Source: Takakia lepidozioides
Taxonomy: Eukaryota > Plantae > Bryophyta
Reading direction: 5' to 3'
DNA length: 64,000 bases
NCBI GenBank assembly: GCA_030704615.1
Contig: CM060733.1
Span: forward strand, 248,001-312,000
Positions within the stretch are counted from its first letter, which is position 1. Every line of letters begins with the position of its first letter. Position numbers and translations under genes: made by a program. This document shows positions 1 through 64,000 of this stretch, in pieces. Below the pieces are notes generated by a model. That model saw only the letters and a program-made list of their open reading frames with translations, was not told the DNA's origin and did not search any database.

Positions 1-1
1 A

Positions 2-697
2 TTGCCAACTTCACATACAGGAAAGCAGTATCGGGCAGCTGTTGATGCAGCTTTGTTACCTCGAGGAGCAACCTTGACTAGAGTTCTTATCGCTGCTTTG
101 GTTGGAGCACTTCCGGAGTCACGATTGGATGAGGTTTTAGTACTTTCTATCCTTGCCTTGTTTTAATTTATGGTTGATGTCCTTCTCATTATATGAAGGT
201 TGTTCTGTCAGGAAGAGACAGGTGTCAGTGGTGAAATATCACAACTACTCTCTTGTTACCAGCGCACAAGAATAATCATCAATTATGGGTGGTTAGTATG
301 TTTCTTTTTGTTGGTTGCTCTTGTGTTCCCCTAGGCAGGATTCCTGAGCTCAGTTGGTTAGCATTTTCAGTCGTAGATTACAAGCAACTAACTCTTTCGG
401 TTGATAATTTTTGGGCAGGTCATATGCGTGTTGTTGTCACTGGCAAGACTATATGGTCCACAGGTGGCGCGTTGGGCACAGGAAGCCGCAGGGCGGATAC
501 CCTCAAGTGTAGTAACAGACGGAGAGCGGATGAGTTTTTTGCAGGCCATCTCATCAGCTGCTTCAGGGGCAGACTCACCGGCACTCACCAGCTCCATGGA
601 GGAGATTTCAGACGTTTGTCGCCGAAACAAAAAGGTTCTGGAAGCTGTCCAGAGTGCTTTGCAGCCCTTGTACCTCACTTTATCACCTGCTGGCTAG
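2..697 (+). CDS. MOS14: Transportin MOS14 / transportin-SR (TNPO3), last two exons (<2..133, 419..697), 5'-partial
   Basis: Frame from nt 2 reads ...AALLPRGATLTRVLIAALVGALPESRLDE. A GT donor at 134 and CAG acceptor at 418 lead to VICVLLSLARLYG...EEISDVCRRNKKVLEAVQSALQP*, matching the plant MOS14 C-terminus (RGATITRILIA...EELSDVCRRN). Confidence 0.9.
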
Positions 698-1711
698 TCT
701 GGGTACACTGGTGCAATGAAAGGCTGTCTTTTCAATTTCCCTAGAAGTTATTACAGGGTTGTGTAGAAGATGGAGGAAGAAGTGATTGTATCATAGTCTG
801 TGCTTGCTATGCATATGCATGCCTCCAAAGTTGTTGAGAGTTTAGTTACGTTGCAATATGTGCTGTGGATTTCATAAGGGACCCGAGATTCCTGCATGGT
901 TTCGTGGTGTGACCATTCAAGTGAGATTCAGATGCTACTGTGTTGGGCTTCCTCATGTGAGGCACTGGTTGATAAAATTCTATATGCTGGAAACACAAAC
1001 AGGAAGTATCCCTGTTGCATTGCAATCTTATAACTTGGCCATGAGCACAAACGTATTCCTTACTATTTGACATTAGAACATAGCAATATTGTTTATGCAA
1101 ATTGGAGGGGTGATCCTCCCTAGATCTCTATCTCCAGTTTAGTTTGCTTGATGCAGCAAAACTGGACTGACACTAGGCCAATTTAGGATTGACATGAAGG
1201 CCTCTCTGTTTTTCGCTTTCATCATGACTTTCTCTCCAGGGTCACGAGCCCCCAACAGGTAGTAGCTGCAGCTTGACCTCAGATAAGCAGTCTTGTGGGA
1301 ATTGCAAGGGTGATCTTTCAGATTTCTTGCCTCTTCAGTACTACCTGGTCTTTTTGGCTCAGAATGAGCATGCTACACACTTGTGTATCCGGATAAAGTC
1401 CATGTAGTATTTGTGTCTAGGTGACAAACATCATGGATCATTACGCATGGGTCATCCAAACAGATGTGTCAATTCAGAGATTTCCCTTTTCCATTCCCTT
1501 TATCTAACTCAAGTAATGTATAGTAATGTGTTGTCCGCATGGATCGTGCACACCCAACACCACAGGAATTTGCCTCAGCATCCACATCCAGAACTCACAT
1601 AGCCTCGCAAGCAAAGCGCTATCACTCCACCTTCGGAGAATGTCAAGCTCCACATCGTGTGCAACGTCAATCTACTGCACACGTTCGTAGGACGAAGAGT
1701 TGTGAGCCTCG

Positions 1712-1726
1712 ACCCTAAACCCTAAA
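1712..1726 (+). promoter_or_regulatory. Telo-box-like (A)CCCTAAACCCTAAA upstream of QCR10
   Basis: Tandem plant telomeric heptamer ~330 bp upstream of the QCR10 ATG, a common position near plant housekeeping-gene TSSs. Confidence 0.5.
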
Positions 1727-2050
1727 CTGGACCTCTCCTTCCCTTTTGAGAGATGAGCACTCCAGGGATGGGGATGGAAGAAGAAGAAGATCAGCCGGTT
1801 GCAGGTCAACGACCCAGTGACGACTGGCTGCAAAGGGTTTAGTACGGGGTTTCCTAATTTGGCGGCGTTCTAATTTAGAGGCAATTTTGGTGGGACTGCG
1901 GTCTGGTCTCGCAGGAAGGAAGAAGTCGCTCGTTCGCAAGAACTTGCGGAGGAAGACGACGATACACCGTGGGCGAGGGTTTGATCACGCCACGACATTA
2001 AGGCGAGGGCCTATCGTCTGGAGCGTCTTCAAGTGACTATTCGATCAGCC

Positions 2051-2239
2051 ATGGCAGGAAAGCGGGCCAGCTCTGTGTTGATGAACTACATACCCAAGAG
2101 CATGCGACCACAGTCTACGGACATCAGCAGTGGAGTGATGTGGGGAACAACGGCTGTGGTTGGAGCCCTCTGGCTTGTCCAACCCTTTGGATGGATAAAG
2201 GATCAGCTCTCTCCTCCCAAAGAGGAAGACAAGAAATAA
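2051..2239 (+). CDS. QCR10: Cytochrome bc1 complex subunit 10 (UQCR11/QCR10-like), 62 aa, uninterrupted
   Basis: MAGKRASSVLMNYIPKSMRPQSTDISSGVMWGTTAVVGALWLVQPFGWIK carries the plant QCR10 signature DI..A.WG.....GA.W.VQPF.WIK. ATG context is GCCATGG. Confidence 0.88.
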   Translation: MAGKRASSVLMNYIPKSMRPQSTDISSGVMWGTTAVVGALWLVQPFGWIKDQLSPPKEEDKK

Positions 2240-3479
2240 GTTTTGTGTACTCGGGCTTATGGTAGTGTGGATGGCGATGCAGGGAGTCGTCTGGAGAGTA
2301 GGCAACCTTGAAGATGGTGATCAGGTTGTTTCAGTTTTGGAGCCTTAGTGTGGGTAATTGCGCTCATTTCTGAGGAAGGTTTGGAGCCCTATTGATGGGA
2401 ACCAGAGCAGGGAAAGAAGATTCTGATAGGTCCTGTGCATGCCAGGGCTGTGAGTGGTTGTCATCGCTTTGACTCGGTTCTCTCTATTACCTCTCAACTT
2501 AGTTGCTTGTATCTCTGTCCCAAGCAATGTGACAGCACCTATTCTTGTTATCAATCCGAACATCCTTGGATGATCCATTGTCCTCTTAGGTAGATCTCTC
2601 TGAGCTCCTCCTCAACCGATCCATTACTTGCTTGTTTGTTGAGCTTTGGAGTATTTACTATCCTGTGCTTGCTTATGCTATGATCCTATGCAATCTACTG
2701 AATGATTATTTGAACCCCAGAGCAGTATTGAGAAAGGAAATCAAAGGATGTCCCCAAGTTGCGTGGTAAGATTTCCCCAGTTAGATCTGTTAGTGTGTTG
2801 TTTAGAATTTATCACGGAATTCTGGAATCTGGCCTATTTTTTCTACCAATTCCAATAGGCCCGCACTTTTCATAATCTAATCAGTACCGGCCCAGAAAGT
2901 AAATGCTGATAACCAAATTTCTGCTAAGTATGGCCGTCAATTTCTATGTGGAAGTCTAAGGTCCCATATGAGCAATGGCTTATGTGCAGCTGCTCTGGTT
3001 GCAGATCTTTTGTTTGAAAATAGCTCAACTGTTGAGCAGCTTGTTGTGAATAGTACATTCAACTAGAAAGTTTCTCTTAGATGTGGGCTAGCTCCAGTGT
3101 CTATAAGGTGCAACCACAGACAGAAAAGTAGGATTTCCCCTTCCGGTTCTTGTCCAATACAGCTTGCACTTGCAGACATGATTTCTAGGGCTGACAACTG
3201 GCTATGAGTTTGAGCAACTGCAATTGTCTACTTCAAGGGGTAGAGGCAAATTTGACATTAGACATGGTAACTCTTTGAGATTCAGCTTTTGGTACATTGA
3301 TGATGTGTATGTTGGATGAGGTCAACAGTCAAGTTGGAAACCTTAGCAATGGCCTTCACAATTTTACCACCACTGCCCAGCAGAGCAGCCATATGTTGAA
3401 CTACAGACATGTACACACCAACCACTAAATGTTCTCAAGCATCTTTCAAACCTCAGGTCTCAACTTCAAACATGCAACT

Positions 3480-4760
3480 TCAATAGTATCGTTGATTAGA
3501 ACCTGGAGATCTGACAATACTTAGACATATTATCTCTTCTTGAGCTTCATCCAGTGATCTGGCGAACAGTGCCCTCTCCGCCTGGTGTTGCATCGACTCA
3601 GACAATGTCAAATCCTGCGCTGGCTTCCCTTCCGAAGCCCATTTCCGGCGAAGGTCTGGCCTGAACAAAGGATTTTTGGAGACAGACAACGCGGTTGTGA
3701 ATGTAGCCCCCCTTTCACCTGGATTGGGAGGCTCTCTGAGTGTCTTCAGAAACATCTAATGATGCATCGCAGCGCAGTATTAAACATTGGTTTTGTAGGA
3801 AGGGATAATGAACTTCCTGTGAAACTCCGGAGGAAGGGGATTTGAGGGACAGAGCCTGATACTGGTAACAACCGCGGACAGGGCAGAGAACTTCATGTGA
3901 GACCTATGCGAGATAGGTGTCCATAGCCCCTAAGGAAAGCTATGGCCATGGGTCTGCAGTTGGAAGATTTCTGCGTTCTGTGTGTGCCTTTATGGATGTG
4001 CTATTCTCCCACGGAAAATGGTGAGGCTCCAATTTCCAATGTATGTCATTGCTTGGGAAGGGGGAGATGAGAGTGTCAAGACGGTTTCATACAGAAGCTG
4101 GCATCCAACTGGGAGTAATTGTATCGCGACGGCTGGCAAGTATAATTATGGAAATGCTTGAGACTTCTGAATACACCAACGCCTCTGTATCTCGCAGACA
4201 AATTTTCTCCCTCCAGGCACCCAATTTTTCTTCTCTGAGATGCAGGAGTGCAAGTAAAGCCTCAAATTTGTCAGCAAGACAGTCATTGCTCAGAATGTCA
4301 CAATTTGCAAGTTCCTGTTTGTTTGAATGGTCACCATATCATGCAGTATCCAGGAAAAGAGGCTCATGTGACTCCCTGAGGAAAGTAACAAGTGCTGCAA
4401 AGGGCTTTTTGTGTGCTCTACCACATGAATCTCTGTGATTCAGGCACCTACCAGGGATTAGGTATCTAGAAGTAGTTGCAGGTATCACTTCTCACCCTTC
4501 TATTCATGGGTGAGGGCTTGGTTATCCAGGACCTCCTTCTGCTCTGAAATCATGAGCGGGAATGAATGGCAGAGAGGGTAGCAAACAGTGGTACCTTACA
4601 TACATCTCACAGCTCTTGCATCTCCAAATGGACCAATTCCTCCTATCCAGTAAGGTTGCTCACATTGCGTTGCGGGTACTGCAGTTTCTTACCAGAATCT
4701 TGTGTTTCAACTGTGCAGAGCTTTGGCCTGCAGGGTGTTTGCTGAAGTGTGAGGTCTACT
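3480..4760 (-). pseudogene. Degenerate, stop-interrupted coding-like remnant of unknown identity (possibly TE-derived)
   Basis: Minus-strand protein-like segments (KPFAALVTFLRESHEPLFLDTA*...DKFEALLALLHLREEKLGAWREKICLRD; LFRPDLRRKWASEGK...ERALFARSLDEAQEE) broken by stops. No family recognised. Confidence 0.3.
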
Positions 4761-6617
4761 TGCACAGTGTTAGGTGTTACCAGGTTCTATAATCTGCATA
4801 GTCTTAATGTTGGGTGCAGGTGTGTCAATACTGCCAATGACCTTTTCCTTTATGAGAGAGTATTGGATGCTCTGTACCGGCACATTATTTTAGCACTTGA
4901 AAACCACTGTCGGTTCTTGTTTGTTGACAGTTTTAAGCCTCTGCAGCAGTTGGTAATGGCGCCCCTTACAGTAAACAGGATGCGAAGATTGGACTGATTT
5001 AAATTGGACACTGTTTTTGGACGATGAGTTGTTGGAAAACATAGTGGAAAGGGCGTGTGCTGGAAAGGGAGCCCACAATTGCTACTCCACTGGACTTAGA
5101 AGCAGTGATTACACTGCAATATAGTCTGGTAGAAGTGAGAGATCCATGGGTTGAAGGAGAATATGCATGGGGACCTGTGATAGAACCGGTATATCATCCA
5201 TGTAGATCATCCATACATATGTAGATCATCCATGTATGATCCACTGTAAGTGTTTATCTATCTACCATAGACTCTCCTGGGTTTTACAGGTAATCTGGAT
5301 TGTAATGGACGGACTAGCTCAAGAAGCATCAAGTATAAAAACTTTTCAAATTCTGCTGCTTGCTATCAACAGTTGGACTTTTTGCACATTTGTGGAGAGC
5401 CACTAGGACACTATTTGTACTCAGAAGTCATAACTGTGACTGCTCATGAGCATTAGACAGATGGGTACATAGTACCGTGAGTGATGGCCATTCTGCCCAC
5501 ACACATTGAGCATCCACACTCTAGCCTCCCTCCCTCTGTCCCTCATCATTTCCCCTCTTTTGCTGTAGGGTGCGAGGTCTATGGCCAAAAGGCTACTGCA
5601 ATAATTGCTCATAAGTACATTTTTCCCTCTTCAACTGGCTCCTCCCTCGCTGACTCTTATTGCTGTGGTGTGATTTCTGGAACTCCAAAGACTTTTGAAT
5701 GGATCAAACAAGATCTTTCAAGAAGAATAAAATAGGCCAACCCAGCAAACACTTATGCAGGACAGTCATGCATTCAAATATGATTATATAGAGTTGAAAA
5801 CTAGTGCACGAGTTCCAAGCAGATGATGGGACAGAGATTGAACCTTTACATTGTCAAGCACTAACACATATGTGAGAGAGGCTGACTACACTTTGCCTTT
5901 AACCGTAACTAGGACAATCAGTAGAAGCAGAAAGAGGAAGATTTCATAGACTGCAGCTAGAAGAAAGTTTTAAAGAACAGTTTCAGAACAGTTTCATGCC
6001 CTGCAGAGACCACAGCCACTTCAAGAGCTCTTGTACAAGAATCCAGCAAATTAAATACGATGCATGTGTGACAACCAGCATGCAAGAGTCTACGAGTAGT
6101 GCACACAACATTCGTTTTCTTATTGCTGCTGAGCTCTCACACTGAGTTGTGCAGGACGTTTTCCAAACTATTTGGAGAACTGATCTCAACAGGAAGCTCT
6201 TAAATCGAAGCACTGTCAGTGATTGTAGACAGGAACCATGAAATTGCCACATAACGCAAACACCATCATTCTGATGTCTCCTTCCATGATCTTGTGTAGA
6301 CATATATACATCCAAAGTGCTCTAATAAGGATGGCGGCAGGATCCGTGAAGGCCCAAATGTTTTTACCACGAGTGTTTTCCGATCCTTAAATAGTTAATG
6401 AGGCTCAAGTGAGTGCCTTCATTTATGTGATGCACAGATCCTGCATGACAAGATGGAAGTTACATCCCTCCCAAGGAAAGATTACCTTCACATTGGGAGT
6501 GTTGAGAACCTCCGTTGCCTTGTGTTATACATGTCTGATAATAAGGCTCCTTGAAGCCTAGAGCGCTGTTGTAGCCCAAACTGGTCACCCCTTGCACTCT
6601 GCCCCTATTCTGCACCC

Positions 6618-7322
6618 TTACTTTTTAGATCTACGAGGTTTTTTGGAACCCCAAGCTTCAAATCGAGCTGCAGGGCATCCACAGGGTGCCCGAAAAATGA
6701 GGACAGCTCGTCCATTAACGGGCGCCATCCTTCGGAGCTCTGCCTCCAGCTCCTTCTGATCATGCCCAATTTCCATACCCCCATTCCAGGGCAGCTCTTC
6801 TGCCACTGGTAGCGCTGCCCTCAAACATTGCTCTGTCTCAACCTGGATATCCAACTCTGTGGACTTCCGGAGGCCACGACAATGTGGATTATCACACCGT
6901 CGTGACTTATATTGATAAACCTCCCAAGCGCCTATGACAGCTATGAACATAAATAATGCTCCTGATGCATATGCCACAGGAGCTTGATACACCACCTCTC
7001 CAATCATCAGAAAGGTTGCTGGGAGAAGTTCCCCCACTTCGCGAGATACATACTTAAAGTAGGGGGTGAAGAGGAAGCCACATGCACCTAGAACAAGGAT
7101 TAGGATGATAATGTCGATAGCCGCTGCAGAAGATTGGTCACATAGAGGAGGAGAAGAGGCCTGTAAAGGTGGGATTTGCTTCCTTGGGCGTTGGTGATGC
7201 TGATGCTGGTGTCGTTGGGGGTGTATCATCGCCAGCTGATCAGTGAGTGTAAGTGAGTTGGCCATGTTGCGGTGGTCCTCCAGCGCCCTGCACACTGATG
7301 CCAAGCTCCGACACTCCACCAT
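6618..7322 (-). CDS. At5g19025-like two-TM protein ('ribosomal protein L34e superfamily' annotation), single coding exon
   Basis: ATG at 7322 gives MVECRSLASVCRALEDHRNMANS, then PLCDQSSAAAIDIIILILVLGACGFL, RRCDNPHCRGLRK..LDIQVETEQCL and ELEAELRRMAPVNGRAVLIFRAPCGCP, all family hallmarks. Confidence 0.88.
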   Translation of the reverse strand: MVECRSLASVCRALEDHRNMANSLTLTDQLAMIHPQRHQHQHHQRPRKQIPPLQASSPPLCDQSSAAAIDIIILILVLGACGFLFTPYFKYVSREVGELLPATFLMIGEVVYQAPVAYASGALFMFIAVIGAWEVYQYKSRRCDNPHCRGLRKSTELDIQVETEQCLRAALPVAEELPWNGGMEIGHDQKELEAELRRMAPVNGRAVLIFRAPCGCPAARFEAWGSKKPRRSKK

Positions 7323-10300
7323 CCCAAACAAAAATTCTGTGTGTATAGCACCCAGAGTGACCACTTCGTAAAGGGATCGCAGTCAACGAAGGTGGATGAT
7401 GATGAATTCACATAACAAGGAATCAGATTTGCCAGTTACACCTGCGGCGAATTTCAACAAATCAAAGGATCGGCTTAGGGTTAAATCCAACAAAGATGGA
7501 AGTGCACAGTGAAATGTGTAGATTGCGATCTTAATTGCGATCTGATTCATGCGAATCCAACTATCCGTCCCGCTTCCTCGTGACTCTATTTCTGCGTGCT
7601 ACGAGTCTGTCTCTATCGATATACCGCTGCGTCCCTGTTTGAATGTTTTCTGGACAGTTTTGCCTTCCGATGCATAGGTGAAGAAGGGTCGCATCCCTGT
7701 ACTGCATCCTGTATTTACCCTAGCCGCTGGATTTGAGAACAACACAACTTTCTCTGCACAAAAGCTGGCTCCGTGTGTATCCCTGGGGAATCAACCTCAC
7801 TCCAAGATGCCCAATCACGAATCGCGTGTGTCTCTCCCATGCTCAAAGCATCGGGGATGTAAATTCTCGCAAAGAAGGACTGAAAGATGTACACAATGAA
7901 ACAATTTCTTAAGGATCGCAGTTCAATTGGTCACCGATAATCCATGACCCTTATAAACACATATACTTGCATGAATTGAGAGAGATCCAACGGCAAGACC
8001 ATCTCAAAACCAAACATCTGGGAAAGCCCACTACAGATCTGACCGAAACATATTCAGACAACATCATGCTAAACTATTACCTTGCAAAAGCGGGAGGCCA
8101 GACCCACGCGCATACCAAAACACCCACAAATTGCACGGCGAGATGCCCAATTTCGCCTGCAGATGACGCAGACACACTTATCCAGGATAAAGGCAGCGAT
8201 CCAGCGCAAGGAGCAAAGGAAATGCAAGGTTGCCAGATCCACAAGACAGAGCTTCGCCCAAGAAGTGAGAAGACAATCTCCGCACCCAAAAGTGCAAATT
8301 AGGCAAGCAGATGTAAGGGGAGAGGAGAGGGTTAGGGGCATCGGCAGAAAGAGAGAGTAGGAAACAAGGCTGGGCAGGGTAATAAAGAAGGGATTTTGTT
8401 TTTGCAGTCAAGGAACCTTGAAGAAGAGAAGAGAAGAGAAGCAGCAGTTTCCACCTAGCCCGGTCTTACACGCATGCGCATGATCGCCCAGACTCTCACA
8501 ACACTGTGAGAGTCCTTTGTCTGCACTGCACTGCAGACATGCTTTGCTTTATTGCTACTTTTTGTTGGCTTCTTTCATCCTGCCTCATTTTTTTTCATCA
8601 CTTGCCCATTCCTCTTGTGGATACTGGATACCCATTCTCATCCCATTATGTTCACTCAACTTTTTTTGGGCCTTGGGTTAAAAAGAGGTTCCATCACTGG
8701 TGATATCGCTTTGTCGGAGATCACCGCCACTAATTTATGGGTTCAGATGGCAGTTGCATTTAGGAGGAGGAAAACCTACTTCTACGAAATTGCGATCAAC
8801 AATTCATGAATGACCAAGTTAAGCAAACAATCAAGCCGGCTTCAACTTCGGGACTTTGATTCGGAATCTGACCTTCCGCAGTTTCCTAACATGATCAGAC
8901 GTAAGGTACAATCAGCAGGCAGGTGTGAACATGCAATTGGTCGATGTTGCGCACATCGAACTCTCAGTAGGTGGGCCTGCCTCTGGCATGCCGATCATTC
9001 TGTGTAGCGGACAACCGAGAGGGCCCACCCACATTTTGAGTCAAGAGGGATGCTGCCACGATCACCCATTCCAAACTACATGAGGCCCACCCACATTAAA
9101 AAAACATTTGGACTTCTCACACTTTGTTCTCACATATGCCATGGCATCTCTTTGACCGTTTGTCCATTCCTCGAGGATCAAAGGGGGGAAAAAAGGTGGG
9201 TGCAAGACCGTCTGAAATGGGTGCAAGACAGAAGAAACTCATAAACACAAGACGTTGAAAGGAATGCGGGCAGGCTAGTGCAAGGAAGGCGATGAAGGTT
9301 TGTATGGGTGCGTAATGATGTACTTTGGTGGGTGACCATTATGATGTAAACCAGATCATAGCTGCATTATTCATCACATGCTCCTCTTGTGAGCTTCCCT
9401 GGTGTTTCATGTTTTAGACAAGATGGTATCACTCAATGATATCGAATGCGTGTCACTCACCTACTACCAGAGGAGTCCTTCAGAAAAACTGGCAACAAAA
9501 ACTGATTACTTACTAAGTTGTAAATCATGCGAAGCGGGCGGCTCAACGTCAATAAAAATTGAGAATGGATAACTCAGACTGTAGCATTGATGCAAACTAG
9601 GGAGGTAGTACTGCGTGCAGCAGGTTGCATGCTGAGGTTGTCATGATCCGGCCAAGTATGTACGGGGATCGTACGGGTTGAATGTTCACAAACCTGCCTT
9701 CCTCTCTCACCTATCATTGTCCAACTGTTGATTCTAGCACTTTGATCACCAAAACGTCAACTCTTGATTAGTTGGGGCTTCCATCACCCAAACGTCTTTC
9801 TCTACCATCTTATTTCTGCTGTTGAGCACTGCGTTCATAACTTCATCATCGTCGTACACGTCGTCGTCGTCGTTGTAGTACATAGTGAGGTTGGGTTGAA
9901 TCTAGAGTTTGGAAGTGAGGTTGGCTTACGATTGTACGTTGTCAGCGATAATCGTCCACGACATTGGCTGCTTTTCTTGGTACAAACTACAAACATGGCT
10001 TTTCTTTGGGAAGGGAGAGTTTGCGGGAAGTGGGTAGGGTGACCTCAAGTGCACAGTGAGTGAGCGAGCGTTACAAACGGCAGTCGTTGTGTTCATCTTC
10101 GCTGCCTCAATGAAGCTGCTACCTACCTCCCTTTGGGGGTCTCTTGCTTAAATTATATGAGAACAATGATGGGCAAAATAAAAGAAGGAAAACCTGAGGA
10201 ATAATGTAAGAACTGAATGCAGGCGTGCGATCTGACGGTACTTTCGTGGGATTCAGGCAGCCTCCGCTTCTCTGGGATCCCCCTGTCAAAAATCCTTCCC

Positions 10301-10967
10301 ACTCCCTTTATGTTGGACTCACTGTTACTTACCAGAATGCGGATGTTCGCTGTGCAGCGACTACACAGTTGTCTGTTGGTAAGGCGATGACGACAGTTCG
10401 ATTGTTGAGGGATGTCCATGTCACCCCGGATGATGTCCACCCATTGCGTGTCACCCCCATCTGTGTCGAAATGGGGGCGATTCGAAATGCAGGCATTAAA
10501 CTGAGATTGCAAGTGTGGATATATTTCTCATATAATTCCTAACTACTTCATGTATTGTTTAAATACTTGGAGCATATATTGGAATTTGGTTTTAGGGTGG
10601 ACGCACCGGTGGAGCAACAAGTTGGTAAATCTCAGTAACTTTTTGTACTTTTAACCTTTGAGGTCATGTAACACCTTAATAGAAAGGGCTTTATATAGGA
10701 TGGCAGATTTCTTTAGTTGAAAGTTTAATAACATGCAATTTTCCACAGTTAAAAGTCATTTTCCACAAAAGAAGAGAAAATCCCTACCAAATGGGAAAAG
10801 CAGCAGCCAGTTACATGCTAGCCGAGTGGTTTCCAGGAATCTCCGAATGATAAATGAAACCTCAGGAAATGGAACAGAGGGAAAAAATGGCGGAAGAGGA
10901 AATCAACCGGGTGCGCTGCTTTTAGGAAGGATATTTGCCTTTCCATTTCATTACAGACAGGAAATAT

Positions 10968-11047
10968 GGCTTAGTTGGCAAGGCATCCGAAATCGAAGGC
11001 CTTGCCAACTAAGCCAGTTGGGACTTCCAGAGCTTAGTTGGCAAGGC
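10968..11047. repeat. Perfect 17-bp inverted repeat plus a third (16-bp) copy
   Basis: GGCTTAGTTGGCAAGGC (10968-10984) pairs with GCCTTGCCAACTAAGCC (10999-11015) around a 14-nt loop. A further copy lies at 11032-11047. Confidence 0.85.
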
Positions 11048-12769
11048 CTCCGATTCCGGCCCTTCTCCGACTGTTGAAGTCCGCCACATGGCGGAAATCA
11101 GAACAATTTTCAATCGAGTTGATTTACCTGTAGAGTAACTTTATGCAATCGTAGATGCTAACTTAGTCTGCATCTGCCATGTCATGGCTACACTTGTAAT
11201 CTCTCTAATCCCTGCCATCACACCCACGCACCGGCTGATATCAATGCCAGATGGCAGAAAGAGACTCCCGTAATTTGCTGGCTGTATTTACTTGGGAGGC
11301 GGCCACGGTACCGATTCCTTGGGTCAGAGGAGAGCTCAGCCACGCTTAGTTACTAAAGAGCAGGGCCCAAGCAGCTACCTACACGAAGACGAGGGACAGC
11401 CGGCGCCCATAAATTCACAGAGCCACTTCTAAAACAAGTGACCCAGTCACCCTAGTTTAATGCCTCGCCCCAAGGGTCCCGCCACAAATCCAGGCATTGA
11501 CTTGCGATTTTTCAACTGCGTGGGAAGTAGGTGAAGCTGGGCTGCTGTGCAGTTCATCTTGACTCTTGAACCAAAACAGGAAAGCTAATTTTGCTGGGTC
11601 CAAAGGAAAAGGCCACGATCATCGATCTGTTGGACGAAACATCTTGATGCTCATCTTCCACTTCATTCTGTTCTACGAGACGGAATCACGTTGGTGGGCT
11701 GAGCTGATGACATCAGGGAGAATGCTCCGTGTAGGATTTGGAACTGATGCCAGGAACACAAAAAGATAGAAGGCTATCTCACATGACTCAGTCAATCCAC
11801 AGAATTTTCTACAGACGGGCCGATCAAAACTAAACGTTCGATCAACCTGACTTCTCTTCGAGTGGGGATGAAACAACATGGCTACGAGACTCGCAGGTCA
11901 CCCTGCACAACCACGCTTAGGGGTGCCTGGCATGCCAAGGGGAAACTAGTCTCCCTAGAAGGGGTGAGAAAGATGATCTGTTGCCCACGATTTGAACTCG
12001 TCATTTGATCGGTGCCTTAACAATTGACACTGCTGAGAAACATGTATGTAAAGCTCCATCATCCACGCTGTGAAAGGAAACCACACTTAACATACATCCA
12101 CACATGCCTAACTTCCAGCCTCTTCCCAAATCTTGCTTAATCTCTACAAATTTCTCTGGAACAGACAAGGGTTATTGCCTTAATCATTATTGCTCAGCAG
12201 ATGAACATGTCTAGAGCAACAAATGCAGCAAGGAATGACTGTGTGAGAGAACCTCCATGAAAGGGTCTCGATCATACAGTTGACAATGCTTCCCAAATTT
12301 TATGCCACTCAAAAACTGAGGAATGTAGACTCTTAACAGCTCTTAACTAACTAAAATTGAGACCCTTCCCTTTGGTCAGGAATTCATTGAAGTCTACCAC
12401 CCCACTGCAGCCTTCAGCTGAGGACCTAGAAATAACAACTCAAATTCTACTGTTCATGAAGCTCTTATTGTAGTATTCATCTTTGCAACCTACTCCCTCA
12501 GGGCCAGAGGATTGCCTCAACCCAAAATTGACCACTCCTATGTACTCTTTAACTGTGAGCACATACCAAGTTCAAGAGCAGAAACAATGTGTTCTATATG
12601 CCTTTAATACTTTTCTAAGCAAGCAAAAATTGACCACTCAGATCGACTGAGGATTGACTTACAAAATAGGTTTGATCTCATCAAAAGGTCATCATTCAAG
12701 TGTTGGATCTAATGCTTATAACCGCCAGTTCCGATGTCGTGACATCCAAGGGACATGGGACCACGCTGC

Positions 12770-15700
12770 CTAAGTCAGCTTCTTGATACCAGGGAAAGGT
12801 GGGCGGATGGCAATCAGTGGGTCTCCATATCCTACCGGTTCTGCATGTCAGAAACAGAAGGCCTTAGGAAGTAGACCTACTATGTCACCACCATAGCAAC
12901 ATGTTGCATATGAAGAAGTTATACAAGGTGCAGGAAGCATAAGGAGCAACGCCTGCCAATTTGACGATTAAATATGTGTCACTAAGCAGCTCCTGGATAC
13001 AAGAGGCACGTTAACGTCAACTGTTGCAAACCTCTCTTTGGCTACCATAAATACGAGAGGCAATAAAAACATGTGTGCAACGAAAAAGAGACTGACCTCC
13101 ATCTTTCCACAAGACCTTCACAACCTCACCTGAGGTTTCAGCCTGCAGTGATCAGTTTCAAAACTTAGTCTTCACACTAAGACAGTCATTTGGCCATCTC
13201 AAGTTTGCATAACTGCCTTCAACGAGGGAGTGCTCAATGTTTTCAGGCTTGTTCACTCACTCTAGGAAACTCAGAATTTTCAAAAGGGCTGGGTTCTGAA
13301 GCCCACTAAAGTTTGGTTAGTGCACATAATCTTAAACACATACTGTGCTTAACCTGAAAGGGCGCTTAAATAACAACTTTCTCTGTACACCACATTTGGA
13401 GACCTGCCTCAAGAGAGGAACATATAATCTCAAGAACACCTTCTTAGCCTGAAAAATTTCAGGCATCTTAAGTCAATCGTCTTTCCATATAGGAAGACTC
13501 TGCCTACCTCCACAGGTTGCTGGGTTCCTAGCTGCTCCAAGTAGCATACCACTTCACCCTCTTGAATCATATGTCCCTGCCATGCCATCCAACCACTGCC
13601 TCAACCCCCCGACTATTTTCCACCTGACAATTGCACATAAGATAGGCCTTGTAGAAACGTAAGTTTGTCCAAGTGTTACTTTCCTTTCAGAAGATGCACA
13701 TGAGTACACCAATAGAGCATTTCTGTGGTGATGATAAAACGAGAGCTCATTGGACAATGAGAGAAAATAAACGGACAGCTGTTACTAGAGCAATGACTCG
13801 ATCTTCAATTCTAGCTTGAACTGAAATCTATCTAAACATGCAGCTCATGTGACCATACAAATGTAAAAGAAAGAGTAACTTGATTTGAATACCAAGCTAC
13901 ATCTTGACGTTCATTATAGTTTGGTAGTAAGATTACACCAGTAGGTTTGATGAAAGGTCACACTTGCAGGGCACAGAATGCTCTGCAGAGGATAATCCAA
14001 AGCACAGTTCAATTACAAGAAAAGGCAGTTTAGCATAAAAGGGATCTTCTTAATAAAAGAAATCTGTGCCGCTGTGTAGGTTCAAATCGAACTATTCTGG
14101 TATGGCAGAAGAACCTAAGGGAGACTCAAGGTCTTCCAAAAACAGAAAGTCCAGAGCAGCAAAATGACGAGTGCATAGTCTTCTCCTTACATCAATTCAA
14201 CGATACCATGCGGACACACAGAAGGAAACATGTACAAACCCAGGCATTAGCACAGGCCTCATTCATCTCTATGTCGGAATGTCTCACCTCCTGGCATAGT
14301 GGCTTGCCAGTTTGGCCTTTGACAGTACGCCCCTTCCTAAAGAAGCCAACCTGCCCAACCAAGAATATACATCACTGTGAGATATGAGCAAATATCAGAC
14401 AGCAGGCAATCACCCACCTGAATCCAACAACTGATTACATAACTTTCACTTAAGCTCAAGATTCTCCAATGTGTGCCAGGCAAACAATGCTGTAAATATT
14501 AAACTGCAATCCTGTAGCCAGGAGAACACAGGCACCTATAACCATACACCGAGACACGGAATGATTTTCAAAGAAGAGAGTGATTACCTTGGGAGAGGTA
14601 ATAAAGAGCAGGCCTGCATCAGCGGCTGCTTCCAAGAGCCCATAGAGTGATGCTGGTTTGGAGGTGGACGATGAGGCCAGAACCAGACTGGAGGTACTGT
14701 AATGTGACTTGGATGAGGCTGGCACAGAGGGTGCAGGGGTGGAGTCAACCTTGGAATTGCTAGGCACTGGAGGTGGTACAGCAGCTGCTACAGTGGGTGG
14801 AGCAACTGTACCCTTTGGTTTAGCAATGTCTCTCTTCATATGCAGTGTGAAGGGTCCAACCTGCCCACCTTTCATGCTCCAATTTAGCAAAGCGGGAAGT
14901 ACAGACCAAATATTCTCGCCAACAGCTGATGCATGTGAACAATAATTGTGATCTCCCAAATATACAATGGTATGAGTCTAGTCCAATGTACTGCAACCAC
15001 AAAAGTCGAAGAATTGAGTGTCTAAGCTTTCTCTGCTATGTGTGACTTGATTTGATAGTGAACCATTGGGCATTTGTGGAGATGCCAGCTCACCTTTAGT
15101 TTTAGTTCAGCAATACTTGTCTCGTCGCAAACTTCCATCAGCAATGATTGTACCTGTGTGATCATCGTTTGAGGTTAAGACTCTCAAGCCATTTCTGCAG
15201 AGCCCAAGGACCTACTGTACACATGATTAGGAGCTTTAGAGATAGCATCTCCATCAAACATATTTTAGCACCACTACTTTGCTAGGATGCAGCAGTTATT
15301 TTGTGCTATGTCTCTATCCAGTTGTTTGGAGCTTGAAAGTCTGGCACTGCAATGAAGAACATGATCACGGAGTAACAACCTTCACATTGTGTTGTCACTC
15401 TCAGACAACTACAATAGAGAAAAACATGTGTTAATACCACTAGTTTGCTAGGATCCAGCAGTTATTCCTGGTACCTCTCCATCAAGTTGCTTTGACTTTG
15501 AAAGAACTGTTTGGAATTTGCTATGGGTGTATAATATTGAAGCAGATTTCAGGTTGTCACTCACCTCAAATGCATTTGGAGTAAGAGGGCTCAGGTCTTC
15601 TTCAGCTTCCTCTTTTGCTGCTTTGTCTGAAACAGAAATCTCTGCAATAGCAAGAGCTCTAAAATTGGACAGCACAATCAAGAGGATTATGATACTCTTC

Positions 15701-17227
15701 CTGTCAGCTTGTAAGGTCACTAACTGTACCATTCCCAGACTTAATCGCCTTACAATGTCTTGTTACAGTACTTGGGCAGTGCTCATTTTGCAAGAGTATA
15801 CCAGCTGCTGGTGACATCATAAGAAGAAGGGATTCAAAGTTCCGCACACAAAGTAGAAGCAAACACGTACCCTCAGAAGCTGTCAAATAGGAGCAGACAC
15901 AAAGTGAATGAGAGTTTCTGCTGGAGGGCCTCCAGAAAGGATAGGCAACCTGCAGCTGCACAGAGTTTCCAGCCACACCCAGCCTGGTAGAGGCTACTGC
16001 CTGCATGCCAGGCACTCCATTGCTGCTCTTACTTGAGAGGCCTTGCACCTTTAATGAAGCATTTGCTGCACCAGCTGCCACAACCCCACAAACTTCACCC
16101 TGTATAATTGGTTCCATAATTCATATACAGTCTCTAAGCTTACACGAATGGTAACAACTGGCATATAAATGATGATGGACGAATTGTTATGTTTGAGGCA
16201 ACAATCATATGACGAGAATTACGAAACTACTACTCTACAATTTATGTTAGGCATTCAACTTTGGGCTCCACAAGACAGTGATGTCTCTGCAGTGAAAATC
16301 AGTCACAAGTGGTTGCACTTCTCATCCAAGTATTGTTGATTAAAATGTACTGCACACATTCAACATCGACTTCTCTTTCTGCAAAATCGACTAAACTTTT
16401 AAAGGATACGGATGGACTTCGTGGAGAGACCAAGTAATTCGTATCACATTCATATTCAAATTCTTACTGCCCTCACATTTATATGAATTAAGTTCTTATG
16501 AATTCATATTCTAGGCGAAGGATGAGAGCGAAAGCCATCATCGCAACCAAGGACGAGGGCGCTAAGAATCCAGTTGACCCAAACTCGCAAAGACGTACTA
16601 CTTTGTGCACAAGGAAGAAGGAAGAGAGAAGGGGCACCCACTTCTACCATTGTGTCGCTACCGACACTTCTATAAAAGAAGTGCAGAATAACGAAAATGA
16701 TATGCATAATCCCCAGTGGACGGATGCCAGGGAGAAAGGTGTACTGAGGCTTTTGAATGACACCCATAACTTGTGTCTCGTCCGGTCATGACAGTGGCCT
16801 TGGTCGCCTGGCCAAGAAGTGATTACTACTATTTGCAGCAGCGTATGTTAGCAGAATCGCGCATTCTGGTGTCAGGTAATGTTGACGAGACGACTTGTCC
16901 GATATCATGTTATACTGGTGTAAGCAGAATTCCTCTGGAACCGGAGAAGCACTCCCTTGTTGCCTCCCCTTGTTGTCTACTTCTGTTCTTCTCTTGGTTC
17001 AGTCCTACTACCTATGGTTTTTCTGTTCTGAAACGATTTCCGCACGTACTGTGGTACACACCCTCACGCATGAGCAGAATTCAGGTATTCAAAGGAAGAA
17101 GGGACGCGCAAGGGGTCATCCTTACAAGGTTAAATTCTACAGACCCACACACACGAGACAGAGACAGAGACAGAGACAGAGAGCGCTAACCGTAAACTGA
17201 TGAAGCAAGAGAGGTTGCCATCGCCAT
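12770..17227 (-). CDS. BADC: BADC (biotin/lipoyl attachment domain-containing, non-biotinylated BCCP-like ACCase subunit), ~9 exons
   Basis: Exons with GT-AG borders: 17227-17191 (MAMATSLASSVY), 16074-15871, two short exons ~15804-15566 (..LTPNAFE), 15153-15094 (VQSLLMEVCDETSIAELKLK), 14860-14588 (VGPFTLHMKRD...ITSPK), 14350-14288 (VGFFRKGRTVKGQTGKPLCQE), 13576-13508 (GEVVCYLEQLGTQQPVE, no AMKM lysine), 13142-13097 and 12840-12770 (EPVGYGDPLIAIRPPFPGIKKLT*). Transit-peptide exon borders are less certain. Confidence 0.9.
17155..17182 (+). repeat. (GAGACA)n microsatellite in BADC intron 1
   Basis: gagacagagacagagacagagacagaga read directly from the sequence. Confidence 0.9.
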
Positions 17228-18418
17228 TGCCACCGGACACGAGCTTCAACGACTCAGCACTTGGGCGCCTGGCTACTCTGACGAGCTTAGTAATGCGAAA
17301 GGGATGGTTGGGGAGGCAGGCACTGCAACCGAGGATACTAGAGCGACGGATCTCTCAATGCAGCACGAGCCGTGCGGAATGTTAGTCGCACGGAGAGAGG
17401 GACCCAGTTCTTTTTCACTGTCCCTCTTCACTCACTTGTTCACTGCCCTCCTGCCCAACAAGCCTCTTGTGTAAAAACACTGGGACCAAAACCTGTGCAC
17501 AAACGACTAAACAGAAGCCGACAGACTCTGTTAACTCTCTCTCTTTACCCAGACTCTGATTTGCAGCAACTGTGTTGGTGATTGCATTAGCATTGAGTAA
17601 GTTAAGCACGCTTTGCCATCATTATTTCCCGGGGGCAGTGTAGGTTCAAGAATGGACTCAGATTTTCTAGTCCAATTGTTTTCAAGTTGTGAGGAATGTG
17701 GTGACAGACCAAGTAATCATTTACAGATACTCTTATTAGATTTCATGGGGCCAGGGCTTTGGTGGGATTGAGCCTCACCGTTGAGTGATGTTGATGGCTT
17801 GCTTGATGACATAAGAATTGGGAGGCGGTAAGTGTAACAACCTGGATTGAAATCTCTTGACAGTGGTAAAGAGAAATGTGGGACCGATTGGTAGTTCACA
17901 TCCGGTCCACACACTTGTTTAGAACTCATCAATACTTGAAATGATTTCAAATGTATGGAGGTTGCTTTCACTTTGCATTGCACAAAAGGGCCTTGGCAGG
18001 TCCAGCAACTCTACACCAAGGCCTTCATACACAAGGGGCTTTGAAGTAGCTCTAATATACACAGGATAACTATCCATAGAGATTTTTGTTCGTATGGTTC
18101 TTCAGTCTGCGATCAGAATGGATCCTTCCACTAGTCACTCCTCCATGATCCCACCAAAGAAATTCGACCCTACTATGGAAGCAAACAAGGGTCACAAGTG
18201 AAGGCTATCAAAGCCATTTCTACTTCTATGTTGCAGATATTATGAGCCCAAGTTGGTTTCCAAAGTCGAGCTAGTACAATGTAAATACACAGCCGCACAG
18301 GCAGCTTCTACGCCATCTTGTTGCTGACAGTAAATCTGCAAGTTAAGTACAGGCCTCATGTGGAACCTGCAGTACGCAAATTATAATACAACAATTTGCC
18401 AACCTCCATGACTGACGA

Positions 18419-20850
18419 TCATGCCCTCCTTTTAAAAACAAAGAGAGAGCCTCGCGATCCCCTTCCAAGCCTCACAACATCATCAAGGTATACGATGGCA
18501 AGTTTAACAGTGCTGTTGCCTCCATATTGCAACTTAAATGACCCCAACTGCACAGTGGGTGGCTCAAATGTAACTTCTACCCATTTGCTGTCGAGTAGTT
18601 TAAGCTTACCTACAAAAATCAGGCAAACAGAAGCATGCTCACAATCGTGTATCGACAGACTGGATGGTATCAAGTCAAACAAGCTAATTGACTGGTACAA
18701 GGCAACTCAGCACACTACAGATTGTCTTCATTGCGTTCAGCCAAAGAGTGCACAGAGGAGAGGAGGGGACGAGAGTAAGATGATCTGAGGTCTTCCTCCT
18801 TCAAGAGAGAATCCATTTCAGCCAGCACTAGGTGTACAACTCAGCTAGCAACTAATTATTTTAGCCCATGCTCCAGAGGGAGGGGGTGGTGCTTTCATAA
18901 CAGTAGCAAGGTGTTACTAGAGCCAAGTACTCAAACAAGGGCACATGTAGAAGCCCTTGGTTTGCAAAAGTATTCATAGATTCAGAGTAGTGATAGAGGT
19001 CTCCACTCTCTGCATGCTGGCATACTAAGCAGCACTTCAAAGTGCTTCAAGAGCCTGAGTGAGTCTGTTGCTAGTGGCCATAATTCAGCAGTAAGGTGAC
19101 TGCTCCTTCAGCTCTTGCCTGCTCATCTCCCAAATGAGGAGAGCAGCCAGGGCCTCTACACATTTAGGGCAGTTGCTGTAGGTTAGGACCTAGGGAAAAC
19201 CCTAAATTAGTCACCCTGTTTCCCATTTTCCCATTCTGTTCAGGGCCCAAAAAATTCTTGACAGAATAACATGATCAGACAGATCGTCAGTGGTGTTACC
19301 AGCATTCAAGGAAAGAGAATGTACTCATACCGTTCCCTGCGAATGTTGGCTTGCCATAGCCTTACGGCACCCAGAGGAGAGAGAGAGAGAGCCCAATACG
19401 TTCCAGTTTTTGGTGTATGCTCATCTAGAAAGCATGAGGATGATTCCAGCAATACTGCTCTAGCCCTCTAGCTGGCAACTTATGTGCCGATTGTGGCTGT
19501 GGTTGCACTGCCACTAACATTGCTCAAGAACACGGTCAGAAAAAAGAGAGGAAGAGACGGACCTTGCAATGTAACTTTGCCATCAAACAGACCAAACGCT
19601 GCAAAACTGACTTTGTTAATTACCCCATTAGGGGCAGCAATGGTTTGAACCATCTCCCTTGTCTTCATAACAGTGCGCCCCAGCAGGCTGCGGTAGTAGC
19701 CACCAGGAGCTGTAGGGTTGCTGCTGTAGGCCACGTCCCAGTCTACTCACACCAACCACCTCGGTCAGGCACTTGCACCTCTATTTTCCCACGGCATGCC
19801 ACCGTGCCCAAACATCAGTTAGTTGGAACCTCAAGTACAAACATCACAGCTCTGTCAGCCACAATACCCAACTGAACATCCACAACTCAAATGTAATGCA
19901 TGTTGACACTGACAAGCCACTGCAGCACCTTGCTAATGTCATAAAATCCTTGAGGCTACTTCAAACAGATGTTCACTCAGGGAGATTTCACAACTCACGT
20001 GAACAGAACCACGGCCCCTGTCTGCCTCCCCAGACCAAGCGCAGAGTCTGTGCCGAGAGAATACCGGAAGCAAACTCTGGGGACATCATCTGCCTATCTG
20101 CAATGTACTCAGAAAGAAGTGCAACCCATGTCCTCCCTCACAATCTCACCTCCAAAAATTAGGGGACTTTCAAGCGGCTGAGGAATGCAGAAGTTCTCCA
20201 ATTTACTGACAACCTCCGCAACTGCAGCTTGTTCTTGCTGTCCAATCTGCGTTCCTCTATCTGTCCCCTCTACCTGCACAAATGCATCATCTTTCAATTC
20301 AATCTCACCTCCCCACCGTGAAAGGAGGAGAAGTAGGCCATCTCCAACTGAAGGGTTTTGAAGATCACAAAGAATAACGAGTCAATTGTGAGCCCCCATG
20401 TGAAACACTGCACAATTTGATGAGCTCGACATGCGGGCAAGTGCATATAGGAAACTCAACAGGTGTTGCTATAGTTTTCCTCACGTTCTCTGGTCCACCC
20501 ATAGTTGCTTTTGCCCATTTTCTCTGTGCCACAAGTACAATTTGGAAGTACAATATTCCGTCGGACAATTTTTCCACACGAAGACACATCGTGAGACAAA
20601 CGAGATGGAGAAGATGTGTGCAGACCAGGGCGAGAAGAGTGCTGACAAGAGCAGCGGGAGAAGCATTGGTCTCCACTATCGACGCCACCACTTGCATGCA
20701 TTGCCTTTGCTCCCTTCTGGGCAGTACTAGCCCGTGCTTCCCACTGTTCCGGCCTCCAAAGCAGAGTCCCGTGGGTCGGGATCCCTTCCAAGTACATGAG
20801 ATGTGCTCAAAAGAGGAGAGCGGCAGCGACAAACACTGCATGCTTGCCAT
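18419..20850 (-). CDS. FBN6: Fibrillin / plastid-lipid-associated protein PAP8 (FBN6-like), 4 exons: 20850-20626, 20273-20150, 19742-19563, 18609-18419
   Basis: A transit peptide followed by LVSTLLAL|VEGTDRG...PLIFG|DWDVAYSSNPTAPGGYYRS...KTREMVQ...DGKVTLQG|KLKLLDSKWVEVTFEPP...RLGRGSRGSLFVFKRRA*. This is collinear with Arabidopsis PAP8/FBN6, and splice phases are compatible. Confidence 0.92.
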
Positions 20851-22019
20851 GGCAGCAGCACTGTGTTCGACTAGCTACTCACAGCTATCATTCTAAACCC
20901 CATTCTAAACCCTAGACGCTCAACCCTAACTAAACCCTCACAATCATCCCATCTGCTACTTTCTATGTGAGAAAACAGCCTACAGGCCAACTACCCTGCA
21001 ACGGTAACCTCCGGCGGCCTCCAACACTCGCCGGCGACGGAAGCCCAAAAGAGCCACTCTGGAAAAGATTCCAAAATACCATGGACCTGAAGACAAGATG
21101 CCAAAAACCATAGGACTTGGGAAGAATATTCTTTGATCTCAAGATAAGATTCTCTTTTCAACGACATTATTAAGAGAATCTCTTTTATCCTCAAGGAAAG
21201 ATCCTTTTATGCTCGAGACAAGATTCTCTTGGGCTTGACATTGAACCTCAGGCCAAAATACGTATAATACCTTCCAACAAAGTCGTATAAAGTAAATTTA
21301 ATACATATATTTTATTGGCATTTCCTCATCGGTCAGCTTTAAGTAAAAAATTTTAGCCTAAGGACATAAGGCTTGAGGTTGTAAAACCTGGGGCAATTTG
21401 GCTTGGGCGTAGGCTTTGAGGTCGTTTGTCTATAACTAGGCCTTAGGCCCTAAAACTAGATCCGAGGCCACATGACCTCAGGCCCTAAAACCCTAGGCCA
21501 CATGTATATAATATGTTTTTAATATTTTCGGAAAATTGGGGAACAAAGACGGGAACCGCCCGGTTTAGGGCAGCTCAAGGCCAGAGTTTTGTCGCTGCGC
21601 GGCAGAGGAGCTCTTCCCAGATCGAGAGAGTACACCAAGCAAACTCTGGTCTTGTGTGTCATGTCTGAGGGCTTCATTGCATACCACTGATCCTCTTTCA
21701 AAGGAACAACCGCTTGACTGTCCAGGCTTTGCAGGTAACAGTGAGCTCATTCGATCCTTTGCTGTCTTCCACGGTGCCATGTTTATGATTCCATGGAGAT
21801 TTTCATTCCTGCAGAGTTTGTTCGGCTTTTGTGCATGGCATTGCTGTAGCAAGCGCCCCAGCTGAAACCAAGGAACTTGGCCTGCAGAATCAGAAGCTTG
21901 AAGTCACAGCGGGTGGAAGCTTGTCTTCCAAGTTTTTGGCAGCAGATGACACTGCAGCGCGGAAAAGAATGCTCTGCTCGGAAGAAGGCTCTGATCCAAC
22001 TAGGTAGTGCACTTCCAAA

Positions 22020-22110
22020 TTCATGTCTTGAACCCTGTATTTTGGTAGACCCTGCTAAAAATGCCGCTTTTGCTGTCTGATACTCCTCTAACGAGAAGCA
22101 AGCAATCTTG
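22020..22110 (-). pseudogene. SGT1: SGT1 TPR-domain exon fragment
   Basis: IACFSLEEYQTAKAAFLAGS resembles plant SGT1 G.AC.KLEEY.TAK.AL..GA. Confidence 0.7.
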
Positions 22111-22678
22111 CACAACAATAGGCCCACTCATTATGTTCAATTTCCCATAGTTGCTATCGGAATCTCCAGGCAAGGATAAGCATTAAAGATGTGTTAGTAA
22201 CCTATGACCAAATAGTAAAAGATCCCATGCAAGGTTCTATGCATCCAGGTTGTGTGAGCAGCAATAAGCTGCAAACTAATCAAGCAACAACTGATAGAAA
22301 CCCTGATAGTTGTGTGTATCTGTGACTTGGCAGAGGACTGGGCATAAATGACATTTGGTGGGTCTCAAAAGTGGGTCCACATCTGAACTTTGTCACTTGG
22401 GGCTGCAAGTTATCGTGATTCAGGGGTGACTCTAACTGAATCACCATTGACAAGGACAGTAGTGGCAAGTAAATTCTACCTTTGGAGAGAAGCTACATGT
22501 GGATGAGAAGCTTTGTTACCAAATTTTGCAAATACAAGATCCATTATGCATAGGTGACTACCATCCATGTATCTGTGTGGTGCCGTGAAGAGCTAATTGG
22601 TGCTTTACATCTCACCATGGGATTGCAGGTGGTGTTTAGGGAAGACACCACTGTGGACGACTTGATTTATGTGATAGA

Positions 22679-22801
22679 AGGCTAAATACAGCAGTGGTGG
22701 GACTAGCCAACAACTGACAATGCAGTACCTGGACAGTTTCTTTTTTCAAAGGACGTTCATCCAAGAAGCAAGAAAAACACTTTGATGCTGTCATCTTGAC
22801 A
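22679..22801 (+). pseudogene. Protoporphyrinogen oxidase (PPO2-like) exon fragment
   Basis: RLNTAVVGLANN*QCSTWTVSFFKGRSSKKQEKHFDAVILT followed by a GTGAGT donor. It resembles PPO2 LNSKVLSL...W...FDAVIMT and has an internal stop. Confidence 0.5.
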
Positions 22802-22849
22802 GTGAGTTGCAATGCCTTGCTGTCTTTACCCTGTAATTGGCTATATCTG

Positions 22850-23292
22850 GAAGTGCACCAGTATGCACATTTTCTTTGAGATGTGGAAAATGCAAGAGAT
22901 ATCCGAGAGTAACTGCTGCTCAATCTGATGCTCTGTGAAGTTCCTGGTGTGGTTGGCTTCACTCTCTTGCCAATTAAAGTTATCTCTCTGAAGTACTGAA
23001 TGACTTGGTGAGAAAATGGCAGTCACAGGTTTGACAATATGGATTATTCATTCTGGTTTCTGTTCCAGGAGCATGTTGTCCCTCGAACTTGTTTTCTTAT
23101 GCTGCAATCATCCTCACTCAAACAGACTGCTGCTCAGATGGATTGCAGGGATATCAGCAGATGAGAAGGCAAGACTGCTACACTGTGTTGTTGTAGGTGG
23201 TGGTCCTACAGGGGTGAGCTCAGTGACTTCATCAGGAGAGACGTCTACGGCTAGTTCGGCCGTGTGAAAGATTTTACATTGATGTGATGGAG
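22850..23292 (+). pseudogene. Type II alternative NAD(P)H dehydrogenase (NDA-type) two-exon fragment with retained intron
   Basis: HQYAHFL*DVENARDIRE*LLLNLMLCEVP, an intron, then GISADEKARLLHCVVVGGGPTG-(deletion)-GELSDFIRRDV. Stops and a frameshift are present. Confidence 0.85.
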
Positions 23293-23959
23293 GTGTGTGC
23301 TCCAAGTAGAGAGGCGCATGAGTTACTGATGTCTCAGGTGCTTTTTATACTCTTACAGTCTTTTTTTCCCAATGACAATGTTTTTGCAATGTGGTGGTTA
23401 CTGATTCAAGATGTTATTGCTTGGGAGGTGCAGCTGGAAAATTTTCAGTACGACAGCGAGCGATTTGAAGTCTGTTCACAAGTCAGCTGCAATTAAGTGC
23501 AGTAGACAGCAGTCTAGTTCTGCTGCCATCTTCAGCACACTCTCTTCTTCATCCTCACATGCTGCCGCAGCTGCTTCATCTGCTTTTGCACGCATCTGGC
23601 ATCGAGTGCATATGGCTGATCAATTAGCCACACTTCTCATAGGGACTGCTCGGTAGACAAGCTAGACAAGCTAGACCACCAAGTCAGAATACATGAAGCA
23701 GCTTAAGCCTAAATGCATTTTTGGTAGTGGATAGCGGCAACGCCTGGAGCTTCATGCAAGCAAGACAAGAGACATAGAAGTTTGAGGAAAATTTCCTATT
23801 TAGGTTGTACATATGTAAGATGTACTATATGCCATAAATACTCAATTTCCAAAATGTGTCACAGAATATGCCCAGAACCGGCTTAGAAATTACCTGTACA
23901 TAAAAACATGCCACCTGTTCTATTAGTTTAGTCCTCAATGCCTGTCAGTCTACGACACA

Positions 23960-24665
23960 TCATCATACTACTCACACCCCAGATCCTTCCAGATCCTTCC
24001 AGGAATAAATGGGTGTGCCAACCGTGCTCTCTCATTCCCAAAAGAGCTGGCAAGTGTGTCTGTCTACTTGTATGCTTGCTCTAAGACCGCTCCACAGGCT
24101 CCTTCACGGCCACTCAAGTGCTCTTTAGTCTTGCAACGTGGGCTGCCAACAACCAACCATGGACAGCATCCTCCCCTGTTGTTAATTGGTGTAACACCAG
24201 GTCTGTTCACTTCTCCCCAAAGCTCAACAAAACCGTTCATTCTGGAACCTCTGTACGTTTCCAGCATCCTGGTGCAGTCCGAACCAGCAATATCAGTCTC
24301 TCTCTAGACCGCAGTTCGACAGGCCACGAAACAGAGCCGGTCTGCAGATCCTCCATATGCACCATGCAACCACAATTGTCATCTGTCAATACTCTCCTCC
24401 ACTCACGCAGATTAATACATGCGTAATATGGACTTCATCTGGGATGAAATCACTTGAGCTGTTGTAAAACCTGAGACAAACTCAAAGCGCCAGAGCTACA
24501 TAAAAGTGGAGATCCAGAAGAGAGAGAGGGAGATCTTCATGAAGTCAGCCACCAGCATGGCAGTGCGTTGTGCATTGAGTGTACTGATAGGGGCTGCCCG
24601 TATCTCCTGTGTCACACTGTATGAATGGATGGCTGAAAGCAAAGGTGCCAATAACAACTGCCCCA
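23960..24665 (-). pseudogene. RUS-family (DUF647, RUS6-like) C-terminal fragments
   Basis: LLLAPLLSAIHSYSVTQEIRAAPISTLNAQRTAMLVADFMK (24660-24537). Frameshifted LLSFGEK*TDLVLHQLTTGEDAVHGWLLAAHV...VLEQAYK...GWHTHLFLEGSG (24260-23960). Confidence 0.8.
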
Positions 24666-26236
24666 TCAAACCCCTTAGAACATCAAACCTCCTTAGAATC
24701 TTATACAACACCAAACCCCCTTTCTCAAGGTATAACAAAGCAAGCTCGAAAGGTGAATAGGAGGCAATGGCATCTTGCATATGCAGAATGATTGATTGCA
24801 CAAAATTGGCCTATATATTAAGTAGACAGATACATGTGCAGATACAAAGAATGGATTGGGTAAATAGCATTTACAAACCTATCGCAAAAATAGTAACCAA
24901 GGGCTTCAAACAATATTTTTCCCAATGTCGTCTTCGCACTACCCATTATGCCTGCAACAGCAACCAAGAAATCTATAAGTCACCATTGTGCACACACAGC
25001 AGCCAAACAACATAAACAGCTGTCTTGTTCTAAAAAACATTTGATGTTCACAGCAAATAATATTTGACAATGTGGTCAGTAGGGGCACTCATTCGAATAA
25101 AACGACACTACAGCTGCCTGTACAGGAAAGGATGTAAGTTCAAGCTCACTCACTTGGAGTTTCCACCTCTATACCATGAAGTTGATGAACAGTCCCATTG
25201 CCAGGCGGCTGCCACAGTACACCGGTAAATGTCAGTCCCCAGAACACCCCATTGCCTTCGATCAATCAGGAGTGAACGTCAGAAAATAATCCTACTTGCA
25301 GTCTCCACTTCCATTTGGTCTCTCTCTCAGGTAGACAATATCTGTCAGGGAGTCAGATGCACATTTGCACATCTACACGGAAATCAAGAAACAAATCTGC
25401 ATCATACTCCAGTCTGGTGGAAACTGTTCTGACACAATCTCTCCCATTAGTACAACTCTAGTCTCTACCTCCTATTATATAGTATTGCTGCAGCACAATG
25501 ATAAATAAAACTGCTTGCTGGCATTTAACTTTGGAGAGACCAATGTGATTCCTAGTGGACCAGCTTACCACACTTGCTTTGATTACATAAGTAAACCATC
25601 CTAAAGAAACATGTCGTTCAGGGGAATTACCAACTCATCTACGGCCGCCGCACTATCCTGAATGTAGAGCTCACTGGCCTTGACGTTTCGGAGAGAGACT
25701 CCAACCCTGGAATCAGGTCTTGCTGCTTCCCACCTACACGCACCTTGCCATGAAACACTTCCAAAGCGATCCGATGACGATGACACGGATTGCCAAGTTC
25801 CCTTTTCAATAAGTGATGACGACAATGGCAATCTCTGCCGTACAAAGCCCCCCTTCACCGGAAGGTAGGGGGTTGGAGGCATGCGTGACTACGGCCAACT
25901 GCTGCTCATGGCCTGCTAGTACTACAATTGGACCTGCCAAAGATGAAACAAATCTCTGCAAGGCCATTCAAGTTTTATTAGGCAATGAGACTTTGTGACA
26001 CCACTTCCACTTTCAAACAAATTCACATGGGGAAAGGGCTAAGGCAAGCTACGGATGTACTGGGGCCTATCTTGCTGGGCAAGTCAGAATTGCAGTCAGA
26101 ATTGCAAACGTGTTGCTGCAAAAACAGGAATTTTGAGGTGAGGCAGCCAATCTTCTTGCAGACCGAAAGCCGTAAAGTATAGAAAAGGACATAGATGGAC
26201 AGGATTGCTCAGTCGTTAGAATGGGAAATGTCATAC

Positions 26237-26350
26237 CTGCAAGCCAGCTTCAGAGCAAACTCGAAGAAAATGAAGACCAGTAGCTGCTGCAGCCCAACCA
26301 TTGCCAATTACCACTGCCTTGACCTCCTCTTCAATAGGAAACTGCATCGA
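26237..26350 (-). pseudogene. N-terminal Rossmann-fold exon fragment of an FAD-dependent oxidoreductase
   Basis: EEEVKAVVIGNGWAAAATGLH...EAGLQ followed by a GTATGA donor. It resembles a degenerate VVVGSGWAGL dinucleotide-binding motif and abuts the right inverted repeat. Confidence 0.45.
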
Positions 26351-26900
26351 CCGCTGCACGACACTCAAATTTCGTAAATCACCGAGTTTTTTCAAGACCA
26401 GAGTTTGCTTGGTGTACCCTCTCGATCTGGGAAGAGCTCCTCTGCCGCAGAGGAGCAGCGGCAAAACTCCCGCCTTGAGTTGCGAACCCCTAAACCGGGT
26501 GGTTCCCTTCTTTGTTCCCCAATTTTCGAAGAATATTAAAACGTATTATGTACATGTGGCCTAAGGTCTTAGGGCCTGAGGTCAAGTGGCCTAGGGTCTT
26601 AGGGCCTGAGATCATGTGCCCTAGGATGAGGATCCTAGGGCTTGAGGTCCCTCGGTATGAGGCTTGAGGTCCCACGGTCACATGGCTTGAAGTTTTTCTA
26701 TGACTGCCCATCCCTTATATTTTTTCAGATAAGATATACGTATTTTGAAAATATATAGAAAATACATTATACATCTTGAGGTTGAGCCTCAAGCTCAAAG
26801 CCTACAGTATCTTTACCTATGTTTCTAGAATATTCCACTCAAGTCCCAAGGCCTGCGGGCCCAACCATGATAGCTGTTTTGGAATTCCATAGCCGGCAAC

Positions 26901-28334
26901 CCTCGGCACTATATCCCAAGCCCTTTCAGGATAGTGCCACGGGCCCGGGCTCCCCTCCTCATCCCGGCCTGGCTTGTTCCTGGCTCCCTGCCACGTCCGC
27001 TCCTCTTGCTCCCTGCCCTGCCTTCTAGCTAGCTCCCTGCCACGTCGCAAAGTAGCTAGATTAGATCTAGATGTCAAACCAGATACCGTAATCACAACTT
27101 CCCTAAACGTCCAAGCGACCCGAATAGAATCGGGTTGCTGGAGGTTTTCGGGGCCCACAACTTTTGCAGATCTTGGCCATTTTCGGTGAAATCGGGGCCA
27201 TCTTGAGGGCCCAGAAGTTGGCTATCACTTTGGCCAGTGAAGTTGGCTAAGTTGGCCAACTTAGCCAGAAGTTGGCCATTTACAGATCCTGTAGATCCCC
27301 TGGGGGCAGTGAGTGGGATGTTTGCCCAAAAAATGGGCCCCACATTCAACGGTGGCAATTTTGCCGATCTTGGGTGATTGCCTCCAGAGTTTGCACATGT
27401 CTTGGTGTGGTAGGTGAGCACATAATGTGCGGTGAAAATTTTAAATTTCTCATTTTCCAGCGAGTTCATGCGATTTTTCACTGCAGGGGTGGATTTTTTG
27501 GGAAAAATCAACGACCCCCCTTGGACGTTTAGGGGGCAGAGCCCACGAGGAAAAATGATAAGCAGTTTCTGCATCTAGTTGTTGGGTGAAGCAAAGTCTG
27601 CTGCAAGCAAATTGGAGGCAATTGGAACCCAACATAGTTGCAACCCATCAAGGTCAAGTTGTACATGGCCTTGGGAGTCAGCCCTCGGGATCAAGCTTGT
27701 CAAATAAGGTATTCGACGAGCCCGTTGAAGGTATCAATGAGATGAAAACACTGGTCAACAGAGGACGTAAGAAGGGACGGGACGGCTGGTATGATTGTGT
27801 CGATCTAATTCCTGGAGAGTGCATGTCGAATTTGCGGCCCATCACCCTTTCTCGTTCAAGTCCAGACTCTAGACTCCAGACATCTTGAACATGAGGTCAA
27901 TGGACTAACAGAGACGTCCAAATTCATAGTGCGCAGTTTCTGATGTGGGAGCTGCTGATAGCTTCACGTCCATCCCACACGTCTGACTTATCACACTCTC
28001 TGACTCGGAAAAGTAGTAAAACCCTCTAATGCTGGTCTTCCTCCAGATCTTAGTGACATATTTGTTCCCGACTAACCGGTCGAAGAAATGTAGCAACTTC
28101 GTGCTCTTGACATAACCGGTGCGTTGGCTTCCATCACTGCCTCCTTATGGGAAACTGGGACCAGACAACAGTAACCTCTAATATGCGGAGCCCGCGGGCC
28201 AGCAAGAGCGCATGGGAGCGCGTCGCAGGAGGAGTTGACGTGGCAGCGGGGCCAGCCAGCAGCCCAGCCCGGGCATGAGGACGGAGCCTGGCCCGCGGCA
28301 CTATCCTGCAAGGGCTTGGGACATAGTGCCGAGG
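26901..28334. mobile_element. Non-autonomous Mutator-like (MULE) element, ~110-bp TIRs, ~9-bp TSD
   Basis: CCTCGGCACTATATCCCAAGCCCTTTCAGGATAGTGCC... at 26901 mirrors ...GGCACTATCCTGCAAGGGCTTGGGACATAGTGCCGAGG ending at 28334. Flanks are GCCGGCAAC (26892-26900) and ACCGGCAAC (28335-28343). Confidence 0.85.
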
Positions 28335-28748
28335 ACCGGCAACCCCATCAAACTACCCTGCACACAGGTCGTTTTTGCTGACGTGCCTTGCTACGGAGGG
28401 CCCACTTGGCACACAGGGCCTTAGCCTCACACCATAAATGCAAGACTTCGTGCTTTTTAGTCTCTCGAGTAGGTACCAGCCGGGGTTAGCTGCACAGTAT
28501 CCTGCACCAAAGTACGGGCTGGGGGTGTGGATAGGAGGCCCGGGGGCTCCTTTGCCGTTGCAGGGGCATTTAGGGACCCCCGGTGGAGATGCTCTTAGGG
28601 CCTTACCACATGAGCGGTCGGTGAGCTCCAGTGACATGGAAGTCCCTGGCTAGGATTGTAGCATAGTGATGTTATGGAGAGTAAGCCCATGTCAGTTAAA
28701 ACAAAACAACGCTACCACATGACCAGCAGTCAGGCACGGGAACAGATA

Positions 28749-29139
28749 CCGTAGAGTCCTTCGAAGTCCGACTTTTATTAATTCTTTTTTTATTTTATTT
28801 TTTAATCAAAAGGGGACGGAGGCCCTTTAAAATTCATATTAATAGAGGTGTCTTGGAAAAAATAACCAAGACAGATGGCCATAAGGCTTACATCGCAGCG
28901 ATTGGAGCACCCAATTTTGTTTATCTGAATTATTCAGAAAAGTAATGACCTCAATAAAGAATTCCGCGTTAGGGTTATCTTCTAGAGGATATACCCTAAT
29001 TACCTCCCTAGAGATAATTTAAATGTGTGTGACCAACTTGTTCAAAAATTGTAAAAATCTAAATTTAGGTGCTGGACCTACTTTCTCTGGAGTAATTAAA
29101 CATTCGGCAGCAATGCGCCGACATCGAAGGACTCTACGG
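28749..29139. mobile_element. Tc1/mariner-type MITE with TA target duplication
   Basis: TA|CCGTAGAGTCCTTCGAAGTC ... GACATCGAAGGACTCTACGG|TA gives a 19/20 TIR match, 391 bp, with an AT-rich interior. Confidence 0.85.
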
Positions 29140-29566
29140 TAGTTGAGAAGCAAAAGTGAATGACTCAGATGAGCTCCACGGCGGAAAAGAGCAAATCACG
29201 ACAAAGAAGTTCGTTGACATTTTGGATTTCCAGGCAATAGTCCTTGGAAATCCTACTTTCGCGGAAAGGCTCCACATAAGCGCCACGTCACATTGCCTTC
29301 TCATTGTCGTTCCTCCGTGTGGTAGATGAGGGTGTCAGTTTACAAGCCATCAACCAATCAGTAGCTTGCGTTTGTTTCCACTGCCACTCATGTGGTAGCG
29401 CCATACGTTTTATAATAACTTAGATGATTAACATTTTGACTCTGAGAGAGAATGGCATCTCACACTCATATATCCCTCCATATCTCATTGTAATTTTATT
29501 GCTCCAATTAAAAGCTCACTAAGCCATAATGTTAGGGTAGTAGTTGCGGAGCAGTTAGCTACCTAG

Positions 29567-30292
29567 TGTCGCACACCTCAATTCGGTAAACTCCCCTTCA
29601 AGTCATAGTTACTCGCTTTGATGCGCGCGCCTGACTCCCAACCTGGCCGCCGGGCCAACTTGGAGTTTCGGCTGCTCACCGGGACATAACGGTCCCCTTC
29701 CGCTTCCCTCTAAACCCTCCACCTATTTGGGACTAGGAGAATTCCCTTTGGTAGATGGCAGTCCGGAACAGCTCCCCACTCTTTGGTCGCTTTCCGGCTC
29801 GCTCGCTTACTCACTAGTTTTTGGTCACCAACGGGCTTGCACCGTTCTCGGGGTTACTACTCCCTATATATACTTCTGTAGCTGTCCGCGGGGGTTTCAT
29901 AACCAGCCATGCCATTTTATGGCGAACCACCACGAAAACCCTCGACTCCCGGTGGTGAGTCGCGGTGAGTCTTGGCCCACTCACCGCGGCCCCAATGGAC
30001 CGTGATGAGTCCCAAGACTCCCCACGACTCCCACCTCGAGGTCTCCACCCCATGGTGAGTCCTATGCCACCCCCCACTAAGTCCCACTAAGCTACCACCA
30101 CCCCTTGTGGAGCCACCTCCACCGCAACCCGGTGTGCGGGGCTCCACCTAGTGAGCGCCTCCGCCTCCTTGGGTGCCTTGGGCACTTAAGGGTGCTTCAG
30201 CCCCCCATACCTATCGCTGCCGCTGCCCCCACCACAGGGGCAGCCCCTCATGTGTCCCGACCCCCCTGCTCTCAAGGCAAAGGGCCGCGACA
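29567..30292 (-). repeat. 3' LTR (726 bp)
   Basis: TGTCGCACAC...GGCCGCGACA. By eye it is identical to the other LTR except for one extra C in a C-run near 30070. Confidence 0.95.
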
Positions 30293-31196
30293 CACACCCT
30301 ACCAACAGGGAGTCGATGTCCTCATCGACTTGTCCATTTTGTAGAAACGAACATCCAAGTTGTGGCGTCCCACATCAAGGAGTTTGTTTCCGTACCATGG
30401 CGTCCCATGGCAAAGAACCAAACCCCACACTTGACTCCACTCTCCACTAGCTAGTTCGGCCGACTTCCTCCAAGTCCCGGCCAAGGGTGGAGCCTCTCCA
30501 GCTCCTCCCAGTGCACTCTTCTTGGCCTACTTCAAGGCCAAGGAACGATCCTCCCCGAGGATCGAATCGCCTTACTGCAACAACATTGCTTGCGATCGCT
30601 CATGATGCCGCTTTTGGCATCACCTTGAGCAAGGGTTCACCTGGAACCCTCTTTGACTAGGAAGATAACCTTGAACCAACCGTGCGCCCCAATCACTACA
30701 ATTGGGTCCGCCTTGGAATGCTGGCCTGAGGTACGGGAACACGCCGAAGCCGCACTACGACTTCGTCCCGAGGCTACACGATTATAGTACGTGAACGGAA
30801 GCACGTAGCTTCCGCGTTAGCCCGCACTACAAGGCAACCCCCTCGGTAGCGCAGTTATAGTACGCGCACGCGCCAGGTGCGCACTAGCACTTGAACTCCC
30901 AAATAAGGCGCAAGTTTCCTTGCCCCTTGGATGGGAGTCACCCGATTTCGGCACTGCGCAAACACACGATTAACCCAATTTACCTCTCCCACTTTTGTAA
31001 GCTAGCATGCATTCTACACACCAGCCAACCACACCATGCATCGCCATTCCAAACACAATAGGACGCACAATATTTGGAACCCATTTCCTTTATCACAAAT
31101 TTTTGTACAATACAAGTTTTGCAATCGGATTCCTGAGCTAGCTAAACCGGGCTAAGCATGCATTTCCTCCCCCACGCTCCAAGGTTGATGTCCCCA

Positions 31197-34100
31197 TCAA
31201 CGCTTCTTCCGCTTTTGAGGTCGCCCTTCGAACGCTGCAACTGCCTCGGATGCGTTTCCCATTTCTGAGGCACGCACCCAAGATGCCTCCACAAGATGAT
31301 AGCCCTTCCATTTGACGAGATACTCCGTTTCTCGGTTCTTGAACCTCCTCGACTTAAGTATTGCCTCCACCTCGTACTCGGGTTCATTTTCATGATCCAA
31401 CAACATAGGTGGCGGACGCAACACTTGCTGCCGATTCGGACGTGCTTCATCTTTGAAGTAAGGCTTCAAAAGGGAGACATGGAATACTGGGTGCACCTTG
31501 CTGTTTGCTGGCAGCTCCAATTCATACACATCCTCATTCATAACCCTCCGAATGCGAAAGGGACCCGCATACGGAGGTACGAACTTCGGACTCATTTCCG
31601 GAGGTAGTCGAAAATTCTTGATGTTCAACCAGACCTCTGTGCCTGCCTCAAACTTCACTTCCCTCCGCTTCCGATTCGCCTGCCTTTCATACCGTTTCCT
31701 AGCTTTGGCAATGTTGTACTTTGCGAGCTTCAACAAACGCTCGCGTTCTTCCAGTACCGCCGCTACTGCCGGTTCCTCAACGTCCTGGGCGGCCCAACTT
31801 GTCGGCACCAGAGGTGCTTTTCCATAGACCAACACAAAAGGGGAAACTCCCGTCGCGGAGTGTTCTGTGTTATTATAACAGAACTCTGCCGCGTCTAAGT
31901 GTTCCATCCAGTCTGATTGGTCTGCCGACACGTAATTCCGCAAGAATTGCTTCACTACGGAATTCACTATTTCCGTTTGGCCGTCCGTCGTAGGTCGGAA
32001 GGCGGTGCTCATCTTCAGCCTCGTCCCCATCTTCTTCCAAAGTGCTCTCCAGAATTTACTCGTAAACTTTGGATCGCGGTCCGAGACAATATCCTTCGGG
32101 ACTCCATGATGCTTTAAGACGTGGGCGAAGTAAAGTCGCCCTGTCTCCTGCGCAGTCGCCGTCTCCTTGGTGGGGATGAAATGGGCCATTTTACTGAACC
32201 TATCTACCACCACCATGATTGCATCGAATCCTTTTGACAGCGGCATAGCAGTCATGAAATCCATCGAGACGCTTTCCCAAGTCCCCTCTGGAATCGGCAA
32301 GGGTTGTAACAGCCCCGCTTGCTTTTTATACTCGCTCCGGTTTTGTTGGCATGTGGTGCATGTCTTAACATACTCCTCTGCCTCCTCCCTCAGTTTGGGC
32401 CAGAAATACTCTTTCTTCAAGAGTGCCGCAGTGCGCTTGGCTCCACCGTGGCCCGCAAGCGGGCTATCATGGCATTCTCTCAAGAGACTATCCCTGATCC
32501 CTCCCTTTGGCACATAGAGACGTTTTTGCTTATACCGGAGCAGTCCGTTTTGCAAGTGGAACTGCGATTTAACCCCCATTCTTAAGTTCTGCATCACGCA
32601 CTTTGCCAGCTCATCCTTCCGGCAAGCCTTCCGGATCTTCCTTTGGAGCGCCGTCTCGCCCTTGTACACCAACAAGAGCTGCTGCTTTCTACTTAAAGCA
32701 TCGGCCACCACATTGTCCCGTCCCGGTTTGTACTGGATATCCACGTCGAACACTGCCAAAGTATCTTGCCACCTAAGTTGTTTTGGGGACAACTTGGGCT
32801 GCGTGGCAAAATACTTCACCGTGACATTGTCCGTGAACACCTTCACTGGGTTGGAACCAACATAGTGGCGCCAGAGTTCAAGGCAATGTACCACCGCCTT
32901 CATCTCTTTTTCGTGCGTCGGCCACCGTCGCTCCACTTCATTCAGTTTCTTACTTTCGTAAGCCACTGGACGTCCATCTTGCATAAGTACACCCCCAATT
33001 GCGAAGTCCGATGCATCTGTATGAATCTCAAACGGACGATCGAACTCCGGGATTTTTAAGACTGGAGCTTCCGTCATCCGCTGCTTCAATTCAGCAAAAG
33101 CTTGGCCACAAAATGTGTTCCATACCCAGACTTTGGATTTACACAGAAGGTCCGACAGCGGCCCCGCGATCTTGGCGAAATTTCTCACATACTTCCGGTA
33201 ATAGGAGGCGAGCCTAGGAAGGATCGCACTCCCGGGACCGAAGTCGGAGGCTCCCAGTCCAAGATCGCCCTCACCTTTCTGTCATCCATTTTGATCCCAT
33301 CCTGTGTAATCACGTGCCCCAAGAACTCCACTTTTGTGACCCCGAATTCGCACTTTGAAGCTTTGGCATACAGCTTCCCTTCTCGCAATTTTTGGAACAC
33401 CCTTTTGAGGTGCTCCAGGTGCTCCTCCTTTGTTTTCGAGTACACCAAGATGTCGTCGATGTACACGATCACAAAGTCATCCAACCACTCCTGGAAAAGG
33501 CTGTTCATCAGCGTGCTAAATGTCGCTGGTGCATTGGTGAGCCCAAAAGGCATCACCAAGAACTCATATGAACCATACCTTGTCCTGCACGCGGTCTTCT
33601 CCTCATCTCCTTCCGCCACCCGAATTTGGTGATAGCCGGAGCGCAAGTCGATCCGGCTGAAATACTTCGCTCCTGCCAACCGATCGAAAAGGTCGTCGAT
33701 CCTTGGCAAAGGGTACCGGTTTTTGATAGTCACCTTATTCAGAGCCCTGTAATCGACACACATCCGCAGCGTCCCATCCTTCTTGTCTGCAAATAGCACC
33801 GGGGCTCCGTAAGGTGACTTACTCGGCCGGATGTACCCCTTTGACATTAGATCTTTGAGCTGAGTCTTCAGCTCGACCAACTCTTTGTGGCTCAACCGGT
33901 AGGGCGCCTTGGCAGGCGGTTCCGTTCCCGGTATCACCTCAATTTTGTGGTCAACTCCTCTTCGCGGTGGCAAGCCGCTTGGTAAATCCTCCGGCATCAC
34001 ATCCTGGTATTTCTCCAAAATCCCCTTGATCCAATCTGGGCTCGGCTCCCCATCGCCTTCTCCTTTCACTTCTCTAATGTAAAGCAAAAACTGGGACTCG

Positions 34101-35759
34101 TGTGTCTCCTCCACGGCCCACTCCTTTGCTGATAGAAGGTTTATTCGCCCTCCCACGGATTTGGGCGTTTCCGACACTCGTAAAACCTCGCCACCATTCC
34201 CACATGGCAGCGTGACTACTCTCTTGCGGCCATCTATGACCGCTCCGGATTTGCTCAAAAAGGTCATTCCCAAAATGAGATCCACTCCATCGATCTCGCA
34301 GATAGTGAAGTTCTCACGTCCCTCCCAACTCCCCAGTTGAAGAGGAACATCAAACGCCAACCTTGTCGCCAACTGAGGTTCTCCTTTGGCAGAGCGCACC
34401 TCAATAGAGGCCCCCACGTCACTTGTCGGGAGTCCCAACTTTCGCGCCGCCGCCGGCGTCATGAAGGAGTGCGACGCTCCTGTGTCCACCAACAACGACA
34501 CATTAGTTCCGGATATTATCCCCTCCACGAACAATAACTGACTCCCTTTTCGTAAGGCGCCAGTTTCCTGATACAACTCACAAGAAAATTTGCCTACCTT
34601 GCAAGTCCTGGCGACCACCGCTTCCACCAAGCGACTGATGGTATCTTCCGACAGCTCCGTGGTCGCCCGAGTCATGTTCAATTGCCGGGGCTTCGTGCAC
34701 TTCTTGGCCATGTGCCCGGGCTCCCCGCAATTGAAACACACTCCATCAAAGGTCGCCTTCTGTCCGCCATAAGTCGCTCCACCCGCTTTTCCTTTCGAAG
34801 CACCGGGTGCCGCCTTGACGTGTGAAGGACCTCCCTTCGATTTCCACGTGCCATTTTCGCCGCGTGGCCTATCCCACTTCTTTTCCGGTCGGGAGGAGTC
34901 ACCTTCCCGCCGGGTCTTCTTGTGGTTCAGCTCCGTACGGCCTTGTCTCTCACCCCTAGGGACATCCGAGAAACATTCAGCTCTCTCAATTGCCTCGTTC
35001 AAAGTCTTGGGTGGCTTCTCCTCCAACTTCCGCCTAGCCCATGGGGCCAGTCCCGCCACAAAGTTGAAGACCATTTCTGGTTCTGCCATGTCCGCGACTT
35101 CGAGCAACAGCACATTGAAAGCCTGGACATACCCCCGAATGTCATCTGTTTGCTTCAAATTCCTCATCTTGTCCCGGGCAAGCCAGGATGCGTTGAGGGG
35201 CACAAACTGTCTCTTCATCAATTCCTTGAACTCACTCCAGTTCAAGGTTTCCGGGCTTGGGCCTCGGTCGTGAAGGCGTTTCTGCCACCATTGTTGAGCA
35301 TAGCCCCTCAAATAGGTGGGAGCCACTTCCACCTGATCCTCGTCACTCAACTTGGCCGCCCGGAAGTACTGCTCTAGCTCCAGGAGCCAGGTGTTGAGTG
35401 CCTTCCGGTTTCGAACGCCCTCGAAGGTGCCGGGTTCCTTAGGCTTCACCTTAAACTTTGCCTTGGTGGGAGTGGCATTAGCCGCCTTCAACACGTCTTT
35501 CAACGTCCCGCCAAACTGCGCCAACAACCCTTCCCAAAAGGCTGCCGGCATGGGAGGCATCTCTTGGTTTGTCGGAGCTCTCAAAGATTCCTCGGGCTCC
35601 GACTCCTCGGATTCCTCCCGCTCCTGAGCGGCCTCGTTTTCGGAAACATTAATCGCTTCCTCAAACGGCCGCCTCGGTGACACGTCGCCCCCATCGGGCT
35701 CACCGGGATCATCATCTTTTGGGCCGTTCCGCTTTCGCTTCGGCTTGCCCGACCCCATG
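31197..35759 (-). CDS. Gag-Pol polyprotein, split by a 1-nt frameshift at ~33212
   Basis: [14 protein letters not shown] zinc knuckle, [10 protein letters not shown] protease, [17 protein letters not shown] RNase H, HHCC/DDE integrase with a GPF motif, and the chromodomain EYEVEAIL...YLVKWKGY...[15 protein letters not shown] restores to [17 protein letters not shown] with one added base. Confidence 0.93.
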
Positions 35760-35799
35760 ATGAGGCCAATCCCAAGGACGATCGCGTACTGAACTCTAA

Positions 35800-35811
35800 G
35801 CTCTGATACCA
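35800..35811 (-). promoter_or_regulatory. Primer-binding site complementary to tRNA-iMet
   Basis: The minus strand reads TGGTATCAGAGC 2 nt inside the 5' LTR boundary. Confidence 0.92.
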
Positions 35812-35813
35812 AG

Positions 35814-36538
35814 TGTCGCACACCTCAATTCGGTAAACTCCCCTTCAAGTCATAGTTACTCGCTTTGATGCGCGCGCCTGACTCCCAACCTGGCCGCCGG
35901 GCCAACTTGGAGTTTCGGCTGCTCACCGGGACATAACGGTCCCCTTCCGCTTCCCTCTAAACCCTCCACCTATTTGGGACTAGGAGAATTCCCTTTGGTA
36001 GATGGCAGTCCGGAACAGCTCCCCACTCTTTGGTCGCTTTCCGGCTCGCTCGCTTACTCACTAGTTTTTGGTCACCAACGGGCTTGCACCGTTCTCGGGG
36101 TTACTACTCCCTATATATACTTCTGTAGCTGTCCGCGGGGGTTTCATAACCAGCCATGCCATTTTATGGCGAACCACCACGAAAACCCTCGACTCCCGGT
36201 GGTGAGTCGCGGTGAGTCTTGGCCCACTCACCGCGGCCCCAATGGACCGTGATGAGTCCCAAGACTCCCCACGACTCCCACCTCGAGGTCTCCACCCCAT
36301 GGTGAGTCCTATGCCACCCCCACTAAGTCCCACTAAGCTACCACCACCCCTTGTGGAGCCACCTCCACCGCAACCCGGTGTGCGGGGCTCCACCTAGTGA
36401 GCGCCTCCGCCTCCTTGGGTGCCTTGGGCACTTAAGGGTGCTTCAGCCCCCCATACCTATCGCTGCCGCTGCCCCCACCACAGGGGCAGCCCCTCATGTG
36501 TCCCGACCCCCCTGCTCTCAAGGCAAAGGGCCGCGACA
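35814..36538 (-). repeat. 5' LTR (725 bp)
   Basis: Direct repeat of 29567-30292 at offset 6247, followed by the CCTAG TSD. Confidence 0.95.
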
Positions 36539-37269
36539 CCTAGTGGCTAGCTATTTGTTATTGGAAAGGAATCTCATGCAAAGAGGGCTCTCATTTTAAG
36601 ATAATAGCGTCTTCAATGCACCTACTATGGCCCTGCCAGTACGGCCCATGGGGTAAGCTCATAAGCCCACCGCCCATTCACCGGGTCCATCGGATTTTGA
36701 AATTTTTCTAAGTCCTTGTTCTTCTACGGCGACGGATCTTCTAACGGACTGGGCAGACCCTCCAGCGGACTGACTCCAACATTCGAGCAGACTTGCAGAC
36801 CCTCTAGCAAACGCATACAAAATATATATTTAATAACATACATTACTGCAAGAGTATCACCTAACAAGAATTGGATACCAAAATCTCATGCTTATTATTC
36901 ATTGTTCTTAACCACCAAACTATCCGCTGCTTTCTACAAATCTTCGAAATAACTAATATTTTATGTGTATGTTTTATATATTTTGTGGCCCAACAGACTG
37001 ACTTGCCGGGGAGACCCAACACATTGAATCCGACGGGTCTTCGCGACCCCCTCTGCTACATGCGGGCCCTGCCGCAAACACACGCGCGCATTGAAGACGC
37101 TAGTATCTTTCCATGAGAAGAGCAAAGAGTGGGTATTGAAGCTTTTGATCTTGTGTGTTGAAGTATGACATATTTGAAAGTGTTTCAAAATCCCTTTTAT
37201 AGCTTTGAATATTTCTTGCGTAAGCACATTTTCATTTCATCATAGCATATTCAATGGAATATTCAGAAA

Positions 37270-39527
37270 CACTAGAAGAGAAACCGGCTTTTTCCATGGC
37301 TCTGCCATCTCACACCTGGCACATTCCATGGCTTTTATCACGGGTCTGTACACTGAGCCAAGGTGTGGGTCTAAATATGCCCTAACTGTGGGGTGTCTCA
37401 CATGTGGTCCACACCCCAGGCAAGAACGGTGTGAAAACAGCCATGAGCGTGGCAGGGGTCGGCTTAGTTTACATGGCATATTACACACCTGTGTGAAATG
37501 GGAACATACAATTATTTCCACTGATTGTGGTGTATGGGGAGTTTGAGAATGATGCCCTTGGAAAATGATTATGAACTTCATGTTCATGTTTAGAAATCTG
37601 CACGATGGTACTAGCAAGTGAAGAATACACCCCATTTTCAATCTCTACATTATGAAGTCTATAATGCCCTTGGTGAAATGAGCATGGGGATCGCATTCAA
37701 AGGTGGCCCCGTTCCGTTGCAACCTATGACACAACTAGGACAAATAGGCATAGGCATGATTGTCACTTTTTGCCACAAATCACTTGCATCATCCTTACGT
37801 TAAACTCATTGTTTATGTGACATGCTTGGACTTTGTCATCTCACACATCAAAGAAAAAACCAGAATATTTCGAAAAAATCCTAACCTAAAAATCCTAACC
37901 TAAATTTACTAACAAGTGTTCAAACCAGCCCAATGGTAATATATTTTATTACCATTATCAAATGTTTGTCTACGTGGTGTTTTGGTTTTCTAGACAAGTC
38001 TGATAGCAGGACTTTAGCCTCTGACCTAGAATGAATCAAAGTGCAAAAGGTTAAAAAGTCAAAAAGTTCCTAATAAGGTTGCCCATTAGGTTTAAAAAAG
38101 TTAAAAAGTTGCTAATAAGGTTGCCCACTAGGATAATCGTGAACACAGAGGAGGGCTGGGACTTGGCGTTTTTTTTTTGTTCCCTGTGCCACACCATGTA
38201 GCCGAGGGATGGAACGCGATGATCGCAGGATATGCAGGGGCGTGGGATGGAGGCGTTGAGCAAATGATGCACCTTCTTCAACCCATTTCACTCTGTTTTC
38301 CCCTCTTATCAGAATCGCCCTAAATTTTCATGTTTTAAGAATTCTGCAAGTTAGCTGGTTGAATGAACCTTTGATAGTTTGGAGTGACTTTGACATGATA
38401 CTGCCAAAGTGACAATATGAAAGTATCCAGAAATAGGTAACAGAGAGGAGAAGCTGTGGAATGAATACTTTTCTGACCCTAGTCAGGTAAATGCCTTTGG
38501 ATTACAGAGTGGTAGATGCAATTGAGAATATGAATTGGTGTGATAAGTTGAGTTGGGTGTTTGCTGGAACAAATCTAGGCTACCATTGTCAGCTGCTAAC
38601 AGCAATGCAAGGATGTATGCATGATCTGTGCAGGGGCATGGATAGCTGAAGGAGCAGGGATAGAGTGTCATCCAAGAGGGCCAGATTTCAAGCTCCAGAT
38701 TATTTATGATTCCCTGTGGAGGGTTAGCTACAAGAAACCTGCATGGGTAGATGGTACATAGTTTGGAGTGATTTTGACATGATACTGCCAAAGTGACAAT
38801 AGGAAAGTATCCAAAAACATGTAACAAAGATGAGGAGAAGTTGTGGAATGAATGCTTTTCTGACCGCAGTCAAGGGTAGGACAACCGAGGGAAAAAGGTG
38901 AATGTCTATTAGATTACAGAGAGTAGGAGACGCAACTCAGCATAGACGCAAACTCTCCTTCCCTACAAAGGGTATGTTTTGGTATCTGAGGGAATAAATA
39001 TAATTTCTAAAAACATAATTTCAATATTTTGTTATTTAATAATGTTCTCATCTAGGCCACTGCCCATTTTTCCTATAATAATAATAATAAATTAAATCCA
39101 TTAATATTCAAACTTAATATTGGAAAGCAAATAATAATTAATTAATGTGTACCACCACACAGGAACGAACACGTGTTGCATAGTGACTTGTCAAAGGTGT
39201 GAAATATGACACGTGTCGCATAGTGGCTTGTTCAAGGTGTGAAATCCGCCGTGAAACATGCCACACTGGCCTTTTTCACACTCTGCCATGTCAGCTATGC
39301 CATCGGCTATGTCAGCGGCCATGTCACCATGCACCCCGTGAAAAAAGCCCACCCATGGAAAAAGCCTCCCGTGGACTTTTCCACAGGGCCACCCGAGAGC
39401 CAGGCCGTCCACGGGGTGTCCGAAAGCACTAGTCGTTCCTTACACCCACGGCAGGTGTGGACTGCGGCTGGTTCCACAGCAAAAAGTGTGGAAAAAGCCG
39501 TGGAAAAAACCGGTTTCTCTTCTAGTG
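37270..39527. mobile_element. Non-autonomous CACTA (En/Spm) element
   Basis: TIRs CACTAGAAGAGAAACCGG / CCGGTTTCTCTTCTAGTG (18/18), subterminal CCACGG/CCGTGG and GCCATGTCA repeats at 39240-39500, and 3-bp flanks AAA/AGA (1 mismatch). Confidence 0.88.
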
Positions 39528-39724
39528 AGAGTGTATGGAATCTGTCACTAGTATGCTCTTCCTAAAAAAAGGTATGTGGCATGACACAACATAAACAAAA
39601 CTTTTGTTTACTTGTTTTTGTAGCCTATTTACTTTGTGCTCTCCTTTGTTTTTGCTTTTTAGTTCCCTCTCCACAATAGACGCAAACGGACAACTTGCTA
39701 AGTTGGGCCGTCAAGCCTAAAGCA

Positions 39725-40210
39725 AGATTACTCATTCACTTTCTACAACTATTTTAACGTTAAAAGTAGTTTGGACCTTAACATTAAGACTACGGAGTTA
39801 CTGGGGTCTACAACTATCTTAAGGCTAAAAGTAGCTTGGACCTTAATGTTATAATAAGTAGGTAATTGATTCCGCATTCATTTGTGTCTACATTTATCTT
39901 AATGATAAAAATAGCTAGTTAGAAATAGGTACTCTTGACTACACATTCACTTCAGTCTACAACTAGCTTAAAACCCTAGGGTATATACCTACATTAATGC
40001 TAAAAAATAACTTGGACCTTATTTTCAGAAGTAGGTAGAGTTGACTACAATCCATTATACGTACTAAGGTGATCTTCATTATACATTTACTTGGGTCTAT
40101 AAGTGGCTTAACGCTAAAAGTATCTTGGACTTAAACTTTAGAAGTAGGTAACTTGCTTACACATTCATTTAGTTTACAATTATCTTAATGCTAAAAGTAG
40201 CTTGAACCTT
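39725..40210 (+). repeat. Degenerate AT-rich tandem repeat, ~65-85-bp unit, ~6-7 copies
   Basis: A recurrent core CTACAACTATCTTAA.GCTAAAAGTAGCTTGGACCTT at ~39743, 39808, 39888, 39957/39990, 40097 and 40175, linked by AGTAGGTA...CACATTCA. Confidence 0.75.
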
Positions 40211-40459
40211 GTCATGTGTAAACGTCGTGGCATGATCCTCATGTAATTTACATTTCTTTTCTTTAGGTGCTGTCCATTCGGAATTGAAACTAATTTATCA
40301 AATAATTTACTTTCATTATCCACATATTGCAAATAGTACATGACATGTAGAGCCCTGTAAGCTTTCTTGGCAGAATAAGTAAAGAAGGACTGTAGAGAGC
40401 CTTCAAATTCCCATTGCCACTCAGCTGGGTATTGCTGGAGCTGCCCGAGAGGCAAGTCG

Positions 40460-43400
40460 CCAATCCAAGCAAAAGAGTTACATCTTAGCCATGGGAGAAT
40501 GGTCTCCCCTGCCAGGAGGGAGGGTTGAAGTCTCTGCCAGAGCGAGCCCTATTGGCACCCAGAACTGTAGTAAGAGACTCTGGGGTGCTAGTCCAGAGGT
40601 GGGAGATTTGGGAGATGCCTCTAGTCTCCCAAGAGGCCCGTCTTTTGGCCTGGCACTTCTCCTGAGGGGTGGGCATGGCTGAGTTAAGGAAGAGGTGCTG
40701 CCTCTGAACCTCATGAAAAGACGAAGGTTCTTGCTTCCTGAGAAAGGGTCTGAATTTACCCAAGGCAGACCAAATTGATTTCCAGAGCAAAGAGCCCAGG
40801 GATTTGTGATTAAATCCCTGAGTGATCCAGCGGATAGAGGGGGCCTACCAAAGGGAATTTCCACTAGGCCCAAATTGGTGGAGGATCCTTTAAATTTGGA
40901 AAAGTAAAGGGGGACCGATATCATAGCCTCACAGAGATAGATCCCCTGGCTCCTCATCTTGGTTGCAATCCCCATTTCACCTGGACCAACAATAGAGACC
41001 TTCAAAACCTTTCTATGGCTCGCCTTGACAGATTCTACTTTTCTATGTCCATTGCTAACAACACTTCCCTTCTGCCTCAGCATCCCATAGCTCTGGGCTT
41101 CGACCATGCCTTAATCGAGGCCTCTCTCTCCTTCCCAAATGCCCATCGCTGTGGGAGAGGCATCTACAAGCTCAACATCTCTCTCCTTCAAAATGTCTCT
41201 TTCGTCCTCAATCTGTAGGAGCACTGGTCCTCGTCTGGGAACCATCTGCAATGCCCCATTTTGAAATTCCAATTCAAACTGGCGGCCTCTTGCAAACTAA
41301 GTCAAACCCTAATTAAAGAGATCGCGGTTTCCCGTAAGAAAAAAGTCTTGGCCTTGCAAAAATGTTTGCGGATCTGTCAATCAAAGATAGAGGCTAGATC
41401 CTGTGATGACCATACCTTCCAAACCTATCTCGAGGCTCCTGCTAACCTCGGCCTCTTTCATGAGCAAAATGAACTAAGGATGAAAATGCAAGTTGGGATT
41501 AACTGGTCTGCCAGCTTCAAAGAGCCATGCAATCTATCCATGAGTTGTACGTTGATCAAGCAGGCAATAAATCATCTAATCCCAGAGAGCTATGTGCCAT
41601 GGCCTTTGGCCACTTCAGCTCCCTCTTCCAGGTAGACCAGCTGGGCCCAGATTATTCGACCCTGCTGGATTCTTGCCTCCGTTCAACCCCGAATAGACTG
41701 TCGGCTGAGGGAGGTATGGCCTTGTCTGGGGTCTTCACACCCATGGAATTGGAAGATGCCCTTCATCAGATGAGTAATGGGAAGACCCCAGGTTTAGATG
41801 GTATGCCAGTTGAGTACTTCAAGGCTATGTTTGCGAAATGGCCAATGAGATCAAACGGCAGGGTGCAATGCCTGGACAGATGTCTCAGGGGGTTATTACC
41901 CTGCTCCACAAGAAAGGAGACAAAGCTGACATTGGAAACTATAGACCCATTACTCTGCTCAATGTCGCTTACGAAATCATTGCCAAGGCTCTAGCCCTCT
42001 GCCTCCAATCCCTTCTCCCCTCTCTCATCCGAACGGGCCAGGCTGGTTTTATCAAAGGTAGATACTTTCTCGACAACGTCTTGTTAGCTCAGAAGGCCAA
42101 CTCGTATGCCCTGGCAACTAACCAAGCATTGGCACTATGGCTCTTGGATTTTGAGAAGGCGTTCAACAAAGTAGGGTGGGATTTCCTAATTGTAGTTCTT
42201 AAAAAAACAGGCTTGCCCCACGACTTTTGCCACTGGGTTAAACATCCTTCTTCGGGGCTCTACCAGTAGGGTCATCATCAATGGCCACCTCTCAAAGCCT
42301 TTTCAACTGCAAAGATCGGTAAGGCAAGGATGCCCTCTGGCCCCCTTCCTCTTCCTCTTTGTAGCAGACACCTTGGGTTACATGCTAGATGACAACTTCA
42401 TGGTAAGGGGCCTTCAGCTCCGGAATCCAAAAACTCAACTCTGGCTACAAATCAAGGACTCTACGTTTGTGGATGACACCTTCCCACTACTTCAGGCGGA
42501 ACCTTCCACTCTTACAGCTGCTGAGAGCACTCTTAAGAAGTTTTGTAGAGTCTCCGGCTTCCGGGTTAACTGGAGAAAGACCAAAGCCTTGCTAATAGAG
42601 GACCCATCTATGTCTTCTATTGGGATCAACCCCAACTGGGAAGACCAAGGTATGGCCTGGCTTAAAGCAGGAGAACCTACCACACTGTTGGGTCACATCT
42701 TCGGCCTGGACCTCACCGAGGAGCATTGAATGGGGCCCATTCTAGCCAGGCTCAAGAAGGAGCTAGCGTTCTGGGGCTCTAAGTTCTTCTCCATCACCGG
42801 AAGAGCTCTGGCTGCCAACCAAGTTCTGCTTGTTGGGATCTGGTATTTTGCCTCCACTTGGAGTCCGGGCTCGAAGTTCATGAAGGAGATGAAGAGATGT
42901 ATCAGAAACTTTATCTGGGGAGCCCATTCAGACCTTCAAAACAAACGCCCACAAGTTTCGTGGTATCAGATATGCTTCCCTAGAAAATCAGGTGGGCTAG
43001 GACTGCTAGATCCAGAAACGCAGATTCGGGCCCTACTAGGCAAGTGGCTGCCAAGACTGTTGGGGCCCGAAGGAGGTTGGTGGAAATTGCTTGTAATAGG
43101 AACTATTGCGTTGTGCTCCCCTCTTCAAGGAGCGAATTTGGATGAGAGACAGCCAGGAGGCTTCTTCATCAACATGGAGGGAAGAAGTTGCAGACCCTCT
43201 CATGTCCATGTCAGACTCTACCATGTTGAAATCACCAGCTAGGAGCCAGTTACTAATGGACTGTTCAGCGGCCATCCGGGCATTGATCAAGTCCCAGAGG
43301 GCCAAACGATCAGGCATTGAATTAGGGGCATAGATGTTGAGCAAACCAAGGGGTTCCGAGTCGGATGGGAGGTGGAGAGAGCAGAATTGCACTCTCCCCA

Positions 43401-45242
43401 GCTCCCAAACTTCTTCTTTAACTAGGAATTGCAAGAGGGAGGGGGAGAGAAGAATCGTTGTGCCTCCCTTTGAGCCCTCGTAGGAGGGTTTCCAGAGAGC
43501 TGAAGCAAGAGGCCAGAGGTTGTCAGGAAGGTTTTGAATTTTGTGGGGGTTGAGCTTGTGTTCATGCAGGAAGACAATCGCTTCTGAGGGGATAAGGGGT
43601 GCTAGCCAAGACCTTAGTTTGATTTTCTTGAGGGCGGTCTGGTCAGAGCCGATTCCCCTTATATTCCAAGAAGAAATGCTAACCTGCATCATAAGGGTGA
43701 TTCAGGCTGAGCGGGGAGGACTCAAATGATGGCCTGTTGGAGGGAAAGTGGAATTTAGTTCTCTTGTCGGAGGGCAACAGTGAGGGAAGCCAACAATGGT
43801 CATTGGGGGCTTCATCAACCAAACTAGAGAGCTCAATCGTCATTAGGAGAGTGGCTTTGTTGTTTAGGTAAAAATTGTCATCACCCGGAAGAGGCTGGAA
43901 TCTAGAACATGGCATCCATTTGTTGTGAACTACTTTGGGTCTCCCCGAGAGTTGCATGAAGAAGTCAGAAAGGAGAATGAGTTTCAGGGAAGTGGGTGTA
44001 TTGTAGGGTAGAGGGCCAGAGGCTGTGCCAAAGTACATGGAGAAGTCCCCATCTGAGAGAGAGAAGGAAATAGAGGGAAGGACCTTCCAGGTGCGGGGGA
44101 CAGGGTATCTAGATTTGAGACAAAGAATATTTCCCCTGTTAGGATTAGTGGGAGAGGGATGGAAAATAAGAAAGGGGATAGTGATGGTGGTCTGGCTTAC
44201 CGTGAAATTGAGAGAGACAGGTCTGACAGGGGATCCGACTGGTGTTGGCGTTGGGAGCTGGGGAGATTGAACTCCATTGGGCTGCATTGAGTTGGCCGGT
44301 GTTGGTGTTGGGAATTGGGGCGACTCCACGCCGTCGGGGATCGTTGAAATAGCTGCCTCCCCATCCAGTTGAGGGCCGACCGGTGGTTGCCGGGAGTGGG
44401 GCTGTAATTCTTGGAGGTCTTCAGAACTGTCAGAGTCAGTCCCCGCATGATCAATAATAGGCCAGGGTCTGCCTAAAGTGCGGTGAGAGTCGATCCATTC
44501 GTTATGCTCATGGACTTCTGATTCCAGCAGAGCATGCATAATAGTGAAGGCATTGTGCAAGGTGTCCCTGGATCTGTTCAGGAACAAATTGGTGGTGGGA
44601 GGCTGATTGAAAGGGGCTGGTTGCATCCATGAGCCTTCGGGGATAGAGCCGTCGATGAGTAGATCCTCCATGTCCATGAGAGCTAGATTCTGAGTGGTGG
44701 GGGAGAGGTTTATCCCCAGATGGGATTACGTTCGACATAAGACCCCCAGGTAATTTGCACATTGGGTGAGAAAGAGAGATGAGGATGATTGGAGAGCAGA
44801 TAGGGATTGATCTTGGTCTTGAGGGCTGGGATGGGGCTGCCGTCCCTTGGGATCTGATCCATGAAGAGAGAGATATCGCGATTAGAAATCCAAAGGGATT
44901 CAATGTTTGCACCATTGTTGGATGTGAGAAGGAAAGAGGGGGAGGGGGCTCTACGATAGATGAGCGGGGTAAGGCAGATAGATTTTGGATGAGAGGGGGA
45001 GATCACCTGCGAACAACCCCGGAGGGCCATCGTAGGGAAAGACTGAAATTTTGTACAGACCCTAGCCACTATAGGATTGTATGCAATGAGAGAGGAAACA
45101 GACAGAGGAAGGGAGGGCCTAGAGGGTGGCGGGGAAATTCTAGACAGATCTCTGGGCCTTGAAGTGATCGAGGGCTGCCAACCTTGAGTAGACCCCGCAT
45201 TCAGAGAAGAGTCACCATTGTTGACGACAATCAAAGAGTAGG
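40460..45242 (-). mobile_element. Degenerate L1-type LINE (ORF1 C-part, APE endonuclease, RT) with internal inversion of 40937-43125
   Basis: Minus strand: SWNIRG...LNIYAPN...AGDFN (43692-43126). Plus strand: RLDRFY...DH, KTPGLDG, YRPITLLN, LDFEKAF, RQGCPLAP, FVDD, GGLGL. Minus strand post-RT: LWKSIWSA (40790). Many stops and frameshifts. Confidence 0.92.
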
Positions 45243-47284
45243 TGTCGCGCACCTCACTTCGTTAAGCTCCCCTTCAAGTCATAGTTACTCGCTTTGACGC
45301 GCGCGCCTAACTCCCATCCTGGCCGCCGGGCCAACTCGGAGCTTCGGCTGATCACCGGTAGCAGTCCGGAATAGCTCCCCACTCCTTGGTCGCTTTTCGG
45401 CTCTCGCTTACTCACTAGTTTTTGGTCACCAACGGGCTTGCACCGTTCTCGGGGGTACTACTCCCTATACATACTTCTATGACTGTCCGTGGGGGTTTCA
45501 CAAACAACCCTGCCATTTTATGGCGAACCACCACGAAGACCCTCGACTCCCGGTGATGAGTCGCGGTGAGTCTTGGCCTACCCACCACGGCCCCATTAGA
45601 CCGTGATGAGTCCCAAGACTCCCCACGACTCCCACCACAAGGTCTCCGCCCCATGGTGAGTCCTATGCCACCCCCACTAAGTCCCAGTCCCACTAAGCTA
45701 CCACCATCCCTTGTGGAGCCACCCCCACCGCAACCCGCTGTGCGGGGCTCCACTTAGTGAGCGCATCCGCCTCCTTGAGTGCCTTGGGCACTTAAGGGTG
45801 CTTCAGCCCCCCGTACCTATCGCTGCCACCGCCCCCACCACAGGGGCAACCCCTTTGCGTCCTGACCCCCTGTCCTCAAGGCAAATGGTCACGACACACA
45901 CCCCTACCAACAAGGAGTCGATGTCCTCATCAACTTGTCCATTTTGTAGAAACGAACATCCAAGTTGTGGCGTCCCACATTAAGGAGTTTGTTTCCGTAC
46001 CATGGCGTCCCATGACAAAGAACCAAACCCCCACTTGACTCTACTCTCTACTAGCTAGTTCGGCCGACTTCCTCCAAGTCCCGGCCAAGGGTGGAGCCTC
46101 TCAAGCTCCACCCAGTGCACTCTTCTTGGCCTACTTCAAGGCCAAGGAACGATCCTCCTCGAGGATCGAATCGCCTTACTGCAACAACATTGCTTGCGAC
46201 CGCTCATGATGCCGCTTTTTGGCATCACCTTGAGCAAGGGTTCACCTTGAACCCTTTTTTACTAGGAAGATAACCTCGAACCAACTGTGCGGCCCAATCA
46301 CTGCAATTGGGTCCGCCTTGGAATGCTGGCCTGAGGTACGGGAACACGCCGAAGCCGCACTACGACTTCGTCCCGAGGTTACACGATTATAGTACGTGAA
46401 CGGAAGCACGTAGCTTCCGCGTTAGCCCGCACTACAAGGCCTGGGGGGTGCACTTTTTATAAAATGTGCGTATCACGTGCGTTCGCCGACTAATAAAAAA
46501 ACCCCCTGTTTACGGGTCCTTGGATAATTTATATCCCCTCTGTACATACTTTTTGAGGATTATAAAACCCTCTCCTGTACATATACAAAAATTTATAATT
46601 TTTAAAAAGTACCCCCTTCTATATGTATATTCTCATTTTCAATCATTAAAAAATACCCTCAAATATGTATATGTATGTTTTTACATTATATCAAGTTTAT
46701 TCATTTAGAAACAGAATAAAATCCAATAAATTAATTAAAAAAAATATCTATTTGCCCTTGATAAGATTGTCAAAGACTTTCCGCTCATTGTAATTGTGTT
46801 TTCCTCCAACACCACATATCTTCCATAATACTAATAAGTTGAGCCAGCTTATAGAGTAGTTTTTAAGCTACCTACCACGTTGATTAAATACTAAATAGTA
46901 CCATGGTTTCAGTTCTGAATCAGAATGTATTGTTCAAGACATCTTATCTCCAAGAGTCCGGGGTTTTCAGATGTATAATGTTATCTTTGGATTAACCACC
47001 AAATGATACAATGTATACTCTTATCTATGGCTGGTGAACAGAACCATGCCAGTAGATTATGTATACTTTAATGATAAAGAGCACTAAGAGTATGTGTTGC
47101 TCTGTCAATAAAACTCAAGGCTGGTACAGATGTAAGTTGCTTCGTGAAGTGAAAGCCTAAGTAATAAAGGGCATTGGGAATTGCAGAGTTCAACATGGAA
47201 TTTTAGGGCCAATTCTGATAAGAGGGAAGAACAGGGTGAAATGTATCCCTTAGTGATTTTCCTTCCCTAGATAATTTGGCATTC

Positions 47285-48632
47285 TCAGAATGAAACAAAG
47301 TACAACAATTCTAGCTTTTGACAATGTCACCATGGACCTCTTCCCCCTTTTCCAGGTCTGCCCCACACTCCCTTTGCATCCTCTACGCACCCGCATTTGG
47401 CAGACCTGTCCACCAAGGCACTATTCAGAATGACATAAGGTACAATTCCAGCTTTTGACAATGTCACCGTGGACCTCTTCCCCCTTTTCCAGGTCTGCCC
47501 CACACTCCCTTTGCATCCTCTATGCACCCGCATTTGGCAGACCTGTCCACCAGGGCACTATTCAGAATGACATAAGGTACAATTCCAGCTTTTGACAATG
47601 TCACCATGGACCTCTTCCCCCTTTTCCAGGTCTCCCCCACACTCCCTTTGCATCCTCTACGCACCCGCATTTGGCAGACCTATCCACCAGGGCACTATTC
47701 AGGATGACATAAGGTACAATTCCAGCTTTTGACAATGTCACCGTGGACCTCTTCCCCCTTTTCCAGGTCTGCTCCACACTCCCTTTGCATCCTCTACGCA
47801 CCCGCATTTGGCAGACATGTCCACCAGGGCACTTTTCAGATGACATAAGGTACAATTCCAGCTTTTGACAATGTCACCATGGACCTCTTCCCCATTTTCC
47901 AGGTCTTCCCCCCACTCCCTTGGCATCCTCTATGCACCCGCATTTGACAGACCTGTCCACCAGGGCACTCTTCAGAATGACATAAGGTACAATTCCAGCT
48001 TTTGATAATGTCACCATGGACCTCAGCTTCCCCCTTTCCAGGTTTGCCCCACACTCCCTTTGCATCCTCTACGCACCCGCATTTGGCAGCCCTGTCCACC
48101 AGGGCACTATTCAGATGACATAAGGTACAATTCCAGCTTTTGACAATGTCACCATGGCTCTTCCCCATTTTCCAGGTCTGCCCAACACTCCCTTTGCATC
48201 CTCTACGCACCCGCATTTGGCAGACGTGTCCACCATGGCACTATTCAGAATGATATAAGGTACAATTCTAGCTTTTGACAGTGTCACCATGGACCTCTTC
48301 CCCCTTTTCTAGGTCTGCCCCACACTCCATTTGCATCCTCTACGCACCCGCATTTGGCAGACCTGTCCACCAGGGCACTGTTCAGATGACATAAGGTACA
48401 ATTCCAGCTTTTGACAATGTCACCATGGACCTCTTCCCCCTTTTCCAGGTTTGCCCCACACTCCCTTTGCATCCTCTATGCACCCGCATTTGGCAGACCT
48501 GTCCACCAGGGGGCACTATTCAGAATGACATAAGGTACATTAATTTCAGCTTTTGACAATGTCACCATGCACCTCTTCCCCCTTTTCCATGTCTGCCCAA
48601 CAGTACTCCATTTGCATGGACTCTATGCACCA
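47285..48632 (-). repeat. Tandem array of ~10 x 136-139-bp units derived from PLS-class PPR coding sequence
   Basis: The anchor GTACAATTCCAGCTTTTGACAATGTCACC recurs at ~47300, 47440, 47577, 47714, 47850, 47987, 48124, 48260, 48396 and 48535. A unit translates (with frameshift) as LEKGEEVHGDIVK-AGIVPYVILNSALVDRSAKCGCVEDAKGVW. Confidence 0.95.
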
Positions 48633-48734
48633 ACTTTCTGAATCTTGAGGCTGAGCCAAAGCTCAGCCCCTAAATCACCCTCTCTGCACTAGACTTAATT
48701 CAAACTCAGGGGGGGAACCCGACCTTTGCTCCAT

Positions 48735-49235
48735 CACTATGCTCCATGACACCACATTGCATACACAGCCCCTTAGCTGCCCATCACTCCCTTTGCATCT
48801 TACATATACCCACATTTGACATACATGTCCGCCAGGGCAGCTTTCATAATGACATCTGATACAATCACTACAGCTTTGATGATGCCACCGTGGACCTCTT
48901 CTCCAATCTCCGGGGCTGCCAAGCTTGTACATGTGCTCAGAGGTCTCCAAAGCCTCCCTCCGCTGCCCTTGTAGCGCTTATAGCATGCCACCATCACGCT
49001 CTATGACACCACATTCCATTCAGTCATACTGTCCAACACCCCCTTTAATGCATCCTTCATGCACCCGCATTTGGCATACATGTCCACCACGGCACTGGTC
49101 AAATTGACATCTGATACAATCCCAGCTTTGATAATGCCACCATGGACCTCTTCCTCATTTTCCAGGGCTGCCAGGATTGCACACGCATTGCAAACACAAA
49201 CGAATGTGACTGGCCTGGGCTGGAAGAATACCAAA
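48735..49235 (-). pseudogene. PLS-class PPR gene fragment (two degenerate L-S-P motif sets)
   Basis: QPRPVTFVCVCNACAILAALENEEEVHGGIIKAGIVSDVNLTSAVVDMYAKCGCMKDA...NVVS and GEEVHGGIIKA..SDVIMKAALADMYVKCG...NVVSW. Confidence 0.9.
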
Positions 49236-49279
49236 TCATGGTACTAACAGGAGGCAAGAGCCCGCATTTCCAGGATGGA

Positions 49280-49597
49280 CAAACTTCTTCACATCGTACC
49301 TTAAGAAAAGGCCACACCTTGCGATTGCAGTTGTTCCACCATCGTGAAGGATCTTTAAAAAACTTTTGTTAGCTCTGTTCCGTGCTGCGAATTCAGGGGC
49401 GCCGAGTGTGATGAGAGGGAAAAACAGGCTGAAATAGGTCAAAGAAGAAGGTGCCCTCACCACATTGTCCTTGACCTTGTGTTGTGACCCATGGAGGATT
49501 TGACCTCCCATCAACCCCAAAATGATCTCTTCTGTGTGCTACTGATGGTTGTAGTCAGGTAATGTCGGATTGGTCTTTGAGAACCACCACGGTGCAG
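49280..49597 (-). pseudogene. Exon fragments with OSB-type PDF motifs (organellar ssDNA-binding protein-like)
   Basis: Frameshifted KTNPTLPDYNH...SFW-VDGRSNPPWVT (49580-49485) and KVFKDPSRWWNNCNRK (49370-49315), compared with the PDF consensus P..WWDNR..K.NP..PDFKHK....LW.D....P.WV. AG/GT borders are present. Confidence 0.6.
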
Positions 49598-52500
49598 CTG
49601 AGCAGGCAGAGATTGAAACACGGCCTGCTAAGACCAAGCTGACCCTCCCAAGAACCTTGTAAACATCAGGAAGAATACCATGCCCTGCGGTCGACCACCC
49701 ACCCACGAACGCGGGAGAGGAGGGGAGAGGAGAGGAGATGAGGGAAAAGAGAGAGCAAAAAAATGATACTGCTGTTTGATCCCGCCGTGCATCGCGGCCT
49801 AAGCGATGTCCTTACCATGACTACCCCTTACAATTCAACAATCCCCACCTGTAACATTATATTTAACGTGTTTTAAACCCCCCTATTTATGTATAAAGTT
49901 GTACATGGGGGGTTTAAAATACCCCCTCCTGTGCACGCACGTGGCTGGTACATATTGGCTGGAGTGCACCCCCAGGCTACAAGGCAACCCCCTCGGTAGC
50001 GCAGTTATAGTATGCGCACGCGCCAGGTGCGCACTAGCACGTGAACTCCCAAAGAAGGTGCAAGTTTCCTTGCCCCTTGGATGGAAGTCACCCGATTTTG
50101 GCACTACGCAAACACACGATTAATCCAATTTACCTCTCCCACTTTTGTAAGCTAGCATGCATTCTACACACTAGCCAACCATACCATGCATCACCATTCC
50201 AAACAAAATAGGAGGCACAACATTTGGAAACCATTTCATTTATAACAAAATTTGTACAACACAAGTTTTTTGCAATCAAATTCATGAGCTAGCTAAGCCG
50301 GGCTAAGCATGCATTTCCTTCCCCACGATCCAAGGTTGATGTCCCCATCAACGCTTCCGCTTTTGAGGTTGCCCTTTGAAAGCTGCAACCGCCTTAGATG
50401 CGTTTCCCATTTCTGAGGCACGCACCCAAGATGCCTCCACATGATGATAGCCCTTCCATTTTCACAAGATACTCCGTTTCTCGATTCTTGAACCTCCTCG
50501 ACTTAAGCACTGCCTTTACCTCGTACTCGGGTTCATTTTCATGATCCAACAACACAGGTGGCGGACGCAACACTTGATGCCGATTCGGACGCGCTTCATC
50601 TTTGAAGTAAGGCTTCAAAAAAGAGACGTGGAATACCGGATACACCTTGCTGTTTGCCGGCAGCTCTAATTTATACACATCCTCATTCATAACCTTCCGG
50701 ATGCAAAATGGTTCCGCATACGGATGTACAAACTTCGGACTCACTTCCGGAGGAAGTCGGAAATTCTTGATGGTCAACCAGACCTCCGTGCCTGCCTCAA
50801 ACTTAACTTCTCTCCGCTTCCGATTCGCCTGCCGTTCATATCGTTTCCTAGCTTTGGCAATGTTGTACTTTGCAAGCTTCAACAAACGCTCGCGTTCTTC
50901 CAGCACCGCTGCTGCTGCCAGTTCCTCAACGTCTTGGGCGGCCCAACTTGTCAGCACCAGAGGTGTTTTTCCTTAGAAAAGGGAAACTCCCCGTTACGGA
51001 GTGTTTTGTGTTATTATAAGAGAACTCTGCCGCGTCCAAGTGCTCCACCCAGTCCGATTGGTCTGCCGCCACGTAATTTCGCAAGATCTGCTTCACCACG
51101 GAATTCACCCTTTCCGTTTGGCCGTCCGTCGTAGGTCGGAGGGCGGTGCTCATCTTGAGCCTCGTCCCCATTTTCTTCCAGAGTGCCCTCCAAAATTTAC
51201 TTGTAAACTTTGGATTGCGGTCCGAGACAATATCCTTCGAGAGTCCATGATGCTTGAAGACATGGGCGAAGTAAAGTCACACCGTCTCCCGTGCCGTTGC
51301 CGTCTCCTTGGTGGGAATGAAATGGCCCATTTTACTGAACCTATCCACCACCACCATGATTACATCGAATCCTTTTGACAGCGGCATAGCAGTCATGAAA
51401 TCCATCGAGACACTTTCCCAAGACCCCTCTGGAATCGGCAAGGGTTGTAACAACCCCGCTTGCTTTTTGTACTCGCTCCGGTTTTGTTGGCATGTAGTGC
51501 ATGTCTTGACATACTTCTCGGCCTCCTCCCTCAGTTTGGGCCAGAAATACTCTTTCTTCAAGAGTGCCGCGGTGTGCTTGGCTCCGCCGTGGCTCGTAAG
51601 CGGGCCATAGTGACAATCTCTCAATAGACTATCTCTGATCCCTCCCTTCGGCACGTAGAGACACTTTTGCTTGTACCGAAGCAGTCCGTTTTGCAAGTGA
51701 AACTGCGATTTAACCCCCATCCTTAAGTCTCGCATCACGGACTTCGCCATCTCATCCTTCGGGTAAGCCTTCCGGATCTTTCTTTGGAGCGCCGTCTCGC
51801 CCCTGTACACCAACATGAGCTGGTGCTTTCTACTTAAAGCATCGGCCACCACATTGCCCCGTCCTGGTTTGTATTGGATATCCACGTCGAACACCGCCAA
51901 AGTATCTTGCTATCTAAGTTGTTTTGGGGAGTACTTAGGCTGTGTGGCAAAATACTTCACCGTGACATTGTCATCATACTCGCCCTGATCTAAGATGTCC
52001 CTCTTTGCCCGGTCGCATGCTTAGGAAGTTTTAGATTCAGCCATCATTCCATGCTACGAAAATGCTCCGACCCTAAGAGGAAGTACATACATAGACACAG
52101 GTCAATCAAGCCCAACACATGTGTGAAGGCATGGATAATCTGGGCATTATAACATACATACTTGCATCCTGTTTTTCCTAGCTGCAAGTTCGACACGCCA
52201 ACTTCTGTGATTGGGTTCCCTGCTGCTTCCTTTTGCTTCGCTTCCAGAGTACTAAGGGTATCAATGAAGTATGTAAACGATACCATAGCAATCCATGTCC
52301 TTGTTGCGTCATTTTGAGGTGGATTGGGCTTGCTGATTGGATGGAGGAGCCAAAGCAGGCTTAGATTGTTTAGCCCAGTAGTCTGATAGGGCTGGTGAAA
52401 ATATGAAGCTCCCTGACATTACACCGACCCTGCACACCGGACAGTCGAACCAGGTCAAGGCTTGCAACCATGAGGCACAAAACTTATCAACGCAATTGAA

Positions 52501-52869
52501 AAAGTTACAGACAGTGGGCTCCCCTGTGAATTGTGACTCTTATGTTTATGCATCCGTCATCAACACTCACTTGCAATGCACCCACACAACCCTAACTCTC
52601 CGTCCAGTTACCCCATTTTCCTCACTTAGTCCCCACAAAAACAGTGCGAGAGAGAGATAAAGAGGGACCCAATTGCGTCGAAAACAAGGGGCAAAGGAAG
52701 GCGAGGTCTGCAATACATCAAGGCCGGCCAAGGATCACCACAAATACTCTGCAAGTCAGTGCAAGCTACACTGCAAGCCACCTCCTGTTTGGGCAAATCA
52801 CGAACGCTAATATCCAGCTCTACACTACACACACTATCCTGCTATTCTTGCCAAGTTTTTCTTTTTATT

Positions 52870-53350
52870 CCTCCTTGTTTTTTTGTTTTTTTTAATAAAG
52901 GAAACCTGGGGGAGACAATCCAAGTCCCCCGAAAAGAATGCTGGAGAAAAGGAGCTCCGCGTTTTGCGGTGAGAGGAGGCTCGCTCAACTGATACCCTCG
53001 TCCCCGATTGTTCTTAAGTATCTGCAAATGTATGTGCAAATGTTTGAAGGATTCAGGCTCAGCCTCCTTCAAATTAGATTACCCTTCGCCTCTCGGACGA
53101 TCCTTCAAAACCATGTCTCGTCTTTTTTTCTGTCAAGAGATCGCTTTCCAATGAACTTCCCTCGCGCGATCTGTTGATGAAGGTCTCCTACATCCCCTAG
53201 GACTAACACTGCAACCTTTCCCTTGACAGCGACCTCAGGTCAGGCCTCTTTTACTCCGGCCGCCTTGGAATGAATCATTCCTCCTCTACCCCTCTCATAC
53301 TGCCACTTATCCCCAAATCAGCGGTCTTTCCAGCAGGTCTCATCATTTCC
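52870..53350 (-). mobile_element. Possible 5'-truncated LINE 3' end with poly(A) tail
   Basis: The minus strand ends ...CCTTTATTAAAAAAAACAAAAAAAC after a stop-broken coding-like stretch. Confidence 0.35.
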
Positions 53351-53756
53351 CCATCAATGGCAGCCGGCTATGCGTGAGAAATCATCCCCCCAGCTGCCTC
53401 CCACTAGCCGCCCCCCCACCCCCCCCCCCCGTCACCTTTCGCCTCCCGCTCCTGTCTGCTTTCGTTTCTCGTTGATGCTCGTCTCCCTGCGACCTTGCAT
53501 CACCGCCTTCAATCCTGGGACCAGCTCGATTTCTATTTTTATCTTGCATTGGTGTATATTTGCTGATTTCTAGCTTCGCGCTCTTATCCGCTTATTCTGA
53601 TCTTTGCCCTCCCAGTATCTTGGTTCCCCTTCAGTCCCTTCTCTCTCACTCTTCCTATCTGCCTGGTTTGGTTTTTTAAGTTCCTCTTCTCCTTTCCTCG
53701 TGCAACTACCCCTCTAGCCTGTTGTTTTTTCCTGCTTTTCTCTTTCTTGGCCAATT

Positions 53757-54490
53757 ATGGCTCCTCAGCATAAAACCTTCCATCACAATATCTGATCCCG
53801 CCACCCCAACAGATCAGCGGCTGGAATGGCGCGCAACTCATCTATTCCGACCATTGGCACTGGCTATTTCCAGGCGCATTGTGCGCTGGCTTTTGATCAT
53901 GGTGCTAATGGACCAACCCACCCTGCGCATCACCGTCCCTCGACCCCCCTGATCCCTCGACCCCTGCAGCCCTCGCCTCCACGAACTTCCCTGAACGCCA
54001 CAGGCTTCGCAGGTATCAGTCACTTGAACAGTACCCCTCAGGAATTACCTGGAAATCTGGAAGAAATCTCTGACCTCCAGCATGCCATGGACAAACCGCA
54101 TCCCTCCCTCGGATTGAATGTGAAAACACTCAATTCTACAGTGGCAGATATTCAAGAAAAGGGCGTTCTCCTCCATTTCCCTGGCATAAAAGTGAGCAGG
54201 GACGAGTCGAGAGATTGGGCTGTGCGACATCTGGGAGGGTCTGGCGATTTGAAGCACCACTTTTGTCACACCAGAGGGAGGGTTTTTTTTTTTTTTTTTG
54301 GCTTGAATCCAAAGAGGCGGCAGACAAGGCCCTCTCATTTAACCCCCACTTGGCCGGATTCAATGTTAACATCTTTCCTTGGTCGCGGGCTATGGGGAAT
54401 AAAAATGGCAAGGTGTGGAGTCCTAGGATTATTGCATTGCCTTATATTCCAGATCAATACCTCTTCTTTCTCCAAGAGATTGAGAATTTC
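53757..54490 (+). mobile_element. LINE ORF1 N-terminal part (DUF4283-like), displaced and inverted
   Basis: GFFFFWLESKEAADKALSFNPH...VNIFPWS...PRIIALPYIP is typical of plant L1 ORF1. It is preceded by a pyrimidine-rich leader and frameshifted at a T-run (54283-54299). Confidence 0.7.
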
Positions 54491-55026
54491 CAAGGAACTT
54501 ATGAAGAGACAGTTGGTGCCCCTCAACGCGTCATGGCTCGCCTGAGACAAGATGAGGAATTTGAAGCAAACGGATGACGTTCGGGCATATGTTCAGGCTT
54601 TCAATGTGCTGTTGCTCGAAGTCGCGGACATGACAGAACCAGAAATGGTTTTCAACTTTGTGGCGGGACTGGCCCCACGGGCCAGACGGAATTGGAGGAG
54701 AAGCCACCTAAGACTTTGAACGAGACAATTGAGAGGGCTGAATGTTTCTCGGATGTCCCTAGGGGCGAAAGACAAGGCCGTACGGAGCTGAACCACAAGA
54801 AGGCCCGGCAGGAGGGTGACTCCTTCCGACCGGAAAAGAAGTGGGATAGACCACGCGACGACAATGACACGTGGAAATCGAAGGGAGAGTCTTCACACGT
54901 CAAGGCGGTACCCGGTGCTCCGAAAGAAAAATCAGGTATGGCGGCTTATGGCGGACAGCAGGCGACCTTCGATGGAGTGTGGTTCAATTGCGGGGAGCCC
55001 GGGCACATGGCCAAGAAGTGCACGAA
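54490..55026 (+). mobile_element. Inverted gag fragment of the same Gypsy family
   Basis: [28 protein letters not shown]...[10 protein letters not shown]...[13 protein letters not shown] is near-identical to the intact gag at 35230-34692. Confidence 0.93.
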
Positions 55027-57975
55027 TGGATTTTATATACAAGAATATTCTATATCGGAGATGGGATTTTCCATCCGTAAAGGGAAGGAGCTTATGCGCT
55101 GCACGAAAAAGAGTGATGAGAGTTTGGGGAGGGGGTGGCTATGGCGGGCGTGCTGCGTCGTCTCTTCAAGGGGCCCAATAGTCTGACGCGTCAGGAACCG
55201 CAGTTGGTGTTTGAGGCGGATTGGTCTGCAATCTCACCTGCTGGATTGGGCCTTTTGTTCAAAGAGTTGCTGGCAGATCTGATCGGGGCTCCTCACCTGC
55301 CAGAGGTGGTGCGGGAGCGTCTGCCGTACAGACAGGCTTGGCAGCGCGCGGATGTTTCTGATATTTACTTTCAGAAGCACCTACTGGGTCCTGTAGAGAC
55401 TGGGTTTTTGGTTCGCGGTGTGATCTATGATATGCCAGCGCTCATTCAGTTGCAGGGAAAAGGCAATTCTTCAGCTTCTTCTGGTAACGGCTCGGGGTTG
55501 GGTGATAAGGGGAAGGAAAAGTCAGAAAGTGTGGAAAATCTAGACGTCACGCGTCGAGATTGGTCCACCCTCCTAGACCTTGACACCAGTGCAGCGGCGA
55601 AGGCAGAGACAGGGGCTGTAGAGAGCGTGAGTGCGGATCAGGTTTTAGAGTCTCTTGGTTTGAAGGCAATTCCAGGCCTCCGGGAGCGTGTAGGTGCACT
55701 TACGCAAAAGAAAGAAACACGACAATCAAAATTAGAACAAAAGCAAGCCTTGGAAGAGATTATGGGAACAGGTGAGCTCCTCATTAGTGCTCTAGTGTAT
55801 TTCGCGTCATTCTTCGAGTGATTGTTTGCAATCAGGATTCTTGGGGTAGCGCAGATGAATGACATGACCCGAAATTTTGACTGTAACTAATTTTGTGTAT
55901 CAAAGTTATATGTTCTTGCACTAATTTCCTTGAGTTCAACGCCTAAGGTCAAAAACTGAATGCTTGAAGAGTCCATTTTGAAAATCGTTCATGTGCCAGT
56001 TGGTCTTTTTTCCATGGGGAAATTGCAGTGTAGTAGCTTTTGACAAAATCGATCGCCGCAGGGGATAGCATTCGGGCCAAGTACGCAAATAAAGTTAGAC
56101 AGAAGAAGATGGTGGCAGAGGCTAGGCGAGAACAAGCTAAGCTTGGAATTATACCCACTGCAGCCCCTAAGTCAAGTGCACCTGGCAGAGGTTGGTGTGC
56201 CATGCCTGGTGCACCAGCTCTTGTTCGCTATATGCAGGTAATCTTCCTACCTTACTGTCTTCTCTCTTGTCCTTTCTTGTCATCTGGTCTGAACACTAAA
56301 AAGGAGAACCCAATGTCTGCATATTCTCTCTCATGAAGGAAATAAATGGTAGAATTGCGGAGACTTCCAGTATGTATTTTTACTCACCTGTGGAGTGTAA
56401 TGCTAGAACCAATTACCAGTTGGGAGATAACTCTATATATGGTGTGCTGTTCCTATTACATTTTTTTTAATAGGCTGGAGTTTTTCATTCTAGTTTTGTC
56501 ATTATTGATGCAGGAACGGGGTTTGGTCCAAGCTCTTTTAGCACGTGGGGAAAAAGAAGATGTTGCATCTCTTTTGGACCAGCTTGGTAATTTCCAGTTT
56601 CAGCAGGTCAACTATGTGAGGAAAGACGCAGATGATGCACTAAATGGTGAAGCTTTAAGGTCAGTACTTGGGCATGGAAACTACAGATTCAGTTCCTATT
56701 GTACTAACATTCTCGACTCTCTCTCTTTTCCACACTCTCCCTTCTATGGCAAACAATGTCTTAGGAGTACTTTCTTTTGGATTTTTTACTTTTAAATTAC
56801 TCAAAATAACACTAGCATTTGTGGTGGAGACCTTGGCACCCTGAAAGATCTAAGCGACACATGCTACTAGCTTGGCAACATCAGAGAAATCTGGAGATGT
56901 AGTGCCACCTACTTCACAGTGTCAGCTAAATGGAATAACCAAAATGCTAATTGGAGAATGGGTGAGGTGCAGCAATGATTTGCTACAGAGAATTTGCGCT
57001 AGTTGGGGACTTCCTTCAAAGCAGATCATGGTGGTGCGTGTCAGACGGCCCTAAGCACCTTTGGCTGCCATAGCTTGATACTTCTCTCATGGCGTTCATC
57101 CAAATGTTGTGCATATCAGCAGGTGATCCCCTGTAGCTGGGTTATTAGGTAGGTAGGTCTCCTCATTTCATTATGATTGTGTATTTGTGCATGTTTGTTG
57201 CTCATGACTACTAAGCTATTGCTTAGTAGTCAAATGTGCACATTTACTGAGATTGCATACCTTTTGGGCACCAAAGGCCATTTTACAGAATAAGAGGTGC
57301 TTACATTGAAAACAGCCTCTGCACATTGGGTCCACAAGGATGATCCTGTACATCACACAAGGCTTTAAATGAATATGATGACTGTGGTCTAGACTGTATT
57401 CCTTCCCGAAAGGCCACCATTTTCCTTCTCAATTGTGGGGATGTTTGGCATCAGGTTATTGGAGAAGGTTCACAGAGTGAGGCGGCATTAGCAGCTGTGG
57501 GTGAGTCGGGCTTTTATGTCTGCCGAGTTCAAAGTAAACCATCCAAGGTATGTCCCAGTCACAAACAGGCTCACACCTTGGAATACACTTGAGATGATAC
57601 AAAGCTGGGGAACAGGGTTCTGCTGAAAGCCAATCTGGCAAAAATCTTTTCTGGTATCTGATCTATGTTTATGTCTCTCCAACTCTGCAGGAAGATCAGC
57701 AAAGTGGCAACAGCAATAGCTCAGGCAAACCAAAGGTAGAGCATAATAGGCAGGGAAACGGTTTGGTTTCCTGGTTCAACAGGCTTGCAGAAGGAACTCT
57801 TCACGTCGACGAGGGTGGTAAGGTTCAGGAGTTATTTGGCAGAGGGCATGTGCATTTCTCAGTGTCAGATATGGTGGAGCTGAAGTGGGTAATCGAGGAC
57901 TTGAATGGGGTGTCTTATCGCCGAAGTGCCTTAATCAGCGGTTTTGGGGAGCTTGGCAAGGGAGCCAGGCAATAG
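55027..57975 (+). pseudogene. Unknown multi-exon gene remnant (5' part lies inverted at ~52330-51973)
   Basis: A 228-aa ORF at 55135-55821 with a GTGAG donor at ~55772, then exon-like ORFs 56035-56237 (ending MQ|GTAATC) and 56513-56659 (CAG|ERGLVQ...EALR|GTCAG). No family recognised. Confidence 0.5.
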
Positions 57976-58559
57976 CTCAGTTTTCTCTCTTCTCCTCATT
58001 TTCAAGAAATCACATTAATATGCAGGTCACTAGGGGCCCCAGAAACAAGGGCTTGTTGAAGGAAATGTAGATCTTGCATCTGGTGCTGTGTAGAATTTCA
58101 ACATATGTGCATAATTATATGTAGAGTCTTCAGCTTATTTAAACTAAAGTGGCAGGCACTTGATAGTGGAACTCCTGTTGTTTCATGTACACCTTTTATA
58201 CTACCCTTTCCATCATAATTTATTGCTACTCAAATTGTTAATTCTCAGAGAGCTAGGAGCATGTAGCAGCAGAAAAATGTTGCCTTACTTTATGTTTACG
58301 CCTGGCACCATTTTTTCTGGAAATCAATGTCCACCACCATCCAGCTCGCCTGCCATGTGACATGAATGGCCTCTCTCTCACTCAATGGACAACCCCACCC
58401 CGAGACTTGCACAGAATTACTGTGGACTTGGACGCACAACTTTCTCCCTTTCACTTACACAATTGTACAATGCCCCATACACAATGACCAACATGAAGAT
58501 ATAAAAGCTCTGATCTCCAGAGCTTCTGTGCAAGGATTGTGCGTGGTATAAGGCAAGAT

Positions 58560-60500
58560 ACGGCTACTGCGCAAATAGAGTCCATCAGGGCAGCTCTACG
58601 CCCATTCATGCATCAACTGTTTTGGTTGACTGCAATCTGCTGGCGGGACAATTTTTACCATGCGAGAGTGGTAAGATTCCATATACACGAGGTGGGACCT
58701 TACAATCATTGCGCATTCGCCCCCACAGTAAGGTGGATTAACCTGGTCATACTCTGAATGAGTAAACGTAGTCATTGTACATATTCCTACGCCATGATGT
58801 GTGTTCGACAGACACAAATCTCTCATCACAAGCCTTGTACTGCGCAGGATCATATCACTCCGATGCGCCGCATCGTTGCTAGTGTCTGGCACGTAGCATT
58901 TACTGGTTGCCTCCCGTTCAGTAACTGATACATACGGAGGATTGTAGCAGAGTTCCGGAAGGGTTGTCTTGCGCAGGTTGAGGTTCATCTGCACCAGTAC
59001 AAAAGGCCTGCCACTTCACTTGTGGACCTCCTAAATTGAATGAAGGTCGCGAATTCCGATCTGGGCCGACAACCCACGATTCAACAACATGCCTCAAATG
59101 GCGTTCTTGGGTCCACATGTGAAGCGCACATGTACTCTTCCGACTAAATAAGTGTCTCAACATCTTCGCAATCTTGTGAGATTTTCTCCCACTTTTTTCT
59201 GCCTCATCAAATTTGGACCACGAAGTTGTTTGGGGGAGGGAGGGAATGCCCAACTGCGTTTACAACAATCATGATCGCTCAGCAGAAAATAGAACGGCAA
59301 GTTCGGTAGATGAGCAATCATGGCTATCTGCGGTAACTTAATGGAAATCTGCAAGAGCAGATTGACCTGGCCATTTTCGACCTCTGTTTTTGCTTGTTGG
59401 ATTCTAGACAAAGGGCCAGCGAGGAATTTATCAGGCGCACCCCAAGGGGCCAACAAGCCCGGCTAAGTTAGGGCACTCCTCAGCAAAATTGTAGGTAGTA
59501 CATAAATGCAAGCCTCCAATGCCAAGCTTTTTGTGTATCAGTGCCCAACTTTTGAATGGTCAGTGATCAGGCTCCAGTGACGAGATATTTTGTGCAGCAT
59601 GTGCTGTTGGGATCTCACTTAGAATCTACCTTTCTACCCTCACAAAAACCTATATCATTGGTTGCACCCTGGAATTGTATAGTTGCGAGATGTGGATATC
59701 TCTATCTTTGCACCCAAGTTCTTGTTTACGTCTGGGATCACAGACTCACAGTGCGCCATTGGGCAACCCTTTTTTCAAATTACGAATCTAACCTCAGTTT
59801 CAATTCGATTCTCATCGGACCACCCATCCCAGACTTATGTGCAAATTACAAAACACAGGAGAAGTTTGCTGCACTCACACATGCAGAGAGGTTCGACAGA
59901 ATCAAACTTGCCTGTGTGAGCCGCTCCCCACATCACAAAACAAGCCTAAAACGGGGATGGGCCCTCTTGCTTTGGCAAAACATAAGAGGAAGGTGAGAGT
60001 AAGGGGCCTGACTCAGCACAACACACCAATAGGAGCCTTGACACGGTCCTTTGACCACATTTTCTCCCTTGACTTGAACATGTTGCAAAGTCTCTCTCTG
60101 CAAGAGAGCCAACAAAGTCCCACCTCCCCTGGGACTTGTGGTGCACCCAACCTTGTACAATAGTTCGCTCAAACACAAAGATGGGCCACACTTGCATTGC
60201 TTGACTTAACTTTTATGCACATTGTCAAGCAAAAGAGGCATCAATTGAAACCTACTTTTTAGGGAAAAATCAAAGATCAAACACTCCTCTCCCTTGCATG
60301 ATGTAAAATAACACACTGCCTGGACCCTCTTCACCAGAGCGACACCTACCTCTTCACTCCATCCCCTTATAAGCCAGCACATTCCCAAGCTCTCACAATC
60401 GAGAACATTCATCGCTGTGGGCAGGCATGCAATGACTAAGCATGTCTCCCCTGCATGAGATCGCAATGTGGGCCCCATGCAACCGCCATTTGCCCCTACT
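58560..60500 (-). pseudogene. Highly degenerate coding-like region, possibly a transposase remnant
   Basis: A chain of short overlapping minus-strand ORFs (58596-58994, 58918-59253, 59157-59456) with Cys/His-rich patches. Not identifiable by eye. Confidence 0.25.
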
Positions 60501-63163
60501 TACTTGTTGTTTGGACGTTTGGACAGCTTGCTACCTGTCAATTGTTCGTTAAGACCTCATTTTGTTTTCTTGAGCTTGGCTTGAGCTTCGGACAAGTTGC
60601 TACTGCCTACATGTCGACTTGTCGTTCGTTCATTTTTATTTCTTGCCCACATAATACTGGATCCATTTTGAAAAGATATATGTACATAGTACATACAAAC
60701 TGATGCCCAATCTCTGTCACTCCATACAGGCTTGCGTTGATCAATTGCCTTGAAAGGGTTGCCAAGGATCGGATTGCATAACTGGGCATGTGGGTGTTCG
60801 CTATTTATTCTTATTTTTAACCAAGAAAGGGACGGTGCCGCTGGGTTTTGCCATTGTAGAAACAAAAACAAAAACCCATATATAGAAAACAAGTATCATA
60901 CAACAAGGAAAATGATAGAACTACAACTTGCAAAGTCAGACTTTTTTGTAATAAAACGATTTTTCAAAGCAAAGATTGGACCATCAGTAACTAAGCCTGT
61001 CAAACTTGGCAAGACACAGATATCTGGTTGAAAACCCATGTACAAAACCCATGTCTTTTTATTACATTGAAGAACAAAAAAAATTTGTGTGTGAGATGAG
61101 AGCACTGAGGATGAGGAAAAAATAACCTTCCCCGTGGCCATAATCAGCCCAATATATGTACCCCAATCGTTCCAAGAAAAAATTGTAGCAAAGAAAATTG
61201 GACATCTAAGTAGCAAGGTGGCCATAGCATGGGGGAAGCAATGGGTTTAACTTACCATGGTTCACTGGACAAACAGCAAGCCATGAACTATGATCCAAGC
61301 ACTAGCCTAACTTACAAAAAACCCAGGAGCAAAAATCTAAACATAAGCAAATAGCCATTCACAGGAAACAAGTGCCAAAGGTAGGGAGGGACACAGAGTA
61401 CTGTGGTGAGTCTTGTGAGAGCGACACTGGCGACCCAAGTGGGTGATGATATGTTACCTATCATAGAAACTTGAACAGCAAAACCCATCTGCAGGACACA
61501 AGTGTGAGAGTAGGAGCGTAGGAAGGGCAGTAAGTAAGTAGGTCCAAGAGAGGCAGACAGACAGGCAGTGTGGCACGGCCACCAGAATCTGTTGCAGGAA
61601 GGTCGCAAGGTGGGGACATTCGTGTGAAGGGATGGGAGCCACGTCGGAGAGGGAGGGGGAGGGGAGGGGGGCAGCGCAAGAGGACAAGGGGGAGGCAGAC
61701 AGGCAGGCGGGCATGAAGGTGGACAGGAGGGCAGGGCAGGAGCATGAGGCGCGCAGGTCGTCAGAGGGTGCTCGCAGGAATCGTGTCTGTGGCCCGCTCC
61801 TGTCAACACTCCCCACGGGCACGCACGTGTAGTGCGGGGGGAGGTATCTAGTCTTGCACAGCTCTCTCTTCGCTTCCTTCACTCCAGCGCCCATCTTACA
61901 GTTCTCGCATGGTTGCGAGCATTGCGTGCGGGCCGTGTGACAGGTAAAGCTCGTGCCTTGCCTTTGCCGAGTTCTGCAGATGGTGGTCATCGGGGAAGGA
62001 GAGCGTTGCGTAAGGTGAGGGGAGGAGAGGGGATCTGAGTGTAGAGAATTTCAAGCAACTCCTGTTGTCGGTTTTCTTACTCTCCGTCTGTTTGATCTTT
62101 CGTATTTTTGGTGGTTCGCTCCATCTTCCTCGTCCGTCCCTCTTCTATGCAACTCTGGGTGTTTCCGCTTTGTTGCATGTCGAAATCGTGTGTAGGATGT
62201 CTGTAGTGGAAACCCGTGTACTCCTGCGAGGCAATGTGAAGCGTGGTTGATGAATAAGAAAAGTGTACGTATCCTGGCAAGCGAGGCAAGTGCTGGTGCT
62301 CTTTAGGGTTTATGTGCGATCGCTATCTGTTAGTATACGACTCGTTTCTTGTGCCAGTGTTAGATTGTTGATCGATGTGGGTTTGTGATGGGATGGAAGT
62401 TGGAACAATCCAGAATGTTGTACTAATTAGACGGTTGGTTTCTTTAGCCTCGTAGTCCTAGAGTCCGCAATCGGGCGAGGGGATGGAGGGAGAGCTGCCC
62501 GGGGGACTCTAAAGCCGAGGGGCACTCGCTCCAGTAGTTGGACCCATATACGAAAATGAAGTAGGTTCTGACCAGATTTGCTCGAGAATGCCCCCCTCTC
62601 TAGCATCATTTGGGGAGGGAGGAAGATGGAGACACATGGAACTGGATGCACTTAATGCACTGGTAGAAAGGCCAGAGCATCACAGGGTAGTAACCATCGG
62701 GTGGGAATTTTTGTGTGAAAGGTACATGGTTTTTGTGTCAGTATGGAAGGTTGCGTAGACCTTGTCAGGAGAACAATGAGTGATGCAGAAAGATGTAGAC
62801 GTACTCGCTGGGAGGTAATAGCGTAATTGAGATGTTCATAGAAACCCTACTACAATACCTGATGGGAAAGAGACAAGACAACGGTTTGGGAGCCAACGTC
62901 TGACTTCAAGTGATTACCTCTCGCTCACTCAAACACAATCCCTTGCGGTCTTGCAGGGGTGCAGCAGTCAATGCGAAAGTGAAATGACTAAGAGGCGTTT
63001 GTGCGACACCAACATACAAATTTCTGGGGCTGTTGTAGGGAATATACAAATGCAGAGGCAGGAGGAAGTCATTGGTGCTTTCTTTGCAGCTGCACATCTT
63101 TCTGCACAGGGTAAGGAGTTACAAAATGGTTACATCAGGTTGAAAGGTGGTGGCTACCAAGGC

Positions 63164-64000
63164 ATGCCTGGCGGATTTCTGGGAACAGGTCGGAAGATGA
63201 TCGAGGATTTGCCACAGGCGGCCGAGTGGGTAGGAGATGATGACTACGAATATGGGTTCAATGCAAGTGAGAGCATTTACTCGTCACCTTTCCGTCCTGC
63301 TGCCTCTGCATTTGTGGAGTCGATTGTAAGCCCCAGGAAGAGGCTGGCTCTCCTTAAGTCCCGGAAGTGTGATGCGGCAGCTGCTGCAGAGACCCCTAGG
63401 GAAGACCGGATCAACAGTCTACCTGACGAGTGTTTGTATGAGATATTTAGATGTTTGCCCAGAGCTCGGGACCGATTTGCATGTGCCTCTGTTTGCATGC
63501 GCTGGCTCATGCTGCAGAGCCACATTCATCGACACGAGCTCCATAGTGGGCAGGGCAGGTGCAAGGGGGGCTGTCCACGTGACACTGGACGCACCGATGG
63601 GTCAGGGGGCTTTGCACAAGGTGCTGAAAATGTGCAGAGAGCTTCAGAAGTAACCCCTGAAGGTGTCGAAGAAGGTTCTGAAGAATCGCATGGGTTATTG
63701 CGAGACTCAGGTAGGGGAGATGGCTGGGTTGGTTCTGGGCGTGTTGGGGGTGGTCAGCCACACAGGGATGAGGCAAGAGTTGAGCGGCAGCCCCAGTGGG
63801 CCATTGGGGATCTCTCTCGCTGCCTGGAAGGGAAGAAAGCCACAGATGTCAGACTGTTTGCAGTAGCAGTAGGAACTCTGGCTCGCGGTGGGTTGGGGAA
63901 GCTATCTATCAAAGGGGGCCCGATCGGTAATATGATCAAGGGGGTCACTGATGCTGGCCTTTCCACCATTGGGGTCTGCTGTTCTGCATTGCGACGGCTG
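63164..64000 (+). CDS. EBF1: EIN3-binding F-box protein (EBF1/2-like), 3'-partial; true start may be in an upstream exon
   Basis: The frame is open to the window end: GDDDYEY...SPRKR...INSLPDECLYEIFRCLP.ARDRFACASVCMRWLMLQS (F-box)...QPQWAIGDLSRCLEGKKATDVRL.AVAVGT.ARGGLGKLSIKG...GVTDAGLSTIG.CCSALR. Confidence 0.93.
   Translation, partial: MPGGFLGTGRKMIEDLPQAAEWVGDDDYEYGFNASESIYSSPFRPAASAFVESIVSPRKRLALLKSRKCDAAAAAETPREDRINSLPDECLYEIFRCLPRARDRFACASVCMRWLMLQSHIHRHELHSGQGRCKGGCPRDTGRTDGSGGFAQGAENVQRASEVTPEGVEEGSEESHGLLRDSGRGDGWVGSGRVGGGQPHRDEARVERQPQWAIGDLSRCLEGKKATDVRLFAVAVGTLARGGLGKLSIKGGPIGNMIKGVTDAGLSTIGVCCSALRRL

Follow-up and report, generated by a model that had tools for sequence, protein, structure and literature searches.

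A putative hAT-like Pack-type transposon with decayed PDF and PPR gene pieces in the moss Takakia lepidozioides

Introduction

In a 64-kb stretch of the Takakia lepidozioides genome (64,000 nucleotides in full, referred to here as the window), pieces of PDF and PPR genes lie in a common orientation between short terminal repeats. Do they form a system with a function of its own, or are they the cargo of a transposon? We addressed this by defining the boundaries of the element, the nature and source of its cargo and its coding capacity, and by weighing these against transposons of known type.

Results

Boundaries and insertion site of the element

The element occupies positions 46440–49976 and is a non-autonomous TIR transposon of 3,537 bp with subterminal repeats. 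The left TIR (CCTGGGGGGTGCACT; 46440–46454, plus strand) is 15 nt long and the right TIR (reverse complement CCTGGGGGTGCACT; 49963–49976, minus strand) 14 nt, the two differing by a single-G indel inside a G run. A search of the window with the TIR sequence returned two places only, the element's own ends. Similarity between the ends extends, more weakly, from the perfect repeat to about 75 nt. The right subterminal region (49771–49962, minus strand) contains G-run/TGTACA repeats and a CACGTGCGT box that is also found at the left end, and repeats of the form C-run..TGTAYA number 4 and 2 per 250 nt at the two ends against 0.07 in the remaining window.

A perfect 8-bp TSD, CTACAAGG, is present on both sides of the element (46432–46439 and 49977–49984). 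The host of the insertion is a Ty3/chromovirus LTR retrotransposon, of which an intact sister copy lies in the same window. This sister carries a single CTACAAGG at ~30827–30834, and the flanks of this paralogous empty site are 94–96% identical to those of the element. Because the sister copy keeps the empty site, the insertion is shown directly: the element entered an older chromovirus copy, landing in the internal non-coding region on its 3′ side. The mobile TIR element with an 8-bp TSD described in a first-pass annotation of this DNA is thereby confirmed. No second copy of the element was found in the 64-kb window; taken by itself, this copy is ordinary.

Layout of the cargo

The cargo lies on the minus strand, with all parts co-oriented: a CT-rich leader, three intron-like segments, two PDF exons, two PLS-PPR fragments and a tandem array. 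The leader (49679–49770) ends in ATG and is followed by intron-like segment 1 (49598–49678; 81 nt, GT..AG). PDF exon X (49461–49597), with the pattern WW..NP..PDY..VDGRSNPPWV, is disrupted by a frameshift as well as a TAG stop. Intron-like segment 2 (49385–49460; 76 nt, GT..AG), which also shifts the frame, sits precisely where the alignment to the lycophyte protein P0020 has a gap of 24 residues. It is succeeded by PDF exon Y (49300–49384), which corresponds to the N-terminal half of a PDF motif (..FFKDPSRWWNN..) and includes a TAA in frame, and by intron-like segment 3 (49220–49299; 80 nt, GT..AG, with a pyrimidine tract). ATG followed directly by GT was rejected as a working first splice since the join to the next exon gives the wrong PDF-motif frame. 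The leader and spliceable exons annotated earlier are therefore retained as a CT-rich leader with its ATG–GT junction and three GT..AG segments, and given up as a start that preserves the PDF frame. The exons were searched separately, by reference.

Two PLS-PPR fragments come next. Fragment 1 (49001–49219) spans L and S motifs and the start of P1 before ending in a stop, and fragment 2 (48776–48997) has an internal deletion and stops. In a PDB sequence search, a 77-aa piece at 49004–49234 (minus strand) matched a synthetic PLS PPR-DYW chain with an E value of 1.3e-51, bearing out the earlier identification of PLS-PPR sequence, and the same piece drew 7,484 matches in a representative protein library. 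Alignment to synthetic PLS PPR-DYW and PLS9-PPR chains revealed a succession of L, S and P motifs with ..VH..I.K.G.. and ..DMYAKCG.. signatures. Pfam gave no PPR match on ORF pieces of the element, the fragments being too short or decayed for those models, and a tblastn-type homology search of the element found neither E nor DYW homology.

The tandem array (47305–48602, minus strand) consists of a 137-bp unit in 9.5 copies, nine full units and a truncated tenth, with 92% matches between units. The unit corresponds to one half of an L and two-thirds of an S motif from a PLS-PPR, and its similarity to the two PPR fragments upstream is 84% and 70%; the array of about ten PPR-derived copies reported by the first-pass annotation is thus real. 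All units have a +1 frameshift in common, in addition to stops. Substitutions within the array amount to 22 transitions and 14 transversions, with 3 at CpG, too few to read methylation from.

Beyond the array lies a second copy of a ~65-bp intron-like sequence (47181–47243, minus strand), which also occurs within the cargo intron at 49390–49454 and in the cargo of a CACTA-ended element at 38269–38349. The tail that follows (46455–47160, minus strand) has C-run..TGTAYA repeats, subterminal to the element, within its outermost ~250 bp and contains no ORF with a Pfam match. It is AT-rich (32% GC), as annotated; no feature of it bears out the description as 3′-UTR-like.

PDF motifs and the source of the cargo

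OSB-type PDF motifs are stretches of ~50 aa with a Pro-Asp-Phe signature (PMC6963530). The cargo sequences WW..NP..PDY..NPPWV and ..FFKDPSRWW.. align to the PDF-bearing N termini of two lycophyte proteins, P0001 and P0020, and are candidate motifs of the OSB type. These N termini align colinearly to 49551–49330 with a score of 34.7 bits, compared with a maximum of 23.9 in 200 shuffles, in agreement with the PDF motifs proposed earlier, which we regard as PDF-like. Both proteins have N-terminal PDF motifs followed by PLS-PPR repeats, the same order as in the cargo. Pfam scans of these two matches detected PPR repeats and an E motif in each and no match over the PDF motifs of either, and the ESM Atlas yielded no usable match for the PDF part of P0020. 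Word-index protein searches with the 77-aa PPR piece, a 55-aa PDF piece and the PDF region of P0020 brought up no further proteins, in keeping with the length window of such searches. We did not find the PDF-PPR gene architecture in the literature searched.

The first-pass annotation had asked whether one gene might have both PDF and PPR motifs, and P0001 and P0020 do. Its reading of the cargo as gene pieces is right; different source genes are not needed, since these proteins combine both. Because they carry PDF and then PLS-PPR sequence in the same order, their architecture leads us to infer that the cargo stems from the 5′ part of a single PDF-PPR gene type and is no mosaic of unrelated genes. 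The homology that fills the element interior in tblastn is PPR and PDF only. A close donor was not found: the library search gave thousands of PLS-PPR matches, the best single stretch being only ~50% identical, so that the case for one donor gene rests on architecture and not on a matching locus.

The retention of intron-like segments argues that the cargo was copied from genomic DNA and not from mRNA, and makes the earlier term 'transcript-like' misleading. The second half of PDF motif 2 is missing, and this, with the second intron-like copy in the tail, points to a cargo that has been rearranged or assembled from more than one capture.

Coding capacity

The reading frame of the source gene is not intact, being interrupted by stops and frameshifts. 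As these affect the exons, and as every array unit is shifted by +1, the cargo is non-coding. Pfam scans of 14 longer ORF pieces inside or overlapping the element matched no transposase family. The element encodes nothing, and most likely has no function.

Discussion

The locus is very probably a non-autonomous, cut-and-paste transposon of the Pack type, hAT-like, with a dead and most likely functionless cargo derived from the 5′ part of a PDF-PLS-PPR gene. Members of the hAT superfamily have the terminal consensus 5′-YARNG. Two hAT features are present here, an 8-bp TSD (flanking the element left and right and occurring singly at the empty site, with a 9-bp reading possible) and TIRs of 15 and 14 nt within the short range of ~10–25 nt; the terminal consensus is absent, both termini beginning CCTGG. 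No hAT domain was detected in 22 non-overlapping ORFs of at least 150 aa scanned across the window. It is TSD length and short TIRs alone that suggest a hAT-like element, and the Pack-hAT-like label given earlier stands for the Pack type, the TSD and the TIRs and fails at the YARNG terminus.

These termini also enter into a different assignment, to a short-TIR Mutator-like element (Pack-MULE) with a 9-bp TSD and no hAT relative, which we consider unlikely. The base after the TSD at the empty site is C, as is the first base of the element, which permits CTACAAGGC as a 9-bp reading of the TSD; the relatedness of the ends reaches ~75 nt instead of stopping at 15, and a long-TIR element is present in the same window at ~21.4–26.7 kb. 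That element, however, lacks these termini, and plant MULE TIRs are typically far longer than a perfect repeat of 14–15 nt. A 9-bp TSD is moreover possible only with asymmetric ends, CTGGGG.. versus CCTGGG.., whereas with 8 bp both begin CCTGGGGG. An element with PDF exons and CACTA ends lies at 37270–39527 in the same window. The cargo of our element could accordingly be second-hand, acquired from a different transposon, for instance a Pack-CACTA, that already had PDF and PPR pieces and arrays as its cargo. The CACTA-ended element, 8 kb away, has in addition to its PDF exons an intron-like piece of 65 bp that is related to the copy in the tail, with 82% identity; yet this piece is the only match of our element elsewhere in the window, and no CACTA terminus lies inside our element, making a second-hand origin distinctly improbable.

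The first-pass annotation had also assigned the element a function in seeding siRNAs. As a putative TAS-like non-coding locus, it would produce a leader-driven PPR-repeat RNA giving rise to secondary siRNAs against PPR genes. In flowering plants, PPR-directed phasiRNAs are known to be fed by non-coding TAS loci; the element resembles these loci in its lack of coding capacity and could in principle yield siRNAs against PPR genes, and its leader, exons and array are co-oriented. TAS loci differ in having defined miRNA trigger sites and P-class PPR targets, and in not being transposon cargo. The known PPR phasiRNA networks likewise act on P-class PPR genes of seed plants, whereas the cargo here is PLS-type, and we can name no miRNA trigger site. 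The array repeats are direct and not inverted, no inverted duplication of the cargo is able to give dsRNA, Rfam recognized no known RNA family in the element (an abiF match was at chance level only), and the retrotransposon in which the element sits would be silenced by default. Even with ~2,000 PPR genes reported for Takakia (PMC13386178), which speaks for the idea, we regard such a role as extremely improbable, and the siRNA claim is not upheld. We consider very improbable, too, a wider proposal in which unrelated DNA-transposon families, of the 8-bp-TSD and CACTA kinds, repeatedly capture PDF-PLS-PPR 5′ regions and expand arrays, either, if the arrays are transcribed from the captured leaders, as a putative dispersed TAS-like source of siRNAs damping the ~2,000-member PPR family in an early-diverging moss or as a means of shuffling PPR modules at the DNA level. 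If true, such shuffling would be a route distinct from the published retroposition model.

Rather than the undescribed system proposed earlier, the Pack-type transposon is an ordinary gene-fragment carrier of known kind. Its closest counterparts are Pack-TYPE transposons, above all maize and rice Pack-hAT elements (Gisby and Catoni 2022, PMC8903248), which are likewise non-autonomous, have TIRs and an 8-nt TSD, and contain host-gene fragments with introns and without transposase. Unlike these, its termini are unrelated to the Ac/Bg core TIRs and depart from YARNG, its host is seed-free, its cargo is a PDF-PLS-PPR front end with an internal array, and it occurs as one copy in the 64-kb window, whereas packFinder requires clusters. 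Ds-type hAT elements of the maize Ac/Ds system (PMC3260210) share short TIRs, an 8-bp TSD, subterminal repeats at both ends and a heterogeneous interior; the subterminal motif here is C-run..TGTAYA, and no relation to Ac sequence was seen. Rice Pack-MULEs (PMC5861414) also capture gene fragments, mostly non-coding and often from gene 5′ ends, but have long TIRs and TSDs of 9–10 bp, in contrast to TIRs of 14–15 nt and a TSD that is most simply 8 bp. The neighbouring CACTA-ended element is similar in its PDF exons and related intron-like piece; CACTA elements differ in their CACTA termini and 3-bp TSD.

How could such an element arise? The cargo (leader, short introns, PDF exons and first PPR motifs) was probably captured when the template was switched in the course of gap repair, a mechanism put forward for other Pack elements. 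Slippage or unequal exchange would then have multiplied a 137-bp piece of an already frameshifted PPR fragment into the tandem array, an order suggested by the frameshift common to all units. A transposase encoded elsewhere would recognize the 14–15-nt TIRs and the subterminal C-run/TGTAYA repeats, and the same outside transposase would have put the element into the chromovirus copy. What the element spreads is dead PPR and PDF sequence.

The cargo indirectly documents a PDF-PPR gene architecture. The locus also shows in clear form, and in a seed-free plant, a DNA transposon that has moved pieces of an organellar RNA-editing-type gene with their introns: the two termini, the target duplication and the empty site are all found in one window. 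The expansion of PPR genes in early land plants has been attributed mainly to retroposition in a kingdom-wide study (PMC13386178). The earlier suggestion that the element spreads PPR modules holds in that PPR sequence has been moved: dispersal at the DNA level by cut-and-paste transposons is a further way in which PPR sequence spreads, here as dead fragments only.

A bounded element inserted into a retrotransposon

The element at window positions 46440–49976 is 3,537 bp long (GC 46%) and is nested in a Ty3/chromovirus retrotransposon copy that has degenerated. Its left end begins CCTGGGGGGTGCACT and its right end is the reverse complement of CCTGGGGGTGCACT; allowing up to two mismatches, the 14-mer terminus has only two matches in the whole window, at the two element ends. 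The octamer CTACAAGG lies directly outside each end. A sister copy of the host retrotransposon holds the paralogous empty site: the left flank (46217–46440) is 96% identical to 30612–30835 in the sister copy and the right flank (49977–50253) is 94% identical to 30827–31103, and a three-way alignment places CTACAAGG once in the sister copy, with no sequence between the flanks. Hence, the element came by insertion, duplicating 8 bp of target, and the insertion site lies in the non-coding stretch of the host that follows pol and precedes the 3′ LTR. The bounded mobile cassette described in the first-pass annotation is thus borne out by its TIRs of 14–15 nt, the octamer at both ends and the empty site; the element is real and its bounds are well defined.

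The sister copy (about 29560–36539, minus strand) is intact: one ORF encodes gag, protease and RT, and the next encodes RNase H, integrase and chromodomain. The two 733-bp LTRs of this copy do not differ in any block compared, so its insertion is very young. Directly before the LTR of the degenerate host copy, minus-strand ORFs at 43039–45252 contain an endonuclease/exonuclease/phosphatase domain (218 aa, E 6e-8) and are probably a LINE fragment.

Layout of the cargo

The cargo lies on the minus strand and opens with a CT-rich leader (49770–49679) ending in ATG. Three intron-like segments of 81, 76 and 80 nt, each starting with GT and ending with AG preceded by a pyrimidine tract, divide its 5′ part into three exon-like blocks. 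In block X (49597–49461), a TAG separates WW..NP..PDY from ..VDGRSNPPWV.., which is read in a different frame; block Y (49384–49300) contains ..FFKDPSRWWNN.. downstream of an in-frame TAA; and the third block is the start of the PPR part. There, a 77-aa ORF piece (49004–49234, minus strand) is clearly recognizable by similarity as PLS-type PPR, matching a synthetic PPR-DYW chain at E 1.3e-51 with three full-length repeat matches and returning 7,484 matches in a library of 1.84 billion proteins. Next on the same strand, at about 48776–48997, is another PPR fragment, which has an internal deletion.

Beyond it lies a 137-bp tandem array (47305–48602, minus strand) of 9.5 copies with 92% matches and units 88–98% alike. 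Each unit comprises the second half of an L motif and about two-thirds of an S motif, and carries an extra A relative to both upstream PPR fragments. Stops occur in each unit, and with a period of 137 bp the reading frame also changes from one unit to the next. The common extra A, the stops and the frame rotation together indicate that the array was amplified from already non-coding sequence. After the array a 65-bp intron-like sequence occurs for the second time (47181–47243), and past it a tail of 32% GC merges into the left subterminal repeats. The element contains no E or DYW homology and encodes no protein. Exons were searched separately. Spliced as written, the 76-nt segment puts the PDF motif out of frame, and so does the ATG|GT junction proposed earlier, which is therefore rejected as a working first splice.

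Gene source of the cargo

Two of the best 150 PPR matches have the WW..PDF pattern near the N terminus, P0001 (KAJ7517631.1) and P0020 (KAJ7570437.1), both annotated as 'hypothetical proteins' in the lycophyte Diphasiastrum complanatum. Each has one or two PDF-type motifs followed by a long PLS-PPR array with an E motif, answering the earlier question of whether one parental gene can carry both: such genes exist. Their N termini agree with the cargo in strand and order, the aligned order being the second half of a PDF motif, a linker and the first half of the next PDF motif. P0020 aligns with the PDF region of the cargo at 34.7 bits (E 1.6e-6 in a small search space), whereas 200 shuffled queries reached at most 23.9 bits, and P0001 at 28.9 bits, against 26.6 in shuffles. 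The sole long alignment gap, of 24 residues, falls exactly on the 76-nt GT..AG segment, the pattern that would be expected of an intron retained in genomic DNA. Over a single stretch, the closest library protein is about 50% identical to the cargo.

The simplest reading of these alignments is that the cargo would derive from the 5′ part of one PDF-PLS-PPR gene through copying of genomic DNA, with decay and rearrangement since then. Half of the initial interpretation is retained: the Pack-type mobility stands, but the cargo appears to be of a single gene type with a genomic origin. A retrocopy is ruled out because introns are kept and a poly(A) tail is absent.

By its likeness to the OSB consensus and to the published description, the cargo motif is putatively the 'PDF motif' of OSB proteins. 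The published motif is about 50 aa long with a Pro-Asp-Phe signature (PMC6963530). Our literature search joining 'PDF motif' with pentatricopeptide found nothing beyond one general review (PMC6963530).

Superfamily placement and neighbouring elements

The inward likeness of the two ends extends to about 75 nt, and a CACGTGCGT box is common to both. A composite subterminal motif, in which TGTAYA comes after a C run at a distance of no more than 9 nt, has four occurrences in the leftmost 250 nt of the element and two in the rightmost 250 nt, against 0.07 per 250 nt (at most one) in the rest of the window, a descriptive contrast since the pattern was picked after viewing the sequence. In a Pfam scan of 14 ORF pieces that lie within the element or overlap it, no transposase family was matched, which makes the element non-autonomous.

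With its 8-bp TSD and short TIRs, the element resembles hAT transposons; the Pack-hAT elements of maize and rice likewise all have an 8-nt TSD (PMC8903248). One ambiguous C also allows a MULE-like reading with a 9-bp TSD, although this leaves the element ends asymmetric. The hAT terminal consensus is YARNG, from which the termini, both beginning CCTGG, depart, and a scan of 22 long, non-overlapping ORFs from the whole window found no hAT domain. Given these termini, the 9-bp option and the missing domain, we file the element only as Pack-type, 'hAT-like', its superfamily placement being putative and unproven.

Another element, at 21458–26627, has long imperfect terminal inverted repeats, with arms of 45–113 nt about 5 kb apart that are 74–98% complementary. 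Its shape is MULE-like and its termini are unrelated to those at 46440–49976.

A 2.26-kb CACTA-ended element (37270–39527) lies 8 kb from the one at 46440–49976. Its inverted termini of 32 nt begin CACTAGAAGAG and are 94% complementary; it is flanked by the triplets AAA and AGA, an imperfect 3-bp TSD. Its cargo consists of intron-split PDF exons (EKLWNEYFSDPSQ|gt ... PRGPDFK..LW..PAWV, then a second EKLWNECFSD exon) with no PPR part, and it also has a copy of the 65-bp intron-like piece. Hence, the element at 46440–49976 represents a further family with the same cargo habit. Immediately inward of this CACTA-ended element's right terminus, direct repeats of ~35 nt at 39150–39300 (cacgtgt.gcatagtg.cttgt.caaggtgtgaaat) look like putative subterminal transposase-binding repeats.

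Proposed regulatory RNA and spread of PPR sequence

The first-pass annotation also proposed that RNA from the element might seed siRNAs against PPR genes. The cargo pieces are co-oriented, and TAS/PPR phasiRNA networks of flowering plants, which target P-class genes, offer an analogy. Against this, the element has no inverted duplication of cargo able to fold into dsRNA and no Rfam family match, which leaves the hypothesis with co-orientation and analogy; we found no evidence of a regulatory RNA.

A 2026 survey named retroposition as the main source of the PPR expansion in early land plants, with weaker retroposition signals in Takakia (PMC13386178). Capture by DNA transposons gives PPR sequence a different way to spread, but this copy carries dead fragments only.
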